Shown here one piece after another: positions 1-64,000 of a stretch of DNA of 64,000 nucleotides; within the stretch, counting starts at the first letter, position 1, and each line of letters begins with the position of its first letter. A program made the position numbers and the translations under genes. The notes under the pieces were generated by a model. The model searched no databases, was not told the origin of the DNA, and was given only the letters and a program-made list of their open reading frames with translations. Source of the stretch: Naegleria gruberi (lineage: Eukaryota); assembly GCA_000004985.1 (NCBI GenBank), contig GG738860.1. One strand, written 5' to 3'.

Positions 1-539
1 TGCTTCTTGTTTCAGGAAACAAGGAAATGGATTAATAATATTAAATTAAACAATTATTTTCATGCCTGTTTTTGTAAAGCTAATTCATTTACCCGATTAA
101 TTGTCCTCTTACAAAAAGCCCTATTCGAAACCTTGCTTCGCATATCCTCTATCCAATTATCTGACCTGCTCATTACAACATGAGGTTTCAAAATTGATTC
201 CCACAACACAATTCAAACATCATGTTGTCCATCACCACTTAAAACATCTTACTAAAAAATTAAAAGAACCAAGTGGCTTGTTTTTGTGTTATTGGAGAGG
301 ATGAAATCTATTGTTGAGAATCAGGTGATGAGGATCCGATCATCAACATCATTGACTAGATTTTGTATGTTTTGATAATGTTCTTCTTATTGATGGAGTA
401 AATTGTTGGTTTTGTGTGGTTTTATTGTGTGATCAAATTGACTTCCGATCGTTACATGTGATGTTGATCAATACTTGTTGTTGTAACAATAATATTATAC
501 AATAATTGAATTATTGATGATAATTTAAATCATATAGTA

Positions 540-2928
540 ATGATGATGATTGTATTGATTGGTTTTATAAATTGTTTTGGAATGATCAGTGCAATTAAAA
601 TTCCAATGGATGATAATAATTACATGATTGGTTCTGGAATTTATGATATTACAGGACCAGCTGCTGAAGTGGGTTAGTATATTGAATTTATACCAGTTAT
701 AATATTGTAATAATAATACTTTACAAAAAATAGGTATGATGGGTTATGCTATGGTTGATCAAAGAACAAAGGGTATTCACTTTCGTTTGAGAGCTAGAGC
801 TTTTGTTATTGCTGAAAGATTAAATCCAAAGAGTAGAATGGTTTTTGTGAGTGCTGACATTTGTTTTGGAACTCAATCAGTTAGATTGGGAGTTGTTCCA
901 AAATTACAAGAAAAATATGGAGATTTGTACACTTTGGATAATGTTGCTATTAGTGCTATTCACACTCACTCTGGACCTGGTGGATATAGGTTTGTTTCTT
1001 CATTTCAAACTGATTTAATTGATTTGTGAATAGTTTTTATGCAGTTTATGATATGACTACATTTGGATTTGATAATCAAAATTATAAGGCAATTGTGGAA
1101 GGTATCTATCAAGCCATTGTTCATGCCCATGAAAATTTGTCAACTGGTGGACGTATCTATATGAATTCTGATCGTTTATTCTTCAGTAATATTAATCGTT
1201 CCCCAACCAGTTACTTGCTAAATCCACCTGAAGAACGTAAACTCTATGAAATTGATGGAGATACTGACAAGACTATGGTTGTTCTTCGTTTGGAAAATGA
1301 AAATGGAAAGGAAGTTGGTGCCATTGCTTGGTTTGCAGTTCATTGCACTTCCATGAATAATACCAACATGTTTATCAGTGGTGATAATAAGGGTTATGCT
1401 TCTTACATGTTTGAAAAGTATAAGAATGGTAATGATAGCTTCCCTGGGGTTGGTCCATTTATTGCAATCTTTGGTCAATCCAATGAAGGTGATGTTTCTC
1501 CAAACACTGCTGGACCTACTTGTCCTGTAAGTATTGAACATTTCCACAATTATTAACATATGATAATTAGGATGGAATTACACCATGTGCAGCTGATAGT
1601 ACTTGTGAAGGAACTACTCAAAAGTGCACTGGTAAAGGACCTGGTAAGACTGATTATGACTCGACAAAGATTATTGGAAGACAACAATTTGAAAAGGCAT
1701 TGAAATTATATAATGATAAGGCCAATTCAATTGTTTTGAGTGGTCCAATTGACTTTAGACATACTCATCTCAACATGTCTGATATTACTGTTGGTCCAAA
1801 ATATACAAGTACTGGACAAGTTGGAAAGACATGTAAGGGAGCCCTTGGTTATTCATTTGCTGCAGGTACCACCGATGGTCCTGGTGATTTTTCATGTAAG
1901 TTTTTAAAACGATGAGATTATTCTTATATTTTCAAATAGTCAAGCAAGGTGATAACTCAACTAAGGGAAATCCATTCTGGAATTTCGTTTCTAGTTTTAT
2001 TGCTAAACCAACTCCAGAACAAATTTTATGTCAATCTCCAAAACCAATCTTGTTAGATGTAGGATTGGCTCAATTCCCTTATCCATGGGCTGTTGAAATT
2101 AATCCAATTCAAATTATGACTATTGGTCAATTGGTTATTATTCCTGTACCAGGTGAATTTACAACCATGTCTGGAAGAAGGTAAGTTTTTCATTCAATAG
2201 AGCAGAATTGTTTTACACGGCGTTCAAGATTGAGAAATACTGTTTGTAATACATTGACCACTTTAAATCCAAAGAGATTCCCGCCTCAAACAACTCGTTG
2301 TGTCATTGCTGGTTTGTCCAATTCATACACTCAGTATATTGCTACCTATGAAGAATTTCAAGCTCAGAGATATGAAGCTGCTTCCACACTTTATGGACCT
2401 CATACACTCGCAGCTTACCAACAAGAATATGATAAATTGGCCACTGCATTGGCTACAGGTCAACCAATTTCACCAGGACTAAAACCATTGGATCTCTATG
2501 ATAAACAATGGTCCTTCAATATTGGTGTAATAATTGACAGTACTCCTTTTGGTAAAAAGTTTGGAGATTTATATCAAGATGTTGATACTGAAAAAGTTTA
2601 CAAAAATGGAGATGTTATTTCTGCTGAATTCTATGGAGGTCACCCAAAGAATAATTTAATGACTCAAAAGACCTTCTTAACTATTGAAAAATTGAATGAA
2701 AAGAATCAATGGATTTCAATTCTTGTTGATGGTGATTGGGATACTAGATGGCACTGGAGAAGACAATGGTTATCTGAATCTATCTTTACCATTATTTGGT
2801 CAATTGGTGAAACATTCAAAGTTGAACCAGGTATTTATCGTATCCATCATTTTGGTTATTATAAGGATTTGGAACAAAGTGTCTTTCCTTATGATGGAAC
2901 TAGCTCACCATTTAAAGTTGTAGCTTAA
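540..2928 (+). CDS. Neutral/alkaline ceramidase, secreted. Six exons: 540-672, 734-989, 1034-1526, 1571-1895, 1940-2180, 2229-2928, about 715 aa.
   Basis: The ORF-track pieces, joined by hand through GTAAGT/GTTAGT/GTTTGT donors and AG acceptors with 44-61 nt introns, restore a continuous frame. There is an N-terminal signal peptide (MMMIVLIGFINCFGMISA). Ceramidase hallmarks are present: GIHFRLRARAF, AISAIHTHSGPGGY, GDVSPNTAGPTC, NPFWNF, PGEFTTMSGRRLR. Confidence 0.85.
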
Positions 2929-3408
2929 AGTGACACTGTTCCAAAAAAATTTAAAAAATAATTTACCACCAATGTAAATATGTAATACCTCACCTTGCAG
3001 CTTAATAAACATGTTTAGAGAATGAGGTTTAACAAAATTATTGTTGAAAATAATCAAATGTTGTAGAAAGTAAGTTCACTCGTTTGATTCAATGAAATTG
3101 AAATGTTCCCTGCTGATCAAACATATCAATCCAACTCTTAAACTTGTTTTAACACTCCTATCATTGTTAATGAATCACTTGTCAGTGGAATAAAGAAATA
3201 TTCAATCCAAATCTATTGCCAAAATCTGAAACCCCAATCGAAGCTGCTTATTAGATGGCACTCTAATGAATTCGAATTATTCTACTATTTTCGAGAAGTG
3301 TTGCCAGAAAAGTTCTTCTTTCAAAAATTTAATTCAATTTGGTTTCAATCATAAACTCATACTGAACATATCATTTGATGGTAATGTACAAAAATTAAAA
3401 TAATTTAT

Positions 3409-5244
3409 TTAATGGAGTGGAAGCTTGTATTCCAAAAGCATGTCATTTTCTGGGGGTATGGCGATCAAAGCACGCAAAATATTTTCAATAGCAGCTCTTT
3501 GCTTGAACAAGGCATTGATAACTGGAGCATTTGGATTGACGAGTGGAGCCTTGAACAAATAGCTCAAAATACTCATAACAGCATCCATCTTACGGAATTC
3601 CTTACAATCAGCAGATGAGAATTCTTGTTCAACAGATGAAATTTCCTTAAAGGTAACTCTTTCCATAAGTTCAGTCAAAACAACCAAGTCGAGCATGAGT
3701 GGAGTGGCCAAAAGTGAGTCTTCACAAGTATTGTGGAGAACAATGGTATTCTTACCACCCATAAAGATTTCAGAAATGTATTCATCCAAAGCACGCTTAC
3801 TGTCACCAACATATGGAACATACTTGATAACAATACAGTGATCTGGAGCATCAGATTGCTTGTTTGGATAGAGGATATCATTGCTCAAAACCATGTCATC
3901 AACGACACTTTGCTTAGAAACTTCCTTAGATCTGAATTGGAGAGGTGAGCTCAAATTCTTACCATCATTGTTACCCAAGTGGTTGTAAGAAGCAATAGAA
4001 GCAAGCTTCAAACCAGCACCAACGAGGAAATCAGCCAAAACAGACTTAATCTTAGTTTGACCACTCTTGAAATCGTCACCACCAATGAAAACACCATGTT
4101 GTTGAGCCAATTCAACAACACCAGGAACGAAAGTGTTTTGTGGTGAACCATTGAGGTATGAACAACCTTCCAAAATAGAAGCAACACAGTACAAAGTACT
4201 TGGTGACACTTCGGATTCGTTATTCTTAATGCTTTCCATCAATTCCTTAGCAGTAGAGTTCAAATTTTCAGAAACCTTACAGAATCTTTCAGTGTTAGCA
4301 GTCCACAAAACAATAACCTTATCCAATTGGTTCTTTTGTTTAAAATCTCTGATATCACTTCTGATTTGTTCCATTTGCTCGAATCTATGAGTAGCCTTAA
4401 CAAGATTGTTGGCTCTATCGTTTTGGTTAGCAGCAATAAAGTCAGCATCATAAATAGCTGGACGTGGCTTGAATTGCTTCAATTCTTCTTCAAGGGACTT
4501 TTGAATTTCAATATCGAGGACCTTAGCTCTTCTACAAGAAGCATAAATATCCAAATCAGAAATATCCCAACCATCTATTCATCATTAGCAATATTATTAA
4601 ATATTTTCATCGTCATCATAACACAAACGTTCAAAAACCCGTGATGGAAATTTAAAAAGCGAATAAAAGTCCAAATTTGTAAAAAATTTCGGGTGCGCAT
4701 TTTTGGCATATTCAAACGTGGTGACAATAAATTCATAGAAATTATTGAATGATACCATTGAAAGATAATTACTTACCAATGAAGAGGTCGTCTGGTGAAA
4801 CCATAGGAACAACATCCTTCAAAGCAGCATAGTGTTGACCACCCATGTGCATTGTGGCAGATTGTGTAATACTTCCGTACCAGTTAGCAGATTGGACACC
4901 TTCCTTTGTTTCCCATTGCAATTTCCTATAATTATTATTAAATGATGACAAGGATTCTAGATAATGAATAATAATGAAAAAACATACTTCTTATTGGCCA
5001 AAATACCAGCAGTGAGTGTGGAACCATTGTTACCACCCCAACCAACAAGCATAGCACCAACTCTACCAATCTTCTTTTCAGTCTTAAATTCGAGATTAAC
5101 AGTCTTTGGTTCAACAACTAATTCAACAGCATCACCAACAGTCTTTGATTCAGTCTTGTTATAACGATAGACATATTTACTTTGGAAAGTTTCTGTGGTT
5201 TCCTTGAGGTTAGATGATTTCACGGTGATCTTCTTGCTTGGCAT
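3409..5244 (-). CDS. ino1: myo-Inositol-1-phosphate synthase (MIPS). Three exons: 5244-4988, 4925-4777, 4574-3409, about 523 aa.
   Basis: The N-terminal exon carries [16 protein letters not shown]. The middle exon carries [11 protein letters not shown]...[12 protein letters not shown]. The large exon carries [12 protein letters not shown]...LWTANTERF...[10 protein letters not shown]. The exons are joined via GTATGT/GTAAGT donors and TAG acceptors. The ATG was chosen at MPSKK because the ORF-track start is a TTG. Confidence 0.85.
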
Positions 5245-5606
5245 CGTGTATAAATTATATGTGTGTGAGGGTTGTTGAGACAATTCTTTGTGTTTTTCAA
5301 TTATTGCTGATTCATCATTAATGAAAAGGCTTCCGATAGCGACCGATAAAAGTTACAAAAATATTCTTCTTGGACGCGTATGGAAAAATCTTCGCCTCGC
5401 GCCAATGAAACCAATTTGGAACACGCAATTATTGAGGGCAAGACAAAAAAGAGGAACTTGACAATTAAGTGTTCAAACAGGAGGTGGATGGCTATTGAAT
5501 TTAAAAGGGCAATATTGTAAGTGAGGAAATCTTCTTATTGTGTTAGTAAAGATAATCTTTGGTTTAAAAGTTTGGTGGATTTTTCATTTCAGTAATTTTA
5601 AACAAA

Positions 5607-5872
5607 ATGTCTGATTTTAGGGTAGGTTATTTTCGGTTGGTTTAGAATAATTTGAAAATGAAATCTTCTTCTAGTCTTTAAAGCAACATCAACAACAAGA
5701 ACAGTACGAAACTGTTCGTAATGAGGATGAAATTGAACATTCCAAAGTTGATAAATCTCAAACCTCTCAACAACTTCAAGGTTCACAATCCAATCGAAAG
5801 GATTTAGAATCAGAATTGGAGAAATCAAATAAGCCACGAATTGGAGATCCAAATTATCCTTTTGCAAAGTAG
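5607..5872 (+). CDS. Candidate small two-exon gene: 5607-5621 and 5675-5872, about 70 aa, hydrophilic, unknown function.
   Basis: ATG TCT GAT TTT AGG is followed by a GTAGGT donor. A 53-nt intron ends in TTCTAG. A 65-codon open frame follows (SLKQHQQQEQYETVRNEDEIEHSK...PRIGDPNYPFAK*). Codon usage is host-like. It is not in the ORF track because exon 2 lacks a start codon. Confidence 0.3.
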
Positions 5873-6134
5873 TTGATCCTTTGATGTAATTGAAGTGAGC
5901 AATACAATCCCAATTTGATGGAAAAACTCAAATAAATGAAATTAAGAGTTAATAATATTATTGTAAACTATAATTGAAAACGGACTTGTTTGGATTTTTG
6001 CAGAGTGATGAGAGACTTCAATCTCTTCAACAATAAGAAATTTTTGATGTGATAATGGCTACTGTGATTTAAATAATGAAAAAGTAATTTATTGAACAAT
6101 GATTATTAATTTGCAAATTCCCTAATTTTGGTAT

Positions 6135-7310
6135 CTATTCGTCAATTTTTGTTAGTTCCTTTCTAGGAGGTAAATCTTGAGGCATTCTCAAATTCCAAAC
6201 TAATCCCAATTTTTCCATAACCTTGAGAACATTCCATCCAATATCTAGCTCATTGTCCTTAATTGCTAATTTACTACTTCCTGGATAAGCATGATGATTG
6301 TTATGATAACATTCTCCTGCAGTCATAATTTCTTGAATCTTTCTACCCCACAATGATTTCTTTCTCAAGTTGGGCAACGATTCAACATTGTAACCTTGAA
6401 TTGAAGCTCCTTCAACATGATAACTTCTAGATTGTACAGATCCAGAATTGTGAGCATACCATCCAACATAGAAATGTCCAAAAACTGAAATTGAAACTCT
6501 AGCACAAACACCCCAAATCACCCAACCCCATCCACCAATACAATAGAATAAAATAGCATATGGTAATTGTTGAAGCATCCATGTACGTTCCATCCATTGA
6601 ATCACTCTATCCTTTTCAATCTTTTCACCGAGAATTATTTCAGGAGGATGTTTCAAAGTGAGGGAACAACATAGTTGTGAATAGGCATCTTTCCACAAAG
6701 ATTCCTGTTGTCCATAATAAGGATGGCATTGTGATTGACCATTCTTTGGAGCTTGTCTTTGTGCCCAATCTCTCATATCATGTGCTTTCATCATACCAAT
6801 TGGTCCAGCTATTCCCATCAATGTCCCGAGGTGAACCAGAACATATTCCAACCATTTTGGACATTGAAATGAATTGTGTATGAATTTTCTATGCATACCA
6901 AGAGAATGACCAAATAATATGGAAATTCCAGTACTACCAAGAAAAAGACTCAAATTTTCAATCATCAAAGCAGAGTCATACGTGAGAATTGCACCCACAA
7001 GTGCTGACAAGGTCATCCCACCAAACCACAATGCTTTTGAAGGAGTTAGTTTCAACTCACCTTCCAATGCATTACAATCAGGATTGACTGGAATGATTCT
7101 TGGAACTCCAGGTTGATAAGTTGGATGGAACTTGGATTTTTCGCCTTGCACAAATTTTGATTCCAAATTGATTTTGATTGAACTATCATCAGTTGAACTA
7201 TTGATCGAATCAGATAGTACTTGATTGTTATTGATCGAGTAAAATAACCGAGAGAATCTTCCATATGAAAGGAGTTTCTTGGTCTTTATCAACTTGGTCA
7301 ATTGTGACAT
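6135..7310 (-). CDS. Membrane fatty-acid desaturase, acyl-lipid/acyl-CoA delta-9 (ADS/DesC-like) family. Single exon, 391 aa.
   Basis: It has His boxes HRKFIHNSF and GECYHNNHHAYP plus WYAHNSG. There are hydrophobic membrane segments. It starts with a real ATG. Confidence 0.65.
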   Translation of the reverse strand: MSQLTKLIKTKKLLSYGRFSRLFYSINNNQVLSDSINSSTDDSSIKINLESKFVQGEKSKFHPTYQPGVPRIIPVNPDCNALEGELKLTPSKALWFGGMTLSALVGAILTYDSALMIENLSLFLGSTGISILFGHSLGMHRKFIHNSFQCPKWLEYVLVHLGTLMGIAGPIGMMKAHDMRDWAQRQAPKNGQSQCHPYYGQQESLWKDAYSQLCCSLTLKHPPEIILGEKIEKDRVIQWMERTWMLQQLPYAILFYCIGGWGWVIWGVCARVSISVFGHFYVGWYAHNSGSVQSRSYHVEGASIQGYNVESLPNLRKKSLWGRKIQEIMTAGECYHNNHHAYPGSSKLAIKDNELDIGWNVLKVMEKLGLVWNLRMPQDLPPRKELTKIDE

Positions 7311-7921
7311 TTTTTTGAAATATTTTGCATGTGGATTATTATTAATGCATCATAATCGCTATTTTTAATAGTGCTTTATTTCACTCGAAATTATCAATAA
7401 AATTCAGTCAATTCAATAAATTTCAGATGTCAAGAATGATTAGAATGATGAGATTTCTTCTTCTTCAGATTTCATATTCAAATATTAAGAAATCTCGCCA
7501 CTTGCAAAACTAAAATTTAGAAATGGAATTCAAGTTTATCCAACATGTTTTAGAATAGAAACTAATCTTTAAGGTACAATGCATCAGATTAGTTTCGTAT
7601 TTTCTTGAAAAACAAATTATCTTATTTAAGAGTCTTTTTCAATATGTTAATTCAAGTAATCTTTCAATTATCATCGTCGAGTTGAACAACAAGATATTTG
7701 ATGATATTTTAGTACACAATCTTTCAATAGTAAAATTACTTTCTAATTAACTTGTTATTAATAGCTAAATGGTTATTGATTGAGGTGAACTCCAATACAA
7801 GTACCAAAATAACCATGGAAACTCCTCAATCTCATCAATTCATTCCTTTTCATTCTCAAAAGCTTCCAATAATTTATTCTGTAGTGTATTATGTATGAAA
7901 CATCATCTTTTCGTAGATGCT

Positions 7922-7998
7922 CATCCACATTGTAAATATCCTCGATTTTTGAACCCTCACAAATTCTCTCTTTATCGAGGATATTTACAATGTGGATG
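7922..7998. repeat. Perfect 25-bp inverted repeat (arms 7922-7946 and 7974-7998, 27-nt spacer) in the divergent intergenic region between the desaturase and lipase-like genes.
   Basis: catccacattgtaaatatcctcgat ... atcgaggatatttacaatgtggatg are exact reverse complements. Confidence 0.6.
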
Positions 7999-8279
7999 GG
8001 CGAATACAACGTTGCAACAACTAAAATAGCCAACAATGAATTGAGCGCCAACAATTTTTATCGGCAGAGCCTCACATATCAAAGACAAGACTAAAAAAAA
8101 CCGAATCCTTTTTTCTTCGAAGCGTCATCACATTAAAGGACCTCGACAGAAGTGCAGCAACAACACGGCAACAACTTTCAATAGTCTATTATTGGTTTGG
8201 ATTGCATTTTCATAGAATTGTTTTATTATTTATTATTGAGTGGTGGATTGGATAATTTGTTGTGGAGAAGAGAATTATC

Positions 8280-10110
8280 ATGATGTTATCATTTAAAACG
8301 TGTTGGGGTTTGTTGTGTAGCACCTTGTTGCTATGTATGATGCTTTTAGCATCGGAAAGTTCAATGGTGATGGGAGCCTCATCAAAGAATGTACCATTAG
8401 TGTTTCCAGATCGTTTTGTTGTTAATTTCGATGTAACCAACAGAGATGATGGAGAACATCGATTTGAAGGAACAGCCACTGTCTCTAAGAGGGATGATGG
8501 CCATTCCCATATTAGACTTTCATCAAGCACAATCATCAAGGAGATGGTTAGCTTACTAGGTTCTCCTGAAAAGAGGAAACACGTAGAAAAAACAAAGAAA
8601 TATTATTTTGACTCTACCAAATTTGCATTTAGAGAAGTTGTACATATAGAAGGTTCTTCTCCTTCCTCTAGATTAGTTCCTACATCACCATTCGAGTTTC
8701 ACAAGCTTATAGACACTATTGAAAATGAAAATTATTTAATTCCGGATGACATGCCAATATTTGACATGGCTGTAAACAAGATGTGTCCATCTGTTAGCAA
8801 TTTGAGATTATTAGTATTTTTCGAACATCAACATTATGTTTTATGCTTGCAAAAGTCATCACTCAAAACCATGCCAATCATTTCACATATTATCAATAGT
8901 AATTTTATTGTGAAGATTAATAGATTTATTCCTGTGACTGACGAAAGCCAATTATTATCCCTAAGCGCTGAAGAAGAGCAATTCTTCCCAGTCACACCAC
9001 TTACATTCTCAAAGGATGAAAAGGAAAAGCTCTACTTGACCAAAACCAAAACAGATCCTGAGAAGGCTTACATTTTCGATTCCAAATATTCTTGCTCTCT
9101 GTCTTGGCTTAGAGATGATACTGTTTGTGGATCTTTAAAGAGAGGAGATGTTACTGCCCGTCCAAATAGAACCTGTATCTTTTTACACGGAGTAGGTCAA
9201 TGGCCAAACCAAGCTGGTCCACCAGTGAATGATTTCCCAGATTATTGTAAGTAATCAAGCAAATTGCAACATTTCATTTTAATCATCATTCTCAATTTTC
9301 CAAATAATTATTTCAATAGGGGGTAAAGTTTCTTCCTATACACCACAATGTACTGAGAGATGGTTCATTAGAGAAGAAACCAAATATAGAGGTTGGAATA
9401 ATAGTGAACTTCAACACAGCTATTGCTCATTGTCTTTGTGGAACAATACTGGAACTGTTATTAGAGACAAGATTATTTTCACTCACTCTATGGGTACATT
9501 AATTTTGGCAGCTGGTATTCAAAATGGTATTTGTTCGATTGACAAGGATACTGTATCATGGTATGATGTAATGGGTCCTCTTCGTGGATCTAAGGCTTCA
9601 TTGTTTTTGAAGGAAATTTGTGGTATGTATTTATTCTATTTCAATAATTTATTGAACTGTTAATATTTTACAGTGAGAGCAAACACATGGACAGATCCTA
9701 GTATTTATAAAATTGTAGCTGATGAAGGAGGATATTGCATTGGAGGAAACAGTACTGATGTTTATCCTGCATATGGCACACTAGCTCCTGATTTCCCTGG
9801 AATTCAAGATTTAGTCAATTATACAGCTCCTTATGTAACTGGACAAATGTGTGGCGCTTCTGCATATGGCCTTAATTCTATCTATGCCGTTCCTCTCTTT
9901 TTACTGAGCGAATTGGTTGGTTATGGTCAACCAAATGATGGTATGGTTCCAATTCCATCTTGTCAAATCAGTTCCAATAATTCTCTTCAACCAATCTTTA
10001 ATCAATTGTACTATGAAGTTTCTGCTAACCATGCCGATGGCACATGCAGAGATGGTGATGCTTGGTGGGGAAACTCAAAACCATGCTCTTACTATACCAA
10101 TAAAGTTTAA
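8280..10110 (+). CDS. Secreted alpha/beta-hydrolase (lipase/esterase-like) protein. Three exons: 8280-9246, 9320-9622, 9674-10110.
   Basis: Signal peptide MMLSFKTCWGLLCSTLLLCMMLLASESS. The exons are joined by GTAAGT/GTATGT donors and AG acceptors, which restores the frame (…DYC|W…KEIC|V RANTW…). The nucleophile-elbow-like motif FTHSMGTL suggests a serine hydrolase. The family assignment is tentative. Confidence 0.5.
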
Positions 10111-10533
10111 TGTAAATAATATTAAGTAACAATGTTGAAATCTCTTGTTTTGAGTACTCTAATTCCACTATTGGGCAAACTTGAAATAGGATCTTGGCAT
10201 CAGTAAACATCATCCTCAAATACAACAGATATTGACATGTTCGAATACCATAGTAAGAGAATCACTTACTGTAGATGAAAAATTTGTAGTGCAAGAAAGG
10301 ACGCATTCGCGATTGATATACAGATTACAAAGTCCTATTTTTTCGGCTTTTTTGAGCGCGCAAATAAACAAGGACAATCAAGTCTTTAAATAACATCTAA
10401 CGACGTAATTGAATAAAAATTTCAAAAAAAAAATCTGTAATCGTAACCGTGTGCAACAAACGTTCCTGACCAATAACAGAGATTCTCACACTTCAAAAAA
10501 CAAGAACAATAATATTAAGCTTTTTAACAACAT

Positions 10534-11691
10534 ATGAAAAGAGTAGCAACAGTAGGAGCAAAATTCTGTAAATCCCACAAATTTGTATCATCACCAACAT
10601 CGTCTTTCTCCTCCTTGAGTGATTTGGCTGAACATCATGGCATTATTGAAAGTAGCAATGAAGGCGTCGTGATTCCATCAAGTAACAATGAAAGCTCAAG
10701 CGGATTATCACCTCGTAAATTAAGACACGCAGCAACGTGCGATGATTTATCTAACGTTTTTGAAAATCTATCATTGGAAGATGAAGCAAACACTTCATCA
10801 TCATCAATGGATGATTTGTATAATGATGAAACAATTTCCAGCACTTCCACCTTATCCACAACAACAACCATCACCACCACTACCACTACCAATAACTGTA
10901 CCATAGATTCTAAAGAAGAAGAACAAGTAGAATCAACAATTGCTAGCACTCCAATACCGGTAACTGTTACTCGTTCTAAAAAGACCAGAGTTCAAAAAAA
11001 GAAAGTTACCAAGTCTGTAATACCACCACAATCTGAGGTAAACCAAGGAAAGAAAACTATTGTCCTTGATTTGGATGAAACCCTAATTAAATCATTCTAT
11101 CAAGAGCCTGAAGTTTACGATTTTTCGATTGATATTGAATTCCCTCATATGGGAAATCTTATTCAACAACATGTATATATTAAGAAAAGACCTGGTTTGG
11201 AAAATTTCCTCCAAACTTTAGCTGAGAAATTCGAGTTGATAATGTTTACAGCAGCATTGCCAGTTTATGCTGATGCAATTTTGAAACATATCGATCCTAG
11301 TGCTGAATTATTTTCTCATGTATTATATCGTCACCATTGTAATGGTAGTGGAATGTTCCCAGGAAAAGATTTGAGAATTTTGGGAAGAAATCTTGATCAT
11401 ACTCTCCTCGTTGATGATGGTGTGATGAATTTCCTTCAACCAAAGAATGGTCTTTTAATAAAATCATTCAAGGGAGAAGAAGGTGATAGAATCTTGGCAG
11501 ACATTATTGCTCCATTCCTCCTCCAATTAGATGATCCTGAACTTACTGTTTATGAAATCATTGACAAGTATAGAAAGTTTATTGCAGTAACTGCCACTTT
11601 TGATATGGCAGATGCCATCGAGAGATCCCACTACTCTTACTATCTTAATATTAGCTCAACCTCTAAGACATTGTACTCTGTTAGTTACTAA
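10534..11691 (+). CDS. FCP1-homology (NIF domain) CTD small-phosphatase-like protein, 385 aa.
   Basis: It has a DLDETLI (DxDxT) catalytic motif and the HAD-like NIF core (YIKKRPGLENFLQ...LVDD). An S/T-rich N-terminus precedes it. Confidence 0.75.
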   Translation: MKRVATVGAKFCKSHKFVSSPTSSFSSLSDLAEHHGIIESSNEGVVIPSSNNESSSGLSPRKLRHAATCDDLSNVFENLSLEDEANTSSSSMDDLYNDETISSTSTLSTTTTITTTTTTNNCTIDSKEEEQVESTIASTPIPVTVTRSKKTRVQKKKVTKSVIPPQSEVNQGKKTIVLDLDETLIKSFYQEPEVYDFSIDIEFPHMGNLIQQHVYIKKRPGLENFLQTLAEKFELIMFTAALPVYADAILKHIDPSAELFSHVLYRHHCNGSGMFPGKDLRILGRNLDHTLLVDDGVMNFLQPKNGLLIKSFKGEEGDRILADIIAPFLLQLDDPELTVYEIIDKYRKFIAVTATFDMADAIERSHYSYYLNISSTSKTLYSVSY

Positions 11692-11725
11692 TTGAACAAT
11701 AAAACTTGTAACATTAAGAACTTTA

Positions 11726-12307
11726 CTACCGTACATTGTTAATACTCTTCATGAACTCTTCAATAATGGCAAAGAAATTCAGTTTTAAACCACACTCCAA
11801 CTCGTATTTATATTTCTTCTTTTCAAATTCTATAAACTCATAAATAAATTCTTCTTTGATTATTTGGTACTCTGCTAGATTCTGACCTCCTTCTTGAGCA
11901 ATGGAACTTTTCGTTTTAGAGTCAATAAATTCAAGTTCCAAAGACCTGTTGAGAGTTTGGGGATTTTCTATTGGGAGTAGGTTTGTTGGAGTCATATCAA
12001 TACAATTAGTGTATTCTTTTGGATTTTGAGAGGCTATTAAATCCCTTGTTGACAATCTGTTCCTTTTTTTCTTTGGAAATTCAAAAGTTCTTGCCAGATG
12101 ATATTGTACAATGTATTGATGCAACAAGTCAGGATAACTAGCTTCAAAAATTGAGAAGGTTGTCAAGAGCTTGTTATCTAACGATGTTTCGACATTAACC
12201 CTTTCTTTCTTTTGAAATTTCTCAACAATTTTCTTCAGTATGGAAGGTTCTTTTGCTGGTTTCTCCTGTGAGGAACATTCTTTGGTTGGTGATATGATTA
12301 TTCCCAT
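11726..12307 (-). CDS. Hypothetical protein, 193 aa.
   Basis: Intact ORF with a real ATG. No recognisable domain. Confidence 0.4.
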   Translation of the reverse strand: MGIIISPTKECSSQEKPAKEPSILKKIVEKFQKKERVNVETSLDNKLLTTFSIFEASYPDLLHQYIVQYHLARTFEFPKKKRNRLSTRDLIASQNPKEYTNCIDMTPTNLLPIENPQTLNRSLELEFIDSKTKSSIAQEGGQNLAEYQIIKEEFIYEFIEFEKKKYKYELECGLKLNFFAIIEEFMKSINNVR

Positions 12308-12474
12308 TTTTTTAGTTTGTTATTTCAGTTTCATTTGCAAACATACTTCAATCTAAATATGTGAGTCTAACTTACCAATATTTATTTAACAGAGATTGAC
12401 AATCTTTGAAGGGTTCTTAGGTGAACGAATTGGTCACAAATCCCAATATGTAGAGATAAATCAGATGCTGACAT

Positions 12475-13314
12475 TTATTTCTTCTTGTTGGCACCTTCTC
12501 TGAGTTTTAAAAATAATTCATCAGGATTACTGACATTTTGCTCTTTCATTACATTGTAAAAGTCATCCATTACACCCTCGAATGTTTGGCCAGTTTCGTT
12601 AAGGAAGAATTGTTCCATACCATATTGATTCTTTCTAATGTCAGATAACATACTGTGTTTGAATGTTTCAAATTCTTCCTTTGAGATTGGCTTTGATTTT
12701 GGTGGTTCATGCATTGCTGGCATTGCCATATTTTCCAAATTTTCCAAATTGAAACCTCCAGTCTTGGCAGGGTTAAAATCTTCAGCATTAATTCCCAATT
12801 TAGCAAACACATCATCTGATAAAATCTTATTCATGTATTCTTCCATTTCCTTTCCTTCTTCTCCATCCAACATTTTCATAAATTGTTCAATTTGTTCAGG
12901 AGAATATTCTTCATGAATACCAGATGGTATCGAGAAACCACTTCTCTTTTCAAATTCCTTTTTAATTGAACCAAATTCAGGTGAATCAACAAAGTGAGCA
13001 TTTTCTTTGAAAACCTTTGCCAAATCTTCATATAATTTCTTTTCCTCTCCTGCTGCTTTTGGTTGTTGAACTGTGTCCAGTTTTCCAGTTTGGTCATAGA
13101 CCTTTTTCATTTGTTTATATTTCTTTGCCAATTCCTTTCTCTTTTCTCTAATCTTCTCCTTGATAGCATCAATATCATCACCAGTCAATTCCTTTCCACG
13201 TCTTTTAGCATCAGTCCAAACCATATCCTCATATCCTTCCATTTCTGCAAGATAGGCATTCCAAACAACGTCTTTTTGCATATCCTTCATTAATTCTTCC
13301 TCTTCCTTCGACAT
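12475..13314 (-). CDS. Acidic K/E-rich hypothetical protein, 279 aa.
   Basis: Long ORF with a real ATG and charged low-complexity composition. No recognised domain. Confidence 0.5.
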   Translation of the reverse strand: MSKEEEELMKDMQKDVVWNAYLAEMEGYEDMVWTDAKRRGKELTGDDIDAIKEKIREKRKELAKKYKQMKKVYDQTGKLDTVQQPKAAGEEKKLYEDLAKVFKENAHFVDSPEFGSIKKEFEKRSGFSIPSGIHEEYSPEQIEQFMKMLDGEEGKEMEEYMNKILSDDVFAKLGINAEDFNPAKTGGFNLENLENMAMPAMHEPPKSKPISKEEFETFKHSMLSDIRKNQYGMEQFFLNETGQTFEGVMDDFYNVMKEQNVSNPDELFLKLREGANKKK

Positions 13315-14288
13315 TTCTATTCAAAAAACAGAACAATTAACATCACACATTATAAAAACCTACTCAAAACATGTTCCGAAACTAAATCTTCATCAATAAA
13401 ACCGTTATTAAACTTCTTATTCTTTGATGAGATGGATCTTTGGAAAAAGGATGTATGGAGAGAAGCTTGCACAGATGATGAATTGCCACTTCTCATCAAC
13501 CCGACAATTTGTTTATTTGAATGGAGGTGTGTGGAGGCTTTGATAATTCTATTCATTTTTTTGAGTCAAGATGATGGAACTATTTGATGATCATTAAATA
13601 TTAAATTCATAAATATAATTGAAAATGTATTATTTGAGGGATATCTTGGATTTTAAATAAATTATTAATTGTATTAAATTATATATTTTAACAAGATTTA
13701 ATTTATTTAATATAAATTCGGGTGATGAAATAGAGTTTGCCAATTAGTATTTCAATCACAACGGAGGAAAGCAAATATGTGTGATGCAACGATTTGATTT
13801 GATTAAAACTATAAGCTGTAATTAAATTACAGTCACCCAGTAGTAATTAAATATTCGGCCTGAACGACTATTGAGGGTTTTACATCAGATGAAACAGTAC
13901 ATCAGATCGGATGTGTATTAAGAGGCATCACGATGTAAGATCATCAGCAATAACTGCCTTTCAATTGATAATAGTTAGTTTTAATGTTGGTTGGAGTTGA
14001 CAACAATCGAAATAGATTTGACGGTTTTACTAAGGTTATTATTAAATACCAAGACAATAACGAAAAAACCGTCAGCCATTAAAAACAAGCTTTATTACGG
14101 TTTGGATCGGTTGGAAGGGCAGCGTTGCCATGTTGAGCTTGTATTGACTTTATTGTAGTGAGGTCCGCTTTTTAAACAACAATCCACTCGACCCAACAAA
14201 AAACACAGAGGAAAAAAAAAGTGATTTCATCAAAGCACACCCCATCATCACGACACCTGTAAATAGCCGACCCTAATAGTTATCAAAT

Positions 14289-14813
14289 ATGCCATCACCT
14301 TCATCCCTTAAAATAATCATTGAGAATGAACAAGGACTTGTCAGTAGATGTATACAACAAGATAGCGACTCTGAAATAATGGAACACACCCTGAATACAG
14401 GTGCTATTTCTCCACATCCTTCCGAATCAAAGTGTAGTGTTGAGAAGGATGAGAAGTTATCCTTACTATTCTCTAGACTCGGTTTGAAGAACAACTCTCC
14501 TTCTCCAATTATTGAAAGATCACCAACATCCTTTCAAACCATATCAACAGATCATTCAAACCATAACCTCCAAGTCAACTCTTCGTTCCCTTTATTATTA
14601 GCTCCTTCAAATAAGAATAGAAAAAGTAGAATGGTCTTTTCAACACCTTCAGAAGAGGGAGAATCAACTGTTAGGGAAATACTTTCAACCCTCTCATCTA
14701 GATTTCACTCAGCAATAGAATCAAAGTCTTCGAGTTGTATCACCAAACAGAAAAAGATGAAATCAAGCTCATCTTCATCACATAGATTTTGTAAATCTTT
14801 TGATTCTTGTTAG
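14289..14813 (+). CDS. Ser-rich hypothetical protein, 174 aa.
   Basis: ORF with a real ATG and low-complexity S-rich sequence. Confidence 0.35.
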   Translation: MPSPSSLKIIIENEQGLVSRCIQQDSDSEIMEHTLNTGAISPHPSESKCSVEKDEKLSLLFSRLGLKNNSPSPIIERSPTSFQTISTDHSNHNLQVNSSFPLLLAPSNKNRKSRMVFSTPSEEGESTVREILSTLSSRFHSAIESKSSSCITKQKKMKSSSSSSHRFCKSFDSC

Positions 14814-15146
14814 AGAATCATGTAATCAGTGAGCTTTTACTATGCTTCTAAAGAGTCTTTTAACATTACCATTAACAAACTAAGTAATACTCTGAACTGT
14901 GGTTGTCTTTGATTCAGAATCTGAATAAACAACTAGGTTTCAACCGCTTTGTAAATTGATTTAACTCACTTTTAACATGTGCTTATTGACACTAATGGCT
15001 GGACTGTATTCTTGTTCACTCAAATAGAGATCTAACATTCCTTAATCACATTCTAATAAGAGCAAGCAGTCAACAGTCAAAGAAATGACGTATGAATAAA
15101 ATTCCTTGTCAAATCTCTTGTCATCAAAACTTTCAAGTTAAAAAAA

Positions 15147-17558
15147 ATGTCTTCATCAAACTGTTTCTTCCACATTTCCAATGTAAAGGCATCTTCAGAG
15201 AAGCCATTCGAAATCAAGGTCGACTCCACTATTGTCTTCTCCTCAACTGAAGATATTGATAAAAAGACAGTCACTCACGACATTCCCATTCCAAAATTTG
15301 CCTCTGTTCACAATGTCTACATGAACATCCTTGCTCCACTCAATGGATTAGATGAATTGGAAAGATACAATCTGTCCAACAAGGGAACTCACTTTATAAT
15401 TGATCCAACCAGATCTTCCAATCCAGTCAAGCAATGTTTCGATGAATCTGTAAGTTTCACTCACAACACACAAATATTTGATCATCATCTTTTTCCGGAC
15501 ATTTTACAAAATCAATTACTACTTCGATCATCAAATGGTTATCATCATTAAATATCATTATAACAACAATTTTAGGGTTCCACTCAATCACCAAGTTTGA
15601 ACACCACTAACACCTCTGGTTCAGCCTCTCCTCGCGCCTTGACTCCCACCAAAAAAACTACGGCCACTTCTACTTCGAGCATTCTCGGCGTGAAATCTAC
15701 AGTAAAATCAAGCCCTACTACTACAACTTCATCAACAGCCTCTTCCTCCTCTCAGGCAACTAATTCACCAAGACAACCAACAACTACCTCAAATATTAGA
15801 GTTCCTGTTTCAAGTGTTAAGCCAACAACTGAAAGTCAATCTACTAGTAGTACAACTCCAAGACAAACTGGTGATTTGAGCGGTAGAGGTGAAGTTAGTT
15901 TTGAAAGTGTTTTTGATGGTGTTGGAAATGCTGAAACAACCCTTACTTTCTGGTTGTATGGTGTTGAAGCATCTGTCAGATATCCATTCAGAATTTTGAT
16001 TGATGGTTTTTGTCTTTTCAGATGTGAACATGATGCTGAGAAAACTAAGGTTCAAATCAAGGTTAAGGAACCAAAATTCTCTCCAGAACACAAGATTAAT
16101 TTGAGTGTTGATATGCCTATGAAGACAGGTGTTACTAATCAAGATGTCAAGAGAATTGTTAACGAAAAGCGTTACAATTTGAGTGCATCTGGAAAATTCT
16201 TCCTGATTGATTTTGCAAAGAAGGAAGATTCAACACAATATGCTAAAGTTATTCAAAGCACAATTGAATCATTCAGTGGTTATGAGCAACCAGAACTTTA
16301 TGAAGAAAACAAATTTGAAAAGAGAAATGATGACTCTACACCAGCAGTTCAAACCACAATTTCATCTACTCCACTTGTTTTTGATGAATATCAAGTTGAT
16401 GCATCAAATTTAACTGCTGAACAAAGAGAAAAATTGTTAAAGGTTCAATCTTTAGAAGATAAGGGAATTTTGGATAAGGCTGAAGCAGATTTTGAAAGAA
16501 AGAATATTATTGGAGACAACAAACTTTTGTCATTCCCAAAGAAAACTCAAACTGTAGATGAAAAACAACCAGAAAAGCAACCAGAACCTGTAAAACAACC
16601 AGAACCAGAAATCCAAAAAGTTAAAACTCCAAGACAAGAAACATCCACTGTAAAACAACCAGAATTCATTGAACTCAAACTCTTCCTCTGTAACATTAAG
16701 GCCTCATCATCCCAACCATTCCAACTCATCTACAAACCTGAAAATGCTGTCATGATTTCACTAACTGAGGACGTTTCTCCTGAAAAGATTATTTGTGTGA
16801 AGGGTGAAATTCCATCTAATCCAAGTGGTGATACTATTGCTCCTCTTGTTATTGACATGCCAAAGGTTGGTGTCAAGCTTGAACACTCTTTGAACTTGAA
16901 GAATGGTAGATTTGCTATGATTGGTGTCAGTGACAATACCGCTGGTAAGGTCGTTTGTAGACAACAAAATGATGAAAACTTTGAAGGTTTCATTCAAGAT
17001 TCTGGACCAAAGGAAGAACCATCCAAGATTTTGGTTCACTTCTCTGGAATTCCAGCCAGCACCGAACAGCCATTCTTAATTTACATCAATGACAAGCAAG
17101 CTTACAAACGTGAAGAACCATTAAAGAAGAGACAAAAGGGATGCATCAATGGAGACATTCCAAAGAATAAGCGTATTAATCCTGACAGTGAGGCAAACCA
17201 CGTCGTTTCAGTTAAGGTTGAAGCACCAATGGTTTCACCAAATGCTAAGGTTGTAGCTGTTGATTTGACAAATAACGGAACTCATGTTTTTGTATCATGC
17301 AACCAAGAAACAAATGAAATTATTATCAAGCAAGGACATGAAGAAAACTCCAAGGAAGAAGATTTGAGAGTTTGTGAAGAAGTTGGAGCAAACAAGTCTA
17401 TCAGCTCAGCACCTCAAACAGAACAACCATCAGCAGGAAAGAAGCTCACAGAGCAAGATATTGAACTCTTGAAGAAATTGGCTGATTTGAAGAATGCTGG
17501 TATTTTAACAGAAACTGAATATGAATTGAAGAAGAAGGATATTTTGTTTGGTAATTAA
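15147..17558 (+). CDS. Repeat-module protein with SHOCT-like C-terminal motifs. Two exons: 15147-15449 and 15576-17558, about 761 aa.
   Basis: A GTAAGT donor at 15450 and a TTTAG acceptor at 15575 join two ORF-track pieces in frame. There are three or four copies of an approximately 90-aa module (…NxKASSxxPFxI…TED…xNLxNxGxxF). A PEVK-like KQPEP tract is present. The C-terminus has LLKKLADLKNAGILTETEYELKKKDIL (SHOCT-like) and an earlier LLKVQSLEDKGILDKAEADFERK. Confidence 0.65.
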
Positions 17559-18009
17559 CCAAATATGTGTTTCAACTTTTGATGAGGAATCTTTCAATAA
17601 AAACAATATCAAGCCTAATTTCTACCAAATATCTCCTCATGTTACCTCCTTCATCTAATAACGTTGCAGTTCATAAAGATTACGTTGAAACAACAGATTC
17701 GATAGAGTTTCATTTGACGAATCTTAAGAGAGACCTCACTCAACAAGGAATCTCATAAAGCAGCCTTAAGTGTTTGCTGCTTACTTCCAATGTTTACTCA
17801 ACAATAAAAAAACAACACAACAACAAATGCAATCCTTAGGTTCTCTTAATGATGTCTACAAAATGACTAAACATGAACGATTTTCTCAACGTAGCCTAGA
17901 AAAAATGATGGAAGATGGCAAACTCTACAACATAAAAAAGGCTGTCTAAAGAATAAAAGATGATGAAGATTATGGTTACATTTCACAAGAAAACCAACCA
18001 CCACAACAG

Positions 18010-18651
18010 ATGCAAAAACAAATCACTACAACAGACGCCCAAATCCTTAATCTTTTATTTTCTTTGAAGAATGATATGGCCAATATTAAACAAGACAATA
18101 ACAAGTTGAAAGAAGATAACAAGAAATTGAAAGAAGATAACAAGAAACTCATCACAAGAGTTGAGGTTTTAGAAAAAGATAGCAAGAAGTTGAAAGAAGA
18201 TAACACGAAGTTGAAAGAGGTTAACAAGAAACTCATCACAAGAGTAGAGGAATTAGAAAAAGATCACAAAAAGTTGAAAGAAGAAAACAAGAAACTCTTC
18301 ACAAGAGTAGAGGAATTAGAAAAAAAGGACTTGTTGAAAGTAAGAGCAAATACTTTGAAGGAGTTGTTCAGATACTTGGCAACCAAAGTTGCATCTCTGG
18401 TTTCTCCAATAGTTGATGCCACAAAACCAAACTGGTTTAATGTAATGCAATCTTATTGTAGTTCCAACATTGTTATTGAACTCCCTATCAGCCTATCTGC
18501 ACTTCAAGAGTTATGGAGCACTTACAAGATCTTAAGGTTTCCTAGAAATTACATTTGTCAAAAGCAGCTAGATGATAATTTGGCCCTTGTTTCTGGTGAT
18601 GAAAAGAAAGCCGTTCAATGGTATTTGGATCAGACTCAAAACAATCACTAA
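18010..18651 (+). CDS. Coiled-coil protein with tandem heptad-based repeats, 213 aa.
   Basis: Repeated KKLKEDNKKLITRVEELEKD units. Real ATG. Confidence 0.5.
   Translation: MQKQITTTDAQILNLLFSLKNDMANIKQDNNKLKEDNKKLKEDNKKLITRVEVLEKDSKKLKEDNTKLKEVNKKLITRVEELEKDHKKLKEENKKLFTRVEELEKKDLLKVRANTLKELFRYLATKVASLVSPIVDATKPNWFNVMQSYCSSNIVIELPISLSALQELWSTYKILRFPRNYICQKQLDDNLALVSGDEKKAVQWYLDQTQNNH
18100..18340 (+). repeat. Imperfect coding tandem repeat (21/63-nt periodicity) inside the coiled-coil gene.
   Basis: Reiterated ttgaaagaagataacaagaaactcatcacaagagt(a/t)gagg… units. Confidence 0.5.
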
Positions 18652-18676
18652 CTTTATTGCAATTTTGAATAAAACA

Positions 18677-19892
18677 CTAATAATAATATTGCTCATATTT
18701 TCTTCTGGTGAGAGAATAGATTCCACATTCATCATATTCATCCTGTGTTATCCAAACACTATCAAATGAACTCAAACTTGTCAAAATTGATCCACCAATA
18801 AATGGACAATTATATCTGTACTCAGTGTCACAGGTCTTTATGCCAATATTGAATGAATCTTTAGTGAGAGCTTTCAATTCATCCTCTATTCTTTCTTTAA
18901 ATCCAAAGAATTGACTAGTTCCTCCTGAAATAATAATATTAGAAAAGAGATTTTCTCTTGCATCTTGATCACACGCCAAAATTGCTTTGTGAATTAACTT
19001 GTCAATTCCATCACATTCTCTTCCAATCTTGTTTGGTTGAAATAATATTTCTGGTGCTATAAATCGTTCCATATCCACAACGATTTGATTTCCATCAGGT
19101 AACGTATAATTCATTGAAAATTCATTCTTGTCAATTGTAAAATCTCTCGGTCTCAGAACTCCTTCCATTAATTCCTTGTAATTATCAGCCACAAAACAAC
19201 ATTGCTCCTTCATTACTCTCAAATGTTCCAAATCACTCGATGATTCAGAGTAAAATCCCTTCTCAGACATTAAAACTTTTTGTAATTGTTTTGTAACATC
19301 ATCTCCTCCTAAATGAACCCTCTGAACTGCATTATAAAACGTATAGCCATTATAAATAGGTGTCACTGTTGTCACTTGATGACCAACATCCACAGCAACT
19401 CCTGTATAACTTCCACAACTGGAAGCAATTTTTAATTCACACTCAATTCATCCAAAATTTCCTAACCTACCTATACAAAATCAATCCACCAGAATTCTTT
19501 ACATAAAACTTTGGCACATGAAATGTCTCGAACATGATTCTCATCATTTGTTCGGAATTAAATTTCGGAGAAAGTGCTTGCTCGATCATTAGCACTGGAT
19601 GTTCAGAGGGATTAATCCTCAATTCATCCATCATTAGATAGGACCATACCCTCTCTAGATAATCCCAATTCTGTCCCACTCCATTCCTAATACATGGAGC
19701 AAGATTTAGAAAACATTGATTTTCGTGAGAAATTTGATTTCCCATGTAAAATTCTCTCGACTCGGCTCCGAACATTTCTGGTTTGATTTTCTGTTTGCCG
19801 ACCATTGAAGAAATGACAATGGATGGCTTTTCATCACTGGAAAATCCTGATTTGATAAGAGAGCTGCCGTTATCAATAATAATTGCTGTCAT
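18677..19892 (-). CDS. Actin-related protein (divergent Arp). Two exons: 19892-19471 and 19418-18677, about 387 aa.
   Basis: Actin-fold signatures IIDNGSSLIKSGF, EHPVLMIEQALSP, MFETFHVPKFYV, VDVGHQVTTVTPIYNGY, ISGGTSQFFGF. Exons joined via a GTAGGT donor and CCAG acceptor with a 52-nt intron. Confidence 0.8.
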
Positions 19893-19997
19893 TTTTTTTT
19901 GTAAAGTTTTTAAAAGATTTGATTGGATGTGAATGAGAATGAGGTGGTGAATAATATTATTGAGAAAATGGAGGAGATTTTAATGGAAATGGGTTGG

Positions 19998-21344
19998 TTA
20001 GTTGAAAGAAAGTGGTAGAAGGTCAGTATTTTCATAAATTTCGAATTGGATTTGAATTCTGCCAAGTGCGCTTTCTCTAATGACGAGAAGGGATTGTTCA
20101 TCGAGTGTCATTAAGGTTTGATTGGTTGAATCTATGAATGATATGTTGGAAATAACACAATTAGTTGGGAGATTCCACTGTTCCTTAATTTTTTGTTTGA
20201 AAATTGACATTGACATGAGCTCTTCTTTGGTAAACCCAAATAATCTTTGTTGGTTGTGAAAGTTTAGTTGGATTGGAATGATTTGAGGTCGATTCATTGG
20301 TGGTTGAGGCGTATGAATGATTGGATTCGGATAGGCCAGTTGTTGGTTTGGAATCATTGGACGAATATTGTTATTCGGAAGTTGTTGAGCCAATCCATTA
20401 AAAAGAAATGGAAAGTGAATGTTTGGAAGTTGAACATTCACCCAAGTAAATCCAGTAAATCCATTTCCATTTGAATTCATTGAGAAATGATTAATAGACG
20501 CATTATTGAATTGTTGTAAATGTGGTTGACCAATTAGGGATTGATTTTGGGGATGTCGCACCACTTGACCATTATTAAGCGGTACATGATTCATCACTCT
20601 TTCATTTTGATTACCATTTCTTATAGGATTCATGTTTGCTTGCTGATTAGTTCTAATAACATTTTCATTCTGTGGTTGATTTCTTGGTGGAGTATTATTC
20701 TGTCGTATCTGTCGTGGTGGAGTTACATTCATCCTATTTCGTGGTGGACTATTAGTCTGTATCTGTCGTGGCTGTTGTGGTGCTTGTTGTTGTACATTTT
20801 GATTCCAACCTTCTTGTTGACCTATTGGTGGTTGTTGTTGACCATTCATTTGAGCCTCCTCATTTTCAGAGCCATTCTCTTGTCCATTTTCAATTCCAAA
20901 TCTTTCCTGTAACTCCCTCGCTTTTCTGTTAATTTTCAAATAGAAATTCTCCATCAAGTATGGAACATAATGTTGCCTGCAATGTTTCCAACTTTTTTCC
21001 TGAATATTTTCAATGAACTTCAACAGCAAATTATCAATGAATGGAATGAGCTTGTTCTCGGTAATTAAACGAGGAAGAGAAGGTTCTGAGAAGACTCTAC
21101 GATTCTCCTCAGCAATGAAACATTTTACAATGTGAATTTTCTGGTACAGAGTAATGCGATGGTCGCAGTGGGTATCGTTATAGTGACAGGATGGACATCG
21201 GCTCGAGGAGAGATGAGGTAGGTTGGCTGGTGTGATGTACTCCTCATCTATGCTGTTACTACTTTCCGTATCACTTTCATCATCAATAATAACAGGTTCG
21301 GCAAATGACATTTTTTTTGACGTTTGAAAACTCGAATTTCCCAT
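19998..21344 (-). CDS. Member A of a tandem lineage-specific family (C-x2-C-x7-C-x-H motif, AEEN box, conserved C-terminal domain), about 448 aa from the first ATG.
   Basis: RCPSCHYNDTHCDHR…FIAEENRRVFSEPSLP. Long N/Q/P-rich linker. The C-terminal block is shared with B and C. Confidence 0.6.
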   Translation of the reverse strand: MGNSSFQTSKKMSFAEPVIIDDESDTESSNSIDEEYITPANLPHLSSSRCPSCHYNDTHCDHRITLYQKIHIVKCFIAEENRRVFSEPSLPRLITENKLIPFIDNLLLKFIENIQEKSWKHCRQHYVPYLMENFYLKINRKARELQERFGIENGQENGSENEEAQMNGQQQPPIGQQEGWNQNVQQQAPQQPRQIQTNSPPRNRMNVTPPRQIRQNNTPPRNQPQNENVIRTNQQANMNPIRNGNQNERVMNHVPLNNGQVVRHPQNQSLIGQPHLQQFNNASINHFSMNSNGNGFTGFTWVNVQLPNIHFPFLFNGLAQQLPNNNIRPMIPNQQLAYPNPIIHTPQPPMNRPQIIPIQLNFHNQQRLFGFTKEELMSMSIFKQKIKEQWNLPTNCVISNISFIDSTNQTLMTLDEQSLLVIRESALGRIQIQFEIYENTDLLPLSFN

Positions 21345-21398
21345 CGTAATTCCAACTTGAAGAACCAAATCAAATACATTGATTTATATTGAGTAAAT

Positions 21399-22520
21399 TT
21401 ACATATAAATATGATGATTAGTAACAGGCAACTCATCCTTTTGAATTCCATCAACTTTGAAAATCAAACAAATGTCATCTTTGAACCATTCATCTCTGGC
21501 AATTGCTAATGCTTTCTTATTGGCCAAGCAGAAATCTCTAGTCTTTGGATTGAGGATTAGAATTTCAGAGATGGTAAAATTATTAGAAACTGGCAACTCT
21601 TGCTTCAAGGCAATTACAAAATCTCTAACACTATCCAAATCAGATTTTGTCAATTTTGCAATGTAATTAACTTGTTTCAACTCAATTTGAACAAGTTTTT
21701 GATCTTCATTTGCTGATCTGACAGATCTTGTGGAGAAGGCGTCAGGAAGCTCAGATTCTGCAATCATTGAACCAATTTGATTACCATGATTTGGGACATT
21801 GACATTTGGCATAACTGGAGCATTTTGGGTTGGGTTGGAATCGTGAGGTTGGAGAATTACAACTTCATCTTCATCTTCCTCTTCAATGATGATTGGAGTT
21901 TCAAAAGTATTTCTTTGAACAGTTCCAAAAAAGGAAGCACATTCGAAATATTGTTGTTGATGAACAATAGAAGCATTGGAAGAATTCATTCGATGTGGAG
22001 GTTTAGTAATCTTGGATGGACTAACCTTCTCCTCCTTCGCTTGTTGTTGATGATTTGACTGATGACTTTGATGGTTGGCCATCACAGAACCATTGGTTGA
22101 AAAGCTTCCAAACAAATCGACAAGTGTTGGAGCATAGAATGTTGGTTTTACCTCCGCAGCACCATGAATAACACGATGAAAATCATCTGGCAATTCTGCT
22201 GTGAATCCATTCTTTGCAAAACGATGAAGTTTCTCATAGAATTCACCCAGTTTCATCTTGTATTCTGCTCTTTTTCTTGAATAATTACGATCTTCGAGAT
22301 GATGAGCAAACTCTTGAACACTAGCAAGAATGAAATCATCAAAAATTTCTCTCTTATTGGCTGGAACAGGAATGTCAGCAATATTTCGATTCTCCTCTGC
22401 ACAAAACATGCGAGGAAGACAACACTTTTGATGGAGAGAAATGCCATGAGTGCACACGATGCCATTGCGTTGACAGATTGGGCACCTGTTGGAATCTGTC
22501 TTTTTTACTCCACTGGACAT
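21399..22520 (-). CDS. Member B of the same tandem family, about 374 aa from the first ATG.
   Basis: RCPICQRNGIVCTHG…FCAEENRNIADIPVP…RNYS. C-terminal KLTKSDLDSVRDFVIALKQEL block. Confidence 0.6.
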   Translation of the reverse strand: MSSGVKKTDSNRCPICQRNGIVCTHGISLHQKCCLPRMFCAEENRNIADIPVPANKREIFDDFILASVQEFAHHLEDRNYSRKRAEYKMKLGEFYEKLHRFAKNGFTAELPDDFHRVIHGAAEVKPTFYAPTLVDLFGSFSTNGSVMANHQSHQSNHQQQAKEEKVSPSKITKPPHRMNSSNASIVHQQQYFECASFFGTVQRNTFETPIIIEEEDEDEVVILQPHDSNPTQNAPVMPNVNVPNHGNQIGSMIAESELPDAFSTRSVRSANEDQKLVQIELKQVNYIAKLTKSDLDSVRDFVIALKQELPVSNNFTISEILILNPKTRDFCLANKKALAIARDEWFKDDICLIFKVDGIQKDELPVTNHHIYM

Positions 22521-22725
22521 AAATATTTTTTTTAATTTAAATTTTTGACCAGATTTATTAAAAAACAAACTTTCTTGTTTTATGGACAACTACGAGTAGC
22601 GAAGCTATAAAGGTTCCTCTGGATAGAATTGGATTTTGTTTATTCTTGTAGGTTTGAATTGGGAATATTTCTAATAGTGTTCTTATTGTTAGAAATCTTT
22701 CGAATAGTATTTCGTTTTCGAAAGA

Positions 22726-23574
22726 TTATTCGGCTTCAACTTTAATTTCCATACATTTAACCTTTCCAAAGAAATCTTCTCTAAATGGCTTTAATGTTTC
22801 TGATCCATAAACTGAACATAACTTGTCGGTATATGCATTCTTAATTCTAATTCTTGTAAATTTTGCATTTTCGTCCAACAATAGATGACGTTTCATGGCA
22901 ATCATCAAATTTTGTAAACTGGCAAAGTCTGTTTCAGTCATCTTTACCAGATTTCTTCTTCCTTGATTTGTTAATGATATTTGGCATGATTGTTCAATTG
23001 GTTTTTTGACTGGTGACGCTTTTTTGATTAATGAATTAGTGACAGTTTTGTGTTGCTTTGAAATTCCATTGCTTGTTGGTCCAGTGACATCTGGTCTGAT
23101 GTTTGGATTTACTGGATTGAGAGGAATTCTTGAAGTATATGATGTGCCAGATGTTGAAGTTCTTCTTTGATCATTGACAGGTTGACCTCTTCCTTGATTT
23201 GTGTTAGCATCAGAAATAACATTCATTTTCTTGGCCTTTACCATTACTACATTATAAAACTCATCGATCAACCTTTTCTTGTAAAGATCTTTAGCTCCAG
23301 AATAATCTCTGTTTCCAACTCTTCTTGTAAAGTTTTCCAATTGTTGGATGATGAATTCATCGAATTCTGCTGAACGATCGGTAGGGATGGGATGAGAGTA
23401 GATTCTGGCATTCTCTGAAGCTATGAGTGGAGATGGTAGGTTGGTTCTTTCAGAGAGTGCTTTGGTGTGTGGACAAGTGACGTTCTTTTTGTGACAGACA
23501 GGACAACGGTTGGATTTGAGAGTCAATTTGGCAAAGTGTTCATCTTTGATAAGAGGAAGATTTGCTTGTTGCAT
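22726..23574 (-). CDS. Member C of the same tandem family, about 282 aa from the first ATG.
   Basis: RCPVCHKKNVTCPHT…LIASENARIYSHPIP…RDYSG. C-terminal KMTETDFASLQNLMIAMKRHL block. Confidence 0.6.
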   Translation of the reverse strand: MQQANLPLIKDEHFAKLTLKSNRCPVCHKKNVTCPHTKALSERTNLPSPLIASENARIYSHPIPTDRSAEFDEFIIQQLENFTRRVGNRDYSGAKDLYKKRLIDEFYNVVMVKAKKMNVISDANTNQGRGQPVNDQRRTSTSGTSYTSRIPLNPVNPNIRPDVTGPTSNGISKQHKTVTNSLIKKASPVKKPIEQSCQISLTNQGRRNLVKMTETDFASLQNLMIAMKRHLLLDENAKFTRIRIKNAYTDKLCSVYGSETLKPFREDFFGKVKCMEIKVEAE

Positions 23575-24132
23575 TTTTTTATTGTTGAATTCTTTGTTAT
23601 CGAGTGCGAGAGCAAACAAGAATTGCTGTCATGGGAAATTTGACATGTTGACAGCGGCAAACTTTCTTGTTCTTTCAAATTTAGAGAATTGAACACAAAT
23701 GCATCACTAACCATGTCCACCAAGTATTTTTGTTTTCTAATAGTTTTGTATTGTTGTTTCAAATTGTTAAGAAGTGACAGTTGTAACGTAAATGTGTGAA
23801 ATAAAAACTTACCTTTTTCGACTTGAATTGTTGGAGCAATGTAACTCAAATCGTTGATTGCAGATACAGGTAATTAGAGAGTAAGATGTTTCTAATGGGG
23901 AATTATTTCAACCATTGCAGGTTCACGTACAAATGGTAACAAAAAGTTTGCAACCCTCGAGTGTTTTGGGAGGGTTAATTCGAAATCCAATTACAATCAA
24001 AAGATTTTTTCAAAGATGTCATTCTAACAACAACAAATTCCAGATTGAACCTCAACAAGAAATTCAAAATCAAGAAAAACATTAAAAACAAGCGAAAATT
24101 GGAGAATTTTTAAAACCAACAACCAAAAAAAA

Positions 24133-25458
24133 ATGTCGCAACCAAATGCTGAGCACAATTCTTGTGTGGAAGAAGCTTCTTCCGAGAGTGTTGATCATCA
24201 TCACGAGCACGGAAAGGAGGGATTGAAAGCTCCTACTCCTGCCGATTTAACAGTCTCCTCGGAATGGTTTGAATTTATTTTACAAAAGAAGGGTTTATTA
24301 AATCATAATGATGAAAATCATGTGTTGAATGTAGAGATGAAACCTTTGGCTGAGAATAGAGGACTTTGTGCAGTAATGACTCGATTGAGTGTTACTTATT
24401 CTGATCCTGATTGTAAATTACCAAAATCCTTTGTGTTGAAATCAATTCCAAATACTGAAGAAGCTAGAGCTCAATCAAGTACACGTGGACAATTCAGAGA
24501 AGGATTGTTTTATGAAAGTGACTTGTTGGAAAAGTTAGATGCTTCTGAAAATCATGTATTATATGCTCATGGATGTGAAAAAACTGGTGAATATATTATT
24601 TTGATGAATGATTTGAAAAATAGGTAGGTTACTGAGATATTCCACATTCGGACTGACAATATTAGTGATCATGTGGTTGGCGTGAATTTTGTGTTTGGAA
24701 ATCAAGTATGGGGAGTTCCTGAATTCAATGTCAAACTTCCAGAGCCAATTCCTGTTTTGGAACAAATGTACAAGGCATGTGCAAGATTGAATGCCAAGTT
24801 TTGGAAGGATCCATCATTATTGAACCATACCTTTTTGAAATCTTCTGCTTTCTACAGAGGAGAAAGACAAGTTGGATGGGAAACTGGTATGAATACTGCT
24901 AGAAATGCCTGGAAAGTTGCCAAGGAAAGAAATTCAAAGAGTGAATTATTCAAATTCTCTGATAAGTTGATTGAAATTATTGACAAGTCATTAGAGTTGG
25001 CAAGTTGGGAAAATATGCAAAAGGCAATTCTTGAAGAACCATTCACTTTATGTCATGGAGATTTCCATGCCAGTAACATGTTTGTGAATGTTGATACTTT
25101 GGAAGTATCCATGTTTGATTGGTCTGAAGTTGGAGTGTGGAATCCAGTTACTGACTTGGCTCAAACTCTCATCTCTGATGTTAAACCTGAAATTGTTGCA
25201 CAAAATTCAAAACATTTAGTCAAAGTTTATTATGATGAATTGGCCAATTGTGGAGCTGATTTGACTGGATTCTCATTTGAAGATTGTTGGAATGTTTTCT
25301 GTAAGAATGGGCCTGAGAGATGGATTTGGCTATTTGTTGTCTTGTCATCCATGTCTGTTATTCCTGATAAGGCCATCAAATTCTGGCATGATAATTTATT
25401 ATCATTTATTGAATCACATGGCGATTATCCAATTTACAACCTTAAGAGTATTGTTTAG
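24133..25458 (+). CDS. Kinase-like phosphotransferase (APH/choline-kinase fold, EcKL/DUF1679-like). Two exons: 24133-24623 and 24666-25458.
   Basis: LCHGDFHASNMF (HGDxxxxN catalytic motif) and DWSEVG (DFG-like). Exons joined through a GTAGGT donor and TATTAG acceptor with a 42-nt intron. Confidence 0.6.
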
Positions 25459-25638
25459 ATCCTTATAAATATTTAGAGTTGTAATTTTTCAATAATTGTT
25501 TTTCAAATCTAAACACCTTTATTTTTAAATCCTATATCCTTTGGTAAATATCTATGACTTGAAATAATTAACCAACTTGTACAAGGAAGCATATGTGTTA
25601 AGGTAAATATAAATACCATATTTTCATAATGAACGAGA

Positions 25639-25710
25639 TCCCGTGTAGTCCAATGGCTAGGATACCTGGCTTTCACCCAGGAGGTCCGGGTTCAATTCCC
25701 GGCATGGGAG
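25639..25710 (+). tRNA. tRNA-Glu (anticodon UUC), 72 nt.
   Basis: TCCCGTGTAGTCCAATGGCTAGGATACCTGGCTTTCACCCAGGAGGTCCGGGTTCAATTCCCGGCATGGGAG. A 7-bp acceptor stem pairs with the 3' end. The anticodon loop is CT-TTC-AC. A GTTCAATTCC T-loop is present. T-rich tracts follow downstream. Confidence 0.85.
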
Positions 25711-26534
25711 GATTGTTTTTGTTTTGCTCAGACAAAATTTTATCCCAGAGGAGCTTATCATTTACTACAAACACAATTGTTGAATCACTATGGCATTGTT
25801 ATTGAAATTAACGAAAAGATATTCGAATAGTAATTCAACTTTGGCTGATGTTGGTTCTTGCAATCAACAAACATAAAAAAATATTCTTCTACTCAAGGAG
25901 GACATGATGATTTTCGGAGTGGTTTTACATCATGAAACCACCAAACTTTCACATCATCTCAACATGATCTAGTAATTTTTATTGGTGGATTATCATCATG
26001 AAATTGGAATTTATTTTTAATGATGGAAAATCATAAGTCGGTGTTCCATCATCGAATCATTCACCAACCATTATCATTATTGTTTTCCATCAATATAATA
26101 ATAGTATTTGTGGAAATTAATTTTTAGTAATGTAATTTTGGTGAAATGTCAAAATTTTCACTAAATTCATCATCACTGCTGGATCTACTGGACAAGTTGG
26201 AAAACTGTCAATGTAGTATTGTTCGGAATGGTCAATAGTAGGTAGGAGAACTTTCTCTTATCAATTTTGGTCAAGTTATGATAGGGTTAGGTACATGTGA
26301 ATTTTGAAAAAGTACATGGACCATAACTCAACATGTACTTCACCAACTTGAATCATGTCTTTTAGTACTACTATTTAAATAGATAATAAACATCATATTT
26401 ATTATCAGATTTTCGTCATGTTGTCAATTTACCAAGTTCCGATATTTGCATGCTACCAGAGTTGATTCCCAAATCAAACAACAATAAAACAACAATTCAT
26501 AATGTTTATTATGTTATTAAATGTATAATTACGA

Positions 26535-26630
26535 NNNNNNNNNNNNNNNNNNNNNNNNNNNNNNNNNNNNNNNNNNNNNNNNNNNNNNNNNNNNNNNNNN
26601 NNNNNNNNNNNNNNNNNNNNNNNNNNNNNN
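26535..26630. other. Assembly gap (96 N).
   Basis: Run of N. ORF-track entries that span it are artefacts. Confidence 0.95.
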
Positions 26631-27322
26631 TAACATGTTTTTATTGTTTTTCTCATGATGTGGATATTGACTTCGCACTGAAACATCACGAATAGCATGT
26701 CATTCATCCATTCTCTACCAGATAATTATCTTTTCCTGTAATTTTCACTATTGGATATTTTACTTTTAATATTTGTGATACTTTACTATTATATTCAATG
26801 AATAAGGGATGAGAAACATTCATTAGAAGAAGATAGATTCCCAGTGATATTCTCTCTCTGTACAATTTATTATTTCAATATCTGACAAATTAATTGAGAT
26901 AGAAGGTATTTCATCAGCTCATATCAAAATAGCTGGAGTTGAACTACCTTGAAAACTCTTGCTGGAGAAACTGGGTATCACTCATACTGATGATAATGGT
27001 GAAAATAATAATTATGATATTGTCGAATTAAACCGGTAGTAGTATTTGATCATTGTTTAAAATATTAATATTAATTTATTTTTTAAAAACAAAATGAAAA
27101 TAATATGGTTACACCAGTGCCAACGTAGGCGTGATTTGCGTCCATTATGCGATAATATAAAATAATATTGTTACATGAACAAGTATGATTAACAACAACA
27201 ATAGCTCGGATGAATATAATTAACATCAAATTTTACCAAGTACATTTACTAATGAATTTAATGTCATTTATATCAATTTAGCTAGGATGGTGCACATGTA
27301 TTGGCACTTAATGAAAATATAT

Positions 27323-28176
27323 TTACAATTTATATTTCCAAACCAAATTCATAGATTGATGAGGTTGTGGAACGTGTAGGAATGGCTTTTTGGTTCCTAG
27401 CTTTTCATTCTTAATTTCATAGTCTGCATATACAATTCGATTCTGAATTGAAAATCCATTCTTCTCCAATGCCTTGGTAGAATAATTACTAGAACATTCG
27501 GCAAATGCTTGTTCGAAACCTCGTTCCTTACAATCTTGCAAATGAACCTTACTCAACTCTGACATGACACCATTTCCTTGATAGAAATCAGCCGTGACAC
27601 CAACAAGAAAATGAAGAATCTTTCCAACATTTTGAGGAGTAAACATCTTTTCAGGAGTGTGAATACCAAATTTTTCGTGTTGTGGATGGTTGGCAATGAA
27701 TTCAAAATATTGGGTGTGCAAATCTTCGAATAATTGAAGACCTTCTGGATAGAAATCAATTGTGGAGAAGGAATCGTCGAATACAGATTTAACATGGTCA
27801 CAACTGTAGACAGCTCCAACAATCAATCTGAAATATTTGAAAGTTAATAACTTCATTATTGAAAAATTACTTACCCACTCTTATCAATTGCAACATGACC
27901 TAATCCTTCTTCGACAGCTCTATGAGCTAATATAGATGCAAAATGATAGATGTCTGTTGGTTGGAATTTGTTTCCCATTATTGGTTCATGTTTGCCAAAT
28001 GTCATGGAAGTCAACAATATTGCTTCTTTAACATTTTCCTTTGTTAGAGGTTCAATAGTGAAGGATTTGTGAACACTGTAGCATTTCTTGACATTCACGC
28101 GTGTTGAAATTGAGAAATTGTTAAATCTCTTGAGTGTTGGCACTTGTTTGTTGATCAGCAACTTGAACGATTTCAT
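27323..28176 (-). CDS. GNAT-family N-acetyltransferase-like protein. Two exons: 28176-27875 and 27827-27323.
   Basis: A GTAAGT donor and TTTCAG acceptor (47-nt intron) join the two ORFs in frame. The Q/RxxGxG-type motif FYQGNGVMSEL and ALEKNGF are typical of the GNAT fold. Confidence 0.5.
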
Positions 28177-28700
28177 TCTTTTTGATTGGATTTGTTATTT
28201 TGCAAAATATGAGATGACTTTAATAGTTGTTTGATTCTAATTTGAGTGCAGTCAAAGGTAATAACCTTGGAATTCCGTGTTCGTTCGATGTGGCAGCAAA
28301 CCATGTCCTCGGACTTGGTGTGAGAGTTGCTAAGACAACAATAGGTAACTTTGAAGAAATTCCTCTTGCACAAGAATATTCTCTTGATGAAGAAGATATT
28401 TCACTCACATTGCAATACAATTAACATTTTGGACGCTTATTGTTACTTTCAACGATTATGATGGCCACCTACTCACTACTGTGGCAGTTTTAAACAAAAT
28501 GGCGCCAAAAGAACTGTACTCTGTCATCAAATTTGGCAATACTTTACACAACGGTCTTAGGATCATCTGCAACAGCAAACTCTCCCTCCAAAATTCCACT
28601 CTTACAGGAAAGCAAGTTCATCTACACTATTATTCTGCACGCTTTTTGTTAAGGAGCAAAGCAGCCTTAAATTCTTTCTTAAACGTAGAAAAAAACAAAA

Positions 28701-31700
28701 ATGGGACGAGTCACAACTATTAAGAGTGCCAACATTGTTGGTTTTTCTCTTGCTATTGTGCTGATAATGATGGCCATGGTAGTGATGGTTAAGGGTACAT
28801 CATTAAATCCATACTCTGTCAAGATTAGCACATTTGCTGGTGGAAATGGTGAATTCAAAGATCCACAAAAACTTGCTAGATTATCAAATGGTGATATTCT
28901 GGTCACTGATGCTTTAGGTCATGCTATTAAGAAGATTAACGGAACTGGTGTGATTACTACAATTGCTGGTACTGGTGTTGCTGGTTTTGCTGGTGATAAT
29001 GGACCAGCCATCAATGCTCAAGTTAACAAACCATACGGTATTGCTGTTTCAAGCAATGATGAAATTTATTTCGCTGACTCTATGAATCATAGAATTAGAA
29101 AAATTGACATCACAGGTAATATTACAACAGTGGTTGGTACTGGCGCTAACACTTTCAGTGGTGATGGTGGTTTGGCCACTGATTGTACCATGAATACTCC
29201 AATGGATGTATCATTGAGTGCTTCAGGAGAATTATACATTGCTGATATGTATAATTATAGAATTAGAAAGGTTTTGACCAATGGCACTATTGTCACATTT
29301 GCTGGTAATGGTCAATCAGGTCATATAGGTGATGGTGGTTTGGCAACAAATGCTGCTATGGCTCTTGCTTATGGTGTTAAAGTTTTTTCAAATGGAGAGG
29401 TTTACATTTCAGATAGTTTCAATTTCAAAGTTAGAAAGGTTGATGTTAATGGTAATATTACAACTGTTGCTGGTTCTGGTGCTGGACCATTCAATGGTGA
29501 CAATGTTTTGGCCACTGCTGCCAATTTGAATCATCCAACTGATGTTCTTCGTTTGGATACAGGTGAATTGATAATTGCAGACACTGACAATTACAGAATT
29601 AGACTTGTTATGCCAAATGGTACAATTATTACAACTGCTGGTAATGGTACTGCTTCATTCTCTGATGGTGAAATTGCTGAAGAAAATGGATTATCTCTTC
29701 CAACTGGTTTGTTAATGATTCAAAACGGATTATTAATTGCTGATGCTGGTAATAAGAGAATTAGATTATTGCAAAGTAGAATTTATTCATGCTATGGAAA
29801 GTCATATCTCGATTCAAGTGTTTGTAGTGGTCAAGGTCAATGTGTTGGTAATAATATGTGTCAATGCAATGCTGGATTTGAAGGCCCAACTTGTCTTCCA
29901 TCTAGCTATTATATTACAACTGTTGCAAGAGGTTTGAAGGATCCACAAAAGATTTCCAAATTGTCAAATGGCGACCTTATTGTTTCTGATACAGGCGATC
30001 ACTCTATTAAGAAGATAAGTTACTCAACCGGTGTTGTTACCAGAATTGCCGGTACTGGAGTTGCAGGTTTTTCAGGTGATGGTGGTTTAGCAACTCTGGC
30101 TCAATTCAATAAGCCATATGGTATTGCAGTTACAATTAATGATGAAATTTACATTGCTGACTCTTTAAATCATAGAATTAGATTTATTGATGTTAATGGC
30201 AATATTTCAACTGTTGTTGGTACTTCAATTGGATTCTCTGGTGATGGTGGTTTGGCTACAGCAGCTAAATTGAATGCTCCCATGGATGTTTCATTGAGCG
30301 CTTCAGGTGATTTATATATTGCTGATAGAGATAATTATAGAATTAGAAAGGTTTTGGCCAATGGCACTATTGTCACATTTGCTGGTAATGGTCAATCAGG
30401 TCATATTGGAGATGGTGGTCAAGCAATAAGTGCTGCCTTATCTCAAGCTTATGGTGTTAGAGTTGTTAATGATGAAGTTTACATTTCAGATAGTAATAAT
30501 TTCAAAGTTAGAAAGATTGATGTTAGTGGAGTTATTACAACAATTGCTGGTACTGGTGCTGGACCATTCAATGGTGACAATGTTTTGGCCACTGCTGCCA
30601 ATTTGAATCATCCAACTGATGTTGCATTCCTCTCAAATGGTGAAATGTTGATTGCTGATACTGACAATAACAGAGTCAGAATGGTTTTAACCAATGGTAC
30701 TATTGTTTCAATTGCCGGTAATGGTACTGCCTCTTTCTCTGATGGTAGAATTGCCACCTCAAGAGGATTATCTCTTCCAACTGGTATTTTGGTTGTTTCA
30801 GATGATGAAATTTATATTGCTGATGCTAAAAATGGTAGAATTAGATTACTTTCCTCTAAATTCTTTACTTGTAATGGTATTGATCAAACTGAGACCTCAG
30901 TTTGTAGTGGACATGGTTCATGTGTTTCAAAGGATAACTGTGTTTGTAAACAAGGCTGGTCTGGTGCAAACTGTGACACAACAATTCAAGCTCCACAATG
31001 TGCCAATCAAACATTGGGTATTAATATTCCATGTTCTGGACATGGTACTTGTGCAAATGGTGTTTGTACATGTTCCCCTGATTTCTATGGATCATACTGT
31101 TCACTCTCTGTTATGATAAGTTCTAAAGGATATACTCATCCAATGATGGGTGTTTTCATGATGGCTATTATTAATTCATTGACCCTTGATGGTATTTCAA
31201 ATGTTGATTACAGCTGGTCTCAAATTTCTGGACCAACCATTTCCAATTTGGCATCCATGACCAATTTGAATACTCCAACATTAATAATTCCAGGAAAATT
31301 CAATGCCCTTTCATTCAATAATGGTCTCGTTTCTGGTAGTACATATGGTTTTGCATTGACTGCCAAGATTACCACTGGTGTCATCACAACTACTGTCACA
31401 ACTTCAACCACCGTTTTTGTTCAACAAAATCCTACATTGACTTTCACTTTACATGATGACAGCACCAATCAAGCTGTTACTTCAGGTGTTGCTGGTACAA
31501 CTGTTTTCAGAATTAATATTACAAGAAACTCAAATCCTTACTCTGATTCTAGTTTCAAATATGGATTTGGTTTTTCTGATTCTAGCAGTATTACAATTCT
31601 AACTGATATGAGTGAAGGACCAGCAACATTTAAATTGCCATTCATTTCAGGTCAATCAAGTGTTGATATCTACGTTAGATGTGAAGGAGATCACTCAGAC

Positions 31701-32801
31701 AGTGTTCAAAAATTGACAACTATCTCATTGACAAATCCAGTATCTAATTTGCCTCCAAGCCAAGCCATTTCAACCATTCAAAATCTCTTTACTTCAAATT
31801 CATCTGTTGCTGATTTGTTGGGTGCTGCTTCACTTTTGAACACCATTACAACAACCGATTCTACACAAATCGCAAATAAGCAATCTATCAGAAATTCAAT
31901 CATTACAACAATTTCTAAAGCAATTTCCTCTGGAGATCTTGGCTCTGCAATTAAGGCCCTCTCTACAGTAACATCTGTCACCTCAGAAATCACCAAAACT
32001 TCTGCTGACAATACACTCGATACTATGATTAGTGGAACCACCAATCCACAATTCTCCAGAAATGAAGTTGATGCACTCGTTAATATTGCTTCAAATATTG
32101 TTACTGTTTCAAGCAGTAGTAAGACACTTACATTTGGTAATGCAATGGGATCAAAGCTTGTTGCACACATGTCCCTGGGAGATTTAGTTAGTAGTAGTGG
32201 AGCCAATTTTGGAATTGCTGTTTCCAAGGGCGTGTCTTCATTGTCTCTTTCAAATGTATCGATCGCTTTATCACCAAATTCAAGATCTTTGGCTGGTATT
32301 GAATGTTACTTCATTGTTGATATTAAGGACACACTTGGCTTCTTACAATGTTTGGCAAACAGCAACTGGGTAGCCAGAACAGGACCAAAATACGCACCAG
32401 GTACTGAAAGAGCAATTGGTGGAGTCACATATTCTGTTGGTTCATTGATTTATGACATGACACCAATGTACGACAATGGAACCATTGTTTCTGGTAATGT
32501 TACAAGTTTGAATGATATTCAAATTACAATTCCTTACACAGGATCATTGACACCAGTTTGTGGTATTCATAATAGTGATGACACTTACTCTGTCAATACC
32601 AAAGCTACACTTATCAAAGGAAGTGGATCAGTAACTTGTAAAACAAAGGTCTTGAGAGGAAATGTTTTGCTTTTGGCAACCCAAACTACAACTGATGCCA
32701 GTGTTACACCTAAGAAATCTACAGTTCTTGGCGGAGCTGAAACTAACAAGTTGAGTGCTTTCTTAATGTGTCTATTGTTACTTGCAATGTTACTTTTCTA
32801 A
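28701..32801 (+). CDS. Cell-surface protein with two NHL beta-propeller units and three EGF-like modules, 1366 aa. Putative signal peptide and C-terminal hydrophobic (GPI-like) tail.
   Basis: Single exon. Repeated NHL-type blades (…GDGG.A…LN.P.GV…D..N.RIR…). Cys-rich EGF patterns (CSGQGQCVGNNMCQCNAGFEGPTC and others). S/T-rich C-terminal half. The hydrophobic end is LSAFLMCLLLLAMLLF. Confidence 0.8.
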   Translation: MGRVTTIKSANIVGFSLAIVLIMMAMVVMVKGTSLNPYSVKISTFAGGNGEFKDPQKLARLSNGDILVTDALGHAIKKINGTGVITTIAGTGVAGFAGDNGPAINAQVNKPYGIAVSSNDEIYFADSMNHRIRKIDITGNITTVVGTGANTFSGDGGLATDCTMNTPMDVSLSASGELYIADMYNYRIRKVLTNGTIVTFAGNGQSGHIGDGGLATNAAMALAYGVKVFSNGEVYISDSFNFKVRKVDVNGNITTVAGSGAGPFNGDNVLATAANLNHPTDVLRLDTGELIIADTDNYRIRLVMPNGTIITTAGNGTASFSDGEIAEENGLSLPTGLLMIQNGLLIADAGNKRIRLLQSRIYSCYGKSYLDSSVCSGQGQCVGNNMCQCNAGFEGPTCLPSSYYITTVARGLKDPQKISKLSNGDLIVSDTGDHSIKKISYSTGVVTRIAGTGVAGFSGDGGLATLAQFNKPYGIAVTINDEIYIADSLNHRIRFIDVNGNISTVVGTSIGFSGDGGLATAAKLNAPMDVSLSASGDLYIADRDNYRIRKVLANGTIVTFAGNGQSGHIGDGGQAISAALSQAYGVRVVNDEVYISDSNNFKVRKIDVSGVITTIAGTGAGPFNGDNVLATAANLNHPTDVAFLSNGEMLIADTDNNRVRMVLTNGTIVSIAGNGTASFSDGRIATSRGLSLPTGILVVSDDEIYIADAKNGRIRLLSSKFFTCNGIDQTETSVCSGHGSCVSKDNCVCKQGWSGANCDTTIQAPQCANQTLGINIPCSGHGTCANGVCTCSPDFYGSYCSLSVMISSKGYTHPMMGVFMMAIINSLTLDGISNVDYSWSQISGPTISNLASMTNLNTPTLIIPGKFNALSFNNGLVSGSTYGFALTAKITTGVITTTVTTSTTVFVQQNPTLTFTLHDDSTNQAVTSGVAGTTVFRINITRNSNPYSDSSFKYGFGFSDSSSITILTDMSEGPATFKLPFISGQSSVDIYVRCEGDHSDSVQKLTTISLTNPVSNLPPSQAISTIQNLFTSNSSVADLLGAASLLNTITTTDSTQIANKQSIRNSIITTISKAISSGDLGSAIKALSTVTSVTSEITKTSADNTLDTMISGTTNPQFSRNEVDALVNIASNIVTVSSSSKTLTFGNAMGSKLVAHMSLGDLVSSSGANFGIAVSKGVSSLSLSNVSIALSPNSRSLAGIECYFIVDIKDTLGFLQCLANSNWVARTGPKYAPGTERAIGGVTYSVGSLIYDMTPMYDNGTIVSGNVTSLNDIQITIPYTGSLTPVCGIHNSDDTYSVNTKATLIKGSGSVTCKTKVLRGNVLLLATQTTTDASVTPKKSTVLGGAETNKLSAFLMCLLLLAMLLF
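28830..30990 (+). repeat. Intragenic tandem duplication (two units of about 1080 bp, each NHL propeller plus EGF) with tracts of 100% nucleotide identity.
   Basis: The same 66-nt string (gctggaccattcaatggtgacaatgttttggccactgctgccaatttgaatcatccaactgatgtt) and a roughly 50-nt string (ccaatggcactattgtcacatttgctggtaatggtcaatcaggtcatat) occur in both units, offset by about 1080 nt. Confidence 0.6.
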
Positions 32802-32914
32802 AATAAACTATTATAGTTTACATAAGAGGTGTCTGTTTCATTCAAGAAAACAAAATAAACTTATGGATCTTGCTTATCATTATCGTTGATTAAATTTATT
32901 AAGAGGATCCTTTC

Positions 32915-34281
32915 TTAAATATTATTATTGGTTGGAGTTTCAAGTGGAGATTGGTTTGATTTGTCGCTCACAACAGGTGAATCCTCCAAATGTAAACTAT
33001 TTCTAGTGGAATTGGGGGTTCCTCCTGCAGATTTCCTTGTTCTATTTCTAGAAGATGAAATATTATTCGATTTCATGCTCAATGTTCCGCTATGATTATC
33101 GTAATCCTTTTTAAGGATGTGAATTGGTGAATATAGAGCTAGTGCAGTAAACGCAAACACTAAAATTCCAGCTGTATTTAGAGTTGAGTATCCAAGAGCT
33201 AAATGAGAAAGTTCAGGATCTTCCTGAGCTATTCCAAATCCGAAAGCTATTGCCTCAAAAATGAAACATCCGAATAATCCACATTGTAATATAAGAACTT
33301 TAATTACAGAATGTTTCTTCTTCTGCTTATCTTCTGACAATCGTGAAATAATTCTCAAAACAATTGTGGCAGCAGCCTTTCAAAATTATTAGAAACTACT
33401 CTTCTAGATTTTCAACTTACAATTAACATTGAAATTTGAATAGAGACTTGAACAACAAACATTAAAATACAAATTCCATAAATGTACATTGTCAAATCAT
33501 CCGAAACCATTCCCAATTTTTGTAAAATTGTCAATATTGTTCCTGTCAAGTTTACAACAATCAAGCCAACCGAGTTTACAATTGTTAAAATTGTAACAGA
33601 TTTTGTAAAGTAACGAATCTTTTTAGAGTTCAATAATCCACTCGATAATCGAAAGGTTTCAATGAAAACTAAAGTAACAAACCAAATAATTCCAATCATT
33701 ACTTGAACATCAATCAGGATGAAAAATAATTCAAAAGCAACACTAATGCTATAGACTACTAATTGCCCTGTTGTGATACCTACATCACTTGGGGTAATAT
33801 TCAGTGAATTGTTGTACCAGAGAAAGGTGTCGAAATTTGGAAAATTTGTCGAGTTTCGTTCAAAAGTTTCGGCATATTGTTGGAATCTTAATCCGAAATT
33901 AATATTTAAACTGTCGTAGAATATTCTACACAATAAAACAATGCATTCGATTGAGCAAAGAATCAACACACCAAAAATCATACGTTTCTGATTTTTCATC
34001 ATGACTTGTTTCTCTGTGTTTAATTTCGAATAAACAAAATATGATCCAATAATAATAACCAATCCAAAGGTAAGAAATAGAGATAGTACAGCAATTGATA
34101 TTTCAATATACGAAACAATTAATGGCTCTATCCTAAACACTGTCTTTAAAATATCATTGGTAGTCGAATTATTAGATTCTACTTGTGCTACAAGAAATAT
34201 GGAAGAGATAGAACTGCTAACCATTGAAGTTAGTGTTGTTCTTTTTTTTGATGTATTTAAAGTCAGCTGTTCAAATGTCAT
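32915..34281 (-). CDS. Multi-pass transmembrane protein (7-8 predicted TM segments). Two exons: 34281-33421 and 33376-32915, about 440 aa.
   Basis: A GTAAGT donor and TTTGAAAG acceptor (44-nt intron) join the two ORFs. Multiple 20-25 aa hydrophobic stretches. Hydrophilic S/N-rich C-terminal tail. Confidence 0.6.
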
Positions 34282-34654
34282 TGTTACGAATTTAGTCAAA
34301 AAATAGTCCTTTTACAACCGGGTAACCACAAATGGACTAATTTGTTCCTTATTGCATCTGGTGGGCTGATTAGAATAATTTTCAAATTATCCTTCTTTTG
34401 AAACAATTTTAATCTTCTATTGAACATCAAGACCTAGATTATCATTCGCAACAGACGAATATTTAGTTGAGTTAATTCATATTTCCAACCTAGGAGAAAA
34501 AACATTGGCAAAGTTATCAGCTATTACCCACCTAAAAGATAATACATTGGAAAAGTTATCAAGTCTTGATGGAAAGGATGTTCGTCGATTCAGAAATCAG
34601 AATTCATAATGTTACAATCAATTCATAATGTTAATCCTTATATGGAACAATGAA

Positions 34655-35956
34655 TTATTTTCTACAACAATAATCCCAAATATTCTCAATAAAAGAGTGA
34701 TATGGCTTATTTTGGAACTTTGATATGCATAGATCAATGTCCTGTTTAGTAGTAATGATAAGATCATGTAGATCATCTTGGAAAGGTTTTAGTCTATTTC
34801 TGTAATTATTTCTAATAAACTCAATCCCTGGTGGCTTCATAAAAGGGCATACCAACCACCTCAAACAACGTCTCTTTCTTAAGTTAAATTTCTGGGACAT
34901 GTGCTGAACATCCAAATCTATTTCTTGTTTGTAGCTGTTCTTATTCCTGCAAACACCAATGTTTTTAGGATCTGTTGTTTCATATAATCGTAAGGCTTCC
35001 TCTGGTTGATATTTGTCTGTAATGAGATCTGAAACGGTAGTCATTGCAGCCATAACAAGTATTGGTTTATCATTATTGTTAAGTGGCTTCAAGAAAAATA
35101 CTCCATCAGGACCCATACTATCATCTGGCTTTGAGAATGAATCTGCAAAAAAACTATCTAACATGGCATACCATAATCCTGGTATAAGAGAGGAATTACC
35201 AGTCTTTTTGTTGAGTGTTGGATCTCTAACGAATGTGTTTAGAGCTAGTGTGTAATTCTGGTAGGATTTCGGAAGTTCAGCAAATAAGGAAGTTGTTTTG
35301 ATTGAATTTTCCTTAGAATGATAGCTCTCCTCTAGCAAGAGCATCATAATAAATGTTTCAAACACACTTTCTATATTTTCTTTGTGTTCAGAGATATATT
35401 CCCACATTGGACCTCTGTATGCTTCAAACATAGTCTGAAAATATACTTTGAATAATATGGGGTCGACTAGGTCGAAAATAAAGCCATCGCCTCGTTTTAA
35501 AACGTGAGCAAAGGTTGTTTCCACTAGAGCGCAGCTTAGCTTTGAATCAATAAAAGTGCTGCTTTCCATGAGACATTCATGTCTGAATAGTAATTTGAAT
35601 ATGATATCGATTGCACCTTCTTGCTTGAGAAGAGATTTGATTCTCTTTTTTGCTGATTTTCTTTTGTTCTCAACCACCTTGTTCACAGCTTCAATCATGT
35701 CTATGTTAGGATATAATAGCATCATTCTATGAAATGAAACTACGTACTCAGGTGATCCAGAAAGGCTACTTGGAGCATCCTTTTTAGAACTCGTAACAAT
35801 AGCATCAACCAAGGTACCATCACACCCTAGGAAATACAAGAAGGCAAGGTGGTGCCTATTCTTTCGAGTTCCTTGTTTAAGGTGCATGTACAAGGAAACT
35901 ACCTCACTTGCAGTCCATGACGAATAATCAGCGTAGTGCAGAGTGTGTTTGAGCAT
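34655..35956 (-). CDS. Hypothetical protein, 433 aa.
   Basis: Intact ORF with a real ATG. No domain recognised. Confidence 0.5.
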   Translation of the reverse strand: MLKHTLHYADYSSWTASEVVSLYMHLKQGTRKNRHHLAFLYFLGCDGTLVDAIVTSSKKDAPSSLSGSPEYVVSFHRMMLLYPNIDMIEAVNKVVENKRKSAKKRIKSLLKQEGAIDIIFKLLFRHECLMESSTFIDSKLSCALVETTFAHVLKRGDGFIFDLVDPILFKVYFQTMFEAYRGPMWEYISEHKENIESVFETFIMMLLLEESYHSKENSIKTTSLFAELPKSYQNYTLALNTFVRDPTLNKKTGNSSLIPGLWYAMLDSFFADSFSKPDDSMGPDGVFFLKPLNNNDKPILVMAAMTTVSDLITDKYQPEEALRLYETTDPKNIGVCRNKNSYKQEIDLDVQHMSQKFNLRKRRCLRWLVCPFMKPPGIEFIRNNYRNRLKPFQDDLHDLIITTKQDIDLCISKFQNKPYHSFIENIWDYCCRK

Positions 35957-36091
35957 TTTTTTGCTGTATTGTGAGGTTTAATCCATCGCGACATTAACCC
36001 ATCCAATATATTTGTAGAATGGTCTTACCTCTGCACCCACTTCTATTATGATCAAATTTCTTATGGTACACCACTAAAAAATCCAGAAAAT

Positions 36092-37198
36092 TTAATCATC
36101 TGATTTTATCAGAAATCCAAGTTGAGAAATTACTGGCTTTCTTTTTTCTGAGCTATTAATGGTTTCAGAAATTAGATGTCCATTTTCATATTCTATAATT
36201 GTAAATGGTTCTCCATTAGCATAAAATGATTTACAAACTCCATGTATTTTTCCATCTTGATAATTAGATTCCCCTTTTAAATAGTAACTATTAGGATCAC
36301 CAGAGTAATGATAATGTTTGGAGATTCCGTGACGCTTTCCATTTTTGAAATTGGATATTTCAGTAATTGTACTATCTTTTCCTTCGTAGATAATCTTCTC
36401 ACCATGATATTTTCCATTCTCGTAGTGACATTCTACATCCTTGACGACCACTTTCTGATTTTTGGAATAAATTATCTTATTCTCTACCAATTTACCAAAT
36501 AGTTTGTCATTCTTATATGAGTAGGTTCTCTCCACAACGTATGGAGAATTGAAATACTTGATAAAATCTCCATGCTTTTTCCCATTCTCAAAGTGTCCAA
36601 TTTGCATAATCTGCCCTGTTTTGAAGTAATCGATAGTTTCTCCATGTTTCTTTCCATCTTTATATCCAACAATTGATTTGATACTTGTAGCGCCTAACTT
36701 TGAAATAATCGTATTATCAATAAATTTTGAACAATTAGGATCATTAACATGTTCATCAATTAAATCCTCAATAATAGAATGTTTACCCTTTTCAATATGA
36801 ATAATGAGCATATTCCCTTGTTTATATCCCAAATTAATCCTCACAATCGATAACTGCGTCTTTTTCTGTTCAATTTGCAAAATATCATGTTTTATATTCA
36901 ACCTAACAATATGATTCGTTACAAAATAATCACTCCTCTGAAAATTATACCAACAAGAACAGACCAATCGAATCCGATTCAAATCTTTCCCAGTCATGAA
37001 CGGAAAAACATTTTCCAAAAAGACATCTTGTAAATAAAAGGGAATTATTAATAATTCGGAATCATCCAATCTCTTCTTTCTTGATGGTTCCTCTGAATTG
37101 AAATCAGGAATTATTTCATCATCAAAGGCAATTTCTAATTTTCTCTTTTTTCCATCTTTATCATCAGGGTTGAAATTATTTAAATTGTTGTTAAGCAT
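36092..37198 (-). CDS. F-box-like / MORN-repeat protein, about 369 aa from the first ATG.
   Basis: F-box-like IIPFYLQDVFLENVFPFMTGKDLNRIRLVCSCWYNF. Repeated MORN-like Y.NGK.HG…Y.NG units. Confidence 0.65.
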   Translation of the reverse strand: MLNNNLNNFNPDDKDGKKRKLEIAFDDEIIPDFNSEEPSRKKRLDDSELLIIPFYLQDVFLENVFPFMTGKDLNRIRLVCSCWYNFQRSDYFVTNHIVRLNIKHDILQIEQKKTQLSIVRINLGYKQGNMLIIHIEKGKHSIIEDLIDEHVNDPNCSKFIDNTIISKLGATSIKSIVGYKDGKKHGETIDYFKTGQIMQIGHFENGKKHGDFIKYFNSPYVVERTYSYKNDKLFGKLVENKIIYSKNQKVVVKDVECHYENGKYHGEKIIYEGKDSTITEISNFKNGKRHGISKHYHYSGDPNSYYLKGESNYQDGKIHGVCKSFYANGEPFTIIEYENGHLISETINSSEKRKPVISQLGFLIKSDD

Positions 37199-37367
37199 TT
37201 TTTTTGAAATTACCAAAAATTTAGTAAGTTTACAATTTTTCAAACAAAGTGTGAATTTCGATCGAGTTCGTTCCACACAAATTTTTAATTATATTAAAAA
37301 AAAATGTCATCGATGACTGGCCCACCTTGATGATACACCTCTGCCACCTCTTCGATTACCAAGAGAT
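37199..37367. promoter_or_regulatory. Short shared (bidirectional) promoter region between two divergently oriented F-box genes.
   Basis: A 169-bp AT-rich spacer lies between the ATG at 37198 (minus strand) and the ATG at 37368 (plus strand). Confidence 0.4.
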
Positions 37368-38705
37368 ATGTATTGTGAAATCATGTCATTTGTCGATTCA
37401 CATACAATTATTTTGACATGTTCATTGATTTCCAAAGAGTGGTACGAATTAATCACGGAGAGTATGAAATTATCGGTCAATTTTAGAAAATTAAAATTCA
37501 ATAATCAAACATTAGATTTGATAATCAAGAGTAAATTTAAGAATTGTGTTACAGATTTAAAATTAACACACACTGCTGACAATACGAAAATTACAGAATT
37601 TACAAAATGGGCAGCAAATATTGCCCAACTTGAACAGTTGAAAAGTCTGGAAATTTCATCCGATCACAAGGTTGGTTATGATGGTGCAAAAGTTATTGGT
37701 CAATTGAAGCAGTTAACCAAGCTCGATATTAGTTTTAATACGATTGGAGCTGAAGGTGCTAAATTTATTGGAGAAATGCAACAATTGACCTATCTAAATA
37801 TTTATGGGAATTCTCTTACAAGTGAAGGAATAAGATTCATTAGTCAATTGACCAATTTAACATATCTAAACGTGCGTTTTAATGAAGATTTTAGATTTGG
37901 AGGACATGATAAAGGTCTTGAAGGAGCTCAATATTTAAGAAATTTACAAAAACTAACAAGTCTTGACATTGGTTACAATCAAATTGGAAACGATGGAGCT
38001 AAATTTATTGGTGAAATACAGTCATTGACAGAGTTAACAATACGAAACAATAACTTGAAAGCTGAAGGTGTTCGCTGGCTAAGCAAATTGAAAAATCTGA
38101 GATTGCTCAGTATTAATAATAACCATATTAAGGATGAAGGAGTAGTGCACATTTGTAAACTGAAACAGTTAACTCATCTTGACTTGTGGAATACTGAAAT
38201 AACAGCTGAAGGTATTGAATTGGTTTCTAAACAATTACCGAAAGTTACACATCTCCATATCTCCATTAATGTAATTAGAGATGGTACCAAGTTCTTAGGT
38301 GAAATGAAACAGTTGACAACACTTGAAGCAGATGAAATTGAATTAGATGCTGAAGGGCTTAAATATTTAGTTGGTTTGAAAAAATTGAATTTTCTTTCCG
38401 TTAATAATAATTTATTTGGTGCTGAAGGTTGCAAAGTAGTTAGCGAAATGAAACAATTGGAAGAGTTATGTATGAATGACAATAATATTGGAGACAATGG
38501 TGTACAGTATTTATGTGAATTGAAATCATTGACCTCTTTGTGTTTGTGGAATAATAATATTGGAATTGAGGGTGTTAAATTGTTGTGTTCTGGAAATTTG
38601 AATAATTTAACAACACTTGATATCAGAGGTAATCAAATTACAAAATCTGATTCTCATTTATTTGAAAATATGAAACAGTTGACCGAACTTTTGATTGAAT
38701 GGTAA
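37368..38705 (+). CDS. F-box / leucine-rich-repeat (RNI-like LRR) protein, 445 aa.
   Basis: N-terminal F-box-like EIMSFVDSHTIILTCSLISKEWYELI. About 14 tandem 25-28 aa LRRs (L..L.I..N.IG.EGAK.I…). Confidence 0.7.
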   Translation: MYCEIMSFVDSHTIILTCSLISKEWYELITESMKLSVNFRKLKFNNQTLDLIIKSKFKNCVTDLKLTHTADNTKITEFTKWAANIAQLEQLKSLEISSDHKVGYDGAKVIGQLKQLTKLDISFNTIGAEGAKFIGEMQQLTYLNIYGNSLTSEGIRFISQLTNLTYLNVRFNEDFRFGGHDKGLEGAQYLRNLQKLTSLDIGYNQIGNDGAKFIGEIQSLTELTIRNNNLKAEGVRWLSKLKNLRLLSINNNHIKDEGVVHICKLKQLTHLDLWNTEITAEGIELVSKQLPKVTHLHISINVIRDGTKFLGEMKQLTTLEADEIELDAEGLKYLVGLKKLNFLSVNNNLFGAEGCKVVSEMKQLEELCMNDNNIGDNGVQYLCELKSLTSLCLWNNNIGIEGVKLLCSGNLNNLTTLDIRGNQITKSDSHLFENMKQLTELLIEW

Positions 38706-38796
38706 TTAAAAAATTCTTTGCTCTTCCAGAAGAATATATTAGAATTTTGAAAGATTACAATAAATATACAAGGTGGAAGAGATGTTTCACACTTCC

Positions 38797-40443
38797 TCAA
38801 TCATAGGAACCAAAGATAAACAGTAGGTTTGTTTCTGCATACTTATTTCCTTGAAGTTTGGATTTTTGATAGTATTCAATAGCTTTCTCTTTGGATTTTT
38901 CAGTGCCAATACCTTTTTCGAATAGAGTTCCCAAATAGTACTGAGCTTCTGCATGATTTTGGTGGGCTGCTTTACGTAACCATTCAAATGCTTTTGGGAA
39001 ATCTGGAAATTTCGTTCCATTCAAGTAGATCAAACCCAAATTGAATTGAGCATCTGCATCACATTGAGAAGCTGATTTCTCATACCATTGAACTGCTTTC
39101 CCGAATGATTGCTCTGTACCTTGTCCATACTCATACATTACAGCAAGATTATATTGAGCTTCTGAGTGACCTTGTTGAGCTGCCTTCAGATACCATTCAA
39201 AAGCCTTCTTAAATGACTGTTTAGTTCCTCTCCCACTTTCGTACAGTGATGCCAAATTATTTTGTGCATGGACATTCCCTTGGCTGGCTGATTTTTCATA
39301 CCATTTAAAGGCCTTCTCAAAAGACTTGGCAACTACCTTTCCATTCTCGTACAACAGAGCTAGATTATATTGAGCTACTGCATTACCTTGATTGGCTGAT
39401 TCACGGTACCATTTCACTGCCTTTTCCAAAGATAAAGAACCACCTTGTCCATTCTCGTACATGTTTGCTAAATTATTTTGAGCAGTGGCATTTCCAAGAA
39501 GAGCGGCTGCTTTGAATAAATTTCTTGCCTTCCCAAAGGATTTAGAAACTCCCAAACCATCTCTGTACATTAGGCCAAGATTACATAGGGTTATAGGATG
39601 TTCAGGTTGAGTTGCCTTCTCCATATAGTCCATGGTCTTTTCAAAAGAACTGAATTTCGTCTTATTATCCCTTATTAAAACATGTAAATTATTCATTGAA
39701 TTGTTTTGGCCTTGGTTTGATGAAATTTTTACTTGATTTTGCAAAGAGAGAATTTCTTCTTGTAATTGCCTATTCTTCTCCTCAAATTCTTCCATCAATT
39801 CTTTTCGTTTTCTTTCATAATCAGCAATCAGTTCCTCCTCTTTTTGTTTCAGATTTTTAATTCGATTCCTTTCCACTGTTTTCATTACATTTTCAATTTC
39901 CTCCTTCATTCTCGTTTTTAATCCTTCAACATTTTCTTCCAATTCTTCATCCTTCCCGCATTCATCCATCCAATTCGTTGTAATTTCGAGCATTGCCAAA
40001 ATCTCATACAAGTGTCTATAAGCATTCGAGCTTGGCAAAGTTTTTCCTCCTCTGAAATCTTCACCACACAATTCGCAATTTTGAATCTTTTTACAACAGC
40101 CAGAACAGAGCACTCCCTGATGAGGAGGAAATGATTTATATCTGATTGGATTCTTTCTTTCGGACGAACATGAATCATTTTGATCAATACTATTTTCACT
40201 ATTTTGATTTTGAATAATTGATGAAGTTATTAATAATGATTCATAATCATCATCATCATAGTCATGATTCGGAATGAGAATTAGAGGATCTGAATCGAGT
40301 AAATCATCTTGTTCTGTGGAGGGAAAAGTCTGTTTGCTTAATTCCGATTCTTGCTTTTCGATCATTTTTTTTGTTTGAAAACGAATTCCGAGAATGTGGT
40401 TGTTGTAAAACGAATTATTCGGAACTAAACTTTGATTTATCAT
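38797..40443 (-). CDS. Sel1-repeat (TPR-like) protein with an N-terminal Cys-rich zinc-finger-like segment and a coiled coil. The start is uncertain: 40443 is the first ATG, and the ORF-track start at 40476 is a TTG.
   Basis: Seven or more Sel1 repeats (A..NLA.MYE.G.GV..S..KA..WY.KAA.QG). CSGCCKKIQNCELCGEDF Cys cluster. EE/KK coiled-coil segment. Confidence 0.7.
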   Translation of the reverse strand: MINQSLVPNNSFYNNHILGIRFQTKKMIEKQESELSKQTFPSTEQDDLLDSDPLILIPNHDYDDDDYESLLITSSIIQNQNSENSIDQNDSCSSERKNPIRYKSFPPHQGVLCSGCCKKIQNCELCGEDFRGGKTLPSSNAYRHLYEILAMLEITTNWMDECGKDEELEENVEGLKTRMKEEIENVMKTVERNRIKNLKQKEEELIADYERKRKELMEEFEEKNRQLQEEILSLQNQVKISSNQGQNNSMNNLHVLIRDNKTKFSSFEKTMDYMEKATQPEHPITLCNLGLMYRDGLGVSKSFGKARNLFKAAALLGNATAQNNLANMYENGQGGSLSLEKAVKWYRESANQGNAVAQYNLALLYENGKVVAKSFEKAFKWYEKSASQGNVHAQNNLASLYESGRGTKQSFKKAFEWYLKAAQQGHSEAQYNLAVMYEYGQGTEQSFGKAVQWYEKSASQCDADAQFNLGLIYLNGTKFPDFPKAFEWLRKAAHQNHAEAQYYLGTLFEKGIGTEKSKEKAIEYYQKSKLQGNKYAETNLLFIFGSYD

Positions 40444-40576
40444 TTCAACATCCTTATTACTAGGAGAAGTATTCAACTAACCTTAAAGTGCCAATAAAAC
40501 ACTGGTAATCCAACAAGTGTTATTTAATGTAAAAGAGTATTACAATTAAATTGGGAGGTTAAGAAACAAAATTATC

Positions 40577-40648
40577 CTCCCATGCCGGGAATTGAACCCG
40601 GACCTCCTGGGTGAAAGCCAGGTATCCTAGCCATTGGACTACACGGGA
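40577..40648 (-). tRNA. tRNA-Glu (anticodon UUC), second copy, identical to the one at 25639-25710.
   Basis: The plus strand here is the exact reverse complement of the 72-nt tRNA at 25639-25710. It is flanked by a T-rich tract on its 3' side. Confidence 0.85.
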
Positions 40649-40947
40649 TCTCATTGGTTTTCAAAATAATTCCTTAATGAAGGGAATAGGCAATTCCTTA
40701 ATTTTGAATCTTCCTTTCAGTCCAACTTGCTCAACTTGCAGCTGAAACCACTTCCAAAATAAGCCTTACTGTTGTGAACTTTCAAAGAGGATGAAATGCA
40801 AACCATTTCTTGCGCAACTTCCACAAATCAATAAATAGTGCTCACGACAGCGGATACAGAATCCCATAAATGGCACGCTAATCTTAATGATTATGTATTT
40901 CCAATCACAAAAAAACAACTTTAACTGTATTATTAACAAACAACAAA

Positions 40948-41586
40948 ATGGTCTTCAAAATTTATGGTGCTGCTCAATCTACTTGTGTTCAACGTGTTTT
41001 GACCACAATCAAGGAGAAAGGTTTAGAATATGAACTTGTTCCTGTTGATTTAATGAAGGGAGAACACAAGTCACCATCCCACTTGGAAAAGCATCCATTT
41101 GGAGTCATTCCAGGCTTGGAAGATGACGGTTTCTTGATTTATGAATCTCGTGCTATCTGTCGTTATTTAGAAGCCAAACATAAGGGCCAAGGAACTGAAC
41201 TCATTCCAACCGAACTCAAAGCTTTGGGTCTATTCGAACAAGGCGCTTCCATTGAAACTGCTTACTTTGATTCAAATGCCTCTGGTTTAGTTTTTGAAAA
41301 GTTATTTAAGGGAATGATGGGATACGGAGCCGCAGACGAAGCTCGTGTCAAACAATTGAGTGAAAAGTTAGCTCTCAATTTGGATTCCTATGAAAGAGTG
41401 TTGGCTAAACAAGAATTCATTGGTGGAAATCAATTCACCTTAGCCGATTTGTATCACTTACCATATGGAAATTTGTTGTTCGCCATTGGATTGGGTAACT
41501 TATTGTTGGATCGTCCACATGTTAAAGCTTGGTGGGAAAAGATTTCATCAAGACCTTCATGGAAAGCTGTTTCAGGACAACATTAA
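40948..41586 (+). CDS. Glutathione S-transferase, 212 aa.
   Basis: GST N-terminal thioredoxin-like and C-terminal helical domains (ESRAICRYLEAKH…, FIGGNQFTLADL). Single exon with a real ATG. Confidence 0.8.
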   Translation: MVFKIYGAAQSTCVQRVLTTIKEKGLEYELVPVDLMKGEHKSPSHLEKHPFGVIPGLEDDGFLIYESRAICRYLEAKHKGQGTELIPTELKALGLFEQGASIETAYFDSNASGLVFEKLFKGMMGYGAADEARVKQLSEKLALNLDSYERVLAKQEFIGGNQFTLADLYHLPYGNLLFAIGLGNLLLDRPHVKAWWEKISSRPSWKAVSGQH

Positions 41587-41661
41587 TTTTCTAATCTGAA
41601 TTCCAAATATTTCTCTTCCTCTCCTTATATCAATAAATTATTGTAATTATTTTCGAATGTG

Positions 41662-42540
41662 TTAATACTTGTTAAATGTTAAACTTCTTTTGATTCTTAT
41701 ACGAAAAGATAAAACATTTTGTGATTTAACAACAAGTGTTGTTTCAGATTCTTCAATTACTATTTCTTTTGGAATCTGGTTGTGATTGATGGTAAATTTT
41801 GATATTGCTTTAGATTTGTTGGAACGTCCCTTTCTACAAACTTTCTTCAAATCTTTCACAAGTGCCATCATTCGGGGCGTTCCTGTGAATTTATCCATTA
41901 AATCGAAAGCTGTTTGTCCCTCCGAGTTTCTTACAATATCAAGTTTCAATCCTCGAGCAATTAAGACTTGGAGGATTGAATGGTCTGTATATCTTCTAGG
42001 ATTTTTCTTAATTAAACTCAAATAATATCTCGTAACATAATGTGAAATATCGTCTCCATCAATACATCCATAGTATTTGATATTTCTTAATTGTTGTAAA
42101 GGGCTTTTCTCAATAGAAAAATGATAAAGACCGTTCAAATAATGGGTACACAATGATACAAGTTCAGGTTCACCTGAAGAGTAATCAAATCCAATTGTAT
42201 TGGCTTCTGTTACCAATAAGTGAGTATTAATGTTATACCCCATTAATAAATATAAATATCTACACATTCCAAAATTATCAGTATATGAAAAAAAGTTCAA
42301 TTTAGGCATATTCTCAATATGTCCTAAATGGTCCAAAGCTATAAGATAACTATTGTAAAAAGTTTGGATGGGCATTGTTTGATTATTATCTTTCAATTCT
42401 AAACCCAAATGTTGTATTGTTGTACTGAAACAATTGGTTGAATAGTGAACCAAATATCTTCCATTCTCATCTCTAAAGTTAATATCTCTGTATTCTTCAT
42501 ATTTTTTGATTTGTTGATCATTAATGAAAGCAAAATAGAT
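41662..42540 (-). CDS. 3' part of a host gene truncated by the 42551-42600 gap. The C-terminal region has an ankyrin-like repeat.
   Basis: The open frame runs from the gap to a stop. DHSILQVLIARGLKLDIVRNSEGQTAFDLM resembles an ANK repeat. The ORF-track entry 41662-42879 that spans the N run is chimeric. Confidence 0.3.
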   Translation of the reverse strand: MYFAFINDQQIKKYEEYRDINFRDENGRYLVHYSTNCFSTTIQHLGLELKDNNQTMPIQTFYNSYLIALDHLGHIENMPKLNFFSYTDNFGMCRYLYLLMGYNINTHLLVTEANTIGFDYSSGEPELVSLCTHYLNGLYHFSIEKSPLQQLRNIKYYGCIDGDDISHYVTRYYLSLIKKNPRRYTDHSILQVLIARGLKLDIVRNSEGQTAFDLMDKFTGTPRMMALVKDLKKVCRKGRSNKSKAISKFTINHNQIPKEIVIEESETTLVVKSQNVLSFRIRIKRSLTFNKY

Positions 42541-42550
42541 TTTCATCACC

Positions 42551-42600
42551 NNNNNNNNNNNNNNNNNNNNNNNNNNNNNNNNNNNNNNNNNNNNNNNNNN
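42551..42600. other. Assembly gap (50 N) inside or abutting the retroelement.
   Basis: Run of N. Confidence 0.95.
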
Positions 42601-43151
42601 TGAGGATCCCCATCGTTGACCTTTCTTAGATCCAAAATGAATCTGAATTGGTCTGACCCTTTCTTTGGAACTACGTTTATAGGGTTGATAACGATGTTTG
42701 GGGAGTGAACAATTACTCCTTCTTTCAACATGGAACCAATCTCTTTTTGGATCCATTGTTTCTCTGTAGTAGAGAATTTCCTCTGATGGTAATTTTTCCA
42801 ACGATTCGAATCGGAATCTATTGGAATTCCGTTTTGAATCCAATCGTGAATCGTGTTGGAAACACCGAATTCTTGCCATCGGCTGTGAAAACGAGAGAGA
42901 CGACCACCAAGAGGAATGTTGGCATCATTTATTGTTGTTGTTTGAGTTGGAGGAATTTGAAGCGGTTCCACTTGCTTGGTGAGCATTGTTGAATCTTCTG
43001 AAGCCTTGATTGTTGGATTGGTAACTATTACCTTGTCCTTGGTTGAAGTTGTTGTTGTTGTAGTTGTTGTAACCAGCTTGTCTATTATCGTATCTAGTGG
43101 GGAACTTACGAAAATTAGGGGTTCTGCTTGCCCATTTGCTGACTTTTTCAA
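42601..43151 (-). CDS. Retroelement pol ORF, N-terminal part (reverse transcriptase fingers region), truncated at the gap.
   Basis: …WIQKEIGSMLKEGVIVHSPNIVINPINVVPKKGSDQFRFILDLRKVNDG. Confidence 0.6.
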
Positions 43152-43998
43152 TGGTTTCTGCTGCTTTTACTTTTTCAGCAGATTTAATCGCCTTCTCTTG
43201 TTGTTTGGAGGTGATTTGGTCAAGTGAACCTCCTGATTTGTAGCTGTTAGAGAAGTTTTCAGCTGCTTCAAAGCCATTTTTAATGCCCATTCGAATACAG
43301 ACTAGATTTAACTCAGAAATATTCTGAATAAATTCAAATCCTTGAAGAATAAGCGGTAAATCAAGGGTATCACTCTCTCTCAAACGCTTGCAGATTTGAG
43401 AGATGATAAAAGAGTTTGTTAAAAGTAAAGAATAACCTTTACTTTTAATATCTTTTATACCAGATGAATCTGGAATGGGAGTGTCTACTTCTTTTCTGAA
43501 CAACAATTCAAGAGCAGCCATTCTATTCTTGAATTCCAAGTTGTCAGCGTATGGAGCATTGGCTGTTTCGAATAGAAGAGAAACAGCTTCTTCCAACGGC
43601 AAATCTTCTTTCAATGACTCACCAAACATTCTTTGGTAAGAGTCGATGACGTGGTTTTTAAACCAATCATCTGGTTCATCAGCAACTCTTGCTCTTTTAC
43701 CAGAAACCTCTTCAGATGGGTTGGACTCAAACAATTCCATCGAAGAAGCGAGAGCAGAAGCACCTTGTGAACCAACCTTGGCGTTGTTTGAGTCTTTGCC
43801 AGGTGATATCTTTTGTTGATTGTTCTTCTTGTTCTTCTTTGTGTCTTGAACAGGAGGAGGTGAAGGCATAGCAGAACTATCAGATGAATTTGAGGTGGAA
43901 GGAGTTAGAACAATGACTCGTTGCTCGCTACCTGCAGAAGGTGAGCTAAGGTCTTTCGTTTTCTTGTTGTTCTTTGGTGTAGTTGGTGTTGGGGCCAT
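42925..43998 (-). CDS. Retroelement gag-like ORF, 357 aa, with an N/Q-rich C-terminus.
   Basis: It lies immediately upstream of and overlaps the RT ORF. It is hydrophilic and has no CCHC knuckle. The gag assignment rests on position. Confidence 0.45.
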   Translation of the reverse strand: MAPTPTTPKNNKKTKDLSSPSAGSEQRVIVLTPSTSNSSDSSAMPSPPPVQDTKKNKKNNQQKISPGKDSNNAKVGSQGASALASSMELFESNPSEEVSGKRARVADEPDDWFKNHVIDSYQRMFGESLKEDLPLEEAVSLLFETANAPYADNLEFKNRMAALELLFRKEVDTPIPDSSGIKDIKSKGYSLLLTNSFIISQICKRLRESDTLDLPLILQGFEFIQNISELNLVCIRMGIKNGFEAAENFSNSYKSGGSLDQITSKQQEKAIKSAEKVKAAETIEKVSKWASRTPNFRKFPTRYDNRQAGYNNYNNNNFNQGQGNSYQSNNQGFRRFNNAHQASGTASNSSNSNNNNK

Positions 43999-44033
43999 TG
44001 TGATAATTTTTTGAGCATGGAAAAATACTCAAC

Positions 44034-45332
44034 TTATATTTTATTAAGTTTACAATGAAAACAAGTCCATTCTTCACTTCGCTCAGAATTAGACACAGCA
44101 GAGAATTTGAAATTACCAAGTTTGGTAAAATCGATATTATAATCCCTAGATAGAGACTGAACATCCTCTATATCCATTCTCTCTAGAAATAGTTTGGTAA
44201 TATTTTTACCAACCTTAATATCTACAAATGGATATGATAAAATTAGTTTCAAGCATTCTATGCTGTATATTGGAATTCTGAATACTCTAAAAGAAGGATA
44301 TTTTTTGTAGAAATAGTGTAATGTGTCCATAATTTGTTTAAGATTATCATATTTGAGCTCTTTGTAAATTTCAGATCGGATATTCCATAAAAAGGAAAAT
44401 AAGTTAGTATTAAGTGTAAAATTATTGATGATATAGTTTGCCTCTTCAAAACGATATGATACTAGACTATTGTAGAGGAACATTTCAATATTTGTTGGAT
44501 AATTATTTGGAAACACGCTTTTCAATTTTTCCATTGGAACTACTGGGTTTCTTTCATAGTCCATAGATGAGAAGTACATATTCTGTTTATGTGCTAAAGC
44601 TGAAGGGTAATAACTTGATTTAGGTGTGTAAATAATTGTTAAAGAGTTGCTTCTTTCATAGTAAAATAATGGTGGCTTGAAATCGAATAGTGCATATTTA
44701 AGGTTAGGTGTTAGATCTATAATTTTGTGTAAATCAAATCCTGTTGGAAAAATGTGGTCATATGAAGAATAGTTTCTTCCAAAATTTGTTGAAAATGAAA
44801 TAAATTCCACTTTATACAACACATGACCACCACAAAGCTTTTTCATCTTATCAAATAGTTCACTAAATTTGTCAATCCACTCACTATTAGTTATGTAATA
44901 TGAAAAAAAGGATCTTTTAAACCAAGGTTTACGTTCCAATATTTCAAAATATGTATTGTCCAAATAATATCTACACAGTTTCCTTTCTGAAAATGTTGAC
45001 AAATTCAAAATTGTTGGTCAAAACGCTTGCACAGATTTTAACGGTGTTTGACAAGTTAAAAAGAAAGGCACTCTACTAGGATGATCAAAATCAACAAATT
45101 CCTCCACATTATTCATACCACTCCGTTCATATTCGTCCAATGTTGATGGCATTTCTATCATCGTATCGTAACAACTGATCACAACAAATATCACGAATAT
45201 AATCGAGGTAGTAGAAGATAATAAAGTGAATTTCCGTGGGAAGATCTGCGAGGGTGTAAACTTGTTCACATTTTTATCAGGCAAATATAAATCCAAACAA
45301 ATCAAAAAGACTACAGCACCACAGGTTCCCAA
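44034..45332 (-). CDS. Hypothetical type-II-membrane-like protein. Two consecutive in-frame ORFs (45332-45018 and 45008-44034) are separated by a single TGA, so this is either a non-canonical intron or a pseudogene.
   Basis: N-terminal TM segment (SIIFVIFVVISCY). The downstream ORF begins on TTG in the same frame right after the stop. No canonical GTAAGT donor was found. Confidence 0.3.
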
Positions 45333-45580
45333 GTTGTCTCCAACCTCAGTACTGATGTGGCTCGACGATGCTTAACTTCTCAAATCGGACGGGATGAGGT
45401 GCATTCATCGTGATATGGCCGTAGCCATTCAATTCTATAATTTCTGAATTATAAATCAACAAAGTCCCAAAGGGTTTATAAAGAGAATATGTAATATTTG
45501 GTTCTAAAAACATTTAAATATTAAATTGAAATTTTAAATAAATAATTTATAAATCTAGTTTGTTTTGTATACAAGGTCCC

Positions 45581-48226
45581 TTATTTTTTAGCATTGAGTT
45601 TGTTCTTAATCCAATTCAAAGCAGAACCAGCTCTGAACCATTCAATTTGCAAATCACTGAAAGTATGATTGAGTTCAACATCGAATGATTGACCATTTTG
45701 CTTCTTAACAGTCATTGTGACTGGCTTACCAATTTGGAATTTATCACCACCAATGTGCAAAGTGAGCTTATCAGTTGGGTCAACCTTATCGTAGTCCTTA
45801 GCATCCTTGAAAGTTAATGGCAACATTCCTTGCTTCTTCAAGTTAGTTTCGTGAATACGAGCGAATGAACGAGTAATGATAGCAACACCACCCAACCATC
45901 TTGGTTCCAAAGCAGCATGTTCACGAGATGAACCTTCACCATAGTTTTCATCACCAATAACAACCCAATTAACACCGTTAGCCTTATAATGTCTAGCAAC
46001 ATCTGGAACAGTACCGAATTCACCGGTCAATTGATTCTTAATTGAATTAGCCTTAGCATTTTCAATATTGACAGCACCAATCAACAAGTTGTTGGAGATA
46101 TTGTCCAAGTGACCTCTGTACTTCAACCATGGACCAGCCATAGAGATGTGGTCAGTAGTACACTTACCGACAACCTTAATCAAGACTGAACAGTCGTTAT
46201 AGTCCTTACCGTCCCAAGCAGAGAATGGTGACAACAATTGTAATCTGTCACTAGTTGGAGAAACATCAACAGAAATCTTAGAACCATCTTCTGGTGGAGC
46301 TTGGAAAGTATTTTCACCGGCATCGAAACCCTTAGCTGGCAATTCCATACCCTTTGGTGGAGAAAGCTTGAATTCCTTACCATCAGAACCAACCAAAGAA
46401 TCCTTCATTGGGTTGAACTTTAAGGAACCAGCAATTGACAAGGCAGTAACAATATCTGGAGAAGCAACGAAAGCATGAGTAGCAGCATTACCATCGTTAC
46501 GAGCAGTAAAGTTTCTATTGTATGAAGTAATGATAGAGTTTGATTCACCCTTCTTAGTATCCTTTCTGTCCCATTGACCAATACATGGACCACAGGCATT
46601 AGCCAAAACTTGACCACCAGCAGCTTCCAAATCAGTCAAAATATTATCACGAGAAATGGTAGCTCTGACTTGTTCGGAACCTGGAGTGATGAAGAAGTGA
46701 GCCTTACTCTTCAAACCATGTTCAGCAGCTTGTTTACAGATATCAGCAGATCTACTCATGTCTTCATATGATGAGTTGGTACAAGAACCAATCAAACCAG
46801 CACTGAGCTTTTCTGGCCAACCTTCCTTTTCAACTCTTTCAGCGAATTTTGACAATGGAGTACCAAGATCAGGAGTGAAAGGTCCGTTAATGTGTGGTTC
46901 CAAAGTATCCAAGTTAATTTCAATAATTTGATCGTAATCAGCATTCTTATCAGCCTTGAAAATATCCTTATGATCATTAATGACTTGAGCCATTTGAGTT
47001 CTCTTAGTAGAAACTAAATATCTTTCCATAGCTTCAGTATATGGGAACAAACTAGTGGTAGCTCCGATTTCAGCTCCCATATTACAAATAGTGGCCATAC
47101 CAGTACAAGAAAGAGATTCAACACCAGAACCGAAATATTCAACAATGGCACCAGTACCACCCTTAACAGTCAAAATATCAGCAACCTTCAAAATGACGTC
47201 CTTTGGAGTAGTCCAACCATTCAATTTACCAGTCAAATGAACACCAATAACCTTTGGTGTCTTTAATTCCCAAGGAATACCAGCCATAACATCAACAGCG
47301 TCAGCACCACCGACACCAATAGCAATCATACCCAAACCACCAGCATTTGGAGTGTGGGAATCAGTACCAATCATCAAACCACCTGGGAAAGCATAGTTTT
47401 CAAGGACAATTTGGTGAATAATACCACTACCTGGTTTCCAGAATCCAATATTGTGCTTAGCGGCAGCAGTAGCCAAAAAGTTATAAACTTCCTTGTTGAC
47501 ATCAACAGCCTTCTTCAAATCTTTTGTGGCACCATCTTCAGCTTGAATCAAGTGATCACAGTGAATGGTTGATGGAACTTGGACAACTGGAATTCCCGAA
47601 CTCATGAATTGGAGCATAGCCATTTGAGCAGTAGCATCTTGCATAGCCTAAATAATGTTATTAATAAGAGTATTAGTACCAAAAAATTGATGATGAATAA
47701 TTTGTTGTTGTTTTTGTTATTATTCAATTTTGATAAGAGAATGAGGTAATTGATGATTATTATAATCATAATAAACATTGTGTGATGTTCCAAATAACAA
47801 ATTGTTTCATCATTGTGTGATGAGGAGTATGTATTATTATTGTTGTATAAAACCAATAAGCCTTCAATAATCGTTTTGAATTCAACTACTTACAACTCTA
47901 TCTGGACGGAGCTTCAAATATGTCTTACCACGAACAATTTCTTGGTTTGCTGGGTCATCTAAATGGCCGTACAAAATCTTTTCAGAGAGAGTCAATGGTC
48001 TGCCGAGTCTTTGCTTGACAATATCCAAACGAGAAACAAGGCTTGAAATATCATATTCACCCTTTTCGACAAGGGAGAATGGAGCCTTGGTCTTCTTTTG
48101 TGTTGTTTGGGATTTACTAAAACGTCTGCTTTGATTGGTGGCAATTGATTGAGAAACAGAACAAGTCTTAGCTGAGTTTTGTTTAATGACTCTCTTCATT
48201 TTTTTTACGTAATAACAGGATACCAA
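45581..48226 (-). CDS. Aconitate hydratase (mitochondrial-type aconitase). Two exons: 48226-47894 and 47647-45581, about 799 aa.
   Basis: A GTAAGT donor and TTTTAG acceptor (246-nt intron) recreate the conserved …LRPDRV|[14 protein letters not shown]… motif. Fe-S ligand regions CGPCIGQW and SCTNSS are present, and the swivel domain runs to the C-terminus. Confidence 0.9.
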
Positions 48227-48854
48227 TCCACTATGCCTTCGGGAGAATTAAAAATATTTGGTCATTGTAAACTTGAGTGACTTTGTGTTCCTCTTAATAT
48301 TAATTACCAGTACCAATAAAAGAACGAAAACTTACGAGAGTGGCATTTGGTAGTGGAGACTTGTAATAATAGCTCGTATTTTCGAAATTCGCCACAACAT
48401 TCAATCAACACAATACATCAAGGCGTTTTACTTGTTGAGGCGAATAGAAAAAGTAACAACGTTGAAGGATGGAACGTTATTAGCAGGCAGAGGAATGCAA
48501 AGATTGGTGATAATTTGGCGTTTAACTGTAGACTACAGCTTAAGAATCTTATTGATTGAATTTGCGGTACTAAGCAGAAAAAGGAAAAATCTCCACAATT
48601 ATTTAGTTGTTACCTATTATTAATTCGGAAACAAGGATTTATTGGTAAGCTTCCCAATGAATGATACTGTAAATCGGTGAAATGGATGTAATATGAAATT
48701 ATTGTAAAAGCTATTTCAATATTACATCTGTTTAAATATTGAATAGCTTACAATTAAAGGTTACAATAATTTATTGACAATATAAGTTATACAAATAAAA
48801 GGTTTGTTTGAGGGGAGAATTGTTGGGTGTTAAAGGAGGGTTGAATTTTAAAAT

Positions 48855-50535
48855 TTAATTTTTCAATCCATATTTCTTCAATAATTCATCTTCCAAATTC
48901 TTTTGTTGGAGTTCTTGCCATTCAGGAGAACTAGAGAAATTAAAGGTTAATTAAATTGAAAATAAAAACTTACTCAAAACCAACAAATGTCCAGAAATCT
49001 TCAGGACCAGCCTTGAAAAGTTTTGGTGTAAAGACCTGTCCTTGTTGTTCACGTTCCTTCTTTACATTTCTTTGCTCGGTTTCAACCTTATCCTTCTCTA
49101 TGGCAGCAAGTTGAACATCATTTTGCTTGATTGCCTTTGTAAGGTTATCCCACAACTTCCTGGATTCATTGTCCTTTTGAACTTCCATTGGAGGTACGTG
49201 TTTTGGAACAACTTCAGCAGACCTGACATCAAAGAATAATTCTTCACTATTCTTGTCGGAATCCTATTGTGTTTAATATGAATGTAATAATAATATTATT
49301 CCAAGATTATTGTTGTTGTGTTGTTATTATTGTCGTTATTGTTGTTATTGTTGTAAAAATGTTGATGATTGGATGGTTAAATAATGTTGGTGAAATTAAT
49401 CTACTACTAACCTTTCCTTTGATGTATAATTTTTCGTTCCATTTTCCACGTATTTGATAAATAGTCTTCTTCTTGTGTTTTATCTTTGCTGAGACAACAT
49501 TATATTCTCCTCCGAAGAATGGTTTGCTCTTAAATTCAATTTCTGCTAACATATTTGTTTTCTTACATTCAATCTTAGTTTTACCAGCCATTTCCATGAT
49601 AAGTTTACCAAAGATCACACCTCTGGCATAAACACTTGGCCAAGTGGCTGTATAAACTTCATTTCCACGAGAACCAAAAGTAATTTTGATATTACCTTCA
49701 GTAATAGAAGCTGCTGAGTTGCCCAAGAACTTTGATCTTGGATAGTACCATCCTTCAAGTAAAAGTTCCTTTTGTTTACATTCAGCATAGATGGCACTCT
49801 TTGGAGGGTGATGACTCACTTGTTCACCTATACAAGTCATTAAACCATTTTCTCTAAGTTCATAATTGCAACGGAATACTTCACCAAGAACTGGGTTGTA
49901 TGGTTTCTTTACACCTTTTGGCTTTACGTGCCATCCTGACAAATACCATCTAACAAGATGAACCATTCTTTGGATTGGGTCATCATCATCCATGGCTCTA
50001 AATTACAATAGTATTGTTCGATTTGGTGTAAAAATGTTGATGATATTAAAAAACATGATGTTTTGGTAATTGTGTCAAATATTCAATCATGGATAGATTC
50101 ATGTTAATACAATTAGAAAGGTAATGATGGTGATAATAGATTAATGACAACAAGAATGATTGGAAGAATAACAGCAATAATAACAATTAATCTATCATCT
50201 TGATACATTTAAAAAACAACAACTTACGTGGTGAGTAAATGGGCATGAGTATTAAAGTCGGTTAACTTTTCCAATAGAGAACGTGGTTCAAGGAAATCGC
50301 AAGGAATTGGAATTTTAGTCAAATCCATACCAATCTTCAATTGTCCCATAAATTGCATCAACATGCTCTTTGTATTTTCATTCAAAATTTCGATATCATC
50401 CTCGGATTGTCCTTTAAACATTTCACATTGTTCTTCTTCCTTTGAGAGTTCCCTTGGTGGAGCTTCTTCAGCGACCGATGAATCAGAATCAGAAATATCC
50501 TCAACACTTGTTGATTGTACGAGCTTATTAGACAT
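48855..50535 (-). CDS. Oxysterol-binding protein (short OSBP/ORP). Four exons: 50535-50228, 49997-49412, 49263-48974, 48930-48855, about 419 aa.
   Basis: OSBP fingerprint EQVSHHPP. N-terminal MDLTKIPIPCDFLEPRSLLEKLTD. Exons linked through GTAAGT/GTTAGT donors and AG acceptors with introns of 230, 148 and 43 nt. C-terminal …FVGFE|DSPEWQELQQKNL…. Confidence 0.75.
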
Positions 50536-51251
50536 TTTTTTGTTTTGCTGTGTGGCTTCTTTGGTGGGCAGCGAATATTATTCAACAAAAGATGCATTAA
50601 AAAAACCTGTTCAACTGGGCCTCTAAAATACTGTCATTCTAGAAGCAATTTGCGATTATCTTCTCTTTATGAATCGCACATCTTAGCTACCTATTGTTCG
50701 ATGGAATGATTGTGAATGAGATGATTGAAACACATGAGGTTTTGCATTGAGAAGAGTTGAAACTAGTTGGTTTGTGTTGAGGTGAAATTTTAACTGCAAC
50801 CGTTGAGATTAGATTCTTGACAGGTTTTGTTCCTGAGAGATGACAAGAGGAGCACTCAACCAAACATAGCTGTAGAAAGCATTGTAAACTGAGAGATTTT
50901 CCCTTACATTAATATTCAACTGCTTCATTAAAACAGTAAAACCATAACACTGGTTGTTTGCAATTTGGATAGTTCAAATCAAGGAACCTTGATTCAAGCA
51001 AATGAACTGCAATTCATCTCCCCAACTTAATGCACTATTTGGAATGTATTTCCAGACAAAAAAACATGCATTCTTAATTTGGGCTCAAATCTCAGATACC
51101 CCAATCACAACACTTTCATATTTCAGCTCAAATTTTTCCCTGAATATTTTTGAATCTTTCTTCAACAACATAATATTTACATTTCCATTCAATTATTCTT
51201 GTGTGGGTGTTGATGCATCACAACATATAATTCAAACTATCGAATCAAAAA

Positions 51252-53786
51252 ATGACCACAAAACGAGGACGTCAAACAACAAGGGAATCCAATTCAACCT
51301 TGTCATCAAACTCTGGAGGCTCCTCTTCTGATTCGGATGATTCATCATCTACTTCATCAGAAAAAAGTATGAAACAAAGGAAGAAAAATAGTAAATCGTT
51401 TAACATGGATGCTCCTTCACATGTTCCTGTTTTGATGGGTAATAATCCATCACCTCATCATTTACTACCTCCAGGAGCCTATCATCCTTCCATGATGGGA
51501 AAAAATCTTCATCAACAACAAACAATTCAGAGTAGTAGTAATAATCATCAACCAGTACAACAACCAGTAGTAGTTGTGAATAATCAAGTTCCGAATCAAC
51601 AGGCATTGAAATCAAGAATATCCAGTGAACAAGTAGCCTATTGTCCATCATGTTCTTTTATTGGAAATAAGTCACATTTGCCTCAATCGATATCGTCGGT
51701 GAGTGTGGAAACTAACTTTAATTCTCAAACTGTATCCATGAATGAATGTTATGAATCTATTTATCATCAATTTGTGATAAAAATTACCTCTGCAAGACCA
51801 TTTCAGAGAATGTGTTTTTATTTGAATAATGTAGGATCTGAAACTAATTCAAAAACAATTCAACTTTCACAAAATGATAGTCTAGAAGGACCCTTCTCTC
51901 AACTTCAAATAGTATTTGCATCAATTTATTTATCGAGTGCTCTATTAACAGAGCCTCTAATTTCCTCTCAAAATTTACCATTTCTCAATGAAAATTCAGC
52001 GAGACCTTTCATACAATTTGGAAATGTTGAATGTACGTTATTTCTTCAATAATTTTATGGATATATTCTCAAACATTTTCTCACTATTATTATTCCTAAT
52101 AATGATAATTATTTAGGTCGAGGAAACGAAATCCTAATCCCTCTCCAATTCTTATCTAATGATCCTGAGAAATACTTTCAACAACAATATCAAATTACAA
52201 ATCCAAACACTGAGATAGATTTTTCTAATACCAAAAGTGTGATTGGAGCTTTACTAGATATCCAATCAACAACTTTGAGCTCTACTACATTGAATAGTAC
52301 TGAGTGTGCATCACCAATTAGCACCCTCATCAGTAGCTCAACAGTTTCGTTAACCTTCCCTTACTCTGTGAATAGATCCAAAATAGTTGCTTCCATTCCA
52401 AGGTTAGTTTCTAAAAACCATTCCATAACAACTAACAATACCCTTAGTAATTTGATGCAAAGTGATTTACCTCTTATTTACCATGATATTAGGCAGCACG
52501 GAAAGGGAACCTTACTATGGTATCCAATTCATGTTCCTTTCCTTTCGAATGGCTTAAAATTATTATGTTTACTCGCTCACAATACATCAAATGATAAGCA
52601 TAAAGATTTATTCGGAAGATTTTCAAATGATAATGAATTGAGATATCTTAATGTGGGATCTCTGCTATTGGAATTTATTAATGGACTTATGAGTGAACAA
52701 AAGGTACGGTTAAAATTTTAAAAGCTCACATTTCTTAACATTTATATAGAAAAAATACTCCTATGTCTATGAAATGAAAAATCAATCAGTCTTCCCAATG
52801 AATGAGAAGAAGACTGTAAAGATATTAACCCACAGTAATTTACACAGACACAAAATTGGTGATGAGGCTTCTATAACGAATAATAGCTTTTGGATGGGAA
52901 ACTCTGACATTAATGTATACCAGAACAAGTGTATTGTTAAGGTACTACAATATGGAGTTTGTAAGAAAGCCATTGTAAATCACCCATACGATTCGTTTGC
53001 TTCAACTGAGGAGGATGATATTGAAATTGTTTATTTTATAGAGTATTCAACATCAAGAGGACCAAAGAATATGTTTGTCTCAGAGGGGGAGCTTCACACA
53101 CTTGCTGGATCAAATCCTGAACTCTCCAAAGAGGAAATTATCAAAAAAGAAAGTAATGACAAGTTATATAATGAGGCTCTTCAGCAAGTTTATAATATCA
53201 ATGCTCAAGATTTATTGAATTTGGAAAAGAAATATCAATTACAGCAACTCAATGAAGAGCAAGAATATCATCAAACCAATCACTTTAAAGGAGATTTACA
53301 TTTACATGGTAACCTGCTACTGAAAGGTCATTTGAAAATTCAAAAACAAGCATCTTGTGTTGAAAGAGTTATTATGAATGTAGATTTGAATAACATTGAT
53401 TACTACATGCTATTTGTCGATAGCATTCCATCTGACGTACCTATTAAGGTAATGCTTTGCCTCTGCACTAAATTTACTGATTCAACAGTGAGAGCTCAAC
53501 CAGTCACAATTTTAGAAACACCAAACTACTTTATCTATCCAAGGGTATTTAAGAGCGATGTAAGTATTTCAAATTGTTACATTCATTATTAACATAATGT
53601 TAATAGAATATGGTAGATATTTGGTTCGAATGTCGATCAATTGGGAGTCAAGAAAAATTAGAAAGTACAACACCTCTGCCTTTCAAACCAACAAATGAAA
53701 ATCCAAGCAATATTGAACCACTTGTTCCTCTTGCTTGGCAACATTTCTTTTTGAAGAAGGCATCATCATTTAATAAACAAGATTAA
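51252..53786 (+). CDS. Hypothetical protein. Four exons: 51252-52032, 52117-52703, 52750-53559, 53607-53786, about 785 aa.
   Basis: Three ORF-track pieces plus a short terminal exon join in frame through GTACGT, GTACGG and GTAAGT donors and TTTAG/ATATAG/TAATAG acceptors (introns 84, 46 and 47 nt). S- and Q-rich N-terminus. No domain recognised. Confidence 0.5.
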
Positions 53787-53888
53787 ACAGATATCTGTTT
53801 GTAATAATATATTCAAAAAGATTCTTCATCAAATAATTCAAATACAAAAAAATAGAACGATCACCATCCACACAATAATATTAACAAA

Positions 53889-56800
53889 ATGAGAGGAGGA
53901 AGAAGAGGTGGTGGAAACAGAGGAAGAGGAAACAGAAGACAAAGAGGTCCACCAAGAAGAGGAGGAAGACCACCACAAGATGGTAGACCTGCTATCGGAG
54001 GAGGAGGTGCTCTCATTGATTTGACTGTTGAAGATGATTATTTATTAGAAGATAATGGTGATGACGATTCATCATCGGAAGAAGAGGAAGAATTTGATTC
54101 AAATCAACCAAAAACATCCAATTCATCTGCATCGGATAAGAAGGTTGTTAAAACCTATGCATCAGGAAAACAACAATTTTATGAACAAAATAGACACAGA
54201 TTTGAGATGAATTCTGAAGTTTTAACATGGACATTAGAAGATTTGGAAACACCAATAGAGTTGGATCCAGTTCCTGATCATTTTAGAGATACGAAACATT
54301 ATTGTTCAAGTTTTTTGGATTATATTTTCGAAGAGACTAGAGCTTGTATTTATCAATCTTTGGAAACTAATAATCATGGTGATATGGCAAAATGCTCTAT
54401 TGTCAAATGGAAGAAGGGAAAGAATCGTGGAGAATCTGCTACTATTTATTTTGATATTATTCCGAGACCACCAAAAGATCCAAACATGACACCTTATATT
54501 CCAATGTTTCAAAAACATGATTATTGTGTAGTAACTACTGAACCATCCCTTCAAAATTTGGAATCACAAAATCATTTCTTTTGTATTATTGAAGAGGGTA
54601 ATCAAATTAGTTCAAACAAATTTCAACAACAAAGTCAACCATGGAGTCGTAGAAATGGTGGAAAAGGTGGAAGAAGAAGAAGAGGAGGAAAAGGAGGAAG
54701 AGGAGGTAGAGAAAGACCATCAAAGCCAATGTCTAATATCAAAACAAATTTCAAAGCTAAATTCCATGCCTCTAGTGTTACCAAGCATTTACTTAACATG
54801 GATGCTACTGCAAGAAAAGGAAAAAAACAAAAACAAAAGCGTCAATCAAATAATGGACAAAGACAAAATTGGTTTATTTTTCCAATCTTCACAATGGTTA
54901 CAAAACACAGAGAGTATGAAGCAATTCAAAAATCTGCTATTCCTGCTCCTCTTTTCAATGTATTGAAGGGTGAAAAGTCTTATCACAAAAAGTCTCAACC
55001 GGATGGACAAAATATTGCACCACCTTTAAGAGAATTCTTAATGAAGTCATACAATAGTTCACAATTTAGAGCTATTGATCAAGTTTTAAACTTGGATGAG
55101 AGAGTTCAATGTATTCATGGACCTCCAGGTACTGGTAAGGTATGTAAATAATTAACATAAGAATATCTTAATAATTTTCAAAATAGACAAGTGTACTTCT
55201 AGGATTAATCATGGCACTCTTGGCTAATAAGAAGAGAATTCTTGTTTGTTCAGGAACTAACGTAGCTGTCGATCACATTGTTGCCAAACTCTCTCAAAAT
55301 GGGTTGATAAATAGTAATGGTGAAAAGTATCAATTATCAATTAACAAAATGGCAAGAATTGGTAATGACGAAAAAATTGATGAGCTAAGTAAGAGAATAG
55401 ATCCTGCCACTCGTTTCAAACAACTTCAAAGAGCTGTCAAGGATATTATTCACTGTGTAGAATTGATTCGTAAGGAATTATTTGAAGTTATGGAGAAATC
55501 TAGGCAAAGTAATACAGCATTCAATGCAAGAAATTCTATCAAGGGAAGAACTGAGAAGGTTATCAAACTCATTAAGAATACAGAAGAAACCATTACAAAA
55601 CTTTTATTAACCAAGTTGATCAATCAGGAAATGGTAAATACTGTCAGTGAAAAATTCTCTAAGGTAACAGAACATATTCAAACATTCTTGGAATTTGGTA
55701 ACAATAATGAAGCCAAGAAAATAGATTTAAAAAATGGAGCTGAGGATATTTATCAAGAAATTGATTCCTTTTACAAGGAATTACAAGTCTATCTTGTTGT
55801 TGATAACAGAGATGTGGAAAAGAAGATTCTTGATAATTGTGATTTGGTATTTGCCACTCTAGCTATCACTGGTAGACATCTTATGAGATCATGCAAAGCT
55901 TTTGATATTATCATTATTGATGAAGCTGCTCAAGTTACAGAAAGTGAAAGTGTTATTCCACTCGATTTGGCAACAGAAAAGCTTGTCTTGATTGGTGACC
56001 CTAAACAGCTTCCTTCAACTGTTATTTCAAATGAAGCTGTTGAAAAGAATTACAATAGAAGTATGTTCGAGCGATTGATGAAATTGGCAAACACCAAAGG
56101 ATTCTCTATTCATAAGCCAGTTCTATTGGATACTCAATATCGTATGCACCCTAAAATTTCCAGATTCCCAGAACATCAATTCTATCATTCTGTCCTTAAA
56201 GATGGTGAAAATGTCAAAAAATACGATGTTCATCCAGAATGGCAACCTGTTTATGAACTTGGATTGGAACCTTGCCTATTCATGAATTGTCCAAAATCTG
56301 CTGAAACTTTCAATCCTAAACTCAAGAGTTACAATAATGAAGAAGAGGCTGATACCATTGTAAAAATTATTGATTTGTACATGAATAAGTATGGAATTTC
56401 GAGATCCAAGATTGCAGTCATTACTTTCTATCGTGCTCAAGTAGATTTGATTCGTGAAAAGTTGACAGAATATGAAAAGAAGAATCCACACCCAGTTAGA
56501 GTAGTAACTCCAGTTGCTACTCCTCAAGTTACAGCTGTTCCAAAGCAAGAAAACCCGACAACAGAACAAGAAAAGCCTGTTGAAAATGCTGGTGAAGGAA
56601 CCTCTGAAGAAATTTCTATTGAAGATTTACTTCCAATTGATGATTCATCAGATAGCGATGAAGAAGAGGAAATTGTTGAAGAGGAATGGTTCGATGTGAA
56701 CACTGTAGATTCTTACCAAGGAAGTGAAAAGCAAGTTATTATTCTCTCAACAGTTCGTGCCAATGATAGAAATAGTTTGGGTTTCTGTGTAGATCAGAGA

Positions 56801-58324
56801 CGTTTGAATGTAGCTATTACTAGAGCTCAATTTTCACTTGTTATTGTTGGTAATGGTGAAAATCTCTGTTCCAATGATTTGTATAGAGAATTTATTAAGA
56901 ATACAAAGGTTGTTGAACCAAGAGATTTCTTCCAATTAGAAAATGATGCACAAGAAACTGATAACATGCTGTTGAGAAATTTGAATAGAAATAGCTTGAA
57001 CTTAACATCTGCCTTGTTAAACAACAAGTCTATGGTCTCAGAATTGGGACAAGATTTGGAGACCATCTCTAATACTATTATTGATCTCAGTTTAGATAAG
57101 GACAACCACATTCTCTTATTCCAAGCTTTAAAAACTTTGAATATTAACTTCAAGAGAACATTCCAATATGGTAATAATTTATATCATAGAGCCATCTATT
57201 CTAGATCATATGATTGTGTTTTGGAGTTGCTCAAGAGTCCAAAATCTCATTCACTCCTCTTTGATTTGAATCAACAAAAGAATTTACCAATTCACTCATT
57301 GGTATTGGAATATGGTAAGAGAAAACCACAAGAAAAGGAAAAGATGAAGATTGCCTTTGAAAATATGATAACAGTGCTTCTTGAACATAAGCCAACTGCA
57401 ATTCAAAGACAAATTTTACAAATAGACTCTGATGATCCATATGAAGTTTTTGATGTGCCAAGCGGAATTGATCAAACTATTGATGTTACAATTTTAAAAC
57501 AGGATTTGGATGATTTAATGGAAATTGTGGTAAAGCATGATTTGTTGCCTGAGGATGAAAGTTTGGAATTGATGAGTAAGGGACTTAAATGTGAAAGATT
57601 TTTCAAGCCACCCCCACCAGTCATTAACAATATACAACAACAACAACAACAACAAGTCAACCAACCTCAACAAAAGAGACCACAACACAAGGCTCACCAA
57701 AACAATAACAATGCCAATAAGCAACAACCACAAGGCAATAATGGTAGACCTAGCTCTTCCAATCAAGTTCCTCCACAACCACAACACCAACAAGCAAACA
57801 ATAAGCATCAACATAATAACAGAGATAATAGACAAGCTCCACAGCAACAAAAGAACACTCAACCACAACAACATCAACAAAAACCACATTTTGTTAATAA
57901 GCAATCTCAATCTCAACCACAACAGCAACAGCAACAAGTGTTTGTGAAAAAGACTGACTCTACTACTAACCAACCACATCATAAACAAGCTCAATCCCAA
58001 CCACAACACAAGCAACAGCAACAACACTTTGTTAAAAAGGTAGAAACACCTCAACAGCCAAAACCACAGAGTCAACCATCTGCCTCCAATAACAATACTG
58101 GATATCAATCTCAATACGAACAATTTAAGCAATTAATGCAAGCCAAGTTTGCCACAGATTCTACTCAAACACCTCCTCCAACCAATTCAAACAACCCAAC
58201 CCAGCAACAAGCTCCATCCCAAAACAATCAAAAGCAAGTGAATCATCCTTTCAGAGATTACAAGAAACAAGGAGGAGGAAATAATCGATCATTCCATAAT
58301 AATCAATCCAATAATAACAAGTAA
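53889..58324 (+). CDS. Superfamily-I Upf1/Sen1-like RNA/DNA helicase with an RGG-rich N-terminus and a Q/N-rich C-terminal tail. Two exons: 53889-55139 and 55187-58324, about 1462 aa.
   Basis: The Walker A motif GPPGTGK|TSVLL is split by a 47-nt intron (GTATGT…AAATAG). Also DEAAQ, GDPKQLP, LDTQYRMHP, VDSYQGSEK, LNVAITRA. The N-terminus is MRGGRRGGGNRGRGNRRQRG. Confidence 0.85.
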
Positions 58325-58404
58325 ATTATGAACACTTAATTATTTCAATTTTACCAAGCAGTATTACAAAGAAAATGAACAATAACATTTAAAAATAGAA
58401 AAAA

Positions 58405-59409
58405 ATGGAAGAACGAGTGATCGTGGAATTGTGTGATTTGCACTTTACATCATCAAAAGGTGTTGAATTTATGAATAATTCATCATCGGATCACAATTAT
58501 TTTTCAATGTTGAAAGGCAAATTGAGGGAACCTACGGAAATTCCCTTCTCGATGACATTTCATGCCATACATGAAATTCCAAAGATTGATATCGATGCCA
58601 GTACAAGCTATATGAGTATTTATGATGTTGAGATTGTAAATGATAGAGATTTGATGATATTTGGAACTAATTCTTACCTTCACTTTTACCATTTGACTAC
58701 AAGGTTAAAATTGAAATCAGTTCAGTTGACAGATTATGTTTCCGATGTTCATGAGCTTGTAGTAGATGGATGCTATCTCTATTTAACATCTGGATCTCGG
58801 TTATTTAAATATAATTTGGATTCATTATTGAATATTGATGACAATAAGGATACTAAAGAAGCATTGATTTGGGAAAGTCTCCCAAATGTTCTTTCAAATT
58901 GTTGGGGATTAGCTCTTTTGGAAATGGGTTTGAAAAAGTATGCTTTTGTAATGGATTATGGTGAAGGAATACTTGTGTTTGATACTGCAACTGGAAATCG
59001 AGTTGAAATGAAAATGCCAAGAATCACAACTGGATATGGAATTGCCTTCACAGATACGAAAGAAATGCTTATATCGACCTCAAATAATGCAGAGGGACCT
59101 ATTCAATTATTCACATACAATCCCTCTAATATGGAGTGGGAAAAAACTAGAGAGGTAAATAGAGATGCATCAATGAATTTCAATACTCCATATGGTATTT
59201 GTTATGAAAAACGAACTCAATTAATTTATCTAATGGATACATTTGCAAAGGCAGTTTTTGTGTTTAGAAAACAGGATATGGTTCTAGTACAAAAGTGGGA
59301 GCTGAATCAGTATTTATCTGCCCAAACATTGTATGGCATATCATTGAATCCAAAGAAAGGAGAATTATTTTTACCTGTTTGTGACCATTCAGTCATAATT
59401 ATGAAGTGA
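58405..59409 (+). CDS. Hypothetical protein, 334 aa, possibly a beta-propeller-like fold.
   Basis: Intact ORF with a real ATG. No confident domain. Confidence 0.45.
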   Translation: MEERVIVELCDLHFTSSKGVEFMNNSSSDHNYFSMLKGKLREPTEIPFSMTFHAIHEIPKIDIDASTSYMSIYDVEIVNDRDLMIFGTNSYLHFYHLTTRLKLKSVQLTDYVSDVHELVVDGCYLYLTSGSRLFKYNLDSLLNIDDNKDTKEALIWESLPNVLSNCWGLALLEMGLKKYAFVMDYGEGILVFDTATGNRVEMKMPRITTGYGIAFTDTKEMLISTSNNAEGPIQLFTYNPSNMEWEKTREVNRDASMNFNTPYGICYEKRTQLIYLMDTFAKAVFVFRKQDMVLVQKWELNQYLSAQTLYGISLNPKKGELFLPVCDHSVIIMK

Positions 59410-59462
59410 TTAGTTTAATAATCTCGTTTATAAAAGTGAATGCAGTTTCAATTTTAAATATA

Positions 59463-60848
59463 TTACATAAATGTTACTTTTTCAAAGTAAACATTGACAA
59501 CCTTGTACTTTGGAGTCAGTTTCTTTTCTCTTTCGAATTGTCTCAAAATAACAAGAGGAGAAAATACTCGTTCTTGTTCTCTTCTTTCCTTTTCAGCTGC
59601 AATAACAGCAACTGATTCCATTCCTTTGTATTCTTCCGCAAGTTGACCAAGAATATTAACATGCTTTCCACCAAATGAAGAGAATGCACTTTCTCCATCA
59701 TCTGAATCTCCATCAGATTCTTCCTCTTCCTCCTTTTTCTTATGGTCATAATAGACCTTTTTCAACTTTTCAGTCAAGGTATTGAAACGATTTCTTCCAC
59801 CATTGACAGCATTTCCTATTGAAGTAGCTGCCATTGCTCCACCTCCGAGACTATTACTTGCTGCGTGAACTGATTGTTTTCTTGAACTAGTTGGTACATC
59901 ATCCTTCTTCTTTTCCTCTTCCCAATCCTGAAGGAAACTCAAAACATCCATCTCATCGTCCTTCTTCTTTTTCTTTTGTGCTTCTGATACAGCCCTTCCT
60001 CTAGTTGGAGTGGTAGCAGTTGCTCCACTAGTCGATGTTGATGTAAATGTATTAATACTTGCTTTTGGAACGCTACCTGATTCTGTAGAGTTCATTGTGG
60101 TTGGTGAAATTGATTTTGGAGAGGATGACATTGTATTCAATTGAGAAAGTTCCTTTTCAAATCCTTGAATACTATCCTTTAATTCCTTCAAATCATGATC
60201 TTCACTAATATCTGTTCCAACCTCTGACAAATCGTCCGTGTCAGAAAAATCACCAGTTCCAGATAATCCAGTTTCTGATATTTTAGAAGTAGAAGATGAT
60301 GTTTTTGATGGAAAAAGTAAATGTAGAGGTGTTTTCACAAGTGCAGATCCCAAACTTGAGTTTGAACTTTCTCTCGGTTTCATATTTAAAAGTGATGAAT
60401 TTTTATCATTTTCATGTTGTTCATTGTTCAATTGATGAGAAATATTAGAGGAAGATGAAGATAATTTCTTTGGAGTGAGCATACTTTTCAATGATGAAAG
60501 ACTTTTCTTTCTTTCTTTTAGGGTATTATTCGAAGAAGAGGAAGAATTAGACGAAATGTTGTTGGACGAATTAGTAGACGAAATGTTAGCAGCATTGGCT
60601 AAATTATTATTTAATTCAGTTAATAGTGCAGAACTACTGGTAATGGTGAGGGTTCCTCGCTTTGTTGTTGTTGTTGTTGTATTTGATTCTTGTGATGAGC
60701 TGTCAGTGTTGGCATTTGACATTGATGAAACGGATTGGGATCTACGATAGGCATCATTTTCGTTTGGTGATGGTGTTGTAGGTGATGTTGGTTTTTCTGG
60801 AATTGTTATTGGTTGAGAAGACGATGACAGCGACTTTCGTTTAAACAT
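59463..60848 (-). CDS. Ser/Thr-rich low-complexity hypothetical protein, 461 aa.
   Basis: Long ORF with a real ATG. S-rich with acidic patches. Confidence 0.45.
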   Translation of the reverse strand: MFKRKSLSSSSQPITIPEKPTSPTTPSPNENDAYRRSQSVSSMSNANTDSSSQESNTTTTTTKRGTLTITSSSALLTELNNNLANAANISSTNSSNNISSNSSSSSNNTLKERKKSLSSLKSMLTPKKLSSSSSNISHQLNNEQHENDKNSSLLNMKPRESSNSSLGSALVKTPLHLLFPSKTSSSTSKISETGLSGTGDFSDTDDLSEVGTDISEDHDLKELKDSIQGFEKELSQLNTMSSSPKSISPTTMNSTESGSVPKASINTFTSTSTSGATATTPTRGRAVSEAQKKKKKDDEMDVLSFLQDWEEEKKKDDVPTSSRKQSVHAASNSLGGGAMAATSIGNAVNGGRNRFNTLTEKLKKVYYDHKKKEEEEESDGDSDDGESAFSSFGGKHVNILGQLAEEYKGMESVAVIAAEKERREQERVFSPLVILRQFEREKKLTPKYKVVNVYFEKVTFM

Positions 60849-60982
60849 TTTTTTTATGAAATTTGACAGCTAATGGTTTTGACATTTTATGGATGCATGA
60901 ACTTGGTCATATTTACCAACATACCTTTCTTTCCAATAACAATTTTATTAGAAAATTGAACTAATGTTTTTTAAAATTTTGT

Positions 60983-61032
60983 NNNNNNNNNNNNNNNNNN
61001 NNNNNNNNNNNNNNNNNNNNNNNNNNNNNNNN
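60983..61032. other. Assembly gap (50 N).
   Basis: Run of N. Confidence 0.95.
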
Positions 61033-61347
61033 GGTAATTTTTCCAACGATTCGAATCGGAATCTATTGGAATTCCGTTTTGAATCCAATCGTGAATCGTG
61101 TTGGAAACACCGAATTCTTGCCATCGGCTGTGAAAACGAGAGAGACGACCACCAAGAGGAATGTTGGCATCATTTATTGTTGTTGTTTGAGTTGGAGGAA
61201 TTTGAAGCGGTTCCACTTGCTTGGTGAGCATTGTTGAATCTTCTGAAGCCTTGATTGTTGGATTGGTAACTATTACCTTGTCCTTGGTTGAAGTTGTTGT
61301 TGTTGTAGTTGTTGTAACCAGCTTGTCTATTATCGTGTCTAGTGGGG
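61033..61347 (-). mobile_element. Second copy (315-bp fragment) of the retroelement gag/pol overlap region. It differs at one position from 42788-43102.
   Basis: Direct sequence comparison: ggtaatttttccaacgattcgaatcggaatc…ctagtgggg is shared, with a single G/A difference near the end. It lies between two N runs. Confidence 0.75.
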
Positions 61348-64000
61348 NNNNNNNNNNNNNNNNNNNNNNNNNNNNNNNNNNNNNNNNNNNNNNNNNNNNN
61401 NNNNNNNNNNNNNNNNNNNNNNNNNNNNNNNNNNNNNNNNNNNNNNNNNNNNNNNNNNNNNNNNNNNNNNNNNNNNNNNNNNNNNNNNNNNNNNNNNNNN
61501 NNNNNNNNNNNNNNNNNNNNNNNNNNNNNNNNNNNNNNNNNNNNNNNNNNNNNNNNNNNNNNNNNNNNNNNNNNNNNNNNNNNNNNNNNNNNNNNNNNNN
61601 NNNNNNNNNNNNNNNNNNNNNNNNNNNNNNNNNNNNNNNNNNNNNNNNNNNNNNNNNNNNNNNNNNNNNNNNNNNNNNNNNNNNNNNNNNNNNNNNNNNN
61701 NNNNNNNNNNNNNNNNNNNNNNNNNNNNNNNNNNNNNNNNNNNNNNNNNNNNNNNNNNNNNNNNNNNNNNNNNNNNNNNNNNNNNNNNNNNNNNNNNNNN
61801 NNNNNNNNNNNNNNNNNNNNNNNNNNNNNNNNNNNNNNNNNNNNNNNNNNNNNNNNNNNNNNNNNNNNNNNNNNNNNNNNNNNNNNNNNNNNNNNNNNNN
61901 NNNNNNNNNNNNNNNNNNNNNNNNNNNNNNNNNNNNNNNNNNNNNNNNNNNNNNNNNNNNNNNNNNNNNNNNNNNNNNNNNNNNNNNNNNNNNNNNNNNN
62001 NNNNNNNNNNNNNNNNNNNNNNNNNNNNNNNNNNNNNNNNNNNNNNNNNNNNNNNNNNNNNNNNNNNNNNNNNNNNNNNNNNNNNNNNNNNNNNNNNNNN
62101 NNNNNNNNNNNNNNNNNNNNNNNNNNNNNNNNNNNNNNNNNNNNNNNNNNNNNNNNNNNNNNNNNNNNNNNNNNNNNNNNNNNNNNNNNNNNNNNNNNNN
62201 NNNNNNNNNNNNNNNNNNNNNNNNNNNNNNNNNNNNNNNNNNNNNNNNNNNNNNNNNNNNNNNNNNNNNNNNNNNNNNNNNNNNNNNNNNNNNNNNNNNN
62301 NNNNNNNNNNNNNNNNNNNNNNNNNNNNNNNNNNNNNNNNNNNNNNNNNNNNNNNNNNNNNNNNNNNNNNNNNNNNNNNNNNNNNNNNNNNNNNNNNNNN
62401 NNNNNNNNNNNNNNNNNNNNNNNNNNNNNNNNNNNNNNNNNNNNNNNNNNNNNNNNNNNNNNNNNNNNNNNNNNNNNNNNNNNNNNNNNNNNNNNNNNNN
62501 NNNNNNNNNNNNNNNNNNNNNNNNNNNNNNNNNNNNNNNNNNNNNNNNNNNNNNNNNNNNNNNNNNNNNNNNNNNNNNNNNNNNNNNNNNNNNNNNNNNN
62601 NNNNNNNNNNNNNNNNNNNNNNNNNNNNNNNNNNNNNNNNNNNNNNNNNNNNNNNNNNNNNNNNNNNNNNNNNNNNNNNNNNNNNNNNNNNNNNNNNNNN
62701 NNNNNNNNNNNNNNNNNNNNNNNNNNNNNNNNNNNNNNNNNNNNNNNNNNNNNNNNNNNNNNNNNNNNNNNNNNNNNNNNNNNNNNNNNNNNNNNNNNNN
62801 NNNNNNNNNNNNNNNNNNNNNNNNNNNNNNNNNNNNNNNNNNNNNNNNNNNNNNNNNNNNNNNNNNNNNNNNNNNNNNNNNNNNNNNNNNNNNNNNNNNN
62901 NNNNNNNNNNNNNNNNNNNNNNNNNNNNNNNNNNNNNNNNNNNNNNNNNNNNNNNNNNNNNNNNNNNNNNNNNNNNNNNNNNNNNNNNNNNNNNNNNNNN
63001 NNNNNNNNNNNNNNNNNNNNNNNNNNNNNNNNNNNNNNNNNNNNNNNNNNNNNNNNNNNNNNNNNNNNNNNNNNNNNNNNNNNNNNNNNNNNNNNNNNNN
63101 NNNNNNNNNNNNNNNNNNNNNNNNNNNNNNNNNNNNNNNNNNNNNNNNNNNNNNNNNNNNNNNNNNNNNNNNNNNNNNNNNNNNNNNNNNNNNNNNNNNN
63201 NNNNNNNNNNNNNNNNNNNNNNNNNNNNNNNNNNNNNNNNNNNNNNNNNNNNNNNNNNNNNNNNNNNNNNNNNNNNNNNNNNNNNNNNNNNNNNNNNNNN
63301 NNNNNNNNNNNNNNNNNNNNNNNNNNNNNNNNNNNNNNNNNNNNNNNNNNNNNNNNNNNNNNNNNNNNNNNNNNNNNNNNNNNNNNNNNNNNNNNNNNNN
63401 NNNNNNNNNNNNNNNNNNNNNNNNNNNNNNNNNNNNNNNNNNNNNNNNNNNNNNNNNNNNNNNNNNNNNNNNNNNNNNNNNNNNNNNNNNNNNNNNNNNN
63501 NNNNNNNNNNNNNNNNNNNNNNNNNNNNNNNNNNNNNNNNNNNNNNNNNNNNNNNNNNNNNNNNNNNNNNNNNNNNNNNNNNNNNNNNNNNNNNNNNNNN
63601 NNNNNNNNNNNNNNNNNNNNNNNNNNNNNNNNNNNNNNNNNNNNNNNNNNNNNNNNNNNNNNNNNNNNNNNNNNNNNNNNNNNNNNNNNNNNNNNNNNNN
63701 NNNNNNNNNNNNNNNNNNNNNNNNNNNNNNNNNNNNNNNNNNNNNNNNNNNNNNNNNNNNNNNNNNNNNNNNNNNNNNNNNNNNNNNNNNNNNNNNNNNN
63801 NNNNNNNNNNNNNNNNNNNNNNNNNNNNNNNNNNNNNNNNNNNNNNNNNNNNNNNNNNNNNNNNNNNNNNNNNNNNNNNNNNNNNNNNNNNNNNNNNNNN
63901 NNNNNNNNNNNNNNNNNNNNNNNNNNNNNNNNNNNNNNNNNNNNNNNNNNNNNNNNNNNNNNNNNNNNNNNNNNNNNNNNNNNNNNNNNNNNNNNNNNNN
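61348..64000. other. Terminal assembly gap (2653 N).
   Basis: Run of N to the end of the window. Confidence 0.95.

What the first reader, a model, noticed from the sequence alone, without database searches (positions are those of the whole stretch)
19998..23574. Tandem array of three paralogous genes encoding an apparently undescribed C-x2-C-x6-7-C-x-H / 'AEEN-box' protein family
Three consecutive minus-strand genes, head to tail with about 30-150 bp spacers, share a short metal-binding-like motif: RCPSCHYNDTHCDHR, RCPICQRNGIVCTHG and RCPVCHKKNVTCPHT. About 15 residues later comes a conserved (F/L)(I/C)AEEN(R/A) box, followed by an RNYS/RDYSG motif, and then a conserved C-terminal block, K(L/M)T(K/E)xD(L/F)xS…(V/M)IA(L/M)K. 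The linkers between these blocks are highly variable Q/N/P-rich low-complexity sequence. I do not recognise the motif spacing as any standard zinc-finger class (CCHC knuckle, C2H2, THAP, GATA and so on). The arrangement looks like a recently expanded lineage-specific family, possibly nucleic-acid binding.
Basis: seen in the sequence. Interest (0 to 1): 0.65.

Follow-up and report, generated by a model that had tools for sequence, protein, structure and literature searches.

The report
Naegleria-only zinc-motif plus ubiquitin-like-fold gene family
Three neighbouring genes of the amoeba Naegleria gruberi belong to a six-gene family found only in this species, combining an unclassified, probably zinc-binding helical domain with a ubiquitin/PB1-like domain; they are real genes, but orphan families like this are common in this genus and their function is unknown.

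Summary
The window is Naegleria gruberi DNA. The three minus-strand genes are the annotated but uncharacterised NAEGRDRAFT_48002, _65926 and _65927.

- **N-terminal part.** The ~100-residue N-terminal parts are clearly homologous (z = 18-30 against shuffles). The C-terminal ~85 residues are homologous more weakly, and the linkers not at all.
- **C-terminal block.** It is a beta-grasp domain whose best fold matches are PB1 and ubiquitin-like domains. It lacks any PB1 sequence signature.
- **Family size.** An exhaustive HMMER search of 1.84 billion representative proteins found only three more members, all N. gruberi genes on other scaffolds. Across all six, only S-x2-C-P-x-C-x(5-11)-C-x-H, one Asn and a few hydrophobic core residues are invariant.
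- **Age.** Paralogs are 21-33% identical in the N-terminal part, so the expansion is not recent.

My best reading is a zinc-stabilised recognition domain, a disordered linker and a beta-grasp interaction domain, acting as adaptors or regulators. Function is inferred, not shown. Interest is modest.

The parts
19998..21311 (-). g1 coding sequence (NAEGRDRAFT_48002, 437 aa, single exon). An alternative upstream ATG lies at 21344.
   Evidence: ORF. Identical to P0002. A-rich context before the ATG at 21311.
20913..21224 (-). g1 N-terminal domain (residues 30-133). The Cys/His motif CPSCHYNDTHCDH is at 21159-21197.
20283..20912 (-). g1 linker: N/Q/P-rich low-complexity sequence with an imperfect 27-nt tandem repeat at 20685-20771.
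   Evidence: A variant copy of this linker, P0004, differs by indels.
20031..20282 (-). g1 C-terminal beta-grasp domain (residues 344-427).
   Evidence: The fold is inferred by homology to g3.
21399..22520 (-). g2 coding sequence (NAEGRDRAFT_65926, 373 aa, single exon).
22209..22502 (-). g2 N-terminal domain (residues 7-104). The Cys/His motif CPICQRNGIVCTH is at 22446-22484.
   Evidence: AlphaFold2 model of this segment: pLDDT 88.7, pTM 0.80. Coordinates.
21699..22208 (-). g2 variable linker.
21447..21698 (-). g2 C-terminal beta-grasp domain (residues 275-358).
22726..23574 (-). g3 coding sequence (NAEGRDRAFT_65927, 282 aa, single exon).
   Evidence: A strain variant is 98.4% identical at the DNA level, with pN/pS = 0.33.
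23227..23532 (-). g3 N-terminal domain (residues 15-116). The Cys/His motif CPVCHKKNVTCPH is at 23467-23505.
22990..23226 (-). g3 variable linker (T/N/S/P-rich, basic).
   Evidence: (pLDDT < 50)
22729..22989 (-). g3 C-terminal beta-grasp domain (residues 196-282).
   Evidence: AlphaFold2 gives strand-strand-helix-strand-strand-helix-strand topology at pLDDT mostly 64-85. Foldseek best matches are PB1 and ubiquitin-like domains.

Best explanation
The three genes are members of a six-gene, Naegleria gruberi-restricted family of modular intracellular proteins. Each protein has three parts.

1. An N-terminal domain of about 100 residues. An invariant S-x2-C-P-x-C-x(5-11)-C-x-H knuckle most likely holds one structural zinc ion (Cys3His). 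It clasps two short helices onto a long helical hairpin.
2. A fast-evolving, disordered, low-complexity linker of 40-200 residues.
3. A C-terminal beta-grasp domain of PB1/ubiquitin-like fold.

The most likely way of working is as adaptors or regulators. The zinc-stabilised helical domain would recognise a target, either a protein or a nucleic acid. The beta-grasp domain would mediate protein-protein contacts, such as pairing among the paralogs or docking on a partner.

Shown here: homology, domain limits, the predicted folds, the restricted distribution and purifying selection. Inferred only: zinc binding, the role of each domain and any cellular function.
For: - **Homology and domain limits.** The N- and C-terminal modules are significantly similar and the linkers are not.
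- **Family of six with the same order of parts.**
- **Invariant residues.** Across 21-33% identical N-terminal modules, the invariant residues are S, C, P, C, C, H, L and N plus five hydrophobic or aromatic core residues.
- **N-terminal fold.** AlphaFold2 on 7 sequences gives pLDDT 88.7 and pTM 0.80. CPxC starts helix 1, CxH starts helix 2, and three more helices follow.
- **C-terminal fold.** The model has beta-grasp topology at pLDDT mostly 64-85. Foldseek best matches are PB1 domains of NBR1, p62, PKCiota and Par6, and ubiquitin-like domains of USP11/15, Rsa4 and RING1B, with target-normalised TM-scores of 0.6-0.8 for the PB1 domains and probability about 1.0.
- **Disordered linker.** pLDDT is below 50 across it. 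A variant copy of the g1 linker differs by indels, and it contains a tandem repeat.
- **Real, constrained genes.**
  - The ORFs run 282-437 codons in 35% G+C DNA.
  - A strain variant keeps the g3 frame with pN/pS = 0.33.
  - That variant also keeps g2 immediately downstream of g3.
- **Charge.** The N-terminal domain is basic in 5 of 6 members, pI 8.9-9.5.
Against: - Zinc binding is inferred from residue invariance only. I could not read model coordinates, so the geometry of the four ligands is unchecked.
- The AlphaFold2 alignment is shallow: 7 rows, of which 6 are distinct. Confidence for helical bundles can be overestimated.
- The beta-grasp domain has no PB1 sequence signature, so PB1-style front-to-back pairing is only an analogy:
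  - no Pfam PB1 match;
  - hhalign probability 0.3 against three PB1 sequences I recalled from memory;
  - no acidic OPCA motif and no conserved strand-1 lysine in alignment A8.
- There are no expression, localisation or interaction data, and no paper mentions these loci.
Confidence: 0.5

Rival explanations
1. They are lineage-specific DNA- or RNA-binding regulators. The zinc-containing N-terminal domain would bind nucleic acid, the Q/N/S/T-rich linker would act as an activation or condensation region, and the C-terminal PB1-like domain would oligomerise. This is the same order of parts as in plant ARF and NIN-like transcription factors.
For: The N-terminal domain is basic in 5 of 6 members. 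It carries an invariant Cys3His motif. g1 has a Q/N/P-rich linker. The C-terminal fold is PB1-like. The comparison with ARF and NIN-like factors rests on established knowledge of those families, not on a test here.
Against: - The N-terminal domain resembles no solved DNA- or RNA-binding fold.
- Basic clusters that could serve as nuclear localisation signals are few and not conserved.
- The linker composition differs widely among members.
- The g2 N-terminal domain is near neutral, pI 7.8.
Confidence: 0.28
2. They are components of the ubiquitin/proteasome or autophagy machinery. The C-terminal ubiquitin-like domain would dock on ubiquitin-like-domain receptors, and the zinc motif would act like the small zinc fingers of autophagy receptors such as NDP52, p62 and NBR1.
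For: Fold matches include ubiquitin-like domains of USP11/15, ubiquilin, FAF1 and SUMO, and the PB1 domains of NBR1 and p62. The best, but non-significant, PDB sequence match of the zinc motif is NDP52 zinc finger 1, CPICKADDICDH, E = 6.6. [quoted passage not shown]
Against: E = 6.6 is a chance-level score. With the six-member profile the NDP52 match disappears. There is no UBA, UIM or LIR-type module and no Pfam match. Beta-grasp fold matches are generic.
Confidence: 0.1
3. The CPxC pair is a redox-active dithiol at the start of a helix, as in thioredoxin-type active sites, rather than a pair of zinc ligands.
For: CPxC is the classic redox motif, and it sits at the start of a predicted helix.
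Against: There is no thioredoxin fold; the domain is almost all helical. The third Cys and the His, 5-11 residues downstream, are equally invariant, which fits a four-ligand metal site better.
Confidence: 0.05
4. The ORFs are not real genes, or they resemble each other only through low-complexity sequence or foreign (viral or transposon) origin.
For: No homologs outside N. gruberi. No literature.
Against: - The similarity lies in the non-repetitive modules, not in the linkers.
- The folds are predicted with confidence.
- The reading frame is kept between strains, with pN/pS = 0.33 and an in-frame indel.
- G+C content matches the flanks.
- The neighbours are ordinary eukaryotic genes.
- There is no match in viral contigs.
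Confidence: 0.02

Closest known systems
PB1 domains (p62/SQSTM1, NBR1, aPKC, Par6, plant ARF, Aux/IAA and NIN-like proteins)
   Same: The C-terminal domain has the same beta-grasp topology, and PB1 domains are its best Foldseek matches (E = 4e-4 to 1e-2, target-normalised TM-score 0.6-0.8). As in ARF and NIN-like factors it sits at the C-terminus, after a low-complexity region. As in p62 and NBR1 it shares the protein with a small zinc module.
   Different: There is no Pfam PB1 match and no profile-profile similarity. The acidic OPCA motif and the conserved strand-1 lysine are absent (alignment A8). The domain order is the reverse of p62 and NBR1.
Ubiquitin-like domains (USP11/15 DUSP-UBL, Rsa4 UBL, RING1B C-terminal RAWUL domain, SUMO)
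   Same: The beta-grasp fold, with Foldseek probability about 1.0. RING1B and the PCGF proteins also combine an N-terminal zinc domain with a C-terminal ubiquitin-like domain.
   Different: The N-terminal domain has only four invariant metal ligands, not the eight of a cross-braced RING. There is no sequence similarity.
NDP52/CALCOCO2 zinc finger 1 (unconventional C-x2-C-x5-C-x-H finger)
   Same: Nearly the same short ligand pattern, including CPxC and CxH.
   Different: The score is at chance level (E = 6.6) and is lost with the wider profile. NDP52 zinc finger 1 is a small, largely unstructured finger. Here the motif is part of a ~100-residue helical domain.
SWIM zinc finger (C-x-C-xn-C-x-H)
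   Same: The order of ligands is Cys, Cys, Cys, His, with a terminal C-x-H.
   Different: The first pair is C-x2-C, not C-x-C. There is no Pfam SWIM match at E ≤ 10. The surroundings are helical, not strand-strand-helix.
Generic four-helix bundles (SPACA6/IZUMO1 bundle, cytomegalovirus IE1 core)

Membership tests
PB1 domain (Pfam PF00564) | Beta-grasp fold with strand-strand-helix-strand-strand-helix-strand topology | tested here: met
   (topology, pLDDT mostly 64-85). (PB1 domains are the best matches).
PB1 domain (Pfam PF00564) | Match to the family's sequence profile | tested here: not met
   No PB1 match at E ≤ 1 to 10 for any of the members. hhalign probability 0.3 against three PB1 sequences recalled from memory.
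PB1 domain (Pfam PF00564) | Acidic OPCA motif (type A) and/or conserved lysine on strand 1 (type B) | tested here: not met
   Inspection of alignment A8. The strand 3-strand 4-helix 2 stretch is not acidic, and the strand-1 position varies (S/E/N/K/H/T). There is no residue-level structural alignment, so the register is approximate.
Ubiquitin-like beta-grasp superfamily | Beta-grasp fold with significant structural matches to ubiquitin-like domains | tested here: met
   USP11/15, Rsa4, RING1B C-terminal domain, SUMO and ubiquilin, probability 0.97-1.0.
SWIM zinc finger (Pfam PF04434) | C-x-C-xn-C-x-H signature and a profile match | tested here: not met
   The first pair is C-x2-C in all six members. 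No Pfam match.
CCHC zinc knuckle, THAP (C2CH) and RING | C-x2-C-x4-H-x4-C; C-x2-4-C-x35-50-C-x2-H; eight cross-braced ligands | tested here: not met
   The spacing is C-x2-C-x5-11-C-x-H, with only four invariant ligands. No Pfam match.
NDP52-type unconventional zinc finger 1 | Significant sequence similarity to the C-x2-C-x5-C-x-H finger | tested here: inconclusive
   E = 6.6 with the three-member profile. Absent with the six-member profile.
Structural zinc site (Cys3His) | Four ligands in tetrahedral geometry, with bound zinc | not testable with these tools
   All four residues are invariant and lie at the starts of two adjacent helices.

The most novel reading that the evidence does not exclude
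The N-terminal module is a previously unclassified zinc-binding domain: a Cys3His clasp on a helical bundle, with no relative in Pfam or the PDB. Joined to a divergent PB1-like domain, it would define a Naegleria-specific set of six hetero-oligomerising regulators, for example of the amoeba-flagellate-cyst transitions.
Probability: 0.3. Interest if true: 0.5.

Novelty: new variant of a known kind. Interest (0 to 1): 0.33.

Why it matters
The finding adds one uncharacterised domain family to the large pool of Naegleria genes of unknown function, and it gives that family a testable domain plan: a zinc-clasped helical domain, a linker and a beta-grasp domain. If the N-terminal domain proves to be a new zinc-binding fold, it would interest people who classify protein structures. 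If the six paralogs pair through their beta-grasp domains, they could be a small lineage-specific regulatory network in an organism studied for de novo basal-body assembly and as the harmless relative of N. fowleri.

Against that, species-specific genes of unknown function number in the hundreds per species in this genus (PMC9928731). The mere existence of an orphan family is therefore not surprising.

Tried and rejected
**Family and structure searches that found nothing**
- Pfam on the three proteins and on all ten family sequences: only chance-level matches. NCBIfam: nothing.
- PDB sequence search with the full-length, N-terminal and C-terminal profiles: only chance-level matches, namely NDP52 zinc finger 1 (E = 6.6), the Rad50 zinc hook (E = 0.36) and a septin coiled coil.
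- hhalign of the C-terminal alignment against three PB1 sequences recalled from memory: probability 0.3.

**Searches for more homologs**
- The word-indexed homolog search found only the query genes and one allelic fragment. It failed even to return known members, so it adds little.
- Scans of JGI metagenome contigs with g2 and g3, and of IMG/VR viral contigs with g2: no relatives.

- The AlphaFold-database fold library was not available.
I replaced it with a fragment alignment, A5.

**Literature and other checks**
- Literature search on all six locus tags: nothing.
- Rfam and tRNA scans found no RNA gene inside the three genes.

**Readings rejected**
- Low-complexity artefact.
- Viral or transposon origin.
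- Recent duplication.
Full report
**Where the window comes from.** The middle gene is 100% identical to the Naegleria gruberi protein NAEGRDRAFT_65926, from a 536,960-bp contig. The two flanking genes are NAEGRDRAFT_48002 and NAEGRDRAFT_65927. All three are annotated only as predicted or hypothetical proteins. The window has 33-36% G+C throughout and no compositional break at the three genes. The neighbours are ordinary eukaryotic genes: an actin-family gene split by a short intron, an ecdysteroid-kinase-like gene, an NHL/EGF-repeat protein and a tRNA-Glu.

**The observation.** Three head-to-tail minus-strand ORFs exist as described. With ATG starts, which have A-rich contexts and agree with the deposited models, the coding sequences are:

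| Gene | Window coordinates | Length | Locus tag |
|---|---|---|---|
| g1 | 19998-21311 | 437 aa | NAEGRDRAFT_48002 |
| g2 | 21399-22520 | 373 aa | NAEGRDRAFT_65926 |
| g3 | 22726-23574 | 282 aa | NAEGRDRAFT_65927 |

- All quoted motifs are present. The metal-like motif is C-x2-C-x6-C-x-H in all three genes.
- The N-terminal ~100 residues are similar far beyond chance: z = 18-30 against 1000 shuffles and tblastn E = 1e-8 to 1e-15.
- The C-terminal ~85-100 residues are similar more weakly: z = 12.8, 5.3 and 2.4.
- The linkers are not similar, z < 1.
- The motif pattern occurs five times in the six-frame translation of the whole window, and three of those are these genes.

**Size and spread of the family.** I built a profile from g3 plus the N- and C-terminal fragments of g1 and g2 (alignment A5). 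I scored it with HMMER against all 1.84 billion representative proteins.

- Only five proteins reached E ≤ 0.001: g3, g2 and three others (P0006, P0007, P0008).
- The three new ones are N. gruberi proteins NAEGRDRAFT_52014, _49967 and _67446, on three other scaffolds. They have the same order of parts.
- g1 did not appear as its own row in that list, although its fragments were in the query profile.
- An ENA metagenome assembly (ERZ929261, run ERR1078381) carries variants of four members that cluster with them at ≥90% protein identity (98% for g3), evidently from a closely related strain.
- Nothing was found in JGI metagenome contigs or in IMG/VR viral contigs.
- No member matches Pfam or NCBIfam.

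One caveat applies. The most distant paralog scored only E = 2.4e-4, so equally diverged orthologs in N. fowleri or N. lovaniensis could have been missed. "Not detected" is the accurate wording.

**What is conserved.**
- Across the six members the N-terminal modules are 21-33% identical.
- The invariant positions are S-x2-C-P-x-C-x(5-11)-C-x-H-x3-L, one Asn (the N of "AEEN"), and Ile, Phe, Tyr, Leu and Tyr further on.
- "AEEN" itself, and "RNYS", are features of the tandem trio or of g2 and g3 only.
- The trio groups together in 63% of bootstrap trees. A local tandem origin is plausible, but the duplication is old or the genes evolve fast. It is not recent.

**N-terminal domain.**
- With three sequences, AlphaFold2 gave only about 50 pLDDT here.
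- With the seven-row alignment A7 it gave mean pLDDT 88.7 and pTM 0.80, with all five models at or above 86.7.
- The model has these elements, in order:
  - a short strand bridge that includes the invariant Ser;
  - CPxC opening helix 1;
  - C-x-H opening helix 2;
  - a second bridge strand;
  - a short helix formed by the "AEEN" box;
  - two long helices that carry the invariant hydrophobic and aromatic residues.
- "RNYS" lies in the loop between the two long helices.
- Sequence profiles hit nothing significant in the PDB. The NDP52 zinc finger 1 resemblance (CPICKADDICDH, E = 6.6) is a short-motif coincidence that vanishes with the wider profile.
- A Cys3His structural zinc site is the most economical reading of four invariant ligands at the starts of two adjacent helices. 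This is inference only, because I could not inspect the coordinates.
- The domain is basic in five of six members, pI 8.9-9.5.

**C-terminal domain.**
- In the g3 model, residues 196-281 form a beta-grasp at pLDDT mostly 64-85.
- The best Foldseek matches are PB1 domains: Arabidopsis and human NBR1, the PKCiota-Par6 pair, a PB1 complex (4mjs), Cdc24 and p40phox/p67phox. E-values run from 4e-4 to 1e-2.
- Ubiquitin-like domains also match: USP11/15, Rsa4, the RING1B C-terminal domain, SUMO and ubiquilin. Target-normalised TM-scores reach 0.79.
- By sequence it is not a PB1 domain:
  - no Pfam match;
  - neither the acidic OPCA motif nor the strand-1 lysine is conserved.
- I therefore place it in the beta-grasp fold class, PB1-like in shape, without claiming PB1 membership.

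**Linker.**
- It is 40-200 residues long and unalignable between members.
- AlphaFold2 models it at pLDDT below 50.
- Composition varies: N/Q/P-rich in g1, T/P/S/K-rich in NAEGRDRAFT_52014 and S/D-rich in NAEGRDRAFT_67446.
- g1 contains a degenerate 27-nt repeat.
- A 205-aa fragment on an unplaced 1151-bp contig (P0004) is 81% identical to the g1 linker and differs by several indels. It is probably the other haplotype.

**Are they real genes?**
- The strain variant of g3 is 98.4% identical in the coding sequence, against 89.6% (including gaps) in the upstream flank.
- It has 5 synonymous and 6 non-synonymous differences (pN/pS = 0.33) and one in-frame codon insertion.
- The start of g2 follows downstream in the same arrangement.
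- The numbers are small, but they point to constraint.
- No paper mentions any of the six loci.

**How it most likely works.** The shown facts are a conserved folded N-terminal domain with a probable zinc clasp, a disordered linker and a beta-grasp interaction-type domain. From established knowledge, PB1 and ubiquitin-like beta-grasp domains serve chiefly as protein-protein interaction or oligomerisation modules. Small zinc-stabilised domains serve as recognition modules for proteins or nucleic acids. My confidence in each reading is as follows.

| Reading | Confidence |
|---|---|
| Adaptor or regulator (recognition at one end, partner docking or paralog pairing at the other) | about 0.5 |
| Nucleic-acid-binding regulators with an ARF/NIN-like layout | about 0.28 |
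| Ubiquitin or autophagy role | about 0.1 |
| Redox-active CPxC | about 0.05 |
| Artefact | about 0.02 |

None of the functional steps is demonstrated.

**Novelty and score.** The proteins are already in public databases, but they are unnamed and unstudied. The C-terminal domain is a divergent example of a known fold. The N-terminal domain is unclassified by every search I could run. Species-specific genes of unknown function are very common in Naegleria: hundreds per species, with the core genome only 25% of the genus pangenome (PMC9928731). The finding is therefore sound but of modest surprise. I rate it a new variant of a known kind (a zinc module plus a beta-grasp domain in a modular protein) and give it interest 0.33.

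Noticed in passing
window 22694-22727: A perfect 11-nt inverted repeat, AATCTTTCGAA / TTCGAAAGATT, with a 12-nt loop. It overlaps the g3 stop codon and lies in the 3' flank of g3. It is identical in the strain variant L001. It may be a 3'-end or regulatory hairpin.
   Followed up: partly
window 20685-20771: A degenerate 27-nt tandem repeat (3.1 copies, 70% matches) inside the g1 linker, encoding the repeated TPPR(N/Q) stretch. P0004 (NAEGRDRAFT_55023, on an 1151-bp contig) is an 81% identical copy of this linker with indels, probably the alternative haplotype.
   Followed up: partly
window 18677-19892 (-): An actin-family gene in two exons (18677-19393 and 19467-19892), split by an intron of about 73 bp. 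Pfam Actin E = 4e-54 and 7e-32.
   Followed up: partly
window 24133-25458 (+): An ecdysteroid-kinase-like / APH-family gene (Pfam EcKL, E = 9e-13). It appears to be in two exons and is transcribed divergently from g3.
   Followed up: partly
window 25639-25710 (+) and 40577-40648 (-): Two tRNA-Glu (anticodon TTC) genes about 15 kb apart, on opposite strands.
   Followed up: no
window 18010-18651 (+): A coiled-coil protein with repeated KLKEDNKKL...RVEELEKD units, giving only weak Taxilin/KASH coiled-coil matches. The antisense strand carries a spurious low-complexity ORF.
   Followed up: no
window 28701-32801 (+): A large (1366 aa) NHL-repeat and EGF-like, teneurin-type protein (Pfam NHL, E = 2e-53).
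   Followed up: no
window 26535-26630, 42551-42600, 60983-61032, 61348-64000: Runs of N. These are assembly gaps, and the last 2.65 kb of the window is all N.
   Followed up: yes
L001-L004 (ENA ERZ929261, run ERR1078381, PRJEB11402): A sample labelled as a metagenome contains a Naegleria strain very close to N. gruberi NEG-M, about 96% identical over L001. It carries variants of at least four family members.
   Followed up: partly
The word-indexed homolog search did not return g2 or the three dispersed paralogs, even though they were rows of the query alignment. Its negative results are therefore weak evidence.
   Followed up: no

What the first reader, a model, noticed from the sequence alone, without database searches (positions are those of the whole stretch)
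42601..43998. Gap-flanked protease-less retroelement (DIRS/Ngaro-like) with gag/pol overlap in the +1 frame, plus a second copy at the scaffold end
A gag-like ORF is followed directly by an RT N-terminus, with no protease motif between them. The RT carries VVPKKGSDQFRFILDLRKVN and the HSRWQEFGVSNTIHDWIQNGIPI segment. The pol ORF opens about 225 nt before the gag stop and sits in the +1 frame relative to gag. The element is cut by a 50-N gap on one side, and a 315-bp 99.7%-identical fragment at 61033-61347 is sandwiched between two gaps. This is the signature of a multi-copy repeat that broke the assembly. An ankyrin-like partial gene (41662-42540) lies on one side of it and a gene with an in-frame internal stop (44034-45332) on the other, so it may have inserted into or between host genes. 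Direct gag-to-RT organisation without a protease is typical of tyrosine-recombinase retroelements. In social amoebae these and the tRNA-targeted elements shape genome architecture.
Basis: partly seen in the sequence, partly recalled or inferred. Interest (0 to 1): 0.5.

Follow-up and report, generated by a model that had tools for sequence, protein, structure and literature searches.

The report
DIRS-type retrotransposon splitting a Naegleria gene
This is the first 1.5 kb of a tyrosine-recombinase (DIRS-type) retrotransposon of the amoeboflagellate Naegleria gruberi, inserted inside a host gene and cut off by an assembly gap; it is an ordinary kind of mobile element, with an unusually tidy overlapping-gene layout.

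Summary
The window is Naegleria gruberi, not a social amoeba, and the element lies on the minus strand.

Window 44097→42601 holds:
- a 99-nt non-coding leader;
- a 357-aa gag-like ORF;
- the N-terminus of pol in the +1 frame, up to RT motif 1, where a 50-N gap cuts it.

The fragment at 61033-61347 is a second copy with 1 mismatch in 315 nt. Three N. gruberi gene models on other scaffolds carry the same gag.

Eight related elements from metagenomes and read-set assemblies share 36-75% identity with it. They show the family layout: gag, then pol (RT, RNase H, Dam-like methyltransferase), then a tyrosine recombinase. None has a protease or a DDE integrase. It is therefore a DIRS-order element of the DIRS1/PAT kind, not Ngaro and not Ty3.

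New points:
- The two "neighbour genes" are halves of one Naegleria-specific host gene that the insertion split.
- In 8 of 8 family members gag ends in UGA at the same pol codon.
- The gag frame stays stop-free after that UGA. It has 0 stops in the window's 108 codons against about 10 expected. In relatives it runs across all of pol into the recombinase.

The terminal repeat type is unresolved. Interest is modest.

The parts
44065..44097 (-). 5' terminus of the element: a roughly 33-nt 'left extension' (TGTGTCTAATTCTGAGCGAAGTGAAGAATGGAC).
   Evidence: Similarity to the leaders of L002, L004, L005 and L006 starts here and is absent upstream. L002:117-212 matches window 44092-43995 at 81% identity, higher than the 66-71% seen in coding DNA. 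In L005 the same point (nt 61) abuts unrelated flank. Homology of the host ORF to its family ends 1-2 codons before this point.
44030..44064 (-). Candidate left inverted terminal repeat arm (TTGTTTTCATTGTAAACTTAATAAAATATAAG...).
   Evidence: This is assigned by position only. It aligns with the leader segment that, in L004 and L005, is the reverse complement of the last 37-43 nt of the unit (scores 44 and 38; 0 of 500 shuffles reach them). The right arm of the window copy is not in the assembly, so pairing cannot be tested here.
44007..44020 (-). Conserved box CCATGCTCAAAAAA just upstream of the gag ATG. Its function is unknown.
   Evidence: Present in the window, L002, L004 and L005 (ATGCTCAAA is shared by all four). 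L006 has the variant CATCGCTAAAAAA.
42925..43998 (-). ORF1, gag-like, 357 aa. It has a disordered N-terminus, a helical core and an Asn/Gln-rich basic tail, and it ends in TGA.
   Evidence: ORF coordinates. It is 99% identical to N. gruberi XP_002668143.1 and 55-58% identical to ORF1 of L002 and L003, which sits directly upstream of pol. There is no Pfam hit and no PDB sequence hit, and the AlphaFold model is poor. It is therefore called 'gag' on position and composition only.
42922..42930 (-). Candidate recoding site AAA-TGA-TGC: the gag stop codon. The +1 frame reads AAT-GAT (Asn-Asp of pol), and the 0 frame continues open.
   Evidence: In 8 of 8 family members the gag stop is TGA followed by C or T, and it sits on the same pol codon pair ([N/D/A]-D, 5-12 codons before GGRL).
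42601..43166 (-). ORF3 (pol), N-terminal 188 codons, +1 frame relative to gag. First ATG at 42984-42986. It contains the pre-RT domain (GGRL..FH..W...) and RT motif 1 (VVPKKGSDQFRFILDLRKVN), then is cut by the gap.
   Evidence: Translation. Frame arithmetic. It is 75% identical to P0001 and 46-60% identical to the pol N-termini of L001-L005. Those full-length pols all match RVT_1 and Dam.
42601..42924 (-). Start of ORF2: the continuation of the gag frame after the TGA. It overlaps pol in the -1 frame. In relatives this frame runs on into the tyrosine-recombinase domain.
   Evidence: It has 0 stops in 108 codons, against 10.1 expected from synonymous shuffles of pol (minimum 3 in 5000). The other off-frame has 6 stops. 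In L002, L003, L004 and L007 the same frame has 0 stops over 619-623 codons (24-38 expected) and contains the YR ORF.
42551..42600 (.). 50-N assembly gap of nominal size. It hides the remainder of the element and a piece of the host gene.
   Evidence: N run. No RT core, RNase H, methyltransferase or recombinase sequence occurs anywhere else in the window. About 165 residues of the host-gene family (P0133 residues 274-440) have no counterpart between the two halves.
61033..61347 (-). Fragment of a second copy, covering the gag tail and the pol N-terminus (element nt about 996-1310). It lies between a 50-N gap and the end of the scaffold sequence.
   Evidence: It equals 42788-43102 with 1 mismatch. 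tblastn with L002 pol also hits it.
44098..45332 (-). 5' half of the interrupted host gene (Naegleria-specific family, F-box-containing in some paralogues). It has an in-frame TGA at 45018-45020.
   Evidence: It is 40% identical to N. gruberi XP_002678053.1 (P0130). It aligns to P0133 residues 28-273 with E=4e-13. The TGA replaces a conserved Arg/Lys (P0130 'SVKTFRPTIVNL' versus window 'SVQAF*PTILNL'). The last 19-20 codons of the listed ORF (to 44034) are element leader read in frame.
41662..42550 (-). 3' half of the same host gene.
   Evidence: It aligns to P0133 residues 441-657 with E=4e-22, on the same strand. It has no Pfam hit.

Best explanation
Window 44097→42601 (minus strand) is the 5' 1.5 kb of a DIRS-order, tyrosine-recombinase retrotransposon of Naegleria gruberi. 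It belongs to a compact family with units of about 4.0-4.2 kb and the layout leader, gag, pol (RT, RNase H, inactive-looking Dam-like methyltransferase), tyrosine recombinase.

The copy sits inside the coding region of a Naegleria-specific host gene, in the same orientation. The gene's two halves now flank the element. The rest of the element and about 0.4-0.5 kb of the host gene are hidden in the nominal 50-N gap, because near-identical copies elsewhere broke the assembly.

**How it works (inferred from the family and from published work on DIRS-1).** A full-length transcript is translated to Gag. The pol frame (+1) and the long gag-frame continuation that ends in the recombinase are reached from the same mRNA. 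My best guess for the route is recoding at the conserved leaky UGA: a +1 shift gives Gag-Pol, and readthrough gives Gag-ORF2-recombinase. The ATGA stop-start overlap at the end of pol offers a second route to the recombinase. The RNA is reverse-transcribed, a closed or head-to-tail DNA form is made, and the recombinase inserts it by site-specific recombination without a target-site duplication.

**Shown versus inferred.** Shown: the anatomy, the copy number, the family layout, the split host gene and the stop-free overlapping frame. Inferred: the recoding mechanism and the integration steps. The confidence given is for the identity of the element and the split host gene. I put the recoding model at about 0.4-0.5.
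For: **Organism:**

**Anatomy in the window:**

**Family layout in relatives at 36-75% identity:**
- L002 has gag, then pol (RVT_1 E=9e-20, Dam E=7e-5), then a YR ORF (Phage_integrase E=3e-5).
- L003-L008 have the same order.
- 6 of 6 pols hit RVT_1 and Dam, and 5 of 5 ORF3s hit Phage_integrase, best E=2.7e-11.
- The catalytic residues R...HK...HxxR...(W/H)...Y are conserved, except that the truncated L002 ORF reads S at the W/H position.
- No protease or rve domain is present. Ty3-type proteins appear only at E~1e-19 over about 20% of the query.
- The best solved relative of pol is Ty3 RT, which fits the published kinship of DIRS and Ty3 RTs (PMC3266345).

**Long ORF overlap seen in the window itself:**

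**5' end and leader:**

**Host gene split:**

**Multi-copy:**

**Conserved UGA and +1 arrangement in 8 of 8 members:**

**ATGA overlap at the pol/YR boundary in 4 of 5:**

**Earlier reports:** DIRS1-like copies in N. gruberi (PMC3266345), and 'DIRS' repeats masked in N. lovaniensis (PMC6125883).
Against: - The window copy itself contains no RT core, RNase H, methyltransferase or recombinase sequence. Its classification rests on relatives, none of which could be shown to come from N. gruberi.
- No N. gruberi gene model for pol or the recombinase of this family was found.
- gag has no detectable similarity to any known Gag, by Pfam, PDB sequence search or fold search.
- The internal complementary region, which is essential in DIRS-1 (PMC7192593), was not found in three complete relatives.
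- No conserved RNA structure follows the UGA.
- Most intact relatives examined also have a pol-frame ATG upstream of the UGA (L005 only a distant one, 87 codons before GGRL; the degenerate L001 has none), so independent initiation of pol is not excluded.
- The window copy could be a 5' fragment rather than a full element.
Confidence: 0.88

Rival explanations
1. It is a PAT-like or other split-direct-repeat element of the DIRS order, not a DIRS1-like element in the strict sense. Genomic copies would carry the leader again, in direct orientation, after the recombinase ORF, and would have no internal complementary region.
For: In every relative that reaches past the recombinase stop, the next sequence is the 5' leader in direct orientation.
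- L005: 61-306 equals 4079-4324 at 97% identity, with unrelated flank before nt 61.
- L004: the leader homologue follows the YR stop.
- L006, L007 and L008 are circular permutations of one 4097-bp unit.

No ICR was found. PAT-like elements also carry the methyltransferase domain (PMC3266345).
Against: - The repeat in L005 runs at least 148 nt into gag and is only 97% identical although all its ORFs are intact. That fits two tandem copies or a chimeric assembly better than one element's own repeats.
- Short inverted terminal arms plus a left extension, as described for amoebozoan and fungal DIRS1-like elements, are present (PMC3266345 Table 3).
- The long YR/pol ORF overlap is a DIRS1-like trait.
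- No contig shows the 3' flank, so the defining B1-A2-B2 arrangement could not be checked.
Confidence: 0.3
2. It is a Ngaro-type tyrosine-recombinase element (gag, RT/RNase H, recombinase, no methyltransferase).
For: gag is followed directly by RT with no protease, and relatives carry a recombinase. A direct-repeat-like head-to-tail junction is seen in relatives.
Against: All 6 pols of the family match the Dam methyltransferase model at E between about 7e-6 and 1e-2. The recombinase frame overlaps all of pol. Ngaro elements lack the methyltransferase domain and usually lack ORF overlaps (PMC3266345).
Confidence: 0.03
3. It is the 5' part of an LTR (Ty3/gypsy-type) retrotransposon whose protease and integrase lie in the gap.
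For: RT motif 1 of the window fragment gives weak hits to Ty3-type proteins as well. The best solved relative of the family's RT is Ty3.
Against: - pol starts only about 30 codons before the pre-RT domain, which leaves no room for a protease.
- All eight relatives have a tyrosine recombinase, or no integrase-type ORF at all, after pol. None has rve or RVP.
- The leader is not an LTR. It is 99 nt long, with no repeat of it in the window.
Confidence: 0.02
4. The 315-bp piece at the scaffold end is a scaffolding artefact, that is, reads of the copy at 42788-43102 placed a second time. The element would then be single-copy.
For: The piece is isolated between a gap and the end of the scaffold sequence. 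It is 99.7% identical to the first copy, and a full element could not fit in the adjacent 50-N gap.
Against: - It differs by one base, which changes a codon (Tyr to His).
- Whatever the status of this piece, three N. gruberi gene models on other scaffolds (2,227, 15,284 and 196,593 bp) encode the same gag with their own substitutions.
- An ENA contig of 4,239 bp carries a further near-identical gag with an indel.
Confidence: 0.05

Closest known systems
DIRS-1 of Dictyostelium discoideum, and DIRS1-like elements in general (Piednoel et al. 2011, PMC3266345; Malicki et al. 2020, PMC7192593)
   Same: - Three ORFs: gag-like, RT/RNase H/methyltransferase pol, and tyrosine recombinase.
- No protease or DDE integrase.
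- The recombinase ORF overlaps pol extensively, with the catalytic domain in the non-overlapping 3' end.
- Inverted terminal arms.
- The RT is closest to Ty3.
   Different: - The inverted arms are very short (about 35-43 nt, against 66-316 nt).
- No internal complementary region was found in relatives, although it is essential in DIRS-1.
- The recombinase frame is the gag frame itself, separated from gag by a single UGA.
- Contigs of relatives show head-to-tail junctions.
- The host is a heterolobosean, where earlier evidence for DIRS1-like elements was only similarity to degenerate copies.
AcasDIRS1 (Acanthamoeba) and the fungal DIRS1-like elements with a left extension (PMC3266345, Table 3)
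   Same: - Small size: 3974 bp for AcasDIRS1, against units of about 4018-4097 bp here.
- A 'left extension' lies outside the left inverted repeat (12-64 nt in those elements, about 32 nt here).
- The hosts are amoeboid or fungal.
   Different: Those elements have ICRs of 85 nt or more that are complementary to the termini. None was detected here. No sequence comparison with them was possible with these tools.
PAT-like elements (PAT, kangaroo, TOC), the sister superfamily of DIRS1-like
   Same: They have an RT/RNase H/methyltransferase pol plus a tyrosine recombinase and lack an ICR. Their terminal sequence is repeated in direct orientation near the 3' end, which would explain the recombinase-to-leader junctions seen in relatives.
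   Different: The split direct repeat (A1...B1-A2-B2) could not be demonstrated. Inverted arms are present. In this family the recombinase is always in the same orientation as pol.
Ngaro elements
   Same: They are tyrosine-recombinase retroelements with gag followed directly by RT.
   Different: Ngaro has no methyltransferase domain and usually no ORF overlaps. Both are present in this family.
Stop-codon-associated recoding sites: +1 frameshifting at a UGA in antizyme mRNA and at AAA-stop in Euplotes, and UGA-C(U) readthrough contexts. This comparison rests on my own knowledge, not on a test here.
   Same: The gag stop is always UGA, followed by C in 7 of 8 members (U in the window) and by CU in 4 of 8. 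The codon read after a +1 shift is always GAY. The 0 frame stays open after the stop.
   Different: No stimulatory RNA structure is conserved. The codon in the P site varies (AAA, CAA, GAA, AGA, GGC). There are no expression data at all.

Membership tests
DIRS order (tyrosine-recombinase retrotransposons) | A reverse transcriptase follows a gag-like ORF directly, with no aspartic protease between them. | tested here: met
   The window pol frame starts at most 60 codons, and its first ATG 26 codons, before the pre-RT GGRL motif, and reaches RT motif 1. The window fragment is too short for a Pfam RVT_1 hit. All 6 full-length pols of the family hit RVT_1 (best 3e-26) and none hits a protease model.
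DIRS order (tyrosine-recombinase retrotransposons) | It encodes a tyrosine recombinase instead of a DDE integrase. | tested here: inconclusive
   This part is not present in the window; it lies beyond the gap. In relatives, 5 of 5 ORFs after pol hit Phage_integrase (best 2.7e-11) and keep the catalytic residues R, HK, HxxR, W/H and Y, apart from S at the W/H position in the truncated L002 ORF. No rve domain occurs in the family. The frame that leads into the recombinase is open in the window.
DIRS1-like / PAT-like clade | A methyltransferase-like (Dam-like) domain lies after RNase H in pol. | tested here: met
   This was tested in relatives only. All 6 pols hit PF05869 Dam (best 7.4e-6; the one score shown, L002's 23.1 bits, is below the curated cut-off of 28.1), at the expected position after RNase H. 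Precomputed PF05869 hits are also listed for P0015, P0017, P0031 and P0059.
DIRS1-like superfamily | There is a long overlap of the recombinase ORF with the pol ORF (seen in about half of described elements). | tested here: met
   In the window there are 0 stops in the 108 codons of the pol -1 frame, against 10.1 expected (0 of 5000 shuffles). In L002, L003, L004 and L007 there are 0 stops in 619-623 codons, against 24-38 expected. The other off-frame has 58-70 stops.
DIRS1-like superfamily | The element is bounded by inverted terminal repeats. | tested here: inconclusive
   In relatives, the reverse complement of the last 37-43 nt of the unit matches the leader from nt +33 (L004 and L005: 0 of 500 shuffles; L006: p=0.03). 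The window has only the left end. The arms are shorter than any in PMC3266345 Table 3. The 3' genomic boundary was never observed.
DIRS1-like superfamily | An internal complementary region (ICR) is complementary to both termini. | tested here: not met
   No internal match to the reverse complement of the right end, the left end or the junction exceeds shuffled controls in a consistent way in L004, L005 or L006 (best p=0.01 for one 20-nt match in L005, the rest p>0.05). Caveat: the termini are inferred, and the window copy cannot be tested.
PAT-like superfamily | Split direct repeats (A1 ... B1-A2-B2) take the place of ITR and ICR. | tested here: inconclusive
   The leader recurs in direct orientation after the recombinase in L004, L005 and L006-L008. 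Tandem copies or circular DNA would give the same picture, and no contig reaches a 3' flank.
Ngaro | No methyltransferase domain and usually no ORF overlaps. | tested here: not met
   Both the methyltransferase domain and the long overlap are present in the family.
Ty3/gypsy LTR retrotransposons | Protease and DDE integrase in pol, and long terminal direct repeats. | tested here: not met
   No RVP or rve hits occur in any family member. rve-bearing proteins are only distant hits (E~1e-19, 20-24% coverage). The 99-nt leader is not repeated in the window.

The most novel reading that the evidence does not exclude
This is a distinct, ICR-less lineage of compact DIRS-type elements in heteroloboseans. 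The whole element is one gag-to-recombinase reading frame interrupted by a single leaky UGA, with pol nested in the +1 frame. One recoding site would then apportion ribosomes between three outcomes: termination (Gag), a +1 frameshift (Gag-Pol) and readthrough (Gag-ORF2-recombinase). This would give a concrete, testable reason for the long-unexplained recombinase/pol ORF overlap of DIRS1-like elements.
Probability: 0.25. Interest if true: 0.6.

Novelty: new member of a known kind. Interest (0 to 1): 0.35.

Why it matters
The only published survey found seven degenerate DIRS1-like copies in N. gruberi and called their presence in excavates uncertain (PMC3266345). This family has near-identical copies, an intact gag, an insertion that splits a host gene, and relatives whose ORFs are all intact. 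That points to an active or recently active tyrosine-recombinase retroelement in Heterolobosea, which bears on how old and how widespread the DIRS order is.

In practical terms, it shows that the 50-N gaps in this assembly hide several kilobases. It also shows that at least three annotated 'predicted proteins' of N. gruberi are transposon gag genes.

The invariant layout of gag-UGA, pol in +1, and a stop-free frame running into the recombinase gives a defined site at which to test how DIRS-type elements express pol and the recombinase.

Tried and rejected
1. **Pfam on the window ORFs.** gag, the pol N-terminus and both flanking ORFs gave nothing useful.
2. **Fetching N. gruberi DNA.** Exact-protein look-ups to fetch DNA for other copies and for gene models failed for the window gag, P0005, P0006 and the GST. 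P0001 and P0003 are also not on record. As a result, the N. gruberi copies outside the window were seen only as proteins.
4. **Metagenome scans.**
   - The scan with a pol alignment first failed for lack of conserved columns and then found no relative.
   - A DNA-pattern scan found one more family member, L009.
5. **ICR search.** Both blastn-short and local alignment with shuffles were negative.
6. **RNA structure after the UGA.** No consensus structure was found.
7. **gag fold.** The AlphaFold model had mean pLDDT 45, and Foldseek against the PDB gave nothing below E=1. A PDB sequence search with the gag profile gave only noise.
8. **tRNA targeting.** Rejected. The only tRNA genes are two tRNA-Glu genes, at 25639-25710 and 40577-40648.
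9. **A coding role for the 'EEWTCFHCKLNK' motif in the leader.** Rejected. It is conserved at the nucleotide level in L002, it is not conserved as a peptide in L004-L006, and its frame differs between elements.
10. **Paralogues of the flanking ORFs in the window.** None were found.
Full report
**1. What is in the sequence**

The window has four N runs: 26535-26630, 42551-42600, 60983-61032 and 61348-64000. The last reaches the end of the window, and I read it as padding past the end of the scaffold.

All features of the finding lie on the minus strand.
- A 357-aa ORF runs from 43998 to 42925.
- A second frame, +1 relative to it, is open from 43166. Its first ATG is at 42986, and it runs into the gap at 42601, overlapping the first ORF by 242 nt.
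- The piece at 61033-61347 equals 42788-43102 with a single mismatch.

**2. Whose genome it is**

The intact GST ORF at 40948-41583 is residue-for-residue XP_002678736.1 of Naegleria gruberi. The first ORF is 99% identical to the N. gruberi 'predicted protein' XP_002668143.1. The window is thus from a heterolobosean amoeboflagellate, not a social amoeba, and the Dictyostelium context in the finding does not apply. The only tRNA genes in the window are two tRNA-Glu(UUC) genes, at 25639-25710 and 40577-40648, and neither is adjacent to the element.

**3. What kind of element it is**

Pfam sees nothing in the window ORFs, because the fragment stops at the first RT motif. The classification therefore rests on relatives.
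- Protein searches found close relatives of both ORFs in metagenomes and read-set assemblies.
- DNA for eight of them was recovered: L001-L008 by protein look-up and L009 by a DNA pattern.
- The window gag is 54-58% identical to ORF1 of L002 and L003. The window pol N-terminus is 36-60% identical to theirs and 75% identical to P0001.

All relatives share one layout: ORF1, then a pol of 626-668 aa, then a third ORF of about 300 aa.
- All six full-length pols match RVT_1 (best 3e-26) and the Dam methyltransferase model (best 7e-6).
- All five third ORFs match Phage_integrase (best 2.7e-11) and keep the catalytic residues Arg, His-Lys, His-x-x-Arg, Trp/His and Tyr, apart from Ser at the Trp/His position in the truncated L002 ORF.
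- No protease or DDE integrase is present. Ty3-type proteins with rve domains are only remote hits.
- The closest solved RT is that of Ty3, as expected for DIRS-type RTs (PMC3266345).

By the published definitions, this is a DIRS-order element of the DIRS1/PAT kind, not Ngaro. Those definitions are: the methyltransferase domain is present in DIRS1-like and PAT-like elements and absent from Ngaro and VIPER, and protease and integrase are absent from all of them (PMC3266345; PMC3783388).

**4. A hallmark visible in the window itself**

After the gag stop codon (TGA, 42927-42925) the gag frame does not close again.
- It is open for all 108 codons up to the gap. Synonymous reshuffling of the pol codons gives 10.1 stops on average and never fewer than 3 in 5000 trials. 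The third frame has 6 stops.
- In L002, L003, L004 and L007 the same frame has no stop across the entire pol ORF (619-623 codons; 24-38 expected; 58-70 in the other off-frame). It is also the frame of the recombinase ORF.

This is the 'long ORF overlap' of the recombinase ORF over pol described for DIRS-1 and about half of DIRS1-like elements (PMC3266345). In this family it has a particularly simple form: gag and the recombinase ORF are one reading frame, interrupted by a single UGA, with pol nested in +1.

The gag stop has the same features in 8 of 8 independent members.
- It is always TGA.
- It is followed by C in 7 of 8 members, by T in the window, and by CT in 4 of 8.
- It always lies on the same pol codon pair ([N/D/A]-D, 5-12 codons before the GGRL motif), although the Asn-rich gag tails differ in length and sequence.
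- L002 looks like an exception only because a frameshift truncates its gag. The Asn-rich tail and its TGA are still readable there.

At the other end of pol, the pol TGA overlaps an in-frame ATG of the recombinase frame (ATGA) in four of five elements.

**5. The 5' end**

L002 and the window are 81% identical over the 96-98 nt before the gag ATG, more than in the coding DNA (66-71%), and unrelated further upstream. The leaders of L004, L005 and L006 align to the same stretch. In L005 this stretch begins at nt 61 after unrelated flank.

The element therefore begins at the TGT at 44095-44097, and a 99-nt leader precedes gag. By position the leader consists of three parts:
- a 33-nt outer segment;
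- a segment corresponding to the left inverted arm of the relatives;
- a conserved CCATGCTCAAAAAA box.

In L004 and L005 the last 37-43 nt of the unit are the reverse complement of the leader from nt +33 (0 of 500 shuffles reach the score). That resembles the arrangement 'left extension plus ITR' described for amoebozoan and fungal DIRS1-like elements (PMC3266345 Table 3).

Two features do not fit a canonical DIRS1-like element.
- No internal complementary region could be found in three complete units.
- Every contig that passes the recombinase stop continues, after 30-140 nt, with the leader in direct orientation.
  - In L005, 61-306 equals 4079-4324 at 97% identity.
  - In L004, the leader homologue follows the recombinase stop.
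  - L006, L007 and L008 are circular permutations of a 4097-bp unit, and L006 has a k-1 end overlap.

Tandem copies, circular DNA, or PAT-type split direct repeats would all produce this picture. I could not tell them apart because no contig reaches a 3' flank.

**6. The neighbours are one host gene**

An exhaustive search with the ORF at 44037-45008 found a small Naegleria family: N. gruberi XP_002678053.1 and XP_002683305.1, an N. lovaniensis F-box protein, and environmental relatives.

One 701-aa member, P0133, aligns with both flanks.
- Its residues 28-273 match the upstream ORF (E=4e-13).
- Its residues 441-657 match the downstream ORF at 41665-42549 (E=4e-22), on the same strand.
- The upstream alignment stops at residue 303 of the ORF, 1-2 codons before the element's 5' end. 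The last 19-20 codons of that ORF (…VSNSERSEEWTCFHCKLNKI*) are element leader read in frame.

The element therefore sits inside one host gene, in the same orientation. The in-frame TGA at 45018-45020 replaces a conserved Arg/Lys of the family, so the host gene is also a nonsense-mutated pseudogene, unless that base is a sequencing error.

About 165 residues of the family have no counterpart between the halves. Together with the missing 2.6-2.8 kb of the element, this means the 50-N gap is nominal.

**7. Copy number**

Besides the two pieces in the window, three N. gruberi gene models carry the same gag: XP_002668143.1, XP_002669638.1 and XP_002668677.1. They lie on scaffolds of 2,227, 196,593 and 15,284 bp.
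- Each has its own substitutions.
- Two of them share a breakpoint after codon 305.
- A 4,239-bp ENA contig carries a further near-identical gag with an indel in the Asn-rich tract.

The family is therefore multi-copy and young. Its GC content (39%) stands out from the host gene halves (30%).

**8. How it most likely works**

Shown here:
- the anatomy of the element and the family layout;
- the split host gene;
- the conserved UGA with pol in the +1 frame, and the stop-free overlapping frame.

Inferred from DIRS-1 (PMC7192593; PMC3266345): transcription from the leader, reverse transcription, formation of a closed DNA form, and recombinase-mediated insertion without a target-site duplication.

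My proposal for expression is that the UGA is a recoding site. Termination there gives Gag. A +1 shift, which reads GAY directly after the last gag codon, gives Gag-Pol. Readthrough of the weak UGA-C context gives a Gag-ORF2-recombinase product. The ATGA overlap at the end of pol allows reinitiation as a second route to the recombinase.

Two points argue against a frameshift signal:
- No conserved RNA structure follows the UGA.
- Most intact relatives have a pol-frame ATG somewhere upstream of it.

I give the recoding model about 0.4-0.5.

**9. What is known, and the verdict**

DIRS1-like copies in N. gruberi were reported in 2011 as seven degenerate copies in six families. That study treated their presence in excavates as uncertain (PMC3266345). 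'DIRS' repeats are also masked in N. lovaniensis (PMC6125883).

The finding is therefore a new, apparently recently active member of a known kind. Its sub-classification (DIRS1-like or PAT-like) remains open because one defining feature, the ICR, was tested in relatives and not met.

The Ngaro alternative, the organism, and the description of the neighbours are not supported.

Noticed in passing
window 25639-25710 (+) and 40577-40648 (-): Two identical tRNA-Glu(UUC) genes lie in inverted orientation 14.8 kb apart. They account for the 101-nt inverted repeat reported by the repeat finder. Identity extends a few bases into the flanks.
   Followed up: yes
window 45018-45020 (-): The in-frame TGA in the host gene half replaces a conserved Arg/Lys of the family ('SVKTFRPTIVNL' in XP_002678053.1). 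The interrupted gene therefore also carries a nonsense change, or this base is a sequencing error.
   Followed up: partly
proteins P0005, P0006, P0137 (N. gruberi XP_002668143.1, XP_002669638.1, XP_002668677.1): Three annotated 'predicted proteins' are gag genes of this element. Two share an identical 25-aa tail after gag codon 305 that is not encoded in the window, and one diverges after about codon 257. They are either rearranged or deleted copies or artefacts of gene modelling.
   Followed up: partly
protein P0136 (ENA contig of 4,239 bp, not fetched): This near-identical gag has an indel in the Asn-rich tract (GYNYNNNNNHNNNFNQ versus GYNNYNNNNFNQ). The contig is about one unit length and is probably the full N. 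gruberi-type element. The variable tract lies where the 315-bp fragment ends and where two gene models diverge.
   Followed up: no
L006, L007, L008 (Logan ERR2815209, ERR2815274, ERR2815266): The same 4097-bp element was assembled as three different circular permutations in three read sets. L006 has a 30-nt end overlap. The head-to-tail junction therefore physically exists in the sampled DNA, as tandem copies, circles or direct terminal repeats.
   Followed up: partly
L002:3034-3037, L003:2813-2816, L004:3061-3064, L006:2906-2909: The pol stop codon and an in-frame ATG of the recombinase frame overlap as ATGA in four of five relatives. This is a stop-start arrangement typical of coupled translation.
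   Followed up: partly
window 41662-42879 (-): The ORF lister reports a 405-aa ORF running through the 50-N gap. It is an artefact that joins the element's post-UGA gag frame to the host gene half across the Ns.
   Followed up: yes
window 18089-18319; 28929-30845; 37714-38683; 39016-39432: Several internally repetitive coding stretches occur here: 84-nt repeats, repeat blocks with a period of about 1080 nt containing a recurring ...IYFADS.NHRIR motif, 76-nt repeats at spacings of about 220-430 nt, and four 108-nt repeats. They look like repeat-domain host genes unrelated to the element.
   Followed up: no
window 26535-26630: A third assembly gap (96 N) lies about 0.8 kb from one of the tRNA-Glu genes. 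Its flanks were not examined for repeats.
   Followed up: no
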